A DNA stretch of 64,000 bases, from assembly GCA_963695075.1 (NCBI GenBank), contig CAVOFR010000005.1, forward strand, positions 196,352 through 260,351. The letters run 5' to 3'. The notes beneath the pieces were generated by a model. It searched no databases and had not been told where the DNA came from. It saw only the letters and a list, made by a program, of their open reading frames with translations. Both the position numbers and the translations under genes were made by a program. Source of the stretch: an uncultured Acidimicrobiales bacterium. GTDB taxonomy: Bacteria; Actinomycetota; Acidimicrobiia; Acidimicrobiales; CAWCAL01. Each line of letters starts with the position of its first letter. The stretch's first letter is position 1. Of this stretch, positions 1 through 64,000 are shown one piece after another.

Positions 1-149
1 TGGCCAACGTCGTGGTTGTCATCGAGGAGCTCGAACGGGCCAAGCCGGCCTCGGCCAAGGGCCGCTATCTCAAGAAGGTCGGCCTGTCGTCGACCATGGG
101 ACCGGGAGTGAAGATCGATCCGTCCCGCGTCGAGGCGGCCGTCACCTGA
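1..149 (+). CDS. rplA: 50S ribosomal protein L1, C-terminal end (5' part lies upstream of the window)
   Basis: Open frame from the window edge reads ...[45 protein letters not shown], with stop TGA at 147-149. It lies directly upstream of rplJ-rplL, as in the conserved rplKAJL cluster. Confidence 0.85.
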
Positions 150-381
150 TCTTTCGGCCCCTGGAGACTCGGCTGCGGTTCGCCGCCCCTCGTCCGCTAC
201 GCTGACCGCCACAATCCAGACGTTCTGCTCGCCGTAGACATCCGGTCAGCCTTCTTGGCTCGGTAAGTGGTTCCATCGCTTCGACGGAACCCGCCTGACG
301 AGGTGGACACCTCCAGACCTCTTTCGGTTCGTTGGCGTCCGCTCACGCGGACGCAGGACCCGATGACAGAGAGGAGGTGCA
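150..381 (+). promoter_or_regulatory. rplJ 5' leader (candidate L10-leader autoregulatory region)
   Basis: 232-nt non-coding spacer. Perfect 8-bp hairpin GCGTCCGC-TCAC-GCGGACGC at 335-354. GAGGAGG Shine-Dalgarno at 371-377. L10-L12 autoregulation through the leader is known in other bacteria; the fold is not verified here. Confidence 0.3.
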
Positions 382-1110
382 ATGGAGAATCCCCGACCCG
401 AGAAGGTTGCGGTCGTCGACGAGATTCGGGGCCGGCTGGAAGAAGCCGATGCCACGGTCGTCACCGAGTACCGGGGGCTCGACGTCTCGTCCATCCAGAC
501 ACTTCGCCGGGCACTCAGCGACGCCGGAGCGGACTACAAGGTGTACAAGAACACCCTGGCTCGTTTCGCGGCGCGCGATGCCGGTTTGGACATCGAGGAT
601 CAACTGGTGGGTCCCACGGCCTTCGCTTTCACGGCGACCAAGGCCGACGGCTCACCCGGTGATCCCGTCCTGCTGGCCAAGGCCCTCAAGGAGTTCGCCA
701 AGGCCAACGAAGCGTTGGTCATCAAGGGCGGCATCATGGACGGCGCATTGTTGTCACCCGACGACCTGAATGCGTTGGCCGAGGTGGCCCCGCGCGAGGA
801 GCTGCTGGCCCGGTTCGCCGGCTTGCTGGCGGCACCGATGCAGCGGATGGCCGGCCTGTTGGCTGCGGTGCCCCGCGATTTCGCGTACGGACTCCAAGCA
901 CTGATCGACAAGCAAGGCGGCGTCCCCGACGTTGAATCCTCGGCTCCCGCCGAGGAGTCGACCGACGAGGAACCGACGCCGGACACGACAGACCCCGACA
1001 GCTCAGACGCTGCCCCGGCCGATGCCGAGGCAGCAGATACCGACGGCGGCGAAACCGTCTCCGCCCAGGGCGGAGATGCCGCCCCCGCAACCGAAGAAAG
1101 CGAAGAATGA
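382..1110 (+). CDS. rplJ: 50S ribosomal protein L10 with a long acidic C-terminal extension
   Basis: The N-terminus [45 protein letters not shown] is a typical L10 domain. At 242 aa it is longer than typical L10 proteins as I recall them (~165-180 aa). The stop overlaps the rplL ATG (ATGA at 1107-1110). Confidence 0.95.
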
Positions 1111-1493
1111 TGACCAAGGAAGACATCCTCGACGCCATCGCCGAGATGAGCGTGCTCGAACTGAGCGAACTACTGAAGGACTTCGAGGAGAAGTTCGACG
1201 TGACCGCCGCGGCTCCTGCCGTGGCGGTGGCTGCTGCCCCCGGCGCCGGCGGCGACGGCGCAGCTGCCGAGGAAGAGCAGGACGAGTTCGACGTGGTACT
1301 CACCGCGGCGGGCGAGAAGAAGATCGGGGTCATCAAGGCTGTGCGCGGCCTGGTGTCCGGTCTGGGCCTGAAGGAAGCAAAGGAGATGGTCGAGAGCGCC
1401 CCAAAGGCGATTCTCGAAGGTGTCTCGAAGGAAGAGGCCGAGAAGGCCAAGGAGGCCCTCGAAGGCGAAGGCGCCCAAGTCGATCTCAAGTAG
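1107..1493 (+). CDS. rplL: 50S ribosomal protein L7/L12
   Basis: 128 aa. Contains the N-terminal dimerisation helix, an Ala/Gly/Pro hinge and the C-terminal domain [59 protein letters not shown]. Confidence 0.97.
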
Positions 1494-1573
1494 ATCGATC
1501 ATGTGACGGTCGATCTCAAGTAGATCGATCATGTGACGGTCGATCTCGAGTAGATCGATCATGTGACGGTCGA
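1479..1573 (+). repeat. Tandem repeat, 3 full copies of a 30-bp unit plus a 5-bp partial copy, starting inside the last four rplL codons
   Basis: Unit is GTCGATCTCAAGTAGATCGATCATGTGACG. Copies lie at 1479-1508, 1509-1538 and 1539-1568 (the third has one A>G change), followed by GTCGA. Each unit contains the inverted repeat TCGATCT-CAAGT-AGATCGA. Confidence 0.95.
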
Positions 1574-1574
1574 A

Positions 1575-1603
1575 GGGGACAGATCCCGCTGGGGTCTGTC
1601 CCC
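1575..1603 (+). terminator. GC-rich hairpin after rplL and the repeat array
   Basis: GGGGACAGA (1575-1583) pairs with TCTGTCCCC (1595-1603) around an 11-nt loop. There is no strong U-tract, which I understand to be common in high-GC actinobacteria. Confidence 0.5.
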
Positions 1604-1683
1604 TCTCCATCCCCCGCCGCCTGGCCTGTCGGGAGTCGCAATCCCTCGCGTTAGGATCCCCGCGCGACCTCAGGGGGATACGC

Positions 1684-3009
1684 ATGGCAGAGTTCTTCAC
1701 CACCGTCTCGGAGCCGATCGCATACGGGGGGCCCGATGCCGAGGACCCGCTGGCGTTCCGCTGGTACGACCCGGACCGCCTGGTCGGCGGGCGGAGGATG
1801 GAGGACCACCTCCGTTTCGCGGTGGCGTACTGGCACAGCTTCGCGTGGGACGGGTCGGACATCTTCGGCGGTGGCTCGCTCGACCGGCCGTGGCTCGGTG
1901 CTCCGGATGCGGTCGCGGGAGCGCGGATGAAGATGGACGCCGCGTTCGAGTTCTTCGAGAAGCTCGGCGTGCCCTTCTTCTGTTTCCACGACCGCGACAT
2001 CGCACCTGAAGGCGTGTCGTTCAAGGAGACCTGCGCCATCCTCGATGAACTGGTCGAGGATGCAGCGGCTCACATGGAGCGGACCGGTACGGGTCTCCTC
2101 TGGGGAACGGCCAACCTGTTCAGCCATCCGCGCTATCAGGCCGGTGCGGCAACCAACCCCGATCCCGAGGTCTTCGCCTACGCCGCGGCTCAGGTCCGTC
2201 ACTGCCTCGACGCGACCCATCGTCTCGGCGGCCACAACTACGTCCTGTGGGGCGGCCGTGAAGGCTACGAGACGCTGCTCAACACCGATCTGGCCCGTGA
2301 GCTCGACCAACTCGGTCGGTTCCTCACCATGGTGGTCGAACACAAGCACGCCATCGGTTTCGAAGGCCAGATCATGCTCGAGCCCAAGCCGTACGAACCT
2401 ACGAAGCACCAGTACGACTTCGACGTGGCCGCGGTGCACGCCTTTCTCCAGCGCCATGACCTGATCGGCGAGGTCACCGTGAACATCGAGGTGAACCACG
2501 CGACGCTGTCGGGCCACGATTTTGCCCACGAGATCGCCGCGGCGTTCTCGGCGGGGATCTTCGGCAGCGTCGACGCCAACGCCGGTGACGATCGGCTCGG
2601 ATGGGACGTCGACCGGTTTCCCGTCTCGGTCGAGCAGATGACCCTCGGGATGTACGAGATCCTCCGCGGTGGCGGTCTGACCAAGGGGGGCTTCAACTTC
2701 GATGCCAAGCTCCGACGCCAGTCGATCGCACGGGACGACCTCTTCCACGCGCACATCGGTGGCATGGACACGACGGCACGGGCGCTCCTGGTGGCGGATG
2801 CAATGCTCCATGACGGTGCGTTGGAGGGGCCCCGAGCCGAGCGCTACTCCGGTTGGGACGGGGATCTGGGTCAACGGATTCTCGGCGGTGACGAGACCCT
2901 GGCCTCGCTCGACGAGCACACCCTCGGCGCCGGCGAGCCGACCCGGGTGTCTGGTCGCCAGGAGGCGCTCGAGAACCTCGTCGCCAGGTACGTCGAGCGG
3001 ACGACATGA
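1684..3009 (+). CDS. xylA: Xylose isomerase, class II (long, E. coli-type)
   Basis: 441 aa. Near-colinear with E. coli XylA motifs: [89 protein letters not shown]. Confidence 0.93.
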
Positions 3010-4259
3010 CCGAGCTGGCCAACCTGATGGATCCGGCCGTGTACGGCGCCGGCGTCCCGATCGACACCTACGCATGGCTCCGAGCGAACGACCCGATCCA
3101 CTGGGTCGAGCCGTTCGTTCGCACCTTCGAGAACAGCGCGGTCCAGCCCCCGCCCGCCCATGGCTTCTGGGCGCTCACCCGCCACGAGGACGTGTCCCAC
3201 GTCTCGCGACATCCCGAACTGTTCTCGTCCGAACGATCCACCGCCCTGATGGGTGACGTCTGGCCCCACGATCTGTGGATGTGGCGCCAGCAGCTCATCC
3301 ACATGGATCCACCGCGGCACACCCACTTCCGCCGCGTGCTCAGCCAGGGGTTCACGCCGCGCCGCATCCGGGAGCTCCACGAGTTCATCGGCGCCCGGAC
3401 GGTGGCGATCGTCGACGACCTAATCGAGCGCGGGCCATGCGATTTCGTCGATGTCGTGGCCAAGGAGCTGCCGCTGCAGGTGGTGGGACAGTTGTTCGGT
3501 ATGCCACAGGAGGACTTCCCCCTGCTCACCGATTGGACCGATCGCATCATCGGGATCGACGATCCGGGCTCGGGCGGGTCGCCCAACGACGGGCTGCTGG
3601 CCGTCAACGAGTTGTTCGGGTACGTCACCGAGCTCGGCGAGGAGAAGCGTCGCTCACCCGATGGCACCGTGGTCAGTGAACTGGTCAACTCCAGGATCTC
3701 TCCCGGCGACGAGGACGAGGAGCGACCGCTCACGCCTCCCGAGATCAACATGTTCTTCTTCCTGCTCGTCATCGCCGGAAACGAGACCACCCGCAACGCC
3801 CTCAGCGGGGGTGTGCAGGCCCTGTCGGATCACCCTCATCAGCGGCAGCGGTTGGTAGACGATCCGGGGCTACTGGCCCCCGCCACCGACGAGATCGTGC
3901 GGTTCATCAGTCCGGTGATCGCCTTCCGCCGGACGGTCACAGCCGAGACCGAGCTGAGCGGGCACTCGTTCACCGAAGGCGAGAAGGTGGTCCTGTTCTA
4001 CGGTGCCGCAAACCGGGATCCGGCCGTGTTCGACGAGCCCGACGACTTCGACGTCGGTCGTGCCCCCAACCACCACCTGGGTTTCGGGATCGGTACGCAC
4101 TACTGCCTCGGGGCCAACCTGGCCCGGGCCGAGATCACCGCGATGTTCGCCGAGTTGCTCCGACGGGTCCCCGACATCGAAGTCGCCGGTGAGCCGACCC
4201 GCTGGCATTCCACCCTGGTCAACAGCTGGAAGACGATGCCGGTGACGTTCTCGACCTGA
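3006..4259 (+). CDS. Cytochrome P450
   Basis: 417 aa. I-helix AGNETTRN and Cys-ligand loop [14 protein letters not shown]. The ATG overlaps the xylA stop (ATGA). Confidence 0.9.
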
Positions 4260-4354
4260 GGTCGGCCGAGCCTCAACTCCGGCCGGTCCGGTCCGATGGA
4301 ACACGAACCAGGCGGAACCATGCCGCCTGCAGTTCCTCGGAGGGAACCCAAACC

Positions 4355-5749
4355 ATGCATCGACTCGCACGCGTCCTCGGGACGTTCACCCTCATCGCCA
4401 CGGTGCTCGTGGTCGTCGGAGCGGGCCCGGCACAAGCCGCACCATCGTCTTCCTACTACGGGACCCGCTCGCCCATGGACTTCAGCGGTACCGACTACAC
4501 CCAGCCCGACCCGGCCAGTACGAACGACGGTGTGTGGTTCTTCGCGGCCGACGGCACGTCGACCTTCGTCGAGGAGGAACTGGGCCAGGTCGCCGGTATC
4601 GACGGCTCGAAGGACGTCCACGCCGGATTGACCACTTTCGACTTCGGTGCCGGCGGCAAGCGGAACATGACCGTCTACGTGGACCAGGGCCTGTTCGATT
4701 CGGCCGGGGGCGGCCCGTACGCGCCGTCGTGTTCCGGCTTCGACGCGCTGTTCGAGGCGATCAAGCCCGGTGGTCTGATCGACTCGACCTGTGTGGCGTT
4801 CAAGAAGACGTTCTTCGCCGGCAAGGGCTCAGGCGCGGACTACGAGTTCCAGGGCTACGGGGGCTTCCGCGACGCAACCGACAATCCCGTCGGCAGCGAC
4901 CCCGACCGCGCGTCGGGCGGTGACTACCCGGATCCGGGCCTCACCGTCGCCCGCTACCAGGGATCGGCCTCGCCCTTCACCTACGGCGGCACGGACTTCA
5001 CCGGATCGGTGACGGGAGAGTCCGGAGCAGGGGCCAGTTGGCTTCCGATGCAGTCCGGTCCGCTCTTCGTCAGCGGTCCTCCCAAGCCACTGCCGTCCTT
5101 CCCGGCGGTGGGGCCGGCCGGTCAGATCGCATCGGTCCACGCCGTCCTGCTCGACGCCGGCGCCGCCCGTGCGACCCTCTTCGTCGATGGCGCGCTCTTC
5201 TCGGCGCTCAATCCGTCCGGGCCGTTCGACGAGTCCTGCCCCGGTTTCGAGGACTTCCTCACCGCCGTGGGGGCAGGCGGGATCACGTGCGTGGCGTTCG
5301 GAGCGAACGTGTTCAGCGCTCCGACCAAGGTCGGTGAAGACTTCACCTGCGAGGGGGTCCAGGGCAACTGGACCGACAGCAAGGGTGACCCGGTCGGCGA
5401 GGATCCCACCATCACCGAAGGTTTCGAACCACCCGCGCTGACCCCCATCGGGGTCACGACCGGACCGGGCGTGTGCGTGCTCGCCGAGACCGCCGAGCCC
5501 GAGCCCACGACCACGGTTCCGCCCACGCCGGTGCCGACCCCGACGACCGTCGCTCCCACCCCGGCGCCGCCGCCGCCGAGCAACCTCAGCAGCGGCACAC
5601 CGTCGACGTTGCCGGCCACGGGGTCGAGCTCGTGGGCGCTGGTTCTGGCCGGAGCTCTCGCCATCGGCCTGGGTATCGGTGCCATGGCGCTGCGTCCCAA
5701 GCCGGCCGCAAGCGAGGACCGGGCTGGCCGGAAGTCCACCGTGGATTGA
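4355..5749 (+). CDS. Secreted, sortase-anchored (LPXTG-type) surface protein with an internal domain duplication
   Basis: N-terminal signal peptide (LIATVLVVVGAGPAQA). A Pro/Thr-rich stalk is followed by LPATG, a hydrophobic helix and a basic tail. Two homologous ~90-aa segments are present. Confidence 0.8.
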   Translation: MHRLARVLGTFTLIATVLVVVGAGPAQAAPSSSYYGTRSPMDFSGTDYTQPDPASTNDGVWFFAADGTSTFVEEELGQVAGIDGSKDVHAGLTTFDFGAGGKRNMTVYVDQGLFDSAGGGPYAPSCSGFDALFEAIKPGGLIDSTCVAFKKTFFAGKGSGADYEFQGYGGFRDATDNPVGSDPDRASGGDYPDPGLTVARYQGSASPFTYGGTDFTGSVTGESGAGASWLPMQSGPLFVSGPPKPLPSFPAVGPAGQIASVHAVLLDAGAARATLFVDGALFSALNPSGPFDESCPGFEDFLTAVGAGGITCVAFGANVFSAPTKVGEDFTCEGVQGNWTDSKGDPVGEDPTITEGFEPPALTPIGVTTGPGVCVLAETAEPEPTTTVPPTPVPTPTTVAPTPAPPPPSNLSSGTPSTLPATGSSSWALVLAGALAIGLGIGAMALRPKPAASEDRAGRKSTVD

Positions 5750-5795
5750 CCGAAATGCCGCCGCCGATCGGGACGGTCTCCGGTAGACCGTACCC

Positions 5796-7611
5796 ATGGA
5801 CCGGCCATCCGATGATCCCGAGTGCGTTACGGGGACAGACCCCGTAACGCACTCGATCGGGGAGGGTCCGCCCGTGCATTGGCGGGATTTCTTTCTCCTC
5901 CTCGGCGGTCATCGGCGACATCTCGCGGCCATGGGTGCGGTCCTGGCGATCAGCGCGGCCATTCCCCTGGCGGGCCCCTTGCTTCTGCGAGCGTTCGTCG
6001 ATCGCGCCATCGCGGGAGAGCCGGCCGATCGGCTGGTCCCCCTGGCCGTCGGCTATGTGTGCTTGGCGCTCGTCGGTCAGGCTCTGGCCGTCGGCGTCGT
6101 CTACGTCTCGACCTCGCTCGTGTGGCAGGTCACCAATGACCTGCGGGTCGGTCTGGCGCGACACGTGCTCGGCCTCGGTCTGGCCTTCCACCAGCGGAAC
6201 TCTCCGGGTTCGTTGGCCGAGCGGGTCGATGGTGATCTGACCGCGGTCGCCGACTACCTGGCGACCTTCGTCGTGCGGGTGGTCGGTGCGCTGCTGACCG
6301 TGGTGGGTGCGGTCGTCGTTCTCCTGTTCATCGACTGGCGGCTGGCCGTCCTCTTCGCCGCCTACGCGGGCGCAGCGGGCGTGACATTCTTGAAGATCCG
6401 CGACGCCGGGGTGGTCAGCGCCGCAGATGAGCGTGGCGCGCAGTCGCGTCTCTCCGGGGACATCGAGGAGCAGCTCGTGGGACAACAGGACCTTCGGGCA
6501 TCGGGCGCCGGCGGTTACGCCCTCGGGCGGTTCCATCACAACGCCCGTGCCGTGCTCGGGTCGACCGTGGAGCTCGAACGATCCGTTCTGTGGCTGTGGC
6601 ACACGGCCACGCTGGCGGTCGGTGGTGGAGCGGTCGTCGCGCTCGTGTCGGGGACGCTGGCCTTTCGGGCCGGTTGGATCACGCTCGGCACGGCCTTCCT
6701 CCTGTTCCAGTACACGCAGGTTCTCCAGCAGCCGCTCGAAGCGATGGTCGAACAGCTCCAGGACGTGCAGAAGGCGTCGGGCGGGATGCACCGGGTCCGG
6801 GCCCTGCTCGACGAGCAACGCCCGGACCGGCCGAGGGGTCGCGCTGCGTTTCCTGGCAGCGTGCCGGCGCTGGTCTTCCGCGGGACCGAGCTGTCCTATG
6901 ACGATGAGGAGGATCGACAGGCGGTGCTCCGCTGTATCGACCTCGAGATCCCCTCCGGTGAGAGCCTCGGCCTGATGGGCCGAACGGGCAGCGGCAAGAC
7001 GACGATGATGCGGCTGGCGACCGGGCTGCTGGCCCCGACCGGGGGGCGGGTGCTGCTCGGTGACATCGACGTCTGGTCGATCGAACCGGCGGCGCTGAGC
7101 GCTCACATCGGGGTGGTACCCCAAGAGGTGCGGCTGTTCGCCGCATCGGTCCGCGAGAACGTGACGCTGTTCGACCCCACGGTTGAGGACAGGGCGGTGG
7201 TCGAGGTCCTCGAGCGGGTCGGACTGGCGGATCGGCTGCTGGGAAATCGCGATGCGTTGGACGTGGAGCTGGGTGGCGATGCGGCCGGTCTCTCCGCCGG
7301 AGAGGCCCAGTTGCTGGCGCTGGCCCGGGTGTTCCTTCGCGATCCCCGGTTCGTCGTGCTCGACGAGGCCACGGCCCGGATCGATCCGAGCACCGAGGCG
7401 AGGCTCCGAGCGCGCCATCGGGGAGGTGTTGCGCGGCCGAACGGCACTGCTGATCGCTCATCGGATCTCCACCCTCACCCACGTAGATCGGCTGGCCGTG
7501 CTCGAAGACGGTGTCATCGTCGAACACGGCACGAGGGCCGCCCTCCTGGCCGATGCCGGTGTCTACGCCCGGCTCGAGGTGCTCGCCGCGAGCGAGGAGG
7601 TCGCGCCGTGA
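5796..7611 (+). CDS. ABC exporter subunit 1 (fused TMD-NBD), interrupted by a 1-nt frameshift at ~7404-7408
   Basis: Six-helix TMD followed by Walker A GRTGSGKTT, signature LSAGEAQ and Walker B FVVLDEAT in frame 3. The H-loop and C-terminus (ERAIGEVLRGRTALLIAHRISTL...EEVAP*) continue in frame 1. The length of 1816 nt equals 3n+1. Confidence 0.75.
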
Positions 7612-9293
7612 AGGATCGATCCACGGCGCGGCCCGGGGTCTGGAAGCTCTCCTACCGGGTAGCCACCAACCGCAGCGATCTCTTCTGGACCCCGTGGATC
7701 GGTTGGTTCCTGTTCTTCGTTTCGCCGGTCATCGGTGGGCTCATCATGCGGCTCATCTTCGATGCCGTGGCCGATCCCGACAGCGGGAGCCGCCCGTACG
7801 TGCTCATCGCCGCGTTCAGCGCCGTCGAGATCGGCCGCCGGTTGGTCGTGCATTCGGCGGCCCTGGTCTGGATCCGGTCCTGGGTGATGATGCAGGCGGT
7901 CCAGCAGGCGAACATGCTCGAGTGTCAGGTCGTCGGGGGAGGCCCCGATGCCGGCCCGCTGGTGGACCGGCCCGGCGAGATCGTGAGCCGGTTCCGCGAC
8001 GATCCCGAGGACGTGGCGTGGTTCGTCGACAGCTGGGTCGACGTCTCCGGTGCCGCCGCGTTCGCCGTGCTGGCCGGGATGGTGCTGGTCTCCATCGATC
8101 CGGCCATGGCGTTGGTCGTGTTCGTGCCGATGGTCGGCGTCGGCGTGCTGACCCGGGTGCTCGGTGCGCTGGTCAAGCAGGCGCATCGGGCCGATCTCGA
8201 GGCGGCATCGCGCGTCAACGGTGTGCTGCGCGACGTGTTCCAGGCCGCGCCGGTCCTCGACCTCCACGGCGCGGTCGAGGACGCGCTGAGCGAGGTCGAG
8301 CGGCGCGGTCGGGTTCGGCGAAGGACCGCGGTGCGCAACCGGGCCCTGACCGAGAGCATCGGTGCGGCGTCGTGGTCGAGCGCCGATGTGGCGATCGGAC
8401 TGGCCCTGCTGGTCTCGGTCGGATCGATGCGATCGGGAGAGTTCACCATCGGCGATCTGGCGCTCGTGGTCTCCTACATGAGCTGGCTGGCCTTCTTCCC
8501 GCGGATGATGGGCCAGCTCCTCACCCGGCGCCGTCAGGCCGAGGTGGCGTTCGAGCGCATGGAGGCCCTGACCGGTTCGGGGGTCGAGACCGTGGTGCGG
8601 CCGCGCCCGATGCGGATCGACGAGCCGGATGTCGAGCCCGACCGGCCGGAGGTGCTTCGGCGCCGCCCGCTTCGGACCCTCACCGTCCGGGGGTTGACGG
8701 CGACCTTCGACGGGGCCGGGGGTGTGTCCGGGGCCGACCTCGACATCGAACGGGGAACGCTGACCGTCGTGGCCGGACCCGTCGGAGCCGGTAAGACCTC
8801 GCTCCTGCGAGCGCTCATCGGACTGATCCCCTCGACCGGCTCGGTCCGCTGGAACGGCGAGGAGATCGCCGACCTGGGTGCGTTCATGGTCCCGCCTCAC
8901 TGTGCCTACCTCGCCCAGGTTCCGGCGCTCTTCACCGACACACTGATGGAGAACGTCCGGCTCGGGGCTCGAGTCTCCGACGACGAGGTGCGCGCCGCCA
9001 TCGCCACGGCGGCGCTCGAGGACGACGTTGCGGACATGCCGCACGGGGCGGACACGCTGGTCGGGTCGAGAGGGGTGCGGCTCAGCGGAGGTCAGCGCCA
9101 GCGCCTGGCCGTGGCCCGCGCCAGGGTGCGCGACCCCGAGCTGCTGGTCATCGACGACCTCTCCAGTGCGGTCGACGTCGAGACCGAGGTGGCGCTCTGG
9201 AGCCACCTGAGAGCCGAGGGCCGCACGGTCCTGGCGGTCTCCAACCGAGCGCTGGCACTCCGCCGCGCCGATCAGGTGGTCGAGCTGCCCTGA
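7608..9293 (+). CDS. ABC exporter subunit 2 (fused TMD-NBD) with degenerate catalytic motifs
   Basis: GTG at 7608 overlaps the frame-1 stop of subunit 1 (GTGA). Motifs: Walker A GPVGAGKTS, signature LSGGQRQ, Walker B LLVIDDLS (D instead of catalytic E), and H-loop position LAVSNR (N instead of H). Confidence 0.8.
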   Translation: MKDRSTARPGVWKLSYRVATNRSDLFWTPWIGWFLFFVSPVIGGLIMRLIFDAVADPDSGSRPYVLIAAFSAVEIGRRLVVHSAALVWIRSWVMMQAVQQANMLECQVVGGGPDAGPLVDRPGEIVSRFRDDPEDVAWFVDSWVDVSGAAAFAVLAGMVLVSIDPAMALVVFVPMVGVGVLTRVLGALVKQAHRADLEAASRVNGVLRDVFQAAPVLDLHGAVEDALSEVERRGRVRRRTAVRNRALTESIGAASWSSADVAIGLALLVSVGSMRSGEFTIGDLALVVSYMSWLAFFPRMMGQLLTRRRQAEVAFERMEALTGSGVETVVRPRPMRIDEPDVEPDRPEVLRRRPLRTLTVRGLTATFDGAGGVSGADLDIERGTLTVVAGPVGAGKTSLLRALIGLIPSTGSVRWNGEEIADLGAFMVPPHCAYLAQVPALFTDTLMENVRLGARVSDDEVRAAIATAALEDDVADMPHGADTLVGSRGVRLSGGQRQRLAVARARVRDPELLVIDDLSSAVDVETEVALWSHLRAEGRTVLAVSNRALALRRADQVVELP

Positions 9294-9565
9294 CCGACGG
9301 GAGCTGTGCTCTCCCGCTCGACCACGTCCCAGGCCCATCGAACAAGTGAGAACTGCCGGTGCGTCGGTTCCGGAATAGGCAACTCGATGGCCGCCCGCTG
9401 CGACGACCCGACGGTCATTCGGTACCGAACCGTAGAGACGACGGTCACGGCGACGGCCTCCGCGTCGTCTGGCACACCGTCCCCTTCGCGCTGACCCGGT
9501 GTCTTCGGCTGGCGAACGGAGCTTGGCGGCCGCCGCCCCGCCGTTCAGCTGTAACACGCCTACCC

Positions 9566-9594
9566 TTGACCTGTGACGGCCGGACCCTTACCCT
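9566..9594 (+). promoter_or_regulatory. Candidate sigma-A-type promoter for rpoBC
   Basis: TTGACC (9566-9571), a 17-nt spacer, then TACCCT (9589-9594, fits TANNNT). This would give a ~210-nt leader before the rpoB TTG start. Confidence 0.35.
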
Positions 9595-9808
9595 GCGTCT
9601 AGCGCTGGCTCCGGGTCAGACTGTCGAGCCGCGCCCAGGGTTGTGCATCGCGCCTTGTACGCACTAGCCTTTCCCTTGCCGTGCCCGTCCGTTCTGTATT
9701 CCACGTTTTTCCCGTGGTTCCAGCGCGCCCGGGCCCGGATTCGAGCCCGTGCCCCTGACCCCCGTCAAGCCCCCACAGCCAGCCCTTTGCGTATCTGAGG
9801 AGTAGGCG

Positions 9809-13405
<3,597 letters not shown>

Positions 13406-13626
13406 TTCTTGTTTGCTCCCGTCCGGCATCCTGGCGCCCGCCTGCGGCCCAGGCGTCGGGCGCTCAACGAAGGTTTCGCTATCCCGACACCTGCGCCGCA
13501 GGCTCCATCCGACCCGAACGACCAGTCCAGAACTTGACACCCACATCCGCATCCCGCTCGGCTTCGGCTGAGATCTGACAGTTCCATACCACTCGGCCAG
13601 GCCAGGTCGGGGAGAGAGGCAGAGAC

Positions 13627-17541
<3,915 letters not shown>

Positions 17542-17587
17542 GATCGGCGCCACGACGTCCGGCGCAGGCCGTGGCCGGATCTGAGAG

Positions 17588-18364
17588 GTGAGAGCACCTC
17601 CGGGGGTGCTCCGCCGCTTCCCCCTTCTCCGTGCCGTATCGGCCGCGCTCATGGTGCTGGCGGCGACCGGCTGTCAGGTGGATGTCGACGTGACCGTCAC
17701 GGTCGAGGACGATGCCAGCGGTGACGTGATCGTCGACGTGATCCTCGACGAGGCTGCCGCCGAGAAGGTCACCGAGCTCGACGCGATGCTCGAAACCAGC
17801 GACCTGACCGAGGCGGGCTGGGACGTCGGTCCAGCCGAGTCGACCGCCGCCGGCGGGCTGGTCGTGAGCGCGTCGAAACCGTTCGGAACCGCCGAGGAGC
17901 TGGTGTCGATCCTCGGGGAGGTGGCGGGACCCGAGCAGCTGTTCCGCGACGTCGAGGTGCTGCGCGAGCGGCCGTTCGGCCAGGTCGACCTCGGATTCGG
18001 CGGTGTCCTGGATCCGAGCGGCGGACTCGAGCAGTTCGGCGATGCTGATCTGGGAGCGGCCCTCGGTGGCTTCCCACTCGGCGTCGACCTGGACGAGCTC
18101 GAGGAGGAGTTGGGTGTCGATCCGGCATCGACGGTCTCGGTCAATCTCGAGACCGTGATGGCCGGACAGCAGAACCCGGATCCGGCGGTGTGGACCGTGC
18201 AGATGGATCAGGCCGAACCGGTCAGGTTCGCCACGCTGTCCACGGTGGAACTGACCGAGCCCCGACGATGGGTCAGGTGGGCGATGTTCGCCGCCGTGGC
18301 GTTCGTCGCCGTGGTGCTGATCGAGCTCATCTGGGTGTGGAGTCGCCGCCGCCGTCGAGGCTGA
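17588..18364 (+). CDS. LppM/DUF3153-like lipoprotein with a C-terminal membrane anchor
   Basis: Lipobox LAATGC after a basic N-terminus. Acidic body and a C-terminal TM segment WAMFAAVAFVAVVLIELIWVW followed by RRRRRG. Confidence 0.65.
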   Translation: MRAPPGVLRRFPLLRAVSAALMVLAATGCQVDVDVTVTVEDDASGDVIVDVILDEAAAEKVTELDAMLETSDLTEAGWDVGPAESTAAGGLVVSASKPFGTAEELVSILGEVAGPEQLFRDVEVLRERPFGQVDLGFGGVLDPSGGLEQFGDADLGAALGGFPLGVDLDELEEELGVDPASTVSVNLETVMAGQQNPDPAVWTVQMDQAEPVRFATLSTVELTEPRRWVRWAMFAAVAFVAVVLIELIWVWSRRRRRG

Positions 18365-18447
18365 TCACGGGCTGACCCGTTCCCCGGGAACGGTTGAAGA
18401 TCGGGCGCCGGAATGCCGATGGTCTCAGGAACCGAGGAAACGAGATC

Positions 18448-19422
18448 ATGGCGAACCACACCCCTGACCCTTCGCGCGACGAGCACGAGCCGTCCGAGTC
18501 GACCGAAGCCGCTCGCCTGCTACGCGATGTCCTGGCCGCCGAGCGGGGGGTCGATCTGGCCGCGATCGGGGCGGCACGAGCCGTCTCGTCCCCGCCCGGC
18601 CCGGACCTGGAACCGGAGAGGGAGTCGGGCTCGGGTCGCAAGGTCGCCGGAGCTCTCGTCGTCACTGCGGCGTTGGTGGCCGGGGGCATCTACGCCCGGG
18701 TCTCCTCGTCGCCTGGTGGCGTCCCGGACGTCCTGGCTGCCGCCCCCACCACGGTGCCGGCCATCCCCACGTCGGCCCCGCAGACCACCGTGCCGGCCAT
18801 GACGATCCCCTCGACGACGATCCCCCCGACGACACGGGCGCCGACGACGATCCCCCCGACGACGGCACCGCCGACGACGGCCCCTCCCGCGGCCCAGCCC
18901 GAGCGGGGAGCGGTCTACAAGGACGGCAAGCTCATTCTCCAGGGTGCCGTGCCCAGCCGGGAGGTCGCCGATGCGTTCGTCGAGAAGGCGGCCGAGGTGA
19001 TCGGAGCGGGCAACGTCATCGACGACTATGTGATCGACCCATCCGCGGAAGTACCGACCGATGGTCGCGTCGTCGTGGACGATCCCGTGCTCTTCGCCAC
19101 CGGAAGCATCGAGATCAGCCCCGACTTCTACCCCCTGCTCGATCTCGGTGTCGCCGTGATGCGGTTGAATCCCCAGGTGGTCATGATCGTCGAGGGTCAC
19201 ACCGACGAGGTCGGTGAGACCGACCGGAACCAGAGGCTCTCCGAGGAGCGAGCCCGGGCTGTCGTGGCCTACATCACCGAGAAGGGCGGGATCGATGGGA
19301 GCCGGTTCGAAGTCGAGGGTCGGGGGGAGACCGACCCCGTGGCCGCCAACGACACGCCCGAGGGCCGCCAGCAGAACCGCCGCATCGAAGTCCAGCTGAT
19401 CAACCTCCTGACTCCCGCGTAG
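18448..19422 (+). CDS. OmpA/MotB-family peptidoglycan-binding protein with a Pro/Thr-rich linker
   Basis: C-terminal OmpA_C-like domain (VEGHTDEVGETDRNQRLSEERARAV...NRRIEV), one TM helix, and TTIPPTT/APPTT repeats. ATG at 18448 follows a purine-rich SD; the ORF track's upstream TTG at 18394 is also possible. Confidence 0.8.
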   Translation: MANHTPDPSRDEHEPSESTEAARLLRDVLAAERGVDLAAIGAARAVSSPPGPDLEPERESGSGRKVAGALVVTAALVAGGIYARVSSSPGGVPDVLAAAPTTVPAIPTSAPQTTVPAMTIPSTTIPPTTRAPTTIPPTTAPPTTAPPAAQPERGAVYKDGKLILQGAVPSREVADAFVEKAAEVIGAGNVIDDYVIDPSAEVPTDGRVVVDDPVLFATGSIEISPDFYPLLDLGVAVMRLNPQVVMIVEGHTDEVGETDRNQRLSEERARAVVAYITEKGGIDGSRFEVEGRGETDPVAANDTPEGRQQNRRIEVQLINLLTPA

Positions 19423-19473
19423 CGGGTACGCGCTGCGGGGTGACGTGTCACACCCCTCGCGGACACTTGGTCC

Positions 19474-20916
19474 ATGGCTGCAACCCGGACCTCGTATCGC
19501 TGTCGATCGTGCGCCGCACCTCAAGCGAAGTGGAGCGGCCAGTGCGGCGCGTGCGGTGCATGGAACGCCGTGGTGGAAGAGCCCGTGGAGACCGGCGATC
19601 CCGGGTCTTCCGCCCCCGATCCCGCGGCGCGGATGGGCGACGTCGATCGCGCCGATCACAAGATCCTGCCGACCGGAGTCGGCGAGCTCGACCGGGTCCT
19701 GGGTGGCGGGCTGGTCCCGGGCGCCGTCGCGCTGGTCGGCGGCCCGCCCGGCGTCGGCAAGTCCACCCTGCTGCTCCAAGCGGCGGCCGGGCTGGCTCGG
19801 CGGCACGGACCGGTTCTCTACGTGTCGGCCGAGGAGTCCGCGGCGCAACTGCGCAACCGGGCCGAACGGCTTCGAGCAGTGCATGATGACCTGTGGGTGA
19901 CCGCGGCGTCGGAGCTCCCCGGCATCGGCGAGCATCTGGCGCAGGTGCGGCCCGTGGCCTGCGTCGTCGATTCGATCCAGACGATCCGTGACCCATCCAT
20001 CGGATCGGCGCCCGGAAGCGTCACCCAGGTACGCGACTCGGCGCAGTGGCTGGTGCAGCGGGCTCGTGAGGCGGATGTGGCAATGGTCCTCGTCGGTCAT
20101 CTGACAAAGGACGGCTCACTGGCGGGTCCCAGAGTGCTCGAGCACGTGGTCGACACCGTTGTCAGCTTCGACGGTGACGGGCATCAGACCTTGCGCATGT
20201 TGCGCGCCGACAAGCACCGCCATGGCCCGACCGGCGAGCTCGGTCTGCTCGAGATGACCGGCCGCGGACTGACTGACGTGGTGGATGCCAGCGCCATGTT
20301 CCTGGCCGACCGGTGCGTCGACGTGCCCGGCTCGGCGGTGATCGCCACCATCGACGGTGATCGTCCTCTGCTGGTCGAGCTCCAGTCTTTGGTCGTATCC
20401 AGTCCGCTGCCGGCGCCGCGACGCTCCGCTCAGGGGGTGGATGCCAGTCGACTTTCGGTTCTCCTGGCCGTGCTGCAGCAGCGGGCCGGGGTGCCGTGTG
20501 CCAATCGGGACGTCTACGTCTCGGCCGCCGGCGGGGCGAAGGTGACCGAACCGGGGGCCGACCTGGGTCTCTGCCTGGCCGTCGCCTCGTCGGTGGCAGG
20601 CGTCGCCGTGCCGAGCGATCTGGCTGTGTGCGGCGAAGTCGGCCTGGCCGGTGAACTGCGTCGTCCGACGGGTGTGGACCGCCGGCTGGCCGAGGCGCAC
20701 CGCCTCGGATACCGGACGGTGCTCGTGCCGGCCACGGTCGAACCGGGCCGGATCCCGCTGCGGCTCCTCCGGGCCGGGTCGGTGGCAGAAGCCCTCTCGC
20801 TCGTTCTCGGTCCCGTGAGCGCACCGCGACCGGTAGACTCGGTGCGTGACTCCTCGGCTCAGCGCCTCCATGCTGAGGGCTCTCGCAGCGGTCAGCCCCG
20901 GAACGGGTCTCCGTGA
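19474..20916 (+). CDS. radA: DNA repair protein RadA
   Basis: Zn-ribbon CRSCAAPQAKWSGQCGACGAW, Walker A GGPPGVGKST, KNRFG-equivalent ADKHRHG, and a Lon-like C-terminal domain. Confidence 0.93.
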   Translation: MAATRTSYRCRSCAAPQAKWSGQCGACGAWNAVVEEPVETGDPGSSAPDPAARMGDVDRADHKILPTGVGELDRVLGGGLVPGAVALVGGPPGVGKSTLLLQAAAGLARRHGPVLYVSAEESAAQLRNRAERLRAVHDDLWVTAASELPGIGEHLAQVRPVACVVDSIQTIRDPSIGSAPGSVTQVRDSAQWLVQRAREADVAMVLVGHLTKDGSLAGPRVLEHVVDTVVSFDGDGHQTLRMLRADKHRHGPTGELGLLEMTGRGLTDVVDASAMFLADRCVDVPGSAVIATIDGDRPLLVELQSLVVSSPLPAPRRSAQGVDASRLSVLLAVLQQRAGVPCANRDVYVSAAGGAKVTEPGADLGLCLAVASSVAGVAVPSDLAVCGEVGLAGELRRPTGVDRRLAEAHRLGYRTVLVPATVEPGRIPLRLLRAGSVAEALSLVLGPVSAPRPVDSVRDSSAQRLHAEGSRSGQPRNGSP

Positions 20917-21913
20917 GGCTCTCAACCGCGTCATCCAGGCCGGTAAGGGCGCGCTCATCGTGGTCGGCGACGGGCCGAATGTGCTCAACATCTGCTCGGG
21001 TGGCTTCCTGCTCGACGCCGCCTTCAGCCCCCAGCGTCTCCACGAGCTGGCGAAGATGGACGGGGCCCTGATCCTTGCCGCCGACGCCAGTCGGATCGCC
21101 CGGGCCAACGTCCACCTGGTCCCGAATCCCAACATTCCCACCTCCGAGACGGGAACCCGCCACCGCACGGCCGAGCGCGTCGCCCGTTCCATCGATGTAC
21201 CGGTGATCGCGGTGTCCGAGGCCATGCAGTCCATCTCGGTGTACCGCGGCGACGAGAAGCACGTTCTCGAGGAGATTCCCACGCTGCTCCATCGGGCCAA
21301 CCAGGCCATTCAGACCCTGGAGCGCTATCGGAGTCGGCTCAACGAGGTCACCAGTGCGCTCACCGCGCTCGAGGTCGAGGATCTCGTGACGGTTCGAGAT
21401 GTTGCCATCGCCCTCCAGCGAGCCGAGCGGGTGGATCGCCTCGCCGACGCTCTGAAGGCGCCCATCATCGAGCTGGGTGTCGACGGCCAGCAGATCGAGC
21501 TCCAGCTCGAGGAGCTCCTCGTCGGTGTCGACGAGCATCGGCGTCTCGTCGCGCTCGACTATGCCGGGACCCGGGGCAACGATCCCGAGCAGATCCTCTC
21601 CGACATCGGGGAGCTGGACGAGGCCGAGCTCCTCGACCTCACGTCGGTTGCCGCGGCCCTCACCGGGCACTCCGAAGGGGCACTCGACGACCCCATCCAA
21701 CCCGCCGGCTACCGCCTCCTGTCCCGCGTCCGAGCCGTGCGCGAGGACGTCGCCGAGGAGATCGTCAGTCGGTTCGGCTCACTTCAGAAGCTGCTGCGCG
21801 CCACCACGCACGATCTGCTCGCGGTCCCCGGTGTCAGCGAGACCCAGGCGTGGAACATCAAGGATGGCCTCTCGCGCCTTGCCCAGAGCTCGATTCTCGA
21901 GAGCTACGAGTAG
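20846..21913 (+). CDS. disA: DNA integrity scanning protein DisA (diadenylate cyclase)
   Basis: DAC domain motifs GALIVVGD, DGALIL and TGTRHRTAERV, plus a C-terminal HhH region. It overlaps the radA 3' end. An alternative ATG start lies at 20870. Confidence 0.9.
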   Translation: MTPRLSASMLRALAAVSPGTGLREALNRVIQAGKGALIVVGDGPNVLNICSGGFLLDAAFSPQRLHELAKMDGALILAADASRIARANVHLVPNPNIPTSETGTRHRTAERVARSIDVPVIAVSEAMQSISVYRGDEKHVLEEIPTLLHRANQAIQTLERYRSRLNEVTSALTALEVEDLVTVRDVAIALQRAERVDRLADALKAPIIELGVDGQQIELQLEELLVGVDEHRRLVALDYAGTRGNDPEQILSDIGELDEAELLDLTSVAAALTGHSEGALDDPIQPAGYRLLSRVRAVREDVAEEIVSRFGSLQKLLRATTHDLLAVPGVSETQAWNIKDGLSRLAQSSILESYE

Positions 21914-21945
21914 GGGAACTCTCCGAGTTCCTTGGGAGTCCAACC

Positions 21946-22614
21946 ATGCGCATCGCCCTTCCGTCCGGCACGTCGGCTGAACTGGTCAGACCCACATCGG
22001 GCCCTGCGTCGACCGGGTTGGTCGTCATCCCCGACATCATGGGGCTGCGACCGCTATTCGTCGACATGGCGACCCGGCTGGCCGAGGAGCAGGGTCGGAC
22101 GGTCTGCTGCTTCGAACCGTTCGCCGGGATGGAGCACCTCGAGCTCGCCGAGCGGCTCCAGGCGGTGGGCCAGCTGGATGATGCCCGGATCATGGCCGAC
22201 GCGGTGGCGGCGGCCGATGCCACCGAATGCGGCGCGGTGTCGGTGATCGGGTTCTGCATGGGTGGGATGTACACCTTGAAGGCGGCGGGAACCGGCCGGT
22301 TCACGGCAGCGGTTTCCTTCTACGGGATGATTCACGTCCCGGAGCAGTGGCGCAGTGCCACGCAGGGCGATCCGCTGGCGGCAGCGACGGCCGAAGGTGC
22401 CTGCCCCGTCATGGCGGTCATCGGGACCGAGGACCAGTGGACCCCTACCGCGGACGTGAGTGAGCTCGAGGCCAGCGGTGCCACGGTCGTTCGCTACGAG
22501 GGAGCCGACCACGGGTTCGTCCACGATCCGAGTCGACCGGCCCACCGGCCCGAGGATGCCGCGGATGCCTGGGACCGGGCGCTGGACTTCCTGAACTCGG
22601 TGCCGACGCCCTAG
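21946..22614 (+). CDS. Dienelactone hydrolase family protein
   Basis: 222 aa with nucleophile-elbow-like IGFCMGG and C-terminal GADHGF. The start was chosen at the ATG after GGGAG because the longer ORF would overlap disA. Confidence 0.7.
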   Translation: MRIALPSGTSAELVRPTSGPASTGLVVIPDIMGLRPLFVDMATRLAEEQGRTVCCFEPFAGMEHLELAERLQAVGQLDDARIMADAVAAADATECGAVSVIGFCMGGMYTLKAAGTGRFTAAVSFYGMIHVPEQWRSATQGDPLAAATAEGACPVMAVIGTEDQWTPTADVSELEASGATVVRYEGADHGFVHDPSRPAHRPEDAADAWDRALDFLNSVPTP

Positions 22615-23267
22615 CGGGCGCGGATCTCGAGCTGTTCCCGGTTGGTGACGCGATAGCGGCGGTCCCGCTGTTCGAGCCAGCCCAGCTTCACGAAGGAAGC
22701 GATGGCCTTGTTGACCCGTTCGCGTGACGCGCCGAGCATGCCGGCGAGCTCCTCCTGCGTGATGGGCAGCATGAACTCGTCGTCGTCTCCGGCGAGGTCG
22801 AGAAGCCGTTTTGCGGTGCGACCGGTCACATCGAGGAACACCGAATCGGCAAGAGCGGCGTCCATGTTTCGGAGCCGCGTCGTGAGGAGGTTTATGACGC
22901 CCCACAACAGCTCGGGCCGTCGCTGGTAGAGCTCGGTGATCGGCGCGTAGGGGATCGCCAGGACGGCCGATGGTTCGAGCGCCCTCGCCTCGGCTGACCG
23001 GCCCTTCTGATCGAACAGGGGCATCTCACCGAAGAGGTCCCCGGGCTCCATCAGGGCCACCATCGACTCGCGGTCGTCGATCGACTTGTTGGAGATGGCG
23101 ATCCGGCCGATGGTGACGACGAACAACTCGCCCGAGGTGTCGCCCTCGTCGAAGAGGATGTCGCCCCGCTCGAGAGATTTCTCGGTCGCCGCGGCTTCGA
23201 TGGGCTCGAGAGCGTCATCGTCGAGGTCGGAGAAGAGTTCGACATGGCGGAGCAGGTCGGCGTGCAC
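22611..23267 (-). CDS. Crp/Fnr-family transcriptional regulator (cNMP-binding domain plus HTH)
   Basis: 218 aa from GTG (VHADLLRHVELFSDL...). The cNMP-binding core is GDLFGEMPLFD...RSAEARA and the HTH is TQEELAGMLGASRERVNKAIASF. It is colinear with actinobacterial Crp/GlxR. The upstream part of the 336-aa ORF is low-complexity and would overlap ispD. Confidence 0.85.
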   Translation of the reverse strand: MHADLLRHVELFSDLDDDALEPIEAAATEKSLERGDILFDEGDTSGELFVVTIGRIAISNKSIDDRESMVALMEPGDLFGEMPLFDQKGRSAEARALEPSAVLAIPYAPITELYQRRPELLWGVINLLTTRLRNMDAALADSVFLDVTGRTAKRLLDLAGDDDEFMLPITQEELAGMLGASRERVNKAIASFVKLGWLEQRDRRYRVTNREQLEIRAR

Positions 23268-23346
23268 CGGGCCATCGTAGGAGACGTTGGCAGGTCGGCC
23301 CAGCGGGACGGCTGGTCGGTGCACACCGGGCCGGTACGCTCGCCGT

Positions 23347-23976
23347 GTGCGCGAGGTCTGGGTCATCATCGTCGGGGCCGGATCCGGCGACCGCTTCGGC
23401 GGGCACAAGCAGTACGAGGCCATGGGTGAGGGGACCGTGCTCTCCACGTCCGTCGCAGGGGCGCGGTCCATCGCCGACGGTGTGGTGGTCGTGGTTCCTG
23501 CCGAGCGCCGAGATGTGGATGCAGTGACCTTCACCGACGCGGTCGTTGTTCCGGGAGGAGCCACACGGTCCGCCTCCGTCCGGGCCGGGCTCGCTGCGAC
23601 TCCGACGAGTGCAACCCACATCCTCGTGCATGACGCGGCGCGGCCATTGGCACCCCCGACGCTCTACCGAGACGTCGTCGAAGCGCTCGGAGATGGGGCC
23701 GATGCCGTCGTCCCGGTCGTTCCGGTGACCGACACGATCTGCGACACCGACGGTCGGGCCGTCGACCGGACGGCGCTGCGAGCGGTCCAGACCCCCCAGG
23801 GATTCAAGGCCTCCGTCCTGCGGTCGGTCCACGAGGACGAGCCGGAGGCCACCGATGACATCTCGCTGGTCCGGGCCGCAGGTGGCAAGGTGAGGGTCGT
23901 GGACGGCAGCGCTCGCAATCGCAAGATCACCGAACCGGAGGACTTGATCGCGGCGCGTGCGGTGCTCGAATCATGA
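23347..23976 (+). CDS. ispD: 2-C-methyl-D-erythritol 4-phosphate cytidylyltransferase
   Basis: N-terminal VIIVGAGSGDRFG motif and ATDDISLV. The stop overlaps the ispF start. GTG at 23347 was chosen as start; the ORF track begins at 23287. Confidence 0.88.
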   Translation: MREVWVIIVGAGSGDRFGGHKQYEAMGEGTVLSTSVAGARSIADGVVVVVPAERRDVDAVTFTDAVVVPGGATRSASVRAGLAATPTSATHILVHDAARPLAPPTLYRDVVEALGDGADAVVPVVPVTDTICDTDGRAVDRTALRAVQTPQGFKASVLRSVHEDEPEATDDISLVRAAGGKVRVVDGSARNRKITEPEDLIAARAVLES

Positions 23977-24461
23977 GCTTTCGTATCGGCCAGGGGTTCG
24001 ACGTACATGCTGCCTCGGAGGATCGGTCGCTGCCTCTCGTGCTGGGAGGTGTGGTGTTTGCCGAGGGTCCGGGGCTGGTCGGCCACAGTGACGGCGACGC
24101 GGTCGCCCACGCCTGTGCCGAGGCGCTTCTGGGCGCCGCCGGCCTCGGTGATATCGGCCAGCGATTCCCCGACACCGATCCGGCCCTCGCCGGGGCGGAC
24201 AGCATCGAGCTCCTGCGCACCGTGGCCTCGGATGTGGCCGCCGCCGGCTGGCATGCCGTCAACGTGGACTGCTCGGTCGTGTGTGAGTCGCCCAGGATCG
24301 CTCCGGCGCGGGGCGAGATGGAGGAGCGGCTCTCGGCCGCGATCGGCGCCCCGGTCACGGTGAAGGGCCGACGTCCCGAGGGTCTGGGAGCGCTCGGCCG
24401 GGGAGAGGGCATTGCCGTGTTCGCCGTGGCCCTGTTGGAGTCCGCGGCGGACCGCTCGTGA
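23973..24461 (+). CDS. ispF: 2-C-methyl-D-erythritol 2,4-cyclodiphosphate synthase
   Basis: RIGQGFDVHA....GHSDGDAVAHA...LGDIG..FPDTDP motifs; 162 aa. Confidence 0.95.
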   Translation: MSFRIGQGFDVHAASEDRSLPLVLGGVVFAEGPGLVGHSDGDAVAHACAEALLGAAGLGDIGQRFPDTDPALAGADSIELLRTVASDVAAAGWHAVNVDCSVVCESPRIAPARGEMEERLSAAIGAPVTVKGRRPEGLGALGRGEGIAVFAVALLESAADRS

Positions 24462-25306
24462 GTCAGCAGAAGCGAGGTCGGCACTCGGCGAAGACCGGCG
24501 GGCAGCGCGGCCGCGGTGGAAGGGGAAAGGGCCCACCTCGACCGTCGCAGTCGCGCCGCGATGGCGGACCCAAGAGCAAAGGGGTCGGGGGTGAGCAGGT
24601 GGAGGGTCGTCAGGCCGTGCGTGAGCTGCTGCTGGCGGGGAAGCGCAGAGTTCGGGAGCTCACCATCTCCGGCGACGACGAGGCCTTGGAGGATCTCGTC
24701 GATCTGGCTCACGAACTGAGAGTCACCGTCGACGAGGTGAGCGACAACGCATTGCGCCGGATCGCTCGGACGTCAGCTCCGCAGGGAGTTGTGGCAAGAG
24801 CGGCACCGCTCGAACCCGTCGAGCTCGCCGACCTCGCCCGGAACGCGGATCACCCCCCATTCCTGGTCGCGCTCGACGGCGTCACCGATCCGGGCAACCT
24901 GGGGGCGGTCATCCGTTCGGCGGAATGTGCCGGCGCCACGGGTCTCGTGCTGCCTCGCCACCGAGCGGTCAACGTCACGCCCGCCGCAGCCAAGGCCGCT
25001 GCAGGAGCGATAGAACATCTCCCGATCGCGCTCGTGGGCGGCCTGCCCGCGGCGTTGGGAATGCTGAGCGACGCCGGGGTCTGGAGCGTCGGGCTGGACG
25101 CAGCGGGTTCGTGTTCGCTCTTCGATCTGGACCTCGCCACCGAAGGCGTCATCCTGGTCCTGGGAGCAGAGGGCCACGGTCTGTCGCGACTGGTTCGTCA
25201 GCGCTGCGACACGGTCGTGTCGATACCGCTTGCCGGCCATCTGGACTCGCTCAACGTGAGCGCGGCCGCAGCCCTTGCCTGCTTCGAGGTGGCTCGGCGC
25301 CGCTAG
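24458..25306 (+). CDS. rlmB: 23S rRNA (guanosine-2'-O)-methyltransferase, SpoU/TrmH family (RlmB-like)
   Basis: Basic N-terminal tail, then SpoU motifs LDGVTDPGNLGAVIRSAECAG, LVLGAEGHGLS and IPLAGHLDSLNVSAAAA. GTGA overlap with ispF. Confidence 0.88.
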   Translation: MSQQKRGRHSAKTGGQRGRGGRGKGPPRPSQSRRDGGPKSKGVGGEQVEGRQAVRELLLAGKRRVRELTISGDDEALEDLVDLAHELRVTVDEVSDNALRRIARTSAPQGVVARAAPLEPVELADLARNADHPPFLVALDGVTDPGNLGAVIRSAECAGATGLVLPRHRAVNVTPAAAKAAAGAIEHLPIALVGGLPAALGMLSDAGVWSVGLDAAGSCSLFDLDLATEGVILVLGAEGHGLSRLVRQRCDTVVSIPLAGHLDSLNVSAAAALACFEVARRR

Positions 25307-25347
25307 GACGCCGTTGAACCAGTGCCTGCAGCAGTCCCAACCCTCTC

Positions 25348-26623
25348 CTAGAGGAGTTCGGTGCCGTCGGGGCGGTGGATGTGCCAGCGTGCCTGGCCGC
25401 GTCGATAATCCGCTGCGGTGCCGTCGTCTTGGAGGGTGATGGTGAAGTGGTGGTTGTGTGGCGTGGTCGATTTCGCAGTGTTCGGAGGGGATCTCGCAGC
25501 CGGTCCAGGCACAGATGGCTCGGGCCAGTTGGGCGGCTTGTCGGGCTGATCCGGTGAAGAACCGTGATTTGCGTCCGAGGTCGGTGACGACGCTGCGGGT
25601 GTCGAACACGGCCCGGCGGAGTTGTCCGGTGAGGATGGCCGCGAAGGCGTCGGATGGTTCGATCGGGTCGCCGGCCAGCGTGGAGCACCGGCGGGTGCGG
25701 TATCCGGCCGGATCGGTCATCGGGTCAGGCCGTGTGCCTGCGGCTTGTTCGAGGGCGGTCTGGTGGTCGATGACGATGTTGACCAACGGTTCGGGGGTGG
25801 TCCCGTCGGCGGGTTGGGTGACGGCGCGGCGGCAGAGCTCCCAGAACCCGTCGGCTCTGCGTTGGGCTGCGGTGCGGGCCAGGTTGGCTTGGGTGGCCCG
25901 GTCGCCGTGTTCGGCCTTGGCTTTGTCCCAGTCGACGGTGGTTTCGGCTCGGGTGAAGCCGCCCAGGATGTGTTTGATGATCGACCCCTGGGTCGGACCG
26001 AACCGGCCCTCCAGGTGCCAACCGCCATCGAAGTCCCGGGTGATGCGGACGTCGCGCCCGTCGTGGGCGGCCTTGGCTTTCTGGGTGGCGCCGTCGGCGT
26101 CGACATGACGCTCCCAGGATCCCAGCAACGTCGTGAACTCTCTGAACGAGTGGGTCCGAGCATCCTCGAGCAGCAGTTCTTCGGCCGCGGGCATGAACTG
26201 GGCGACTCTGGGGTTGGCGTGGGTGCGGGCCAGGGCGTCGATCTGACAGGATCCGACCTCGCCAGTGCCATAGGCCGCGGCCACCGTCGGCAGGTCGCGT
26301 AGCATCCGAACCCGCTTGTGGCGCCGGTTCGCTTCGGCACCCGAGAGACGGCCCAGGTGGCGGATCATGACCTTGGCCGACATGTGCCCATCAGGCCTGT
26401 ACGCGCCGGTGCGATCGACCCGATCCAACACCCTGGCCTCGACCGAACCCAACCGGCGGGAAGCAGCCACCAACGCCGGTACCGCGTCGAGCTACTCCGG
26501 GTCGGTCGCAGCTTCCAGATCCAACCCGGCCAACTCCGACAACACACCATCGAGTCGCACGGTCAGATCACCGAGCCGGTCGACGGCTTCGGTTGCTTCT
26601 CTCCTCTTTCGGCCCGACTCCAC
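25348..26623 (-). pseudogene. DUF222 / HNH-endonuclease (13E12-repeat-like) gene remnant
   Basis: DUF222-type body (LDAVPALVAASRRLGSVEARVLD...) ending in CAWTGCEIPSEHCEIDH. There is an in-frame TAG at 26492-26494 between a GTG at 26623 and the body. A frameshift after CEIDH is needed to reach the plausible C-terminus ...HNHHFTITLQDDGTAADYRRGQARWHIHRPDGTELL* (stop 25348-25350). The length of 1276 nt equals 3n+1. Confidence 0.7.
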
Positions 26624-26769
26624 GCTTCAACACTACGCAGGGGGCATGACAGTCACTCCCGACCCATCACCACCCAACCCCGAACGCCGAGCGGCCGCAC
26701 CCCATCCGCCGCCAGCATCGACCACCAACCCCTTGGAACCACGCCGCTAGGGGCGGCCCGCCGAACCCC

Positions 26770-26934
26770 TCAGCGCTCTTCTTTGAAGATGACGTGCTTG
26801 CGCACGACCGGGTCGTACTTCATGAGCTCGATCCGCTCGCGCGTGTTCCCCTTGTTCTTGCGGGACGTGTACGTGTAGCCGGTGCCGGCCGTCGAGCGCA
26901 GCTTGATGATGGGTCGCTTCGTGCTCTTGGCCAT
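26770..26934 (-). CDS. rpmG: 50S ribosomal protein L33 (Cys-less form)
   Basis: [54 protein letters not shown], 54 aa, with no CxxC pairs. ATGA overlap with the rpmB stop. Confidence 0.93.
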
Positions 26935-27170
26935 CAGACCTTGACTCCTCGGCGGCGCATGTCGGCGACGACGCGCTCGATGCCGTGCTTGTTGATGGTC
27001 TTGATGCCCTTCGCGCTGACCGTCAAGCTGATCCAGCGCTTCTCGGAGGGCAGGTAGAACCGCTGCTTCTGGATGTTGGGGCTCCAACGCCGGCGGGTCT
27101 TGCGGTGGGAGTGGGACACGTTGTTCCCGAATGACGGCCGACGGCCCGTGACCTGGCAGACGTTCGACAT
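26934..27170 (-). CDS. rpmB: 50S ribosomal protein L28
   Basis: [65 protein letters not shown]..., 78 aa. Confidence 0.93.
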
Positions 27171-27399
27171 GAGCGGACTCTCTTCTCGGACTTCAGGGGC
27201 GCGCAGGCGCGCCCAGACAAGGGGGTAAGGATAGTGGTATCCGGCCCCCGGATTCCAACGTCGTCTCCGGACGGCTCCGGGAGAGGGCGGGCCCCGGCTC
27301 GCTTGCTGGTCTGCGCCAAACGCTCGCTCGTCCGGCACCCGCCCCCTCCCTCGCGGTCGGTGGGCCATCCGGGCATCGGGCGCCACGGAGAGTGAGGTG

Positions 27400-27457
27400 C
27401 AGCAAAACGGAGACTGGGAACGTCGAGGATTTTGTCCGCCGCATCCTCGGCGTTCCC
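27400..27457 (-). terminator. Intrinsic-terminator-like hairpin downstream of the ACAD-like gene
   Basis: GGGAACGTCGAGGAT (27416-27430) pairs with ATCCTCGGCGTTCCC (27443-27457). On the minus strand the hairpin is followed by AGTCTCCGTTTTGC. Confidence 0.5.
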
Positions 27458-27534
27458 AGTAGCTGAACCCTGGAAGGTTCCCGCTTTGACCGATTCTGGA
27501 TCGGTTCGGGCCGCCTGGCAATGGGTCGAACTAC

Positions 27535-28704
27535 TCAGATCAAGGCGCCGGGTGCTTCGAGGCCCAGCCTCAGCTTGCCCAGGATCTCCAGCCGGTCGTC
27601 GAGGTCGAAGACGACATGGCAGCACATCGTCGTGACGTCGCGCAGTGCCCGCTGCAGCGGCTCGGTCTCGAAATGGGCGCTCGCTCCACTGGCGTCGACC
27701 AGCAGGCGGATGACCTCCTTGGCCTCGTGAACCGTGTATGCGATGGCCGCCGCCCACTGCGCCCGATCGATCAGTCCGGCGCTGGAGCGGTGCTCGATGA
27801 CGTCGGCGACGGTGGCACGGATGCGGAGCTCGAGGCTGTCGACCATGAGCTCGGCTCGGGCCAGGCGGGCCTGCACGCTGGACCGTTCGGCGTGCGACGA
27901 GCGACTCAGGTACCGGAGTCGATCACGCATGCGCTGCTCGAAGCGGTCCAGCGCCCATCGCGCCTGACCCACCGCCGGGGCGGCGGCGGCCAACGCGAGG
28001 GCCGCCAGCAGGGGTGTCTGGAACGACGGGTCCTCGTGGTGGGCTGCTCCGGGGGCCACGCCCTCGGAGAGGTCGGCCATCGAGACCGTGCGAAGCGTCG
28101 GTACGAAGCGGTCGGTGATCGTGATGTCGTTGCTGCCCGTCGCCCGCATCCCGTCGGTGAACCAGGTGTCCTCGATCGTGACCTCGTCGACCGGAAGGGC
28201 GAACAGCCGTATGTCGACGCCGTCGTCGGACATGATGAGACAGCTCGTCATCACCCAATCGGCGTGCATCACACCGGTGCCCCACTGCCAACGACCGTTC
28301 AGTGTGTACCCACCGTCGACGGGCTCGGCCCTGCCGTTGGGAGCGATCGTCGCGGGCGCGAGCACGCACGGTCCGTCGGCGAACAACTCTTCCTGGAACG
28401 AACGGGGGAACTGGCAGAGGAGCCAGTTGTGCATGACGTAGAAGTTGGCGATCCATGCCATCGAGGCGTCGCCCCGGCCGAGTGCCATGCCGACCTCGAC
28501 CATCGAGTCCATATCGGCGCCCGCACCCCCCAGTGTCGTCGGGACGAGCATCGAGGCGATGCCGGATTCCCTCAGGGCGGCGATGACCCGATCGCTGGGC
28601 TTGCGGTCGCGTTCGGCCTGGGCGGCATCCTCGGCCAGCATCGGCGCGAGGTCTCGGGCGATGGCGACGAGCTCGGCGGAGCTGAGGTCCTGGTCAGGTG
28701 ACAT
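27535..28704 (-). CDS. Acyl-CoA dehydrogenase-fold protein (flavin-dependent monooxygenase-like, group D)
   Basis: 389 aa. Shows ACAD N-terminal, middle and C-terminal domain architecture, with GGYTLNGRWQWGTG typical of the HpaB/DszC-like subgroup. Confidence 0.7.
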   Translation of the reverse strand: MSPDQDLSSAELVAIARDLAPMLAEDAAQAERDRKPSDRVIAALRESGIASMLVPTTLGGAGADMDSMVEVGMALGRGDASMAWIANFYVMHNWLLCQFPRSFQEELFADGPCVLAPATIAPNGRAEPVDGGYTLNGRWQWGTGVMHADWVMTSCLIMSDDGVDIRLFALPVDEVTIEDTWFTDGMRATGSNDITITDRFVPTLRTVSMADLSEGVAPGAAHHEDPSFQTPLLAALALAAAAPAVGQARWALDRFEQRMRDRLRYLSRSSHAERSSVQARLARAELMVDSLELRIRATVADVIEHRSSAGLIDRAQWAAAIAYTVHEAKEVIRLLVDASGASAHFETEPLQRALRDVTTMCCHVVFDLDDRLEILGKLRLGLEAPGALI

Positions 28705-28714
28705 GCGCCGAATC

Positions 28715-30181
28715 CTAAGACGTCGCCTCGCCCGGGCTGAGCCGGAGCGTGACGGCCGGCGTCACCGGGAGGCGCTCCGGCATCGTGATGGTCAGGTGCC
28801 CGGAGCGGACCTCCCACTCGAGGTGGTCGGGGATGCCGAGCGCCCGGACCTCGTCCACGCCGGTCGCGTCGACTCCCCAGAGCTCGAAACGTCGTGTCGG
28901 TGGCGGCTCGAGGAGAATGGCGTAGAGCGCGTCGCCGCGCCGGGTGAATCGCACCTCGGTGCCCTGCGACGTCGTTCCTTCGGCCCGCAACCACGGCCGC
29001 GACCCGACGATGGCCTCCCCGTTGGCGTCCAGCCACTCGCCCAGGCCGAGGAGCGGGGCGGCTTGCCACTGGGGGATCGTCCCGTCGGGTTCGGGGCCGA
29101 CGCCGATCAGCAGATTGCCGTTCTTGCTGACGATGTCGACGAACGACCGGACCAGTTCGGCGGTGGTGAGGATGTCCTCGGGTCGTTCGGATCGGTTGGC
29201 CCCGAAGCTGTGGCCGACCCCACGGGTGGATTCCCACTTCTCCTGGGCGATGTCGCTCCGGACGGCGTACTCGGGTGTGGCGAAGTCGGAATGGCACCGC
29301 TGCTTGATGTCCAGGTCTTTCCAGGCCGGGGGCATGAAGCGCCACAGGCTCTGCACCGTGGCGCCGACGGCTCGAACTGCGGCCGCGACGACGGGACGGT
29401 CCGGTATGGAGGTCTGTGTCCAGCGGTCGTTGACGACCCCGTCCGGAACGGTGTTGTAGTAGTGGCTGAAGATCGAGCGGAGGTCGACGCCGGTGGGGCA
29501 CGCGATGTCGTTCCACAGCACCGACGGCTCGTAGCGGTCGATCAGCTGGCGCAGGTGTGCCTCGCAGTAGGCCGCGTACTCGGGGCTGCGGGGGACGGCG
29601 AGCAGCATGTCGGCCACGCCGCTGATCACGGTGTCGTTGAAAGGCCAGTCGAATCCACCCGAGTAGTACAGGCCCATTCGCATGCCGGCGGCACGCACCG
29701 ACCCGGTCAGATCGCCGACCAGGTCGCGCCGGGAGTGGTACGCGCCCTTGGCCGGGTGGGGGATGGAGGCCGGCCAGAGGCAGAACCCGTCATGGTGCTT
29801 GGTCGTGAGCACGACGTACCCGGCCCCTGCTCGTCGGCACAGATCGGCCAAGGCGTCCAGGTCGGCTTCCGCCGACGCATGGTCGAAGGGCTCGACGAAC
29901 CCGTCGTACGGGACGTGCGCTCCATAGGTGGCGGCGTGGTGTCGGGCGGTCGGGCTCCCCTCGATCTGCATCGTGTTCAGGTACCACTCGGCATAGGGGC
30001 TGTTCCGGAGGAGCCATGCCGGATCGTGCTCGCGGAGGATGGTCTTGATGTCGGGGACCTGAGGTGCCCATGCAGGCACGGAGTAGAGGCCCCAGTGCAG
30101 GAAGACGCCGAGCTTGACATCGTGGTACCAGTCGGGCACCGGGTGCGATCGCACCGAGTCCCACGTCGCCTCGTAGACCAC
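28715..30181 (-). CDS. Alpha-L-fucosidase (GH29)
   Basis: YEATWDSV...PDWYHDVKLGVFLHWGLYSVPAW...VVLTTKHHDGFCLWPS motifs. The start is uncertain: GTG at 30181 was chosen. The longer ORF (to 30292 or 30280) would overlap the divergent gene that starts at 30279. Confidence 0.82.
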   Translation of the reverse strand: MVYEATWDSVRSHPVPDWYHDVKLGVFLHWGLYSVPAWAPQVPDIKTILREHDPAWLLRNSPYAEWYLNTMQIEGSPTARHHAATYGAHVPYDGFVEPFDHASAEADLDALADLCRRAGAGYVVLTTKHHDGFCLWPASIPHPAKGAYHSRRDLVGDLTGSVRAAGMRMGLYYSGGFDWPFNDTVISGVADMLLAVPRSPEYAAYCEAHLRQLIDRYEPSVLWNDIACPTGVDLRSIFSHYYNTVPDGVVNDRWTQTSIPDRPVVAAAVRAVGATVQSLWRFMPPAWKDLDIKQRCHSDFATPEYAVRSDIAQEKWESTRGVGHSFGANRSERPEDILTTAELVRSFVDIVSKNGNLLIGVGPEPDGTIPQWQAAPLLGLGEWLDANGEAIVGSRPWLRAEGTTSQGTEVRFTRRGDALYAILLEPPPTRRFELWGVDATGVDEVRALGIPDHLEWEVRSGHLTITMPERLPVTPAVTLRLSPGEATS

Positions 30182-30278
30182 GGGTCGGAGGATAGTGCCG
30201 ATCCTGATGCCGTGTCCCCACGATCGGCCGGCTGGTAGCTTCGGCGGTCCACGCCATTGACAATCCAGGAGACCAGCC

Positions 30279-30803
30279 ATGCCCGTCGACACTTTCTTCG
30301 CCTTCAGCGCCGTCTACTCCGACGTCGAAGCGGCCGAGGCCGACTACGCCGCCGTAAAGGCGTTGCACGCCGACGCCGACCTCATCGACGCCTACGACGC
30401 GGCGGTCATCGAGCGTAAGGAGAACGGCAAGGTGAAGATCACCAAGAAGCACGAGACGCCGACCCGGGTGGGTGGCGTGTCCGGTGCCGGCGTCGGTCTC
30501 GCGACCGGCTTGGTTGTCGCGCTGTTTCCGGCGGCCGCGATCGGAACCGGTCTTCTGGCGGGAACGAGCGCGGCAGGAGCTGCACTCGGCGCGTGGGCCG
30601 GGCATGCGGCGGCCGGCATGAGCCGCAAGGATCTCAAGGAGATGGGAGAGTCCCTCGATGCGGGGACCGCCGGGCTCGTGGTGGTCGGTGTCTCCGACAT
30701 GGAGGCCAAGATCGACGAGGCCATGGCCCGAGCAGACAAGATCGAGAAGCGGCAGCTCGAGGCCGATCTGGATGAGCTCGAGAAGGACGCCGGCGATTCC
30801 TGA
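30279..30803 (+). CDS. DUF1269-like membrane protein (two soluble half-domains split by a glycine-zipper membrane segment)
   Basis: AGGAG SD. The N-half is FFAFSAVYSDVEAAEADYAAVKAL...IDAYDAAVIERKENGKVKI. The Gly/Ala-rich hydrophobic core is GVSGAGVGLATGLVVALFPAAAIGTGLLAGTSAAGAALGAWAG. The C-half is SRKDLKEMGESLDAGTAGLVVVGV. Confidence 0.7.
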   Translation: MPVDTFFAFSAVYSDVEAAEADYAAVKALHADADLIDAYDAAVIERKENGKVKITKKHETPTRVGGVSGAGVGLATGLVVALFPAAAIGTGLLAGTSAAGAALGAWAGHAAAGMSRKDLKEMGESLDAGTAGLVVVGVSDMEAKIDEAMARADKIEKRQLEADLDELEKDAGDS

Positions 30804-31097
30804 GCCGGCATGACCGACCGGGTCACCGCGCTCGACCGCCTCCTCCGGCTGGTCGAGTCAGTGCCCAGGTCGACGCTGCCATCCTGCTCGGCCGAGGTGT
30901 GGGCGGCTGACGCTGCGTGAGGTCGGGTCGCTGAGCTGGTCGAGGCAGGCCGTGATTGCGAGGACGAGCACGGCGTCCTGATCGGGCGAGACCGCCGCCT
31001 CCACTGCCGGCTTGCCCCGGGTATGATGCCGGTCCTACAGGTCGGAGCGCGCCGCGGAGCGACGATTCCGAGGAACGAAGCGAAACGAGGCGCATCA

Positions 31098-31538
31098 ATG
31101 ACCGATCGGGAGATTCACGGTCCCATCGACTTCATCCTGCTCGAGTTCCCCGCCGGTGCCGGCACAGGCGGGGTCGTCGACGCCCTCACCGACCTGCTCG
31201 ACCGAGGCGTGGTGGCCCTCTACGACATCATGGTCGTCTCCAAGGGTCAGGACGGATCCCACGCCAGGATCGATCTGACCGACGCCGCAGCCGATGGGTT
31301 CGGCGCCCTTGCCGGAGCCCAGTCCGGTCTGTTCGACGACACCGACCTCGACGAGGCGGCAGCGGCATTGGAGCCGAACACGGTTGCGCTGCTCATCGCC
31401 TACGAGAATCTCTGGGCGGTACCGTTCGTGACCGCCGCGGTCGAGGCCGGTGGTCAGGCGGTTGCCGGCGAGCGAATTCCCGCCCAGGTCCTGATCGATG
31501 CGCTCGACTCGACCGAGTCGGAATCTACGAAGGGATAG
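31098..31538 (+). CDS. DUF6325-like soluble protein, copy 1
   Basis: 146 aa: MTDREIHGPIDFILLEFPAG...ALYDIMVVSKGQDG...DDTDLDEAAAALEPNTVALLIAYENLWAVPF...GG..V...RIP. Paralogous to the genes at 38150 and 41928. Confidence 0.8.
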   Translation: MTDREIHGPIDFILLEFPAGAGTGGVVDALTDLLDRGVVALYDIMVVSKGQDGSHARIDLTDAAADGFGALAGAQSGLFDDTDLDEAAAALEPNTVALLIAYENLWAVPFVTAAVEAGGQAVAGERIPAQVLIDALDSTESESTKG

Positions 31539-31542
31539 AGGG

Positions 31543-31860
31543 ATGCCGGGACTACTCAGAGGTGTGGCACGTACCGCCGCCGTCGCCGGAACCGCGACGG
31601 CGGTGAGCGGCCGGGTGCAACGGAGGCAGGCCGAGCGATACGCCGGTCGCGATGCCCACATCTACGCCGAACGCGAGCAGGCCTATCAGCAGGAGACCGC
31701 GCCGGCACCGCAGTACGCCGCACCTCCGCCACCGGCGGCGGCGCCGACCGGTGACTCGTCGATGGTCGAGGAGCTGAAGCAGCTCGGCGAGCTTAAGGCG
31801 CAGGGAATCCTGACCGACGAAGAGTTCGCCGCGGCGAAGGCGAAGCTCCTCAACGGCTGA
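31543..31860 (+). CDS. Small protein with N-terminal RTAAVAGTATAVSGRVQRRQ motif and a C-terminal SHOCT domain, copy 1
   Basis: 105 aa, starting 4 nt after the preceding stop. P/A/Q-rich linker. C-terminus VEELKQLGELKAQGILTDEEFAAAKAKLLNG matches the SHOCT pattern. Confidence 0.8.
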   Translation: MPGLLRGVARTAAVAGTATAVSGRVQRRQAERYAGRDAHIYAEREQAYQQETAPAPQYAAPPPPAAAPTGDSSMVEELKQLGELKAQGILTDEEFAAAKAKLLNG

Positions 31861-31881
31861 CCCCCGGGACGGGTCCGCTCG

Positions 31882-33813
31882 ATGCGGCCGTCTCTCACCC
31901 GATTGGGACCGAGCTTGAAGGACACGACAGTTCAGTCCGAGCCGGGCGTGGGTCTGCGGCAGCGGATCCGTTATCGCTTCGACAACCTGCTCGCCCGCGG
32001 TACCTGGGCCGTTCTCCTCTGGCTCGGCGCGGTGACCCTGCTCGCGGTGATCATCAGCTCCGCTCTCCTCGCACTGTTCCAGGTCACGCTCTCGGGAAGT
32101 GCGGACAAGTCGTGGTTGGAGGACGCGTGGCAGAGCCTGCTGCGCATCCTGGATACCGGCACGATGGCGGCCGATGCCGGCTGGGGGCGGCGCATCCTCG
32201 CCCTGCTCGTCACGATCTTCGGGGTCCTCGTCGCGGGAACCCTGATCGGGCTCATCGCCAACGGGATCGAGGAACGGGTCGAGGCGATGCGTCGTGGCCG
32301 CAGCGCAGTTCTCGAGCAGGATCATGTGGTGATCCTGGGCGCATCCGAGCGGCTGCCCGCGGTCGTCGAGGAACTGGCGGTCGCGAGCGGATCGCAGCGG
32401 TCGTGCGTGGTGGTGCTGGCCGATCGACCCCCGACCGAGGTGAGCGAGGATCTCCACGCGAGGGCCGTCGATCTCGGTCAGCTCCGGTTGGTCTTCCGCT
32501 TCGGGGATCCGGATCGACGTTCGGACCTCGCGATGGTGCGCATCGAGAACGCACGCGCGGTGATCGTGCTCGCGCAAGAGGGCCGGGGCGACGCCGGGGT
32601 CATGAAGGCGGTGATGGCGGTCGGTGCCCAGCTCGGGACCTTCGACTCGGTGCCGATCGTCGCCGAGATCGACGATCCCTCGCTGGCCGAGCAGCTCGTC
32701 CGGGTCTCTGGCTCTGCGGTCCATCCCTTTGCCGTGGTGCAGAGCCTGGCCCGCATCACCGCCCTCGGGTTGTATCGGCCGGGGCTTCACCATGTGGTCG
32801 GTGACCTCGTCGACCTCACCGGCGCCGGGATCCACGTCTGGACCGTGGGTGACCTCGCTGGGCACACGTTCGGTGAGGCGGTCTTCCGCTTCGCTCGCGG
32901 CCGTCCCATCGGCCGGATCGCGTCGGACGGCGCACTCGAGCTGGCGCCGACCGGTGACACGAGACTCGAGCGTGAGGACCGACTCGTCATGGTGTCGCAC
33001 CGCGAACCGCCCGAAGTCGACTGGGGCGGTTCGGGGCGGCTCGAGCGGGACTCCTCGGCGGGTGCGTCGTCGCCGGAACGGAGGGAGGAGCACCTCCTGA
33101 TCGTCGGCTTGAATCCGCTCGCCGGTCAGCTGCTTGCGGAGCTGGATGCTTTCGCCGCACCGGGATCGACCGCCACCGTCGTCTACGACGAGACACTCGT
33201 CGCGGCCGATGGGGTGCAGCTACCGGTTCTGGAGCGGCTGAGCGTCGAGTTGACGCCGGCCCGCGCACCGGTCGTGCGGGTGGGCGACGGATCGTGGACC
33301 GAGCAGATCACCGCGATCGTGTTGCTCGGGTATCGAGACGTGATCTCGACCGACGAGGCCGACGCCCGCACCCTGCTGAATCTGATGTCGATTCGCCGCG
33401 AGATCCTCGCGGCGTCGGACCGGACTGACTGGCTGCCGCCCCGGCTGATCGTCGAGCTACTCGAGGCCGAGAGCCGAGACCTGGCTCCTGGCCTGGGGCC
33501 CGACGACTACGTCGTGACCGACGCGATCGCGAGTCGGATCGCGGTCCAGCTCGCCGGGCTTCCCGAACGACGCGCCGTCCTCCTGGGCCTCTACGCACCG
33601 GCCGCCCCGTCGATAGACCTCATCGAGCCGGCCGAACTCCAGCTGAGCGGCGAGGTCACCTTCGGAGACGTGGTGGTGGCCGCCGCGTCGTCGGGTCTGC
33701 TCGCCATCGGGTGGCGGGTGGGTGGGAAAACCGACCGGATCGTCGAGCTCGACCCGCACGTCTCCACCCACCATCGGTTAGAACCGTCCGACCGCATCGT
33801 CGTCATCGGCTAG
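31882..33813 (+). CDS. CASTOR/POLLUX-type putative ion channel with tandem RCK/TrkA-like domains
   Basis: N-terminal RIRYRFDNLLARGTWAVLLWL, pore-loop-like LRILDTGTMAADAGWG, then VVILGASERLP and LLIVGLNP Rossmann-like starts. 643 aa. Confidence 0.72.
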   Translation: MRPSLTRLGPSLKDTTVQSEPGVGLRQRIRYRFDNLLARGTWAVLLWLGAVTLLAVIISSALLALFQVTLSGSADKSWLEDAWQSLLRILDTGTMAADAGWGRRILALLVTIFGVLVAGTLIGLIANGIEERVEAMRRGRSAVLEQDHVVILGASERLPAVVEELAVASGSQRSCVVVLADRPPTEVSEDLHARAVDLGQLRLVFRFGDPDRRSDLAMVRIENARAVIVLAQEGRGDAGVMKAVMAVGAQLGTFDSVPIVAEIDDPSLAEQLVRVSGSAVHPFAVVQSLARITALGLYRPGLHHVVGDLVDLTGAGIHVWTVGDLAGHTFGEAVFRFARGRPIGRIASDGALELAPTGDTRLEREDRLVMVSHREPPEVDWGGSGRLERDSSAGASSPERREEHLLIVGLNPLAGQLLAELDAFAAPGSTATVVYDETLVAADGVQLPVLERLSVELTPARAPVVRVGDGSWTEQITAIVLLGYRDVISTDEADARTLLNLMSIRREILAASDRTDWLPPRLIVELLEAESRDLAPGLGPDDYVVTDAIASRIAVQLAGLPERRAVLLGLYAPAAPSIDLIEPAELQLSGEVTFGDVVVAAASSGLLAIGWRVGGKTDRIVELDPHVSTHHRLEPSDRIVVIG

Positions 33814-33857
33814 ATGACCTGGACGACGATGCGGTCGCCGGCGAAACCCGGGGTTGG

Positions 33858-34253
33858 TCAGATCTCGCTCAGGTCGCGGCCGTGGACGGTGAGGGCCCAG
33901 ATGATGGCGATGTTGAGGGCGATGAGCACGATGCTCCACCACGGGGAGTACGGCAGCCAGGCGAATGCGATGATGGCAGCTACGGAGGCCGCTACGACGC
34001 CGACGGTGCGGGCCAGGACATTGCCACTGAAGATCCCGAAGCCCGAGGCCAACACGATGAGACCCCAGATCAGATGGATCCAGCCCCAGGTGGTGGTGTC
34101 GAACTTGAAGATGTAGTCCTGGCCGACCACCAGGAACTCGTCGTCGACGATGGCGACCAGGCCGGCGATGGCCTGGAACACTCCGCCGATGACCAGCATG
34201 ATGCCGGCGAACGCGGCGTAGCCGGCGGCCCAGGGACTCGGTTGTTCTGACAT
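33858..34253 (-). CDS. Small integral membrane protein (DUF7144-like, 4 TM)
   Basis: 131 aa: GYAAFAGIMLVIGGVFQAIAGLVAIVDDEF...TTTWGWIHLIWGLIVLASGFGIF...ARTVGVVAASVAAI...PWWSIVLIALNIAIIWAL. Confidence 0.7.
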   Translation of the reverse strand: MSEQPSPWAAGYAAFAGIMLVIGGVFQAIAGLVAIVDDEFLVVGQDYIFKFDTTTWGWIHLIWGLIVLASGFGIFSGNVLARTVGVVAASVAAIIAFAWLPYSPWWSIVLIALNIAIIWALTVHGRDLSEI

Positions 34254-34391
34254 GGGATTGACCCTCCTCGGCAGACGCGCGTGGTTCTGCCCGGTGTGTG
34301 GATGTGCGGATAACGGCTTCGTGTCGACCCAACCCTAACCCGGGCGGATCGTCCGGGTCATCGACCACTACGGGTGAATGGACGACGGCGG

Positions 34392-35636
34392 TCAGCGCTG
34401 GTGGCAGTGCTTGGCCTTGCGACCGCTGCCGCACGGGCACGGCTCGTTGCGACCCGCGGTGGCCCACAGCTCCATGATCTCGTCGGCGTGGCCGCCACGG
34501 CGGAGCCGTTCGGCCATCAGGCGCATGGGGCCGTCGATGTGATTGAAGAACGCCCGGTACCCGGCGCAGAGGTAGTTGAGCCCCGGCTCGCCGTCGGGGG
34601 TGAGGGTGAACCGATTCTTGGGGCATTCACCGTTGCACGCGAACCGGACCTCGCAGGAGCGGCAGTAGGTGGGCAGGGTGTCGGCCTTGGCATTGCCGAA
34701 CGCCCGTTGCTCGGGCGATGTGACGAGCTCGACCATCGTGGTCGTCGTGATGTTGCCGAGGAGGTGGGCGGGTTCCACGAAGTGATCGCAGGAGTAGAGG
34801 TCGCCGTTGTGCTCCAGGGCGACGGCGTCGCCGCAGGTCTCACGGAAGATGCACAGCGACGACGGCAGGTCCAGCCACGACGCCAATGCCGCGTCGAACA
34901 TCTGGACGAAGACCTCTCCGATGTCGCGCCGGACCCACTCGTCGAAGACCGCGATGAGGAAGTCGCCCCAGGCGGACGGGTCGACCGAGCGGTCCGTTAC
35001 CGAGTCGCCTTCCTGGAATCCGGTGTCGTTGTCGCGCTCGACGATGGGAATGAGCTGCACATGGCGGAAGCCCAGTTCGTCTCTGAAGTATCGGTACACC
35101 TCGAGGGGCTGGTGCTGGTTCGCGGAGTTGACCGTGCACAGCACGTTGGTCTCGACTCCGTGCCGTCGGAGGAGGTCGAGCCCGGCCAGGACCTTGGTCG
35201 ACGACCCGGCCCCGCGCTTGTCGACGCGGAAGCGATCGTGCAGCTCGGGCGGACCGTCGATGCTTATACCGACCAGGAAGCGGTGCTCGGCCAGCAGGAC
35301 GCACCAGTCATCGGTCAGGAGCGTGCCGTTGGTCTGGATCGTGTGTTGGAGGTGTTGGTCAGGTCTACGGTGCCGTTCGGCCAGGTGGACGGCACGGCGG
35401 AAGAAGTCGACGCCCATGAGCGTCGGCTCGCCGCCCTGCCAGGCGATCGTCACCTCGCCGTCGGGGTGGGACTCCAACAGCTGACGGATGTAGCTCTCGA
35501 GCAGGTCATCGGCCATGCGGAACCGATCGCCCGGGTACAACGCTTCCTTCGAGAGGAAGAAGCAGTACTCACAATCCAGGTTGCAGATCGGACCCGTCGG
35601 CTTGGCCAGCACGTGGAACGAGGTCGGTGTCGGCAT
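34392..35636 (-). CDS. Anaerobic sulfatase-maturating enzyme (radical SAM / SPASM) with a C-terminal SEC-C motif
   Basis: CNLDCEYCFF radical-SAM cluster motif and downstream Cys clusters (CRSCEVRFACNGECPK). The C-terminus EPCPCGSGRKAKHCH is a SEC-C motif. ATG at 35636 follows GAGAGG. Confidence 0.85.
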   Translation of the reverse strand: MPTPTSFHVLAKPTGPICNLDCEYCFFLSKEALYPGDRFRMADDLLESYIRQLLESHPDGEVTIAWQGGEPTLMGVDFFRRAVHLAERHRRPDQHLQHTIQTNGTLLTDDWCVLLAEHRFLVGISIDGPPELHDRFRVDKRGAGSSTKVLAGLDLLRRHGVETNVLCTVNSANQHQPLEVYRYFRDELGFRHVQLIPIVERDNDTGFQEGDSVTDRSVDPSAWGDFLIAVFDEWVRRDIGEVFVQMFDAALASWLDLPSSLCIFRETCGDAVALEHNGDLYSCDHFVEPAHLLGNITTTTMVELVTSPEQRAFGNAKADTLPTYCRSCEVRFACNGECPKNRFTLTPDGEPGLNYLCAGYRAFFNHIDGPMRLMAERLRRGGHADEIMELWATAGRNEPCPCGSGRKAKHCHQR

Positions 35637-38008
35637 CGCTTGCCTCTCGCAGGGTCGGACCACGACCGTGGGCCGCTGAGAGAGGCGACTCTAACGGCGT
35701 CGGAGCCGTTCGACGCCTTGGGTACCAAGCGCGTAGGCGCTTCGCGCCGGGGCGGTACGATCCGCCCATCGACCAGGACCCCCCTTCGCGACGCGCCTCC
35801 TCGCCGAAGTTCTCGCGGCCTCCCCCTTCGCCGGGAGCCATCCTTCGTGGCGCGGCGATTGCCGAGCTGAGGTCGCACGCCCACCTCCCCTTCGTGGCGG
35901 TTCGCGCCGGTGCGGGGTCGGGGAAGACGACGATCGTCGGACAATGGCTCGACGTCGACGATCGGCCGGCCGCCTGGGTGACGCTCGACCGGAGCGACGA
36001 CGATCCGGTCGTGCTGTTGCGAGATGTCATCGAGGCGCTGGACGGGGTCGAACCCATGCCCGAGGTCGCCGAGCGGCTGGACGGCCGGCCGCCCGACGTT
36101 CTGACGGACGCGCTGTCGGCGCTCGGTGTTTCGATTCGCTCGGAGCGTCGGCCGTTTCTGTTGGTCCTCGACGATGTGCACGTCCTGACCGGCGCCGTGT
36201 CCGTCGATCTCCTCGAACAGCTCCTGGACATGGTCCCGAACGGCTCGCAGGTCGTCCTCGTCGGACGATCGATCCCACCGATCCATCTCACCCGCCGTCT
36301 GCTGGGCGGTCGTGCGTCCATACTCGAGCCCGGGGACGTCGCCGTCACCGAGTCCGAGAGTCGCGAGCTCCTCGAGCGATCGTTGCCGGCGCTCGACGAC
36401 CCGACCAGGGCTGCCCTGCTCGAGATGACCGAGGGTTGGGTCGCCGGGCTCTCGCTGGCCATCCTCGCGTTGAAGGAACATCCCGACCCCGGTGGAAGCA
36501 TCGCATCCCTGCTCGCCGGGGATCGGCGGACAGCCGAGTACTTCCATGAGGAGGTCCTCCGGCAGCTCCCCGAACCGGCCCGCCGCTTCCTGACGCGAAC
36601 GTCGGTCCTCGACTGCCTCAACGCTGCGCTCTGTGACGCGCTGCTCGACCAGAGCGAGAGCGCGACCATGCTCCGCCGACTCGCCGAGACCGGCATCGTC
36701 GTTCGCACCTCGATCGAGGGCGCCGCCGGTTGGTACCGTCCGCAGCCGTTGTTCGCCGAGTTCCTGCGCGCCGAGCTCCGATCGACCGCGCCGGAGGAGG
36801 AAGCCGACCTGCACCGCCGCGCCGCTACCTGGCTCGCGGCCGACGACCAGGCTGCGGCTGCAGTGCACCACGCGCTCGCCACCGACGACCTCGCTTTTGC
36901 TGCCGACGTGATCTATGGCCAGCTCTTCCCGGCGTTCGAGCGGGGCCAGCTCGCGTCGATGGACCGGTGGCTCGCCGCCTTCGCTCCCGAGGAAGTCCGT
37001 CAACGCCCGCAACTGGCGCTCGCCGCCGGCTGGCTCGCCGTCGCACGGGGCAACCTGGCTGACACCGAGAGTTGGATCGGGGTTTCCGAGAGCCTGGCCG
37101 ACGAAGACCAGCTCCGTGGGCAACGTCCGAACGGGGGGGTGAGCACCGAGGTGGCGAGAGCCGCCCTCGTGATGTTCGCCGCACTGGGCGGTGTGAAGCA
37201 GGCGGCCGAGAGCGCCCGGACCGTCCTCGAGGCCGGACCGGACCGCAGTCCCTGGTGGGCAACGGCACGGCTGATCGAGGCGCTGGCCCTCCATGAGTCG
37301 GGTGCCGTCGAGGATCGGGTCGCGACGATGAGCTCGGTCGAGTTCGACCTCCGCGGGGCTGGACCAGAACACGCGGTCGCCGTGGCACACCTGGCGCTCG
37401 CACATCTCGACCGAGGCGACGAAGTCGGGCATCGTCTCGCCGAGGAGGCAGTTGCCGAGTTGGAGGCGCTCGGGCTCGGAGACTACGCCTTCGCCGGAAT
37501 GGTGCACTGCGCCCGGGCATATGCGACGGCGCAGCGAGGTGCCGTGAGGGAGTCGCGAGCCGCCGACCTCCACGCGGCGGCTCTGGCGGATTCGATGAAG
37601 GGCGCGGTGCCGCGAGGCCTGATCCATCAGCGACTCGTGCTCGCGGATGCGGCCTGTATTCGCGGCGACCGCGCTCGCGCCGCTGATCACCTCGCCGAAG
37701 CCGGGGTGCTGCTCCCGCACGAACCCGATGCCACGGTGTTGCAGACGTGGGCCGACCGGCTCCGCGAGCGTGTCGAGCAGGCGTCGGCTCGGTCCAGCCG
37801 CGCTCATGGTGCGGCGATCACCGCGGCCGAACGGCGGGTCCTCGAACAGCTCCCGACGCACTATTCGCTGGCCGAGATCGGCGACCAGCTGTTCGTCTCG
37901 CGCAACACGGTCAAGTCCCACACGATCGCGATCTACCGGAAACTGGGTGTCTCGAGTCGTGCGGACGCAGTCGCGAAGGCTCGCGATCTCGGGCTGCTCG
38001 AATCCTGA
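35627..38008 (+). CDS. LAL-type (MalT-like, large ATP-binding) LuxR-family transcriptional regulator
   Basis: Walker A GAGSGKTT, a long helical-repeat body, and a C-terminal LuxR HTH ERRVLEQLPTHYSLAEIGDQLFVSRNTVKSHTIAIYRKLGV. The only in-frame canonical start upstream of the P-loop is GTG at 35627, so the start is uncertain. Confidence 0.8.
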   Translation: MSASLASRRVGPRPWAAERGDSNGVGAVRRLGYQARRRFAPGRYDPPIDQDPPSRRASSPKFSRPPPSPGAILRGAAIAELRSHAHLPFVAVRAGAGSGKTTIVGQWLDVDDRPAAWVTLDRSDDDPVVLLRDVIEALDGVEPMPEVAERLDGRPPDVLTDALSALGVSIRSERRPFLLVLDDVHVLTGAVSVDLLEQLLDMVPNGSQVVLVGRSIPPIHLTRRLLGGRASILEPGDVAVTESESRELLERSLPALDDPTRAALLEMTEGWVAGLSLAILALKEHPDPGGSIASLLAGDRRTAEYFHEEVLRQLPEPARRFLTRTSVLDCLNAALCDALLDQSESATMLRRLAETGIVVRTSIEGAAGWYRPQPLFAEFLRAELRSTAPEEEADLHRRAATWLAADDQAAAAVHHALATDDLAFAADVIYGQLFPAFERGQLASMDRWLAAFAPEEVRQRPQLALAAGWLAVARGNLADTESWIGVSESLADEDQLRGQRPNGGVSTEVARAALVMFAALGGVKQAAESARTVLEAGPDRSPWWATARLIEALALHESGAVEDRVATMSSVEFDLRGAGPEHAVAVAHLALAHLDRGDEVGHRLAEEAVAELEALGLGDYAFAGMVHCARAYATAQRGAVRESRAADLHAAALADSMKGAVPRGLIHQRLVLADAACIRGDRARAADHLAEAGVLLPHEPDATVLQTWADRLRERVEQASARSSRAHGAAITAAERRVLEQLPTHYSLAEIGDQLFVSRNTVKSHTIAIYRKLGVSSRADAVAKARDLGLLES

Positions 38009-38149
38009 GCCGTGCTCGGGTGGGTCGTGGCCGACCGTCCAATCGACCATTGTGGGTGACGACGGAGGAGGGGAGTCCTGGCAAGCTCAGGTGAGGGCGG
38101 GGGCGCGTTGGTGCCCGTGCCCTCCGGATCCAGACGAAGGGGCAGGTTC

Positions 38150-38602
38150 ATGAACGACACCTCCGACGAAGAGCTCGGACCGATCGACTACCTCGTCGTC
38201 GAGTTTCCGGCAGGAGCCAAGAACTTCGACGGCGCCATGGCGAGAGAACTGGCTTCGCTGGCCGAAGCCGAGCTCATCCAGATCCTCGACCTGATCGTCC
38301 TGGAGAAGGACGCCGATGGGGGCATCGAGGCACTGGAGATCGAGGACATGGGTGACCTTGGCGACCTCGGCGCGATCGAGGCCGGGCTCGCCGAGATCCT
38401 GGCCCTGGAGGATCTCGAGCACCTGGCCGCAGCGATGGAGCCCGGAAGCACCGCCGGCGTGTTGGTGTGGGAGAACACCTGGGCCGCACCGTTCGCCGTC
38501 GCCGCCCGGGAGTCGGGTGGGCAGCTGATCGCCAGCGGCCGCATCCCGACCCAGGCACTGATCGCCGCATTCGAAGCCGACGACGCGTCCGAGGAGGACT
38601 GA
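38150..38602 (+). CDS. DUF6325-like soluble protein, copy 2
   Basis: 150 aa: MNDTSDEELGPIDYLVVEFPAG...ILDLIVLEKDADG...ALEDLEHLAAAMEPGSTAGVLVWENTWAAPF...GG..I...RIP. Confidence 0.8.
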   Translation: MNDTSDEELGPIDYLVVEFPAGAKNFDGAMARELASLAEAELIQILDLIVLEKDADGGIEALEIEDMGDLGDLGAIEAGLAEILALEDLEHLAAAMEPGSTAGVLVWENTWAAPFAVAARESGGQLIASGRIPTQALIAAFEADDASEED

Positions 38603-38603
38603 C

Positions 38604-38753
38604 ATGCCCATGCGACCAGCACGACGAGCCCGCCGAGGGGTCATCGGAGGCCCGGTGCGGCGGACCGCCGCAGTGGCCGGGACCGCTGCGGTGGTGACCC
38701 ACGGTGTTCGCCGACGGGGCGACCGTCGCGACGACCGCCGCGGCCGCCGCTGA
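38604..38753 (+). CDS. 49-aa Arg-rich ORF, a SHOCT-less paralog of the partner gene (below the ORF-track length cutoff)
   Basis: MPMRPARRARRGVIGGPVRRTAAVAGTAAVVTHGVRRRGDRRDDRRGRR*. It starts 1 nt after the copy-2 stop and shares RTAAVAGTA with the N-termini of the genes at 31543 and 42388. Confidence 0.55.
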   Translation: MPMRPARRARRGVIGGPVRRTAAVAGTAAVVTHGVRRRGDRRDDRRGRR

Positions 38754-38802
38754 TCCTCCTCAGGCCAACGATCGTGCACGACCTGACTGGAGCAGACAAC
38801 CG

Positions 38803-41157
38803 ATGACCGAGCCCTTCCGCGGCGAGATCGCCCTCGACATCCGCGACTCGGAGCCCGACTGGGATCCTTTCCTGGCGCCCAAGGCGCCCGACGGGGCCCC
38901 GAACGTCCTGATGCTCGCCTGGGACGACCTCGGATTCGCGACGATGGAGTCCTACGGCGGGCCGGTCAAGTGCCCCAACATGGATCGCATCGCCGAAAAG
39001 GGCGTCCGGTTCTCGAACTTCCACACGACGGCACTGTGCTCACCGACCCGGGCGTCGCTGCTCACCGGTCGCAACGCCACCACGAACGGCATGGCGACGA
39101 TCGCCGAGTTCGCCTCGGGTTTCCCGGGCATCTCGACCCGGATCCCGTTCGAGAGCGGCTTCATCTCCGAGGTGCTCTCCGAGCACGGGTACAACACCTA
39201 CTGCGTCGGGAAGTGGCACCTCACACCCGGTGAGGAGTGCAACCTCGCTGCGTACAAGGGCCGCTGGCCGCTCGGTCGGGGCTTCGAGCGTTTCTACGGG
39301 TGGCTCGGTGGGGAGACGAACTCGTTCTATCCCGACCTGGTCCACGACAACCATCCGATCGAACCGCCGACGACGCCCGAGGAGGGTTACCACCTGGCGG
39401 ACGACATGTCGGCCAAGGCGGTGGAGTTCATCCAGGACGCCAAGACGATCGATCCCGGCAAGCCGTTCTTCATGTATCTCGCCCCCCAGGCTGGTCATGC
39501 CCCCCACCTCGTTCCGCTCGAGTGGGCCGACCGCTACAAGGGCGTGTTCGACGAGGGCTACGAGGCGATCCGGGAGGGAATCCTCGAGCGCCAGATCGAG
39601 CTCGGTCTGCTCCCCGAGGGCACCCAGCTGTCGCCGATCAATCCTCATGGTGAGCCCGAGCGCACCGGTCCCGACGGCCAGCCGTGGCCGCTGCTCGACA
39701 CCGTGCGCCCGTGGGACACCCTGAACGATGACGAGAAGCGGCTGTTCGTCCGGATGGCCGAGGTCTTCGCCGGCTACATCTCGTACTACGACCACCAACT
39801 CGGCCGGGTCCTCGACTACCTCGAGGAGGCCGGTGAGCTCGACAACACGATCATCGTCGTGGTCTCCGACAACGGTGCGAGCGGCGAGGGCGGCCCCAAC
39901 GGCAGCTTCAACGAGTGGCGGTTCTTCAACGGGGTCGCCGACACGGCCGAAGGCACATTGGCCCACATCGACGAGCTGGGTACCCCGGCCTCGAACAACC
40001 ACTACAACACCGGCTGGGCCTGGGCCCTGGACACGCCGTTCCCCTACTGGAAGCGCTGGGCGGGGGCCGAGGGTGGTGTATCCGACATGTGCCTCGTCTC
40101 CTGGCCGGCCGAGATCGCTCCCCAGAAGGACGTCCGCCACCAGTACATCCATGCGGTCGACGTCGTCCCGACGCTCTACGACCTGCTGGGCATCGACCCG
40201 CCCGAGGTGTTGAAGGGCTACCCGCAGAACCGGATCGAAGGCGAGAGCTTCGCCGCGGCATTGACCGACGCCGACGCGCCCGGCAAGGCCACGCAGTTCT
40301 ACACGATGCTGGGCCAGCGCTCGATCTACCACGAAGGCTGGCTGGCCTGCACCGTGCATCCGCCGCTGAGCGGGTGGGGCAACTTCGAACACGACGAGTG
40401 GGAGCTCTTCCACCTCGAGACCGATCGGTCGCAGACCGAGAACCTCGCCGAGCAGGAACCCGAGATGCTCGAGAAGCTCAAGGGCCTGTGGTTCTACAAC
40501 GCCGGGCTCTACAACGGTCTACCGCTCGACGACCGGAGTGCCATCGAACAGGTCCTCGCCCCGCGGCCCCGTGCCGCGCCTGAACGCGATCGGTACGTTT
40601 TCTATCCCGGCACCGCCGATGTGCCGGAGTCGGCCGGTCCCCAGCTGCCGGGACGATCGTTCACGATCGCGGCTGGCGTGAAGGTCGAGTCGGCCGACGT
40701 CGAAGGGGTGATCTGGGCCGCCGGCGGCGTCCCCGGTGGGCACAGCCTCTATGTCAAGGGCGGGCGACTCCGCTACACGAACAACTGGATCGGGACCACG
40801 CTGCAGGATGTCGTCGCCGAGAGCGATCTCACCACGGGTGCCCACGTGTGCACCGCCGAGTTCGCCGCCACCGGCCCCAGCAGCGATCCGGACATGCCGG
40901 GCACGGCCGGGACCCTCACCCTGTACGTCGACGACCAGGCGGTCGGGTCGGAGGACATCGTCACCCAGCCCGGGTACTTCTGCCTGACCGGAGACGGCAT
41001 CTGTGTCGGGCGGGACAGCCTTTCGGCGGTCACCCCCGAGTACGTCGCACCCTTCGAGTTCACCGGTGGGGCGATCGACAAGGTGGTCGTCGATGTGTCA
41101 GGAGACCGGTACATCGACCACGAGGCCCAGGTCAGGACCTGGTTCAGCCTCGACTGA
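38803..41157 (+). CDS. Arylsulfatase (type I, formylglycine-dependent, AtsA-like long form)
   Basis: FGly target motif LCSPTRASLLTGRN, metal-ligand region LMLAWDDLGF, and VVVSDNGAS. 784 aa from ATG at 38803. Confidence 0.88.
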   Translation: MTEPFRGEIALDIRDSEPDWDPFLAPKAPDGAPNVLMLAWDDLGFATMESYGGPVKCPNMDRIAEKGVRFSNFHTTALCSPTRASLLTGRNATTNGMATIAEFASGFPGISTRIPFESGFISEVLSEHGYNTYCVGKWHLTPGEECNLAAYKGRWPLGRGFERFYGWLGGETNSFYPDLVHDNHPIEPPTTPEEGYHLADDMSAKAVEFIQDAKTIDPGKPFFMYLAPQAGHAPHLVPLEWADRYKGVFDEGYEAIREGILERQIELGLLPEGTQLSPINPHGEPERTGPDGQPWPLLDTVRPWDTLNDDEKRLFVRMAEVFAGYISYYDHQLGRVLDYLEEAGELDNTIIVVVSDNGASGEGGPNGSFNEWRFFNGVADTAEGTLAHIDELGTPASNNHYNTGWAWALDTPFPYWKRWAGAEGGVSDMCLVSWPAEIAPQKDVRHQYIHAVDVVPTLYDLLGIDPPEVLKGYPQNRIEGESFAAALTDADAPGKATQFYTMLGQRSIYHEGWLACTVHPPLSGWGNFEHDEWELFHLETDRSQTENLAEQEPEMLEKLKGLWFYNAGLYNGLPLDDRSAIEQVLAPRPRAAPERDRYVFYPGTADVPESAGPQLPGRSFTIAAGVKVESADVEGVIWAAGGVPGGHSLYVKGGRLRYTNNWIGTTLQDVVAESDLTTGAHVCTAEFAATGPSSDPDMPGTAGTLTLYVDDQAVGSEDIVTQPGYFCLTGDGICVGRDSLSAVTPEYVAPFEFTGGAIDKVVVDVSGDRYIDHEAQVRTWFSLD

Positions 41158-41210
41158 CGGGTCGGTCGTCGACCGCTGGGACCGCTGACTACGGGCCACG
41201 AGCGGATCCG

Positions 41211-41252
41211 AGCCCGAGGCGAGAATCGAACTCGCGACCTGCTGTTTACAAG
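41211..41252 (-). repeat. 42-nt copy of the 3' part of tRNA-Thr(UGU), from the anticodon loop to the discriminator: candidate attR
   Basis: 38 of 42 nt are identical to 56084-56125. The four differences are two compensatory base-pair swaps in the T-stem (GCGAG/CTCGC versus AGGAG/CTCCT). The upstream sequence cannot form the anticodon or D stems. Confidence 0.8.
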
Positions 41253-41314
41253 TCGTGGGTCGAGTGTCCACCCAGGTCCGTCGCGGCCCGCCCTGTCCCG
41301 GAATCTGCGCTGAC

Positions 41315-41379
41315 GTCTCACGTGATTCAACCTCTGGTATCCGTGTTCGTCCAGCAATTCGTGAGACAAACCGTGAGAC
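41315..41379. repeat. GTGAGAC/GTCTCAC heptamer cluster next to the tRNA fragment (candidate arm-type recombinase sites, P arm)
   Basis: GTCTCAC at 41315-41321 and GTGAGAC at 41361-41367 and 41373-41379. The TTCGTGAGAC decamer is shared with 55971-55980. Confidence 0.4.
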
Positions 41380-41927
41380 GCCACACCTCCCCCCGAGGGA
41401 CCCGGTCGGACGATGGGCATTTGCGCGTTCGTCAGCGTGCTGCTCGCCCCCGCGCCGTTCATCCCCGGCGGATGAGGCGCTCGGGGGTCTGTATGTCGGA
41501 GCATGATCGCAGAGGTGTGATGCGCCGAGAGGGACGACCATGACCACATCCGATCGAACTCCAGCCAGGTTCGCCATCCGGTGATCGTCGCCACCGCGAT
41601 TGCGGTGGCGGAGCTATTGCGACGGTTCGCCGCTCGTCCCCATCTCGCTCGACGAGGAGCAGAGCTCGCGCACGAGGTGCTCGATCCGTGGGAGCAGGCG
41701 GTGGCCGACGAGCTGTCGCAGCATGCTGACCACCTGGCCGCCGACACTGCGCTGGCCGGCGTGTACGTCGGCGACCGGATCTGGCGCCGACGCCGCTGAC
41801 GGCGTAACAGCTTCGCTGTCGTTGCCGTCCGCTCCGCCGTTCGGCGCCCCGGCGATTCACCCGCGGCGGGTGACGACGGTGACCGGTCGTGATCGCACAC
41901 TGGGGCGACGTCCGAGGAGGCTGCTGC

Positions 41928-42347
41928 ATGTCCGAGAACCACGGTCCCATCGACTACGTCCTGCTCGAGTTCCGGGGCGGGCACCCGCTGGACGAGGTCG
42001 CAGAGTCGTTGATGGCCCTGGTCGGCTCGGGCGTCATCGCCCTGTACGACCTGGTGGCCATCCGCAAGGACGGCGACGGCACGTTCTCGGGCGTCGCGCT
42101 CGACGAGCTCGGAGGCTCGTTCGCCGCGTTCTCCGGTGCCGCCTCGGGGCTGCTCGGCGATGACGACATCGCCGAGGCGGCCGAGGTGCTCGAGCCGGGA
42201 ACCGCCGCAGCGCTCATCGTCTACGAGAACACCTGGGCAGTTCCGTTCGTGGACGCAGCCCTGCGAGCCGGCGGACAGATGGTCGCCACCGCACGACTGC
42301 CCGCCGAGGACGTCATCGCCGCCCTCGACGCACTCGAGTCAGCCTGA
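41928..42347 (+). CDS. DUF6325-like soluble protein, copy 3
   Basis: 139 aa after GAGGAGG: MSENHGPIDYVLLEF...ALYDLVAIRKDGDG...GDDDIAEAAEVLEPGTAAALIVYENTWAVPF...GG..V...RLP. Confidence 0.8.
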   Translation: MSENHGPIDYVLLEFRGGHPLDEVAESLMALVGSGVIALYDLVAIRKDGDGTFSGVALDELGGSFAAFSGAASGLLGDDDIAEAAEVLEPGTAAALIVYENTWAVPFVDAALRAGGQMVATARLPAEDVIAALDALESA

Positions 42348-42387
42348 ACGCCGACCAGACCGAACCAGAACAGCACAGGAGCACACC

Positions 42388-42714
42388 ATGCCAGGACTCA
42401 TCAGGGGAGTGGCCCGCACCGCGGCCGTTGCCGGCACAGCCACCGCAGTGAGCGGTCGCGTCCAACGCCGCCAGGCCGAGAAGTTCGCGTCGCGAGATGC
42501 CAGCACCCAGGTGCAGCGGGACCAGGCCTACCAGCAGCAGGCGCCCGGACCGGCACCGGCACCGGCGCCCGCACCGGTCGCCGCAGCCGCTGTCGCAGCG
42601 GCTCCCGCAACCAGCACGCTCGATCAGCTCCAGCAGCTGGGAGAGCTGAAGGCGCAGGGCATCCTCACCGACGCCGAGTTCGAGGCCCAGAAGGCCAAGA
42701 TCCTGGCGTCGTGA
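42388..42714 (+). CDS. Small protein with N-terminal RTAAVAGTATAVSGRVQRRQ motif and a C-terminal SHOCT domain, copy 3
   Basis: 108 aa: MPGLIRGVARTAAVAGTATAVSGRVQRRQAEKF..., an (PA)n linker, then LDQLQQLGELKAQGILTDAEFEAQKAKILAS. Confidence 0.8.
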   Translation: MPGLIRGVARTAAVAGTATAVSGRVQRRQAEKFASRDASTQVQRDQAYQQQAPGPAPAPAPAPVAAAAVAAAPATSTLDQLQQLGELKAQGILTDAEFEAQKAKILAS

Positions 42715-42826
42715 CCGCCGAACGGACGTGAGCGGGAACGGCCGCGAGGCGACCAGCCCGGTGACAGGTCCGCAGCCGTCGACCCGCCGCATCGTGACGG
42801 CAGGTCGGACGGAGGAGGGTTCGAAG

Positions 42827-43354
42827 GTGGTCGCAGCGCCCAGTGTTCTGCTGATCGGCATGATGGCGGCCGGAAAAACCACCGTGGGCCACGCACTCTC
42901 GGATCTGACCGGCTGGCCGTATCTGGACAACGACGAGTTGGTGAGGCGTGCCACGGGTCGACCGACGGCAGAGGTACTCGCTGCGGCGGATGAATCGACC
43001 CTGCGCCGAGTTGAGGTCGGGGCGCTCGACGAGGCGTTGAGCGCTCAGCCGCCGGTCATCGCCGGCGTGGCGGCCGGCGTCATCATCGATCCCGTCGATC
43101 GGCGACGGATGAGCGAGGGTGCCTTCGTGGTCTATTTGCGTGCGCCGGTCGCCCTGTTGGCCGAGCGAGTCGGCGGCGGCGACGGGCGACCGTGGCTGGA
43201 CACCAATGATCCGGCGGCGGCGCTCGAGGGGCTGTTCGAAGGACGCGAGCCGCTGTACTGCGAGGCGGCGGACCTGGTCCTGGATGTCGACGCCAAAGCT
43301 CCGGAGCGGTTGGCGATCGAGATACTTGACGCGCTCGAGCGTGGCGATCGATGA
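42827..43354 (+). CDS. Shikimate kinase-family P-loop kinase
   Basis: LLIGMMAAGKTTVG Walker A, DNDELV, and an AroK-like layout. GTG at 42827 follows GGAGGAGGG. The substrate (shikimate versus a sugar acid) cannot be assigned from sequence alone. Confidence 0.7.
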   Translation: MVAAPSVLLIGMMAAGKTTVGHALSDLTGWPYLDNDELVRRATGRPTAEVLAAADESTLRRVEVGALDEALSAQPPVIAGVAAGVIIDPVDRRRMSEGAFVVYLRAPVALLAERVGGGDGRPWLDTNDPAAALEGLFEGREPLYCEAADLVLDVDAKAPERLAIEILDALERGDR

Positions 43355-43621
43355 ACGAGGCACCTGCGCCCTCTCAGCGTCCGTTCACCGACGGTCCAAT
43401 CCGTGATCGCGAGGAGTTGGTGGAGAGTTCACCTCGGTCGCGCCTGCTCGCGGATAGGGCGGGTCTACCGTCCTGGTCAGGGGCCGGGCGGTCGGCATCT
43501 GCCAACTTTGCCGCCGACCGCCTGCTGCCGGATGGCCCGGTCCCACTGCTTCGTGTTCCTCTCGGGGTCGGATCGGATCGTCGGAGCGCGAGGGCGTCCG
43601 CGACACCAAGAGGTGAGTGAG

Positions 43622-46327
43622 ATGGGCAGTGAATCCGACCGGGCTTCAACGCTCGGTGGGCTCGAGAACGGACTACGTACGGCCGGAGACTGGTACCGAT
43701 GGGGCCCGTACCTCAGCGAGCGACAGTGGGGAACGGTGCGGGAGGACTACAGCGCCGACGGCACGGCGTGGGACTACCTCCCGCATGACCACGCACGCTC
43801 ACGCGCCTATCGCTGGGGTGAGGACGGGCTGGCCGGGTTCTCCGATGTCGAACAACGGCTGTGTCTGTCGCTGGCCCTGTGGAACGGGGTCGATCCGATC
43901 CTGAAGGAGCGGATCTTCGGGCTCACCGGCAACGAGGGCAACCACGGCGAGGACGCCAAGGAGTACTGGTGGTACTCCGACGCCGTCCCGAGTCATGCGT
44001 GGAACCGATGGCGGTACCACTACCCACAGTGCGCATTCCCCTACGCGGACCTGGTCGCGGAGAACGCCCGACGCGGCAAGAGCGAGCCGGAGTACGAGCT
44101 GCTCGACACCAGTGCCTTCGACGGCGATCGCTACTGGATCGTGGAGGTCGACTATGCCAAGGCGGATCCCGACGACCTGTTGATGGTCGTGCGGGTCACC
44201 AATGCGGCGGATGAACAGGCGACCCTGCATGTGTTGCCGACGGCGTGGTTCCGCAACACTTGGTCGTGGGGCGACGAGAACGATCGGCCGCAGCTCCGCA
44301 AGGGCGACGGTGTTGCGGTCGAGATCGACCACCCGTTCCTCGGATCGCTCGAGCTCCTGGCCGGCCCCGCGCCGGGCGGAGCGGAGCCGACGGTCCTGGT
44401 CTGCGACAACGAGACCAACACCGAGCGACTGTTCGGGCACGCAGGTCCGTCGCAGTTCCCCAAGGACGGGATCAACGACCACGTGGTCACCGGCGCGCCC
44501 ACGGTGAACCCTGAGGGCTCAGGCACCAAGGCGGCGCTGTGGTACCGACTGACGGTCGAGGGTGGAGCGACAGCAGATCTGCGTCTCCGGCTGCGGCCGA
44601 GCGGCTCGAAGCCTGCGCCATCGAGGGCGCTCGGCAAGAGCTTCAGCTCGATGATCGAGCGTCGCGCCACCGAGGCGGACGAGTTCTATGCGGAGCTCAC
44701 GCCCGCCGGAACCACAGCCGACGAGGCGCTCGTCATGCGACAGGCGTTCGCGGGGATGCTGTGGGGCAAGCAGCTCTACGCGTACGACGTCGCCCGCTGG
44801 CTGGACGGTGACCCGGGCCAGCCGGACCCACCACCGGATCGACGTTCGGGACGGAATGCCCGCTGGCGGGCATTCCGTGCGTTCGACATCATGTCGATGC
44901 CCGACAAGTGGGAGTACCCGTGGTTCGCCGCTTGGGACATGGCGTTCCACTGCGTGGCACTCGCGCACGTCGATCCGGCGTTCGCCAAGTACCAGCTCCT
45001 GTTGTTGTGCCGGGAGTGGTTCCAGAGCCCCAACGGTGCGCTGCCGGCTTACGAGTGGGCCTTCGATGACGTCAACCCCCCGGTGCAGGCCTGGGCTGCG
45101 CTCGAGGTGTTCGCCATCGACGGCGCCCGCGACCTGGACTTCCTCGAGCGGGTGTTCACGAAGTTGCTCGTCAACTTCACCTGGTGGGTCAACCGGCAGG
45201 ATGCTGACGGCACCAACCTGTTCGAGGGAGGCTTCCTCGGGCTCGACAACATCGGGCCGCTCGACCGGTCCCACCTGCCGGTCGACGGCCGGCTGGAGCA
45301 GTCAGACGCCACGTCGTGGATGGCCTTCTATGCCCTCGACATGGCGACGATCGCATCATTGCTGCGCAACCACGGGCGCCCCACCGAGGATCTCGCGGTC
45401 AAGTTCTTGGAGCACTTCGCGCAGATCCGCGACGCCATGGACGGCCAGGAGCTCTGGGACGACACCGACGGATTCTTCTACGACCGGCTGGTCGGACCGG
45501 ACGGAACGATCACGCCGGTCAAGGTCCGCTCGATGGTCGGTGTGCTCCCGCTCCTTGCGAGCACCGTGCTCGGTGAGGCCGCCATCGAGCGGGTGCTCGC
45601 GCTGGGAAGGACCGCAGCTGAGCGACTCGGACGCCGGGTCCTCGAGGACGAACGGCTCCGCGAGCGAGGGATGCTCCGGGGCAGCGTCGGAGACCGCCGG
45701 ATGATGGTGGGCGTGGTCGACATCGATCGGCTGCAGCGGGTGCTCCAACGACTGTTCGATCCCGACGAGTTCCTCTCGCCGCACGGCCTGCGGGCGCTGT
45801 CCCGAGCGCATCTCGACCATCCGGTCGACCTGGAGATCCAGGGAGTGACCGCGAGCGTCGACTACGAACCGGCGGAATCGACGACCTCGATGTTCGGGGG
45901 CAACTCGAACTGGCGCGGTCCGATCTGGTTCCCCCTCAACTACCTGGTGGTGAGCGCGCTCGAGCGGTACGGATGGTTCTTCGGTGACGAGCACACAATC
46001 GAGTATCCGACCGGCTCCGGGCAGCAGATGACCTTCGGCGCCATAGCGAGCGACCTGAGTGACCGGCTCATCTCCACCTTCCTGCTCGACCAGGACGCAC
46101 GACGGCCCTGCTACGGGTGGTCGGACCGGTTTCGAGACGATCCGCGGTGGCGCGATCAGCTGCTGTTCCACGAGTACTTCCATGGCGACAACGGAGCCGG
46201 GCTGGGGGCATCGCACCAGACCGGATGGACCGGTGTCGCAGCCGACCTCATCCGCCGCCGGCGCGGCGCCAGCATCCCGACCGTCACCGAGGTCCTCGAC
46301 CAGGCGATCCGGGACCACGATCGGTGA
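43622..46327 (+). CDS. GH63-like (MOGS / MGH1-like) glycoside hydrolase, long form
   Basis: 901 aa: WYRWGPYLSERQWGTVREDYS...RAYRWGEDGLAGF...ILKERIFGLTGNEGNHGEDAKEYWWY, with a C-terminal (alpha/alpha)6-type region. ATG follows AAGAGGTGAG. Confidence 0.7.
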   Translation: MGSESDRASTLGGLENGLRTAGDWYRWGPYLSERQWGTVREDYSADGTAWDYLPHDHARSRAYRWGEDGLAGFSDVEQRLCLSLALWNGVDPILKERIFGLTGNEGNHGEDAKEYWWYSDAVPSHAWNRWRYHYPQCAFPYADLVAENARRGKSEPEYELLDTSAFDGDRYWIVEVDYAKADPDDLLMVVRVTNAADEQATLHVLPTAWFRNTWSWGDENDRPQLRKGDGVAVEIDHPFLGSLELLAGPAPGGAEPTVLVCDNETNTERLFGHAGPSQFPKDGINDHVVTGAPTVNPEGSGTKAALWYRLTVEGGATADLRLRLRPSGSKPAPSRALGKSFSSMIERRATEADEFYAELTPAGTTADEALVMRQAFAGMLWGKQLYAYDVARWLDGDPGQPDPPPDRRSGRNARWRAFRAFDIMSMPDKWEYPWFAAWDMAFHCVALAHVDPAFAKYQLLLLCREWFQSPNGALPAYEWAFDDVNPPVQAWAALEVFAIDGARDLDFLERVFTKLLVNFTWWVNRQDADGTNLFEGGFLGLDNIGPLDRSHLPVDGRLEQSDATSWMAFYALDMATIASLLRNHGRPTEDLAVKFLEHFAQIRDAMDGQELWDDTDGFFYDRLVGPDGTITPVKVRSMVGVLPLLASTVLGEAAIERVLALGRTAAERLGRRVLEDERLRERGMLRGSVGDRRMMVGVVDIDRLQRVLQRLFDPDEFLSPHGLRALSRAHLDHPVDLEIQGVTASVDYEPAESTTSMFGGNSNWRGPIWFPLNYLVVSALERYGWFFGDEHTIEYPTGSGQQMTFGAIASDLSDRLISTFLLDQDARRPCYGWSDRFRDDPRWRDQLLFHEYFHGDNGAGLGASHQTGWTGVAADLIRRRRGASIPTVTEVLDQAIRDHDR

Positions 46328-48249
46328 ACGGACATCTTGGCGCCGCCACCATCGCGGACCTGGGTCCCGGCGCCTCCAGGGAGTGGCTGGTGGCCGACGG
46401 ACTCGGGGGCTTCGCGATGGGAACCGTCTGCGGTCTTCGGACCCGTCGATACCACGGGCTCCTCGTCACCGCCGTCGACGGGCCGGCCAACCGGATGTTG
46501 GGACTGGTGGCACTCGACCCGGTCCTGGTGATCGGCGACCGCCGAGTCCGCCTGTCCACCCACGAGTGGCACGACGGCGTGCTCGATCCGGTGGGACACA
46601 CGCTGCTCGCGACGTTCGACCTCGACGACGGCGTCCCCCGCTGGCGCTGGCAGTTCGGCGACGTCGTCCTCGAGCGTGAGATCGCCATGCAGCGCGGCCT
46701 CCCCGCTGTTGGCGTCGTGCATCGCCTGATCCGCTCGCCCTCACCGGTGCAGTTGGAGCTGATGCCGATCTGCACCTGGCGGTCGGTCCACGGCGAACGC
46801 CACGACGCCGGGGCTCCGGGCGTGACGCCGACCCACGACGGCTTCGTGTTCGAGAGCAGCTACCGCGTGATCGGACCGGGTTGGCAGCCGGGCGGCGACT
46901 GGTACCTCGGGGTGCGCACCCGTGAGGAAGCAGAGCGGGGCCTGGCCGATCAGGAGGATCTGTGGGCGGCGGGCCGGTTCTCTGCTGAGCTCGAACCCGG
47001 CCGGGCGCTGGAGGTCACGGCCTCGTCGACGTCGATCGACGGAGCGACACCGGCCGCAGTCGACATCGTGGACGGCGCCCGGTCGCGCGCCCGGATGCTG
47101 CAGGGACGAGCTGGGGCCACCGACCCAGCGACTCGACAGTTGGTGCTCGCTGCTGACATGTTCGTCATCGCCACGTCGAGCGGCCCCGGCGTCGTGGCCG
47201 GCTACCCATGGTTCGGCGAGTGGTCACGGGACACCATGACGTCGTATGAGGGGCTGTTCCTCGCGACCGGCCGCGACGACGAGGGCCGTGACGTCCTTCG
47301 GCGCGCGGCCGCCACCCTGTCCGAGGGCATGCTCGCGAACACGGCCGACACGGGGTCCCTCGAGTACAACACCGTCGACGCTGCGCTGTGGTTCGTCCAC
47401 GCAGTGGGCCGCCACCTCGCCGCAACCGGCGACGACGACCTCGCGGCCGAACTCGCGCCGGCGATCGCCACCGTCGTCGATCACCACATCAGCGGCACCC
47501 GGTTCGGCATCGGAGCGGACGCCGACGGCCTGCTCCGACAGGGCGCGGACGGCGTCGCTCTGACATGGATGGACGCTCGCGTCGACGGTGTCCCGGTCAC
47601 ACAGCGTGCCGGCAAGGCGGTCGAGATCAACGCGCTGTGGATCCAGGTGCTGCTGATCGAGCGCCGACTCGCGCACGCCTCACGGGTGACGGCCCCGGAC
47701 CGGGGAGGGCTCCTCGAGGTCGCTCAGGCGTCGTTCTTCCGGCGGTTCGTCCGCAGTGACGGCCGAGGGCTGTTCGACGTCGTCGACGGACCGACAGGCG
47801 ACGATGCAGCTGTTCGACCGAACCAGCTCCTCGCCGTCGCGCTGCCAGAGGGCCCGTTCTCCCGCGGCGATGCTCCGCCCACGGCGCCCGGCATCGCGCG
47901 CAGCGTCGTCGACGTGTGCGGGCACGCGCTGCTCACACCGATCGGCCTGCGCTCCCTCGATCCCACCGATCCCGCGTTCCGAGGGCGCCACCGTGGCGGC
48001 CCGGCGCAGCGGGACGCCGCCTACCACCAAGGCACCGTGTGGCCGTGGCTGATCGGCGCCTATGTCGACGCAGCCGGACGCACGGGGGTACCGGTCGACC
48101 ACCTCGTCGACCCGCTGGTCGCGCATCTCATGGAGTACGGCATGGGATCGGTGTCGGAGACAGCCGACGGCGACGCGCCTCACCGTGCGACCGGGGCTCC
48201 GTTCCAGGCCTGGTCGGTCGCCGAAGTGCTCCGGGTCGTGACTCGTTGA
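46324..48249 (+). CDS. Glycogen-debranching-enzyme-like protein (GDE N-terminal plus amylo-alpha-1,6-glucosidase domains)
   Basis: REWLVADGLGGFAMGTVCGLRTRRYHGLLV...GYPWFGEWSRDTM...YHQGTVWPWLIG...FQAWSVAE. The GTG overlaps the previous stop (GTGA). Confidence 0.78.
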   Translation: MNGHLGAATIADLGPGASREWLVADGLGGFAMGTVCGLRTRRYHGLLVTAVDGPANRMLGLVALDPVLVIGDRRVRLSTHEWHDGVLDPVGHTLLATFDLDDGVPRWRWQFGDVVLEREIAMQRGLPAVGVVHRLIRSPSPVQLELMPICTWRSVHGERHDAGAPGVTPTHDGFVFESSYRVIGPGWQPGGDWYLGVRTREEAERGLADQEDLWAAGRFSAELEPGRALEVTASSTSIDGATPAAVDIVDGARSRARMLQGRAGATDPATRQLVLAADMFVIATSSGPGVVAGYPWFGEWSRDTMTSYEGLFLATGRDDEGRDVLRRAAATLSEGMLANTADTGSLEYNTVDAALWFVHAVGRHLAATGDDDLAAELAPAIATVVDHHISGTRFGIGADADGLLRQGADGVALTWMDARVDGVPVTQRAGKAVEINALWIQVLLIERRLAHASRVTAPDRGGLLEVAQASFFRRFVRSDGRGLFDVVDGPTGDDAAVRPNQLLAVALPEGPFSRGDAPPTAPGIARSVVDVCGHALLTPIGLRSLDPTDPAFRGRHRGGPAQRDAAYHQGTVWPWLIGAYVDAAGRTGVPVDHLVDPLVAHLMEYGMGSVSETADGDAPHRATGAPFQAWSVAEVLRVVTR

Positions 48250-49400
48250 TCGCCATCCACGCGTTCGGGATCACCGAGCCGACACCCTGGCGGTCGGCGA
48301 CAGAGGTCGAACTCGTGGAGGTGACCAGCTCCTCGCTGTCGCTGCGACTGCTGAGCCTTGGTGCGGCGATCATGTCGCTCGAGGCACCCAACGAGGAGGG
48401 GCGAGTCCGTCCGGTGCACCTCGGCTTGACCTCGCTGACGGAGTACGAGGATCCGGGCCGCAATCCGCACCTCGGGGGCTCCATCGGCCGGTTCGCCAAC
48501 AGGATCGCGGGCTCCAGGTTCCACCTCGACGGCGCGGTCATCGAGGTGGCGAGCAACGAAGGCCCGAACCAGCTGCATGGTGGACCGATCGGGTTCGATC
48601 GCCACGTGTGGGAGCTCCTCGCAGCGGATACGGCCGATGACGGCGGGACCGTCGTGTTCCAACACGTCAGCCCGGACGGGGACCAGGGATTCCCCGGGAC
48701 CGTCACCGCCACGGCGATCTACGAGCTCGACGGGGACCGGCTCCGGATCACTTACCGGGCCACCACTGACGCCCCGACGGTGGTCAACCTGACCAACCAC
48801 GGCTACTGGAACCTCGACGGCTCCGACACGATCGAGGACCATTGGCTGCAGCTGGCTGCGAGCCGGGTGCTGCCGGTCGACGATGCCGGCATCCCGACGG
48901 GCGGACTGGTTCCGGTGGAGGGGACCTGGTTCGACCTGCGGCGTTCAACTCGCCTCGGCGCTGCGATGGCCGGGTCGCCGTCTGGCGGGTTCGACCACTG
49001 CTACGCCATCGACGGAACCGACGGCGTGCTCCATCCCGCGGCGGTTGTGCACGCCCCGCGGTCCGGCCGGTGGATGTCGGTGGAGACCGACCGTCCCGGC
49101 GTCCAGCTCTACACCGGGAACGGGCTCCGGTCGCCGTTCCACGCGCACGGTTCGGTGTCGCTCGAGACCCAACGGTTCCCCGACACGCCGAACCGACCCG
49201 ATCTGGGTTCCGCAGTGCTCCGGCCGGGCCAGGTCGAGGTGGCGCGGACGGAACTGCGCTTCGGCGTCGGCACCCCACCCAGCCTGGGCCCAGCGGGGTC
49301 GCAGGCCGAGGTGCCGGTGACTTCACCCGTCAGGGGTGACGACGCTGGCCATGCGCTCCGCGACAGTGGAGCGACGCGGCGAGAGCGAGGAACACCATGA
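48246..49400 (+). CDS. Aldose 1-epimerase (galactose mutarotase family)
   Basis: [19 protein letters not shown]......[16 protein letters not shown] and LTNHGYWNL motifs. The TTG start overlapping the previous stop is uncertain. The last ~50 aa are low-complexity. Confidence 0.75.
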
Positions 49401-50800
49401 GTCCGAACGAGCAGTCCCGATCGGATCTTCCGTGTGACGCCTTGGTCATCTTCGGCATCACCGGCGATCTCGCCAGGGTCATGACGTTCCGGTCGCTGTA
49501 CCGGCTCGAGCGGCGTGGCCTGCTGGACTGTCCGATCATCGGCGTGGCCGTCGAGGACTGGACCATCGCCGAGCTGGTCGACCGGGCACGGAGCTCGATC
49601 CTGGGGACCGGCGAGCAGCTCGACGAGGACGTCTTCGGTCGGCTCGTCGCTCGCCTGAGCTACGTGCAGGGAGACCTCACCGATGACACCACCTACGACC
49701 GGGTTGCGCTCGCGCTCGACGGTGCATCCGCTCCGGTCTTCTACCTCGAGATCCCGCCGTTCCTGTTCGGCGCCGTGGTGAAGGGGCTCGCCGGGGCAGG
49801 GCTGACCCGGAACGCCCGAGTCGTGGTGGAGAAGCCCTTCGGCCACGACCTGGCCTCGGCACGGGAGCTCGCCCAGGAGCTGCACCGGTACCTGGACGAG
49901 TCGCAGCTGTTCCGGATCGACCACTACCTGGGCAAGATGGGCCTCGAGGAGATCCTGTACCTCCGGTTCGCCAACACCATGTTGGAGCCGATCTGGAACC
50001 GCAACTACGTCGAGAGCCTCCAGATCACCATGGCCGAGGATTTCGGTGTCGAGACCCGCGGCCACTTCTACGATCCGGTCGGGGCGCTGCGCGACGTCGT
50101 GGTGAACCACCTCCTGCAGCTGCTGGCCGCGGCGACGATGGAGGCGCCGACCCGGGGCGATCCCGAGACGTTGCGGGACGCCCAGACCGCTGCGCTCCGG
50201 GCGATCAGGGAAGCGGATCCCACGCAGTACGTCCGTGGGCAGTACGACGGGTACACGTCGGTCGACGGCGTCGCAGCGAGCTCCACCACCGAGACCTACT
50301 GCGCGCTACGACTCGAGATCGAGAACTGGCGGTGGTCCGGCGTTCCGATCGTCATCCGCACCGGCAAGCTTCTTCCCATGACCCAGACCGAGGTGCGACT
50401 GGTGTTCAGGGAGTCCCCGCGGCTGGGCTTCGGGCTGCGCCAGGCCGACAGCGAGCCGAACCAGCTCGTGGTGAAGCTCGATCCGTCGACGGGCGTGAAG
50501 ATGACCCTGCAGGCACAGCGGGCCGACGCGCCGCTGCCCGAGGCCATCGACCTGGACATGGAGTTCGCCGACGAGGGCGGTGAGGGGCCAACCCCGTATG
50601 AGGTGCTGCTCGAGGCGGCGATGACCGGCCGCAGCGCGCGGTTCGCCCGCCAGGACACCGTGGAGGAGGCCTGGCGGGTGATGCAGCCACTGTTGGACGC
50701 CCCACCTCCGGTCCAGCGCTACTCGCCGGGCTCCTGGGGTCCCGCGGCCGCCGATGCGCTCGTCGCCGACGTCGGCGGCTGGCGGGGTCCATGGGTCTGA
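49397..50800 (+). CDS. zwf: Glucose-6-phosphate 1-dehydrogenase
   Basis: [11 protein letters not shown] dinucleotide fold, RIDHYLGK active-site motif and [16 protein letters not shown] overlap with the previous gene. Confidence 0.93.
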
Positions 50801-50860
50801 GCGCGCGCCAGCGAAACAACCAGATCGAAGCAGCAGGAACCAACAGACTGAGGAGTCGAG

Positions 50861-52561
50861 ATGAAGGTGATCATCGTCGGAGGAGTGGCGGGAGGCGCGT
50901 CGTGCGCGGCGCGCCTGCGTCGGCTGGACGAGCATGCGGAGATCCTCATGGTGGAGCGCGGGCCGTACGTGTCCTATGCGAACTGTGGCTTGCCCTACCA
51001 CGTCGGTGGTGTGATCGAGGACGAGTCGGACCTCCTGGTCGCCAGCCCCGAGCTGTTCCGCGCCCAGTTCCGCGTCGACGTGCGCACCGGGTGCGAGGTG
51101 ATCGACGTGTCCGCAGCGGATCACACCGTCCAGCTGCGTGACGTCGACAGCGGTGCGATCACCACCGAGCACTACGACCATCTCGTGCTGTCGCCCGGCG
51201 CTCGCTCGGTGCACCCGCCGATCCCTGGCATCGACCTTCCCGGCATCTTCCACGTCCGGACGGTGCCGGACGCACGCGAGATCCGGACCTGGATCGAACG
51301 CGGCTCGAACTTCCTGGCCGGGATGGGCCGCTACTCGGGGTTCCAGACCGTGCGCCCCTCGCCGCGCGCCGTCATCGTCGGTGGTGGGTTCATCGGACTG
51401 GAGACCGCCGAGAATTTGGTGCACCGGGGTTTCGACGTGACCGTCATCGAGCTGGCCCCTCAGGTGCTCGCACCTGTCGATGCCGAGTACGGCGACCTGG
51501 TGGGCGACTACCTCGAACAGCACGGTGTGCACGTGGTCGTCGGTGACGGCGTGAGCGGCTTCGAGCAGTCCGACGACGACAGCCTCGTGGTGTCCACGAA
51601 CGCGGGTGCCAGCTTCGACGCCGACCTGGTGATCCTGGCGCTGGGCGTCCGACCGGACACCACGCTGGCGACCGCAGCGGGCATCGAGGTCGGCGAGTTG
51701 GGCGGCATCCGGGTCGACGACCAGATGCGCACCAGCGACGCCGACATCTTCGCGGTGGGTGATGCGATCGAGGTCCGTGACGCGGTCACTGGAGAGTGGA
51801 GCCTCATGGCGCTGGCCGGGCCGGCGAACCGCCAGGGCCGGATCGCCGCCGAGGTGATCGCCGGACGCGACTCCCGCTTCCGGGGGACCCAGGGCACTGC
51901 GGTGGTCGGCCTGTTCGGATCGACGATCGCGTGGACCGGCGTAACAGAGCGAACCCTGCGACGCCTCGGCGACACGGACTGGGAGAAGGTGTACCTCTAC
52001 CCGAACTCGCACGCCGGGTACTACCCGGGTGCGAAGCCGATCGCGATGAAGGTCCTGTTCCGCGTCAGCGACGGCCGCTTGCTGGGCGCGCAGGCAGCTG
52101 GCGAGGACGGCGTCGACAAGCGCATCAGCGAGCTGGCGTTGGCGATCCAGATGGGCGCGACCGTGTACGACCTCGAGGAGTCGGAGCTCTGCTACGCACC
52201 GCCCTTCGGTAGTGCGAAGGACCCGGTCAACTTCGCGGGCATGGTCGCCTCCGGGGTGCTCCGCGGCGACATGCTGATCAGCCACTGGGGCGACGACGAC
52301 GGGGCCTACCTGCTCGACGTGCGGGAGACCTTCGAGCTCGCCGTCGAGCACGTGGCGGGCGCCACGCACATACCGCTCGGGGAGCTCCGCGGGCGGCTCG
52401 GCGAGCTGCCCACGGATCGCACCATCCACGTGGTCTGCCGGTCGGGTCAACGTGCCTACTACGCGGCTCGGATGCTGTCGCAGCACGGCTACGACGCGAA
52501 GGTGCGCTCTGGGGGAATGCTGTCCCGGGCGATCCTGGTGCCGAGCGAGGGCGACAGATGA
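50861..52561 (+). CDS. CoA-disulfide reductase / NADH oxidase-family flavoprotein with a C-terminal rhodanese domain
   Basis: KVIIVGGVAGGAS FAD fold, single redox Cys in SYANCGLPY, second Rossmann fold VIVGGGFIGLE, and rhodanese loop VVCRSGQRA. Confidence 0.85.
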   Translation: MKVIIVGGVAGGASCAARLRRLDEHAEILMVERGPYVSYANCGLPYHVGGVIEDESDLLVASPELFRAQFRVDVRTGCEVIDVSAADHTVQLRDVDSGAITTEHYDHLVLSPGARSVHPPIPGIDLPGIFHVRTVPDAREIRTWIERGSNFLAGMGRYSGFQTVRPSPRAVIVGGGFIGLETAENLVHRGFDVTVIELAPQVLAPVDAEYGDLVGDYLEQHGVHVVVGDGVSGFEQSDDDSLVVSTNAGASFDADLVILALGVRPDTTLATAAGIEVGELGGIRVDDQMRTSDADIFAVGDAIEVRDAVTGEWSLMALAGPANRQGRIAAEVIAGRDSRFRGTQGTAVVGLFGSTIAWTGVTERTLRRLGDTDWEKVYLYPNSHAGYYPGAKPIAMKVLFRVSDGRLLGAQAAGEDGVDKRISELALAIQMGATVYDLEESELCYAPPFGSAKDPVNFAGMVASGVLRGDMLISHWGDDDGAYLLDVRETFELAVEHVAGATHIPLGELRGRLGELPTDRTIHVVCRSGQRAYYAARMLSQHGYDAKVRSGGMLSRAILVPSEGDR

Positions 52562-54426
52562 GCTTCCCGCCGATCGCCGACTACGCGTTCCTCTCGGACT
52601 GCGAGGTGAACGCCCTGGTCGCTCCCGACGGGTCCGTGGAGTGGATGTGCCTGCCCCGACCCGACGCGCCCAGCGTCTTCGGGTCCCTCCTGGACCGTTC
52701 GGCGGGCTACTTCCGTTTCGGTCCCAGCAACACCGCCGTGCCTCACCAGCGCCGTTATCTGCCGGGAACCCTGGCGACCGAGACGACCTGGCACACCCCG
52801 ACCGGATGGCTGACCGTCCACGACGTCCTGGTCGTGGGACCGGTGTCCGACGAGCGACGCGAGGACTATCGGCGCTCACCCGGCGACGACATCTCGCAGC
52901 GGACGCTGCTGCGTATCGCAACCTGCTTCGACGGCCAAGTGGAACTCGAGGTCAACTGCCTTCCCCTCTTCGACTACGGCAGGGATCAGGGCACCTGGGA
53001 CTTCGACGGCCCCGGATACGACCGGGCCACCGTCACGTCAGGGGAACTGACCCTGACCATGGGCGGCAGTGTCCGCCTCGGGCTCGTCGGACCCCGCTGC
53101 TACGGCCGCACGACGTTGCAGGCGGGCGAGTCGGCCTTCGTCGCGCTGGGATGGGGTGGCGACGTTCCGGCGGATCTCGACCAGGCGCTCGACCAGCTGC
53201 ACCGGACGGAGGGCTTCTGGCGTGAGTGGATGAGCATGGCCAACTTCCCGGACCACCGCTTCCGCCCGTACATCGAACGCAGCGCACTCGCGCTGAAGGG
53301 TCTCAGCTACGCGCCGACCGGGGCGATCATGGCCGCCGCGACCACATCGCTGCCCGAGACTCCCGGCGGCGAACGCAACTGGGACTACCGCTACACCTGG
53401 ATACGTGACACCGGATTCATGCTCCGGGCACTGCACAGCCTGGGGTTCAACTGGGAGGCGTTCGAGTACTTCGCCTTCGTGCTCGACTCCCTCACCACCG
53501 GAGAGCCCGCCGCCCCGTGGGACCTGCAGATCATGTACGGCATCCGAGGTGAGCGCGACCTGACCGAGCACACCCTCGACCACCTCACGGGTTACCGCGG
53601 GTCGCGTCCCGTCCGCACCGGCAACGGCGCCTTCGACCAGCGCCAACACGACGTCTGGGGAATGCTCCTGGACGCGGTCGCGGAACACTTCCGACAGGGT
53701 GGTCAGCTCGCACCGGTAGCGTGGGAGCATCTGGCCGGCCTGGTCGACCTTGCCATCGAACGTAGCTCCGAGCCGGATCAGGGCATCTGGGAGATGCGAG
53801 GCGCGCCACAGCACTTCGTCGCGTCGAAGGTGCTGTGTTGGGTCGCTGCCGACCGAGGAGCGAGCCTCGCCGAGCTGCGGGGTGATGGCGAGCGGGTCGA
53901 CCGCTGGCGGGCCGCCGCGGCCCGGATCGCCGGCGAGATCTGCGAGCGGGGCCTCGACGAGCGCGGCGTGTTCACCCAGCACTACGACACCACCGACCTC
54001 GACGCCTCCCTCCTCCTCATCCCCATCATGGGCTTCCTGCCGCCTGACGACGAGCGGGTGCGAGCGACCGTGTTGGCCATCGCGGACGAGCTCACCGAGG
54101 AAGGGCTCGTGCTGCGGTACCGCGTCGATCGCACCGACGACGGACTCAGCGGAGAGGAGGGCACCTTCACGATCTGTTCGTTCTGGCTCGTCTCCGCGCT
54201 GGCAATGATCGGCGAGCTCGAGGCAGCGGGCGCGTTGTTCGACAAGCTCCTGTCCTTCGCGGGCCCACTCCAGCTCTACGCCGAGGAGATCGACGTCCGG
54301 ACCGGCCAGCACCTCGGCAACTTCCCCCAGGCGTTCACCCACTTGGCGCTCATCGACGCGGCGAAGCGGCTCATCGACGCAGAGGACGCCGGACCGCACC
54401 CGGCACCGATCCACCCGACGCCGTGA
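52558..54426 (+). CDS. GH15 glycoside hydrolase (glucoamylase / trehalase family)
   Basis: IADYAFLSDCEVNALVAPDGSVEWMCLPR, WDYRYTWIRD, IWEMRG, and an (alpha/alpha)6 C-terminus. ATGA overlap with the previous gene. Confidence 0.85.
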   Translation: MSFPPIADYAFLSDCEVNALVAPDGSVEWMCLPRPDAPSVFGSLLDRSAGYFRFGPSNTAVPHQRRYLPGTLATETTWHTPTGWLTVHDVLVVGPVSDERREDYRRSPGDDISQRTLLRIATCFDGQVELEVNCLPLFDYGRDQGTWDFDGPGYDRATVTSGELTLTMGGSVRLGLVGPRCYGRTTLQAGESAFVALGWGGDVPADLDQALDQLHRTEGFWREWMSMANFPDHRFRPYIERSALALKGLSYAPTGAIMAAATTSLPETPGGERNWDYRYTWIRDTGFMLRALHSLGFNWEAFEYFAFVLDSLTTGEPAAPWDLQIMYGIRGERDLTEHTLDHLTGYRGSRPVRTGNGAFDQRQHDVWGMLLDAVAEHFRQGGQLAPVAWEHLAGLVDLAIERSSEPDQGIWEMRGAPQHFVASKVLCWVAADRGASLAELRGDGERVDRWRAAAARIAGEICERGLDERGVFTQHYDTTDLDASLLLIPIMGFLPPDDERVRATVLAIADELTEEGLVLRYRVDRTDDGLSGEEGTFTICSFWLVSALAMIGELEAAGALFDKLLSFAGPLQLYAEEIDVRTGQHLGNFPQAFTHLALIDAAKRLIDAEDAGPHPAPIHPTP

Positions 54427-55346
54427 CCGGCCCCACGACCGGTCCGGTCGCCGAAGCGTGCACGAGCGAGCAGTGCCACCTGGGTGAGGGTGTCCGCTGG
54501 GACGCCCGACGCGACGAACTGCTCCGGGTCGACATCCTCGCCGGCACCGTGTTCCGGGACCGGATCGACTCCGACGGTCGACTCAGCCGCGTCCGTTCCT
54601 ACGATCTCAACGAGCCAGTCGGCGCGATCGCACCCATCGAGGGCGACGACGGTTGGCTCGTCGCCGCCGGGAGAGGGTTCCTCCACCTGGCACCCGACGG
54701 CCGGACCACGTCGATCGCGACCGACGTCACGCCGCCCGGAACCAGAATGAACGACGCAGCCGCCGATACCCAGGGGCGGTACTGGGCGGGCACGATGGCC
54801 GAGGACCATCACGACGGCGGCGGCGCGCTCTACCGCATGGACCTCGACGGCGGGATCCTCCGCGTGCTGGATGGCCTGACGATCTCCAACGGGCTGGGAT
54901 GGAGCCCCGACGGCGCCACCATGTACCTGGCCGACAGTGGACCACGCGTGGTTCATTCGTACGACTTCGACGCGGAGGCAGGCACCCTCTCGAACGAGCG
55001 CCCCTTGGTCACCTTCGAACAGGGGCTCGGTGCCCCCGACGGTCTGACGGTGGACGCTCAGGGCGACCTGTGGGTGGCCGTCTACGGAGGCGGACAGGTG
55101 CGTCGCTACTCACCCGACGGCATGCTGCTGCAGGTCCTCACGTTCCCAGCCGCCCAGACCACCTGCTGCGCGTTCGCAGGGCCCGGTCTGCGCTGGTTGT
55201 ACGTCACCACCGCGACGGAGGGCTGGACCGACGAGCAGCGTCTCGCTTCCCCTGACGCCGGCGTGGTCTACCGGGTCGAGACCGACACCTATGGCGTTCC
55301 GGCAGCGCCGTTCCGCCCGGACCGCAGGTGGTGGGCGGTACGCTGA
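54423..55346 (+). CDS. SMP-30 / gluconolactonase / LRE-family protein
   Basis: CHLGEGVRWD, NDAAADTQGRYWAGTM, SNGLGWSPDG and PDGLTVDAQGDLWVA beta-propeller motifs. GTGA overlap with the previous gene. Confidence 0.85.
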   Translation: MTGPTTGPVAEACTSEQCHLGEGVRWDARRDELLRVDILAGTVFRDRIDSDGRLSRVRSYDLNEPVGAIAPIEGDDGWLVAAGRGFLHLAPDGRTTSIATDVTPPGTRMNDAAADTQGRYWAGTMAEDHHDGGGALYRMDLDGGILRVLDGLTISNGLGWSPDGATMYLADSGPRVVHSYDFDAEAGTLSNERPLVTFEQGLGAPDGLTVDAQGDLWVAVYGGGQVRRYSPDGMLLQVLTFPAAQTTCCAFAGPGLRWLYVTTATEGWTDEQRLASPDAGVVYRVETDTYGVPAAPFRPDRRWWAVR

Positions 55347-55377
55347 GATGAAGCAAACGCGGCCCAGTCGTGCTCGG

Positions 55378-55779
55378 TCACGGCGCGGGCGGCTCGACGT
55401 GGCCGCCGAACTGGCTGCGCATCGCCGAGAGCACCCGGTTCGCCGCCGCCTCCTCGCCGCGGGAGCTGAATCGGGAGAAGAGCGCTGCCGCCAGCACCGG
55501 CGCCGGCACACCCAGGTCGACCGCGGCCTCGAGGGACCACCGGCCCTCACCGCTGTCGCTCACAACGCCGCTGAAGCCCTCCAGCTCGGGATCCGCCACG
55601 AGCGCGGACGCGGTCAGGTCCAGCAGCCACGAGCCCACGACGCTGCCGCGGCGCCACAGCTCGGTGATGGCCGGCAGGTCCAGGTCGAAGCCGTACGGCC
55701 CTGTGTGGTCCAGCAGGTTCAGTCCCTCGGCGTAGGCGGCCATGAGCCCGTACTCGATGCCGTTGTGCACCATCTTCAC
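55378..55779 (-). pseudogene. gnd: 6-phosphogluconate dehydrogenase, C-terminal fragment only (Rossmann domain missing)
   Basis: [19 protein letters not shown]...[11 protein letters not shown]...DSGEGRWS...AMRSQFGGH matches only the C-terminal half of Gnd. Upstream of VKMVHNG the frame is low-complexity and abuts the integrase remnant. Confidence 0.7.
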
Positions 55780-55946
55780 AGGAGCGCACCCCCGGCCGCA
55801 GCGGCGAGCACGAGCCGGCCGAACAAGGCTGGCTGCACTGCGGGCCGAGCGGCGCGGGACACTTCGCGCGTCAACGGGTCCTCGCCTGCGTCGACGCGCA
55901 GCTCCCAGGTCCCCGGCCGTCGTCCCTTGCGCTTGCTGCCCTGCAT
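55776..55946 (-). pseudogene. Tyrosine-integrase N-terminal remnant
   Basis: [33 protein letters not shown] resembles the N-terminal arm-binding segment of actinobacterial site-specific integrases (K/R-rich, then W.LRV..G.DP.TG). It terminates after 56 codons with no catalytic domain, and it lies ~140 nt from the tRNA 3' end. Confidence 0.45.
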
Positions 55947-55973
55947 CCGCTGCCTCCGTTCTCGCACCGATTC

Positions 55974-56002
55974 GTGAGACGTCGGTGAGATTCCGTGAGA
56001 CA
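55974..56002. repeat. Three direct GTGAGAC-type heptamers (candidate arm-type sites, P' arm)
   Basis: GTGAGAC at 55974-55980, GTGAGAT at 55986-55992 and GTGAGAC at 55996-56002. They are followed by the inverted repeat GGTCAGG...CCTGACC (~56010-56036). Confidence 0.4.
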
Positions 56003-56083
56003 CGGTGACGGTCAGGTCTGAACACCAACCTGACCACGTGCCCAGAACCCTGCAATTCCAGGGGTTTCGGCGGGTCTGAACTG

Positions 56084-56156
56084 AGCCCGAGAGGAGAATC
56101 GAACTCCTGACCTGCTGTTTACAAGACAGCTGCTCTGCCATCTGAGCTACCCGGGC
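56084..56156 (-). tRNA. tRNA-Thr (anticodon UGU)
   Basis: 73-nt cloverleaf. Acceptor GCCCGGG/CTCGGGC (one G-U pair), D-stem GCTC/GAGC, anticodon stem GCTGT/ACAGC with loop CTTGTAA, variable loop AGGTC, T-arm AGGAG-TTCGATT-CTCCT. CCA is not encoded. Confidence 0.92.
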
Positions 56157-56387
56157 GAAGCAACCCAGGGTATCGGTCGCCCCGACCCCCTACCCCTCTC
56201 GAACTTTGTGCGCTCCCAGTACCTATTTGCGAGCCAGAGCACAAAGTTCGGCGGTTGGGGGGCGGGTCCGGGCGGGGGGTCCTTGCGCGGACATACCGCA
56301 GCGGGGAAGATGCGGGGGTTGAACGTCGTTCGTTCGCGCTCGCCTCCCCCGGCGTTTCGATCTTCCCCCCAAATCTAGGAGACCCTG

Positions 56388-57005
56388 ATGAGCGCTCCCC
56401 GACACTCCTCCGGATCCGGTTTCGGCAGCTCGGCCGGCGGCGCGGCCGTGCGTGGCGGCATCGTCATCGGCATCGCCCTCCTGATCGGATTCCTCCTCCT
56501 CCAGCAGGGCGTGGGCGACGATGATCTCCTCGTAGAGAGCGAGTCGGCCAACAACGCCTCCTCCGACACGGGCACCTCGGGCGACACAGGCGATGGTGCG
56601 ACCGACACCGGTGGCGACACCGAAGGGACGTCGGTCACGACCCAGGTCTCGAACGCCGGTCCCATCGCGACCACCACGACGCTGCCGGCACCTCGTCCGG
56701 CGAACGAGGTGAAGGTCGTCGTGGCCAACGCCGCGCGGATCACCGGAGCGGCCGGCCGCGCCACCGAAGAGCTCCGTGCCCTGGGCTACACCACGCTGGA
56801 GGCGACCAACGCCGAGGAAGCCGCCGACACCAGCACGTTGATGTACGCCGAGACCTACGAACCAGAAGCACTGGTTCTGGCCACCGAGCTCGGCCTGGAA
56901 CCCGCGGGTGTCGTGCCCATGACCGACCCCGTGCCCATCGCAGAGGAGCGACCCGAGGCGAACATCGTCTTGCTGTTGGGTCGAGATCTGGCCCAGGAGG
57001 CCTGA
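56388..57005 (+). CDS. LytR_C-domain membrane protein
   Basis: N-terminal TM GGIVIGIALLIGFLLL, an acidic Thr/Gly-rich linker, and a C-terminal VKVVVANAARITGAAGRATEELRALGY...LLLGRD domain. Confidence 0.72.
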   Translation: MSAPRHSSGSGFGSSAGGAAVRGGIVIGIALLIGFLLLQQGVGDDDLLVESESANNASSDTGTSGDTGDGATDTGGDTEGTSVTTQVSNAGPIATTTTLPAPRPANEVKVVVANAARITGAAGRATEELRALGYTTLEATNAEEAADTSTLMYAETYEPEALVLATELGLEPAGVVPMTDPVPIAEERPEANIVLLLGRDLAQEA

Positions 57006-57009
57006 CTCC

Positions 57010-57789
57010 TTGGCCACGGCTCATGACGCGTTGGCGCGCGTCCGAGACGATCTCGAGCGCGCCGCGGTCTTCACCGACTTCGACGGCACCCTGGCACCCA
57101 TCGTCGAGCACCCCGACGACGCCGCGCTCCTGGATGGTGCGGCGGACGTGGTCCGGCAGATGGCGGAGCGAGCCGGTCTGTTCGCAGTGGTGTCCGGCCG
57201 ACCGATCTCGTTTCTCGAAGCGCGGGTACCTGCGGGCCCGGTCCTGTCGGGCCTCTACGGACTCGAGCTCCACCGCGCCGGCGTGCACCACGACCACCCC
57301 GAGGCGGGGTCGTGGCGCGAGGTCGTTCTCGACGTCCAGGCGTCCTCGGAAGCGGCGGGACCCGAGGGCATGTTCGTCGAGTCGAAGGGCGTGTCGCTCA
57401 CGTTCCACTACCGGTCCGATCCCGGCCTCGCCTCGGATGTGAAGGGCTGGGCCGAGCGACAGGCGGCCCGATCCGGGCTCGAGGTGCGACCCGCGAAGAT
57501 GTCGGTGGAACTGCATCCGCCGGTCACGACCGACAAGGGCTCAGTGGTGAGGGAACTGGTCGGGGACCTCGAGCCGGTCGTGTTCATCGGCGACGATCAC
57601 GGGGATCTGCCTGCCTTCGCCGCGCTGCACGAGCTGGCGGCCGCGGGCCGGTGTGTTGTCGGTGTCGCCGTGGCGGGGGACGAGACCGATCCGAAGATCC
57701 TCGAGGCCGCCCATCTGGTCGTCGATGGTCCGGAAGGGGCCGTGGGCGTGTTGCGCGACCTGCTCGGTCAGGACACCGATCGCAACTGA
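57010..57789 (+). CDS. otsB: Trehalose-6-phosphate phosphatase (HAD family)
   Basis: FTDFDGTLAP motif I, SGRP motif II, and KG..V....GDD.GD motif III/IV. TTG start. Confidence 0.8.
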   Translation: MATAHDALARVRDDLERAAVFTDFDGTLAPIVEHPDDAALLDGAADVVRQMAERAGLFAVVSGRPISFLEARVPAGPVLSGLYGLELHRAGVHHDHPEAGSWREVVLDVQASSEAAGPEGMFVESKGVSLTFHYRSDPGLASDVKGWAERQAARSGLEVRPAKMSVELHPPVTTDKGSVVRELVGDLEPVVFIGDDHGDLPAFAALHELAAAGRCVVGVAVAGDETDPKILEAAHLVVDGPEGAVGVLRDLLGQDTDRN

Positions 57790-59144
57790 TCCTCGAGCCA
57801 GTCCGACGGGGTCCGGGTCGTCGCTGCCTCGCGAAGTCGGGTGGCGACCTGACGGCGTGATTCGTCCGGTGTGGCCAGCGCGTCGGCCATGGCGGTGGCG
57901 GTCCCGTCGATGTCGTAGGGGTGGACCTCGGTCACGTGCTCGGCCAGCTCGTCCCAGACACCGGCCTGACGGCTGAGCAGGACGGTTCCGGCCCGATCGT
58001 TGACGATGGGGCCCTCTTTCGCGACCAGATTCAGACCGTCGCGTATCGGGTTGACGAGGAGGACGTCGTAGCGGCGTAGCACCGCCACCGAGCGAGCGAA
58101 GTCGTCCGACGTGTCCAACTCGACGGGAGTCCAGTCCTCGGTGCCCCATCTGGCGTTGATCCGATCGACGATGCCCTCGACCTCGCGCCGATAGGCCAGG
58201 TAGTCCGCCAGGCCTTCCCGGGACGGATAGACCGAAGCGACGAAGACCACGTCCCCGCGCAGGGCGGGATGGTCCCGGAGCAGGGCATCGAATGCGTGGA
58301 ATCCCCGGAGCAGGTTCTTGGACAGCTCGATGCGATCGACGCGGGCGATCACCCGGCGAGTGCCCAGGGTGGCATCGAGCGATCGGAGCGCTTCTTGACA
58401 AGCCTGGCTCGCCGCGACTCGCCGGATGTCGTCGGCATCGGTGGGAAGCGGGGCGACGAACGTACGACCCGGATCGATCGACCGAGCCAGGGCCGCGCGG
58501 CGGAACGAATCCTCCCAGCGCGCGCTGTGGAATCCGACTGCCGTGTGTGACGCCATCGCGTCGATCAGGTCGGTGCTGAAACGGTCGGGCAACACGTCCA
58601 CCATCTCGGGGGCACCGAACGGGGTGTGACTGAAATGGACGGTCTTCAGGTCCGGTCGTTCCTCGGCCAGGTATCGCCCGACGATCGTCAGGTGCAGGTC
58701 CTGGACCAGCACGATCGCCCCGGGTTCGGCCTGCTCGGCCACAACGGTGGCGAAGTGCTGGTTGACGCGCCGGTAGGCCTCCCATGCCTCGGAGAAGTGG
58801 CGGTCGAAACGGGGGAGTCGGGCCAGGTCCCACAGGTGGTGATGCATGAACCAGAGCACGGCGTTGCTCACGACGTCGTAGGCCATGGCGTGGTCGGTCG
58901 GGTCGAGATCGACCAGCCGGACCGGTGGGCCGTCCTGGCGCTCCACGAGCCCGGAACGGACGGCCTCGCGGTCATCGTCGCTGAGCGCGGCCGCGATCCA
59001 GAGGGCCCCGGTCCGCTCGACGACGGGACCGAGTCCCGAGACGAGGCCGCCTCCACCGCGCTTGGCGATCAGCTCACCTACGTCGTCACGTCGAAACGAC
59101 AGGGGGCCGCGGTTGGAGACGATGAGAACGGGTCGGTCGGCCAC
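57768..59144 (-). CDS. otsA: Alpha,alpha-trehalose-phosphate synthase (GT20)
   Basis: 458 aa from GTG at 59144: VADRPVLIVSNRGPLSF...GGLVSGL...LVQDLHL...SVYPSREG...LVNPIRDGLNLVAKEG. The 3' end overlaps the otsB 3' end by 22 nt. Confidence 0.88.
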   Translation of the reverse strand: MADRPVLIVSNRGPLSFRRDDVGELIAKRGGGGLVSGLGPVVERTGALWIAAALSDDDREAVRSGLVERQDGPPVRLVDLDPTDHAMAYDVVSNAVLWFMHHHLWDLARLPRFDRHFSEAWEAYRRVNQHFATVVAEQAEPGAIVLVQDLHLTIVGRYLAEERPDLKTVHFSHTPFGAPEMVDVLPDRFSTDLIDAMASHTAVGFHSARWEDSFRRAALARSIDPGRTFVAPLPTDADDIRRVAASQACQEALRSLDATLGTRRVIARVDRIELSKNLLRGFHAFDALLRDHPALRGDVVFVASVYPSREGLADYLAYRREVEGIVDRINARWGTEDWTPVELDTSDDFARSVAVLRRYDVLLVNPIRDGLNLVAKEGPIVNDRAGTVLLSRQAGVWDELAEHVTEVHPYDIDGTATAMADALATPDESRRQVATRLREAATTRTPSDWLEDQLRSVS

Positions 59145-59168
59145 GGCAGGATCGTAGGGCAGGATGGA

Positions 59169-60182
59169 GTGGTGAAGGTGCTGGTCGCTCCCGACAAGTT
59201 CCGCGGGTCCGCGAGCGCGGCCGAGGTGGCGCGCGCCCTCGCTGACGGGGCCGAAGCCGCCGGTGCCACCGTCCGGATGCGACCACTGGCCGATGGCGGA
59301 GAAGGGACGCTCGATGCCCTGGGTGGAGCCGACAGGGTCACCACTGTCACGGGCCCTCTCGGCGATCCGGTCGACGCTCCGTGGCGGCTTCGGCGCGGCG
59401 TGGCCGTCATCGAGATGGCGGCCGCCTCCGGGCTCGACCTCGTCGGCGGGGCCGATGGCAACGATCCCCTGGCGGCGAGCACGGCCGGGACCGGCGAGTT
59501 GATCTCTACCGCCGTCGACTCGGGAGCGAAGCGAGTCATCGTCGGGCTCGGTGGATCCGCGACGACCGATGGCGGACTCGCGGCGCTCAGGGCGCTGTAC
59601 CCGCTCGGCCGGCTGAAGGGGATCGATCTCGTCGTTGCGTGTGACGTTCGGACGCCCTTCCTGGAAGCCGCGACGATCTTCGCCCCTCAGAAGGGTGCGA
59701 CGCCCGCCCAGGTGGCTCTGCTGACCCGACGGCTGCAACGACTCGCCGAGGTCTACCGGGAGGACCATGGCGTGGACGTTACGACCCGGCCCGGAGCCGG
59801 GGCGGCCGGTGGCCTGGCCGGTGGTCTGATGGTCGCCGGCGGGAAGATCCGCCCCGGTTTCGAACTCGTCGCCGAGGAGGTCGAACTGGACGAAGCTCTC
59901 GTGGACGTCGACCTGGTCATCACCGGCGAGGGTCGCCTCGACGACCAGAGCTTCGAGGGGAAGGTGGTAGGTGGCGTGGCCGCATGGGCCGCCGAGCGGA
60001 GGATCCCGGTTCTGGCAATCGTCGGTGAACAGGCCGATGACGGCCCGCATCCGTTGCCGATCACCGTGGTGTCCCTGGTCGACCGGTGTGGGCGGGGGCG
60101 GTCCCACTCCGAGCCCCTGGCCTGTCTGAGCGAGTTGGCCGAGGTCGAGGTCCGGGCCCGCCGCGGATCAGGCCGAGAGTAG
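59169..60182 (+). CDS. Glycerate kinase
   Basis: VLVAPDKFRGS...PLADGGEGT...GLGGSATTDGG...VITGEGRLDDQS motifs. GTG start candidates at 59169, 59172 and 59178, only ~24 nt from the divergent otsA start. Confidence 0.82.
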   Translation: MVKVLVAPDKFRGSASAAEVARALADGAEAAGATVRMRPLADGGEGTLDALGGADRVTTVTGPLGDPVDAPWRLRRGVAVIEMAAASGLDLVGGADGNDPLAASTAGTGELISTAVDSGAKRVIVGLGGSATTDGGLAALRALYPLGRLKGIDLVVACDVRTPFLEAATIFAPQKGATPAQVALLTRRLQRLAEVYREDHGVDVTTRPGAGAAGGLAGGLMVAGGKIRPGFELVAEEVELDEALVDVDLVITGEGRLDDQSFEGKVVGGVAAWAAERRIPVLAIVGEQADDGPHPLPITVVSLVDRCGRGRSHSEPLACLSELAEVEVRARRGSGRE

Positions 60183-60192
60183 GGTCGGCGCC

Positions 60193-61395
60193 ATGTGGGA
60201 GAGCATTCGCCGAGCGGGCCGCACCGCGTGGATGGTGGTCGGCCTGATCGTGCTCGCCTACCTGGCCGGGTACGTAATCTGGTACTTCCGGGTGATCGTC
60301 CCGCCGCTGCTGTTCGCGGCGGCGATCGTGTTCGTCCTCAATCCCATCGTGAATCGCGCCGCAAACCGCGGCGTACCCCGCGCCGCCGGCGCGGCGCTCG
60401 CCTATCTCCTCGTCGCTCTGATCCTGGCCGCGGTCGTCGTGCTGATCATCCCGGTCGCCAGCGACGCCGGTGATCTGGGTGACGAGTTCGCCCAGCTCGG
60501 TGAGGACGTAGAGGTCTGGTGGGACGAACAGGCGGAGAAGTCCGTCCAGAACGACTGGCCCGTCGAAATACCGACCTGGCAGGAGCTCCGGAACGACCTC
60601 AACAGCACCGGGAGCGATCAGAGCATCGGCGATTCGATCGGCCTGATCCGAGATGTGGCGGGCTCGATCTTCGAGGGAGTCCTGCTGGTGATCCTGGCTC
60701 CCGTGATCGCGTTCTACCTCCTGGTCGATCTTCCGCACGTGTCAGCGGCGGCCGATTCCCTGGTGCCGACGGCCGCCCGTGACCAGGTTCATCTGGTGGG
60801 GAGACGCCTGAACCGGGCGATCGGAGGGTTCTTCCGTGGTCAGCTGATCGTCGCCCTCATCGTCGGCACCATGTCGTCGGTGGGACTGTGGGCGATCGGG
60901 CTGCCGTTCTGGCTGATCGTGGGCATGCTGGCCGGCGTGTTCAACATCATCCCGCTCATCGGGCCGTGGGTCGGCGGTGCACTCGGTGTGGTGGTCGCCT
61001 TCGCCGCCGGGGACGGGAGCGGTCAGGCCATCTGGGTGGTGATCGTCATGGTGATCGCCCAGCAGATCGACAACCACTTCATCAGCCCGGTCGTGATGCA
61101 GCGCACCGTGCACATCCATCCGGTTGCCGTGATGATGGCTCTGCTGGCCGGCGGCACGCTGTTCGGCTTCATCGGCCTGTTCCTCGCCGTGCCGACTGCG
61201 GCGATCGCGAAGATCATCTCCAGCCATCTGTGGAGGACCTTCGTGCTGGGCCAGAGCTTCGACGAGATCGCCGAGGAGTGGGCGGAACAGGACGCCCTAC
61301 CCGCGGTCGGGATGGTCGAGGTCGTGGGTGACCAGGAGTCCGCCGTTTCGCGTCCCGGGGCGACCGCCGACCCCGATGGGGACGACGGCCGATAG
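60193..61395 (+). CDS. AI-2E family transporter (PerM/UPF0118)
   Basis: 400 aa, ~8 TM segments, with typical GFFRGQLIVALIVG...NIIPLIGPWVGG...LFGFIGLFLAVP blocks. Confidence 0.82.
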   Translation: MWESIRRAGRTAWMVVGLIVLAYLAGYVIWYFRVIVPPLLFAAAIVFVLNPIVNRAANRGVPRAAGAALAYLLVALILAAVVVLIIPVASDAGDLGDEFAQLGEDVEVWWDEQAEKSVQNDWPVEIPTWQELRNDLNSTGSDQSIGDSIGLIRDVAGSIFEGVLLVILAPVIAFYLLVDLPHVSAAADSLVPTAARDQVHLVGRRLNRAIGGFFRGQLIVALIVGTMSSVGLWAIGLPFWLIVGMLAGVFNIIPLIGPWVGGALGVVVAFAAGDGSGQAIWVVIVMVIAQQIDNHFISPVVMQRTVHIHPVAVMMALLAGGTLFGFIGLFLAVPTAAIAKIISSHLWRTFVLGQSFDEIAEEWAEQDALPAVGMVEVVGDQESAVSRPGATADPDGDDGR

Positions 61396-61529
61396 GAGCC
61401 GCTTCACCCCGTGCCGAGCCGTCGGTCAGCGACGGCGACGGACCAGATTTCAGATGGAGTGGGATGCGGATCGGGCCCGACCGGTGGATAGCGTGGTCGC
61501 CGTTCGACGCCCCGAAAGGCAAACCTGGC

Positions 61530-61805
61530 ATGAGCATCACCGTCCGCATCCCCACGACCCTGCGTCCGCTCACCTCCGGCGCATCCGAGGTGACGGTCGA
61601 CGGCGCCACGGTGAGCGACGTCTTCGCCGCCCTCGAGGCCGCGCATCCGGGGTTCTCAGAGCGACTGCTCGACGACGAAGGTGGGCTCCGGAAGTTCGTC
61701 AACGTGTTCGTCGCCGATGACGACGTTCGGTTCCAGGACGGGCTGGACACGGCTGTTCCGGACGGCGAGACGGTCTCGATCATCCCGGCGGTCGCCGGAG
61801 GCTGA
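61530..61805 (+). CDS. MoaD/ThiS/CysO-family ubiquitin-like sulfur-carrier protein
   Basis: 91 aa: MSITVRIPTTLRPLT...NVFVADDDVR...DGETVSIIPAVAGG, ending in Gly-Gly. Confidence 0.8.
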   Translation: MSITVRIPTTLRPLTSGASEVTVDGATVSDVFAALEAAHPGFSERLLDDEGGLRKFVNVFVADDDVRFQDGLDTAVPDGETVSIIPAVAGG

Positions 61806-61810
61806 GGAGT

Positions 61811-63226
61811 TCAGCCGGCCCCGAGGAGAGCGAGGAGCTCGTCTCGCTCGACACCGAGTTTCGGTTCCGGCGGCCGCTGATCGCGATCCTGGTAGACGTT
61901 CATGACGCGACCGATCACCTCGGTGTCTCGTAGGAGCTCCTCGGGCGACTGGAGCAGGTTGAGGCTTCGCAGGAACGCTCGGAGCACGACCGGATCGGTC
62001 CGCACCGCGGGGAGCAGGCCCTCTCGTACGACCTCTTCCATGAAATCGGCGGGGTCCCCTTCCTGGGTGTCCTGGGCCACCGCGGCCCGATACCAGGGTC
62101 GGATCTCGGCGTCGGTGGCCCGTTCGAACGCTCGTGCGATCGCAGCGAGGTCGTCGGGATCGTCCTCGATGGCGGCGCAGAGAAGTGTCGCGTGGACGAA
62201 CGCAAGTGAGCAGCCCCGGCCGTAGAGCGGATTGGTGCAGGTATGTGCGTCGCCGAGGGCCGCGAAACCGTGCACGCGAGGTGAACCGTCGTCGCGGAGG
62301 AACTCGCGACGCCGGTTGAGCAGCTTCGCCATGACGTAGGTGTCGGTCACGGGAACCGCAGTCTCGGACGCGAGCCAGGGTCGCGCGTCGACGATCGTCG
62401 ACGCCGCGATGTCGAAGCCGTCGACGGAACGGAGCCGAGTCCGGAGGTCAGCGTCGTCGGAACCACAGGCCAGGGTCATCGAGAACGTGTCATTGTCCCC
62501 GGGGAATAGTCCGTACTTGAGATAACCGAGATCGCCGCCGACCGGTCGGTTCTGGGCGGGCGGGTCGACCCCTTCGCGCCGGCGGTAGAACTTCGAGAAG
62601 TAGACGATCCCGGTGTCCGCGACCTCTTCGGGGATCTCGACGCCGTGGGGTCCGAGAAGGCCGGGAACGTCCGCTCGGCGACCGTGGGCGGCAACGAAGA
62701 AGTCGCCGCCGATCCGCTCGGCCCCATCGGGGGAATCGACCAGGAATCCCGTCACGGTAGGTGTCGAATCGGGCGCTGCCGTCGCACCGGTGACCGAGAC
62801 GCCGTGGCGGAGGGTCACCGCCGGCATGGCGACGACCACGCGGCGAAGGGCCCATTCGAAGGTGGTGCGGCGGCAGGCCAGAGCCACGAGGTCCTCGTCG
62901 CCGGGGCGGACGGAGTGGTCGGGGAAGTCGTCGGGTAGGCCGTCCAGGAATCGCAGTTCGGTGGCACCGGAGTCCAACAACGCTCTGAGCACATCGGGGT
63001 AGTCGTCGCGCAGGAGGTTTCGGAGTCGGGCCAGGAATGCATGGGAATGGCGGACCTGCGGGGCACCCCTCCTGTCCCAGTCGAACGCCTCGTCAGCGGT
63101 GGCCGGGAGGGGTGTCGGATCCCGCTCGATCAGCGTGACGTCGTGACCGCGGCGACCCAGCACGAGTGCTGCGGCCAGTCCCGCGACGCCCGCTCCGGCG
63201 ACGACGATCTCAGCCACTTCGGTCAA
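61811..63226 (-). CDS. FAD-dependent oxidoreductase (monooxygenase / geranylgeranyl-reductase-like)
   Basis: N-terminal IVVAGAGVAGLAAALVLGRRGHDVTLIERD dinucleotide fold and a later GDA..C.NPLYGRG motif. 471 aa. Confidence 0.7.
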   Translation of the reverse strand: MTEVAEIVVAGAGVAGLAAALVLGRRGHDVTLIERDPTPLPATADEAFDWDRRGAPQVRHSHAFLARLRNLLRDDYPDVLRALLDSGATELRFLDGLPDDFPDHSVRPGDEDLVALACRRTTFEWALRRVVVAMPAVTLRHGVSVTGATAAPDSTPTVTGFLVDSPDGAERIGGDFFVAAHGRRADVPGLLGPHGVEIPEEVADTGIVYFSKFYRRREGVDPPAQNRPVGGDLGYLKYGLFPGDNDTFSMTLACGSDDADLRTRLRSVDGFDIAASTIVDARPWLASETAVPVTDTYVMAKLLNRRREFLRDDGSPRVHGFAALGDAHTCTNPLYGRGCSLAFVHATLLCAAIEDDPDDLAAIARAFERATDAEIRPWYRAAVAQDTQEGDPADFMEEVVREGLLPAVRTDPVVLRAFLRSLNLLQSPEELLRDTEVIGRVMNVYQDRDQRPPEPKLGVERDELLALLGAG

Positions 63227-63299
63227 CGGGCCCGGGGGTCATCCGGTGCAGTCTTGACCGCGCGGTCAAGACTGCCCAATTCGGCGCTACGGTGAGGGC

Positions 63300-63884
63300 A
63301 TGGTCAACGAGACCTCGCCGCCGCTTCATCCGGACCTCGAGCCACTCGCCGCCTTCGCGGGCATCTGGGAAGGCGAGGGCACCGGCGTATACCCGACGAT
63401 CGAACCCTTCGCGTACACCGAGACACTGACGATCGGACACGTGGGCAAACCGTTCCTCACCTGGGCCCAGCGGACCCGGGCCGCCGACGACGGTCGACCG
63501 CTCCACATCGAGACCGGCTACGTCCGGTGCCACTCGGACGAGGCAGGTCTGACCAGAGTCGAGCTCGTCGTGTCCCATCCGACCGGCCACGCCGAGGTCG
63601 CCGAGGGCACACTCGAGCACGACCGGCTCGAGGTCGAGAAGACGGCGGGACCGGTCGACGACGGGGTCGTCGTCACCAGCGCACGCACCGTCGAGCGCGT
63701 CAGCTCGTTGGCCGTCGACCTGATGTCCACGAGCGTCGCGTACTCGAGCTCGGCCAAGCCCGTGGACTCGCTCGAGCGCCGCCTTCGGCTCGACGGCGAC
63801 TCGCTCACCTACGTGATGCTGATGGGGGCGGTGGGGCTGGCCCACCAGGCACACCTCCGCGCTGCTCTCAGCCGCGTCGGATAG
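63300..63884 (+). CDS. Nitrobindin / FABP-like (UPF0678, THAP4-like heme-binding) protein
   Basis: LHPDLEPLAAFAGIWEGEGTGVYPTIEPFAYTETLTIGHVGKPFLTW is characteristic of the actinobacterial nitrobindin beta-barrel family. 194 aa. Confidence 0.72.
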   Translation: MVNETSPPLHPDLEPLAAFAGIWEGEGTGVYPTIEPFAYTETLTIGHVGKPFLTWAQRTRAADDGRPLHIETGYVRCHSDEAGLTRVELVVSHPTGHAEVAEGTLEHDRLEVEKTAGPVDDGVVVTSARTVERVSSLAVDLMSTSVAYSSSAKPVDSLERRLRLDGDSLTYVMLMGAVGLAHQAHLRAALSRVG

Positions 63885-64000
63885 CCCAACGGCCGACGAC
63901 GCTTCCACCGGTACGCTCATACCCGTGACCAAGGGCAGCTCCCCGAGGGGCCGGGCTCGCAAGATCCTGGTGGAGCGGATCGAAGGGGACATCTCCACGC

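Follow-up and report, generated by a model that had tools for sequence, protein, structure and literature searches.

The window, by which we mean the whole stretch of 64,000 nucleotides analysed here, carries an intact tRNA-Thr(UGU) gene on the minus strand, delimited at 56083-56156 by ARAGORN as tRNA-Thr(tgt) and at 56084-56156 by Rfam (RF00005, 66.9 bits). At the other end of a 14.9 kb stretch, at 41210-41252 on the same strand, lies a displaced or duplicated copy of the 3' part of this gene, running from the anticodon loop to the discriminator and read directly as CTTGTAAACAGCAGGTC-GCGAG-TTCGATT-CTCGC-CTCGGGCTC. Its counterpart is the 3' 43 nt of the tRNA gene itself (56083-56125, minus strand), and a repeat search of the window returned the pair as 41205-41252 and 56078-56125 with 88% identity. 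The fragment and the tRNA are identical at 38 of 42 positions in the same orientation, and the four mismatches amount to two compensatory pairs of the T-stem, with G-C in the fragment and A-T in the tRNA at 49-65, and C-G and G-C, respectively, at 50-64; the fragment thus has GCGAG/CTCGC where the intact gene has AGGAG...CTCCT. Since the swaps are compensatory, both versions of the T-stem evolved in functional tRNAs. Indeed, the 5' part of the tRNA joined to the fragment gives a valid tRNA-Thr fold with a perfect GCGAG/CTCGC stem in ARAGORN, and the combinatorial probability that four random changes in 42 nt fall on two T-stem pairs with complementarity kept is ~1e-5. The 24-mer GAGTTCGATTCTCNNCTCGGGCTC, searched with up to three mismatches, occurs exactly twice in the window and 0.00 times in shuffled sequences, and no further tRNA-Thr-like fragment is found elsewhere in the window. 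ARAGORN also proposed a tRNA-His(atg) at 55256-55331, which has no Rfam match and was rejected as a false positive.

Both repeats are bordered on their inner side by arm sequences belonging to what we call family E, a family of tyrosine-integrase elements specific for tRNA-Thr(UGU). The P' arm (55947-56082, minus strand), next to the tRNA, carries the arm-type repeats GTCTCACGGAA at 55991-56001 and GTCTCACGAAT at 55970-55980 and is 91-96% identical at the nucleotide level to the attL regions of at least 15 metagenome or viral contigs. The P arm (41253-41381, minus strand), inside the fragment, carries GTCTCACGGTT at 41369-41379 and GTCTCACGAAT at 41357-41367, with an inverted copy at 41315-41322 (plus strand), and is 80-92% identical to the attR regions of nine contigs (L050, L056, L064, L067, L073, L077, L081, L082, and L085). 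The common motif directly inside both repeats is GTCTCACGG-N3/N12-GTCTCACGAAT, and such GTCTCACGG/GTCTCACGAAT pairs are present in both arms of the window and likewise in independent members of the family. Furthermore, of the six copies of GTCTCACG across the 64 kb, five are concentrated just inside the two repeats, at most 130 bp away, and by analogy with attP sites of the lambda and L5 type the copies in both arms are most likely where the integrase arm-binding domain attaches. At the level of the sequence, repeated motifs are thus found in both arms around the core, as in an arm-type attP. Element-derived DNA extends over ~625 bp at the far end (41253-41877): the segment 41436-41877 (plus strand) is 80.7% identical to contig L064, which carries the same P arm and core, and contains orfX (41581-41799, plus strand), a small conserved ORF of 72 aa that matches no Pfam family and is 89% identical to its L064 copy at the amino acid level. 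The first-pass annotation had described a complete tRNA-Thr(UGU) gene and a 42-nt same-orientation 3' copy with two compensatory T-stem swaps, taken together as a direct repeat bounding a tRNA-Thr-associated island; these observations were reproduced by direct reading, and comparison with other contigs confirms the two repeats as genuine attachment-site relics (attL and attR) of one integrase family, of which either copy may be the host-derived one.

The P' arm leads into an integrase gene of which only the first 27 codons remain (55866-55946, minus strand, ATG at 55946), as seen from its translation and from an alignment with the L051 integrase, which is intact at 377 aa. This stub and the P' arm are 91-96% identical in nucleotides to copies with an intact PF00589 integrase, and the family attL matches that reach the integrase side end at position 55858, except that of L088, which ends at 55862. 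Integrase codon 27 is followed by an inverted 83-nt piece of gnd (55783-55865, plus strand), recognised by reading the junction and by tblastn with the gnd of L001 and L014, which matches the plus strand at 55788-55871; in intact gnd, the same segment directly precedes VKMVHNG. Then comes gnd itself from VKMVHNG onward, namely the 3' third of a short-form 6-phosphogluconate dehydrogenase (55378-55779, minus strand; Pfam 6PGD, NCBIfam TIGR00872 model positions 170-296 of 299, tblastn) that lacks about its first 170 codons. No intact tyrosine integrase lies inside the island, and with the gene reduced to 27 codons the island is a relic and no functional member of the tDNA island class, the deletion-inversion scar accounting for its immobility.

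The interior begins with a DUF6325 gene (41928-42347, plus strand, Pfam), the third copy in the window, followed on the same strand by a SHOCT-domain gene ending at 42714 (Pfam). This third copy shares 51% amino acid identity with copy 1 and 36% with copy 2, which makes them old paralogues, and DUF6325 and SHOCT modules exist both within the island and just beyond its edge. Next is a P-loop kinase of the shikimate kinase family (SKI; 42728-43354, plus strand; Pfam PF01202, all NCBIfam matches below cutoff), which in the relatives L001 and L014 belongs to gnd-kinase-epimerase clusters. A seven-gene operon with overlapping or abutting stop and start codons follows (43403-55346, plus strand; Pfam, NCBIfam) and encodes a GH63/MGH1-like glycosidase (43403-46327), a glycogen-debranching-type protein (GDE; ~46324-48249), an aldose 1-epimerase (48252-49400), Zwf (49397-50800), a CoA-disulfide-reductase-like protein (CoADR) with a rhodanese domain (50861-52561), a GH15 trehalase-like protein (52558-54426), and an SMP-30/gluconolactonase (SGL; 54423-55346). 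Together with gnd, the SKI kinase gene, and the DUF6325 and SHOCT genes, this operon looks like a trehalose/glycogen-type glucan breakdown module that would feed the oxidative pentose-phosphate pathway. Pfam detects no relaxase in the 41-56 kb region and no capsid, tail, terminase, or lysis gene among all island ORFs and those of the IMG/VR element described below, and neither the island nor the annotated members of family E have an FtsK/SpoIIIE-like transfer protein or a replication initiator.

Family E was explored with the pattern GTCTCACGG-N(0-20)-GTCTCACGAAT in viral and metagenome contigs, which yielded one IMG/VR contig and 53 metagenome stretches. In the IMG/VR contig, the two arms lie 19 kb apart with an intact integrase (PF00589), a TrwC relaxase, a DUF3427 helicase, and defence-like genes between them, and the element has a GC content of 0.644 against 0.705 and 0.675 in its flanks. 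Full-length integrases in the metagenome stretches are 94-97% identical to the reference copy, and those of the family are mostly 91-100% identical to one another. Four contigs (L058, L081, L088, and L104) have the full tRNA-Thr(tgt), core, P' arm, and integrase gene, L094 has the first three with no integrase gene detected, and seven (L064, L067, L073, L077, L081, L082, and L085) have the P arm with the core; in L081, the two ends are both present at a distance of 6 kb. The intact layout, tRNA-Thr, core, P' arm, and integrase at one end and P arm and core at the other, is found in L081, in L058 and L073 combined, and in the IMG/VR contig. The window matches the family at 80-96% nucleotide identity, and these matches are confined to 55858-56160 and 41206-41877. 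Cargo between integrase and P arm varies, consisting of GNAT and APH genes in L081 and of a toxin-antitoxin-like gene pair (one with an RHH/CopG domain) with orfX in L064. Relaxases are not constant across the family, since the minimal member L081 has none. Another relaxase gene lies just outside the attR of L064.

On the far side of the fragment stands a sulfatase gene of 784 aa (38803-41157, plus strand; Pfam, homologues at 79-85%), which is outside the island. Homology to relatives stops exactly at its stop codon, the blastn matches of L109-L112 ending at 41157/41158. An empty site, defined as tRNA-Thr followed directly by GGATCCGCTCGTGG... and the sulfatase gene, was not found among relatives, because the nearest of them are only ~70% identical in protein (70% for the closest otsB homologues). 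A sulfatase-to-tRNA-Thr junction was not found either. Relatives whose sulfatase is 83% identical in nucleotides have no tRNA-Thr beside it, and L041, L044, and L048, whose otsB is only 57-70% identical, retain tRNA-Thr, LytR_C, otsB, and GT20 as a cluster and have other DNA on its 3' side. The distance from SpoU to tRNA-Thr is less than 1 kb in L048 and 30.7 kb in the window. Judged against this one distant relative, the 3' flank of tRNA-Thr(UGU) may be a variable spot, and 25.3-41.2 kb of the window is possibly another 16 kb of additional sequence at this flank.

The operon itself was found in other contigs. In contig_12399 of ENA ERZ25039500 (L113-L115), zwf and the CoADR-rhodanese, GH15, and SGL genes are collinear with 49445-55285 of the window at 77.8% nucleotide identity and have a TrwC relaxase on one side and an E-type DUF3427 helicase pseudogene on the other, the latter 82.7% identical in nucleotides to the IMG/VR element; they adjoin a tRNA-Leu(gag) and a large serine recombinase. 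This tRNA-Leu(gag) island also shares a DUF6325 gene with the window. It differs from the window in having a large serine recombinase, another tRNA, and its own GH15 and helicase pseudogenes, and in lacking the GH63, GDE, and epimerase genes. L107 and L108 share a collinear SKI/epimerase/zwf/CoADR/GH15/SGL operon that is 79.6% identical in nucleotides, with no integrase or tRNA within 10 kb on either side (L107) or on the whole 9.7 kb contig (L108). L107 also has DUF1269 and DUF7144 genes, as does the left flank of the window outside the island.

In the reading that we consider probable, an integrase-driven island entered the tRNA-Thr gene of an uncultured Acidimicrobiia bacterium, probably with the sugar and pentose-phosphate operon as cargo, and what remains of it, now immobilised, is the 14.9 kb stretch. 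A small element of the widespread family E, specific for the 3' part of tRNA-Thr(UGU), would have integrated here, with an identity block of attP and attB that starts at C32 in the anticodon loop and ends slightly beyond the discriminator. At one end, integration would have rebuilt the full tRNA (56083-56156, attL) with the P' arm and then the integrase gene; at the other, after the P arm, it would have left 43 nt copied from the 3' part of the tRNA (41210-41252, attR). The cargo in between would most likely have comprised the DUF6325 and SHOCT genes, the SKI kinase gene, the seven-gene operon, and a convergent gnd. A later illegitimate event would then have deleted the integrase gene from codon 28 on, removed the interval between it and gnd along with about the first 170 gnd codons, and flipped the adjacent 83 nt of gnd, and the island, deprived of its integrase, is now a fixed part of the chromosome. 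This bears out the first-pass annotation, which had called a tRNA-Thr island with an integrase N-terminal remnant beside the tRNA, a destroyed integrase that fixed the element in place, and an interior made of module copy 3, a P-loop kinase, and a seven-gene glycosidase/zwf/lactonase operon: the att pair, the family arms at both ends, and the 27-codon stub agree with the first two, as does the gnd scar with the fixation, and Pfam and NCBIfam with the gene content. Against the cargo reading stand the empty site that was not found, the flat GC content and GC skew, the small size of the codon-usage shift, the L107 and L108 operons, the DUF6325 and SHOCT modules on either side of the island boundary, and the sampled family E loci, none of which has this operon between E-type att sites.

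A composite or tandem origin is unlikely. In this scenario, an older island with the sugar operon reached as far as the 41210 fragment and an E copy was later inserted beside the tRNA, until a deletion-inversion took out this second element together with the middle att site and the integrase end of the first one up to gnd. Tandem arrays are indeed common at the tRNA-Thr site in family E (L078 has the tRNA and, 2.3 kb on, another core with P' arm and integrase gene; L059 and L101 each have two cores ~5.4 kb apart), and the relaxase beside the L064 attR and the further 16 kb at the same flank of the window point the same way. However, one cargo-bearing element would require fewer events than such a history, both the P and the P' arm of the window are of family E, and no trace of a middle att site is left in the window.

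A native chromosomal origin of the 14 kb block, with att relics brought to its flanks by multi-step rearrangement, is improbable, whether through two elements at two tRNA-Thr-like sites and two deletions or through translocation of the block into a gutted element. The island call of the first-pass annotation had been made dependent on a compositional discontinuity, and none was found in GC content or GC skew, which are flat across both boundaries; flat GC favours a native block, as do the L107 operon and similar stress genes, which are chromosomal neighbours with no mobility genes within 10 kb, and the paralogous DUF6325/SHOCT modules just outside the island. A discontinuity is seen only in synonymous codon usage. 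When 25 sliding blocks of 10 genes each were compared by leave-one-out testing, 41928-55779 stood out most clearly (0.031 nats per codon, p = 3.5e-5), and p exceeded 0.1 for all blocks without overlap with it, including those over 25-41 kb. This shift matches the block exactly and argues against a native origin, although it is small and could also stem from a shared expression level within one operon. Moreover, a native block presupposes either another tRNA-Thr(UGU) gene or no fewer than three new junctions, the same operon lies within a mobilizable island elsewhere (contig_12399), and the fragment-to-sulfatase junction resembles a normal attR-to-flank junction. That the repeat is a chance match or a decayed local tRNA duplication has only the shortness of the repeat in its favour and can practically be dismissed given the expectation of 0.00, the compensatory changes, the family arms inside both copies, and att junctions common to dozens of independent contigs.

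The attP sites of lambda, mycobacteriophage L5, and pSAM2-type elements combine arm-type integrase sites with a core that overlaps the 3' end of a tRNA. The window and family E resemble them in the short direct repeats found in both arms, 70-130 bp from the core, and family E also in the integrase gene directly adjoining the P' arm and in a core that starts in the anticodon loop of the tRNA and runs to its 3' end; family E differs in that the members examined have no phage structural genes or actinomycete ICE genes (FtsK-like Tra, Rep). The ends of tDNA islands are marked by a regenerated tRNA gene and a displaced fragment (Islander, PMC4383910), and the window shares with these islands the full tRNA at one end, the same-orientation 3' fragment at the other, the integrase gene beside the tRNA, and the cargo in between. 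It departs from them in its integrase cut to 27 codons, in a deletion-inversion that immobilises the island and also truncates a cargo gene, and in its host, an uncultured Acidimicrobiia lineage. Like integrative and mobilizable elements (IMEs, reviewed in PMC5704250), some members of family E have a TrwC (MOBF-type) relaxase without conjugation pore genes, and the family shows tandem accretion at one site; unlike IMEs, the copy in the window lacks a relaxase, as does the minimal member L081.

The locus is an ordinary decayed island, and nothing in it conflicts with how genomic islands are currently understood. The interval 41.2-56.1 kb can be annotated as a fixed block, probably acquired horizontally, in a poorly sampled Microthrixaceae-like genome, and the presence of a gnd pseudogene and an integrase stub is explained. 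The ~30 kb by which the window exceeds one distant relative suggest a hot spot in the 3' flank of tRNA-Thr(UGU). As a by-product, the analysis defines the core, arms, and variable cargo (defence-like, resistance-like, toxin-antitoxin-like, and metabolic) of an uncharacterised, widespread tRNA-Thr-specific element family in Acidimicrobiia, which could be used to detect islands in metagenome-assembled genomes and as a tool for site-specific integration in this uncultured clade.

It is conceivable, if doubtful, that E integrases are a major vehicle moving a trehalose/glycogen-to-oxidative-pentose-phosphate 'stress' operon among uncultured Acidimicrobiia, and that T-stem variants on both sides reflect an unfixed crossover or resolution side with T-arms swapped either way. 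The operon moved would be zwf with the CoADR-rhodanese, GH15 trehalase, lactonase, and gnd genes; none of the sampled family E loci has the sugar operon between E-type att sites. The tRNA-Thr of the nearest relatives and of most family E members has the AGGAG/CTCCT T-stem of the intact gene, and variant, perfectly paired T-stems lie on the attR side in the window and L082 and on the attL side in L104 and L094.

The complete tRNA-Thr(UGU) gene at 56083/4-56156 (minus strand), on which ARAGORN and Rfam agree, is accompanied on the same strand by a partial repeat of its 3' part at 41210-41252, which starts at C32 of the anticodon loop and ends just beyond the discriminator. Sequence comparison within the window gives 38 of 42 identical positions, and the four mismatches are T-stem pairs 49-65 and 50-64, which read G-C/C-G in the fragment and A-T/G-C in the gene, the T-stem being perfectly paired in both versions. 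The first-pass annotation had reported this complete gene with a copy of its 3' part, and four mismatches amounting to two compensatory swaps; the tRNA searches and the direct comparison bear out both statements. A 24-nt pattern of T-arm and acceptor strand, with three mismatches or fewer, occurs exactly twice in the window against 0.00 times in shuffles, and a search of the window for further tRNA-Thr-like fragments, degenerate ones included, found none. Furthermore, a valid tRNA-Thr results when the 5' part of the gene is joined in silico to the fragment. Because the T-stem pairing is compensatory, and four random changes would form two such pairs with a probability of about 1e-5 by our own combinatorics, both repeat copies evolved as functional tRNA ends. 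Within the 3' terminal part of the lactonase gene, at 55256-55331 (plus strand), ARAGORN also calls a tRNA-His(atg), whose anticodon is odd; as Rfam has no match there, this call was rejected as a false positive.

On its inner side, each tRNA-Thr repeat is bordered by two near-identical short direct repeats resembling integrase arm sites: GTCTCACGG-N12-GTCTCACGAAT at 55970-56001 (minus strand) downstream of the tRNA (P' arm), and GTCTCACGG-N3-GTCTCACGAAT at 41357-41379 (minus strand) upstream of the fragment (P arm), with an inverted copy at 41315-41322 on the fragment side. The 8-mer GTCTCACG is not over-represented window-wide (6 found, 6 expected), and five of the six copies cluster in two patches of 30-65 bp, the arms. 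A search of IMG/VR with the arm motifs retrieved a single 66 kb contig with both arm versions. One of its loci comprises core, P' arm and an intact 377-aa tyrosine integrase (PF00589) and is 96% identical in nucleotides to window 55858-56129, and the other comprises P arm and core and is 91% identical to window 41210-41381. The two cores, 19.2 kb apart, enclose genes for a TrwC relaxase-helicase, a DUF3427/PLD helicase, a response regulator and a phosphorylase, and the GC content of this element is 0.644, compared with 0.705 and 0.675 in its flanks. The same search of metagenome contigs yielded 53 stretches, with full-length integrases 94-97% identical to the reference copy. A complete tRNA-Thr(tgt) with core, P' arm and int is found in four contigs (L058, L081, L088 and L104), L094 has tRNA, core and P' arm with no int detected, and the P arm with core is present in seven (L064, L067, L073, L077, L081, L082 and L085). 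In L081 both element ends are only 6 kb apart. The P arm-to-core junction (...CCACGA followed by CTTGTAAACAGC) is identical in the window and in this family of tRNA-Thr-specific elements, hereafter the E family. Since arms and junctions match the family and intact relatives share the layout, the two repeats of the window are attL (tRNA side) and attR (far side) of an E-family member.

The cargo between int and P arm varies from one member to another: DUF6226, GNAT and APH genes in L081, defence-like genes and the relaxase in the IMG/VR element, and a toxin-antitoxin-like pair (one member with an RHH/CopG domain) with a small ORF in L064. Tandem arrays are frequent (L078, L059, L101 and L064). 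Three of these, L059 (703, 6067), L101 (6154, 794) and L078 (72, 2447), form a sub-family with the same core, P' arm and int and a differing sequence left of the core, GTCCAAGGACGC. This sequence recurs about 5.4 kb away beside a second tRNA-like core, a divergent one, which points to small elements at tRNA-Thr that are in tandem or were assembled as circles. In the viral contig of L052 (9568-9864, IMG/VR UViG_3300048599_000546), the attL core lies outside any tRNA gene: just CTGT and the 3' part are there, and an unrelated divergent gene precedes them. Either the element occupies a leftover fragment or the tRNA has lost its 5' part. Finally, at L069 596-669 the family attL lies in a tRNA called Thr(cgt), not Thr(tgt), by ARAGORN, which hints at use of a second tRNA-Thr isoacceptor by the integrase or at a mutated anticodon.

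E-family matches fall in only two stretches of the window, 55858-56160 and 41206-41877. On the fragment side, a conserved 72-aa ORF lies within 41436-41877, a segment 80.7% identical to L064. On the tRNA side, the integrase ORF starts directly after the arm patch, with its ATG at 55946, and 27 codons survive in the alignment to the intact gene, which upholds the integrase N-terminal remnant noticed there earlier; attL-type matches reaching that far end at 55858 (55862 for L088). Next to this stub stand an 83-nt piece of gnd at 55783-55865 (plus strand), encoding the segment that directly precedes VKMVHNG in intact gnd, and the gnd 3' part, from 55779 down to the stop at 55378 (minus strand; NCBIfam model positions 170-296 of 299). 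Hence, a single complex illegitimate event removed int from codon 28 onward, deleted everything up to about gnd codon 170 and inverted the adjoining 83 nt of gnd. Since L081 has cargo directly after int, as little as about 1.6 kb may have been lost.

With neither a working integrase nor a relaxase, the window copy is a relic. A prophage and an AICE were rejected, as Pfam searches of the island ORFs and of the IMG/VR element found no structural genes and no Tra or Rep genes, respectively. Some E-family relatives qualify as IMEs (PMC5704250), whereas the window copy lacks relaxase and working integrase. Its structure fits the published definition of tDNA islands, whose two ends are marked by a regenerated target gene and a displaced fragment (PMC4383910).

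The block at 41928-55779 holds DUF6325, SHOCT and SKI-family kinase genes, then a seven-gene operon for a GH63/MGH1-like glycosidase, GDE, aldose 1-epimerase, zwf, a CoA-disulfide-reductase-like (CoADR) protein with a rhodanese domain, a GH15 trehalase-like enzyme and an SMP-30 gluconolactonase, and the gnd stub convergent to it. This domain annotation agrees with the initial description of a kinase and a seven-gene glycosidase/zwf/lactonase operon. The operon may break down alpha-glucans and trehalose and channel the products into the oxidative pentose-phosphate pathway. The idea that the DUF6325 "module copies" are recent duplications was rejected, identities being 51% and 36%.

Whether this block was brought in by the element can be judged from relatives, gene order and composition. 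The 90% cluster of the window GH15 led to ENA contig_12399 (ERZ25039500; L113-L115 merged, 42.4 kb), where zwf, CoADR-rhodanese, GH15 and lactonase are collinear with window 49445-55285 and 77.8% identical in nucleotides. There, the operon has a TrwC relaxase on one side and an E-type DUF3427 helicase pseudogene (82.7% identical in nucleotides to the IMG/VR element) on the other, and it adjoins a tRNA-Leu(gag) that is overlapped by the 3' end of a neighbouring large serine recombinase gene. Because this copy sits among relaxase and helicase genes, the zwf-to-lactonase operon travels in mobilizable islands of this clade. The contig_12399 island also has DUF6325, MFS, TMEM175 and PRiA4_ORF3 genes, its GH15 is fragmented, and GC goes from about 0.72 outside to 0.66-0.70 inside. 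The variable cargo of the E family, exactly where the block sits, favours acquisition with the element. So does the backbone radA-disA-crp-ispD-ispF-SpoU ... tRNA-Thr-LytR_C-otsB-GT20-GlyK-ThiS, which is collinear with the relative L048, where under 1 kb separates SpoU from tRNA-Thr, versus 30.7 kb in the window. Moreover, of 25 sliding 10-gene blocks compared in a leave-one-out synonymous-codon likelihood test, exactly 41928-55779 is the one best separated from the remaining window (0.031 nats per codon, p = 3.5e-5), non-overlapping blocks giving p > 0.1. This shift, driven by reduced use of GCC and CCC and increased use of GCG and CCG, favours the cargo reading; the separation is achieved by the full leave-one-out model only, as the single-feature NCC/NCG ratio differs only weakly (p = 0.02; plus-strand genes alone, p = 0.08).

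An interior that was not brought in by the element draws support from several observations. GC and GC-skew windows have no step at either island boundary, which counts against cargo; thus, of the compositional break anticipated over 41-56 kb, codon usage is shifted but GC and GC skew are flat. The operon was not found between the att sites of the sampled E-family loci. It does occur, at 79.6% nucleotide identity, in L107 and L108 with no integrase or tRNA within 10 kb on each side or in the whole 9.7 kb contig, respectively, and in L107 it is near DUF1269 and DUF7144 genes, as in the window left of the island. Both observations count against cargo, as does the missing empty site: tRNA-Thr followed by the sulfatase gene was sought in the contexts of sulfatase homologues, and neither this arrangement nor a contiguous block was found. 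The closest relative of the source genome is about 70% identical in otsB, and in relatives with an 83% nt-identical sulfatase homology ends exactly at the stop codon, with no tRNA-Thr there. An epimerase scan of relatives' contigs gave identities of 75% or less, scrambled gene order and no tRNA-Thr, and was useless as an empty-site test; exact-match searches with the window zwf and otsB returned no contig context. Taken together, this is an ordinary decayed genomic island, as the first-pass annotation had essentially interpreted it, and its modest value lies in the newly delineated E family and its metabolic cargo.

It had also been proposed that the element brought its own version of the tRNA 3' end. 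The tRNAs of relatives and the family att sites are contradictory as to direction. The tRNA-Thr of the nearest relatives (L041 and L044) and most family att sites have AGGAG/CTCCT, as in the intact window gene; L104 and L094 (attL side) and L082 (attR side) have variant T-stems that are still paired. With variants on both sides, the direction of exchange is not fixed by these data. If crossover took place in the anticodon loop, reportedly usual for identity blocks starting there (a rule said to come from Williams, 2002), the element gave AGGAG/CTCCT and the GCGAG/CTCGC fragment is the host original, in line with that proposal.

The island and the conserved SpoU-type methylase are separated by about 16 kb (25340-41157) that have no counterpart in L048 and no bounding att relic, and whose codon usage looks native; degenerate tRNA-Thr fragments bounding this possibly older 25-41 kb segment were searched for in the window and none was found. 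It holds a DUF222 ORF (24773-26473, minus strand) whose 3' end overlaps the SpoU-type gene, L33 and L28 genes at about 26.8-27.2 kb (minus strand), and also genes for an acyl-CoA dehydrogenase, an alpha-L-fucosidase, DUF1269, DUF6325, SHOCT, an RCK channel, DUF7144, a radical-SAM/SPASM enzyme, a LuxR-type regulator, a second DUF6325 and a sulfatase. The radical-SAM/SPASM protein (34392-35690, minus strand) lies 3 kb from the sulfatase (38803-41157, plus strand), an arrangement that would fit an anaerobic sulfatase-maturating enzyme paired with its substrate, and the LuxR/DUF6325/SHOCT neighbourhood of the sulfatase is kept in relatives, but in inverted orientation. Near the start of the window, at 1479-1573, a 30-nt unit, GTCGATCTCAAGTAGATCGATCATGTGACG, is repeated three times head to tail, two copies being perfect and one having a single change. 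The unit corresponds to the last codons and stop of an L7/L12-like ORF (identified by eye only) plus 13 nt downstream, so that the array is a triplication of the 3' end of this gene. L7/L12 and rpoB genes are usually adjacent; here, four genes at 1567-9293, for a xylose-isomerase-like TIM barrel, a P450, an unknown protein and a fused ABC transporter, separate the L7/L12-like ORF from rpoB (9806-13405).
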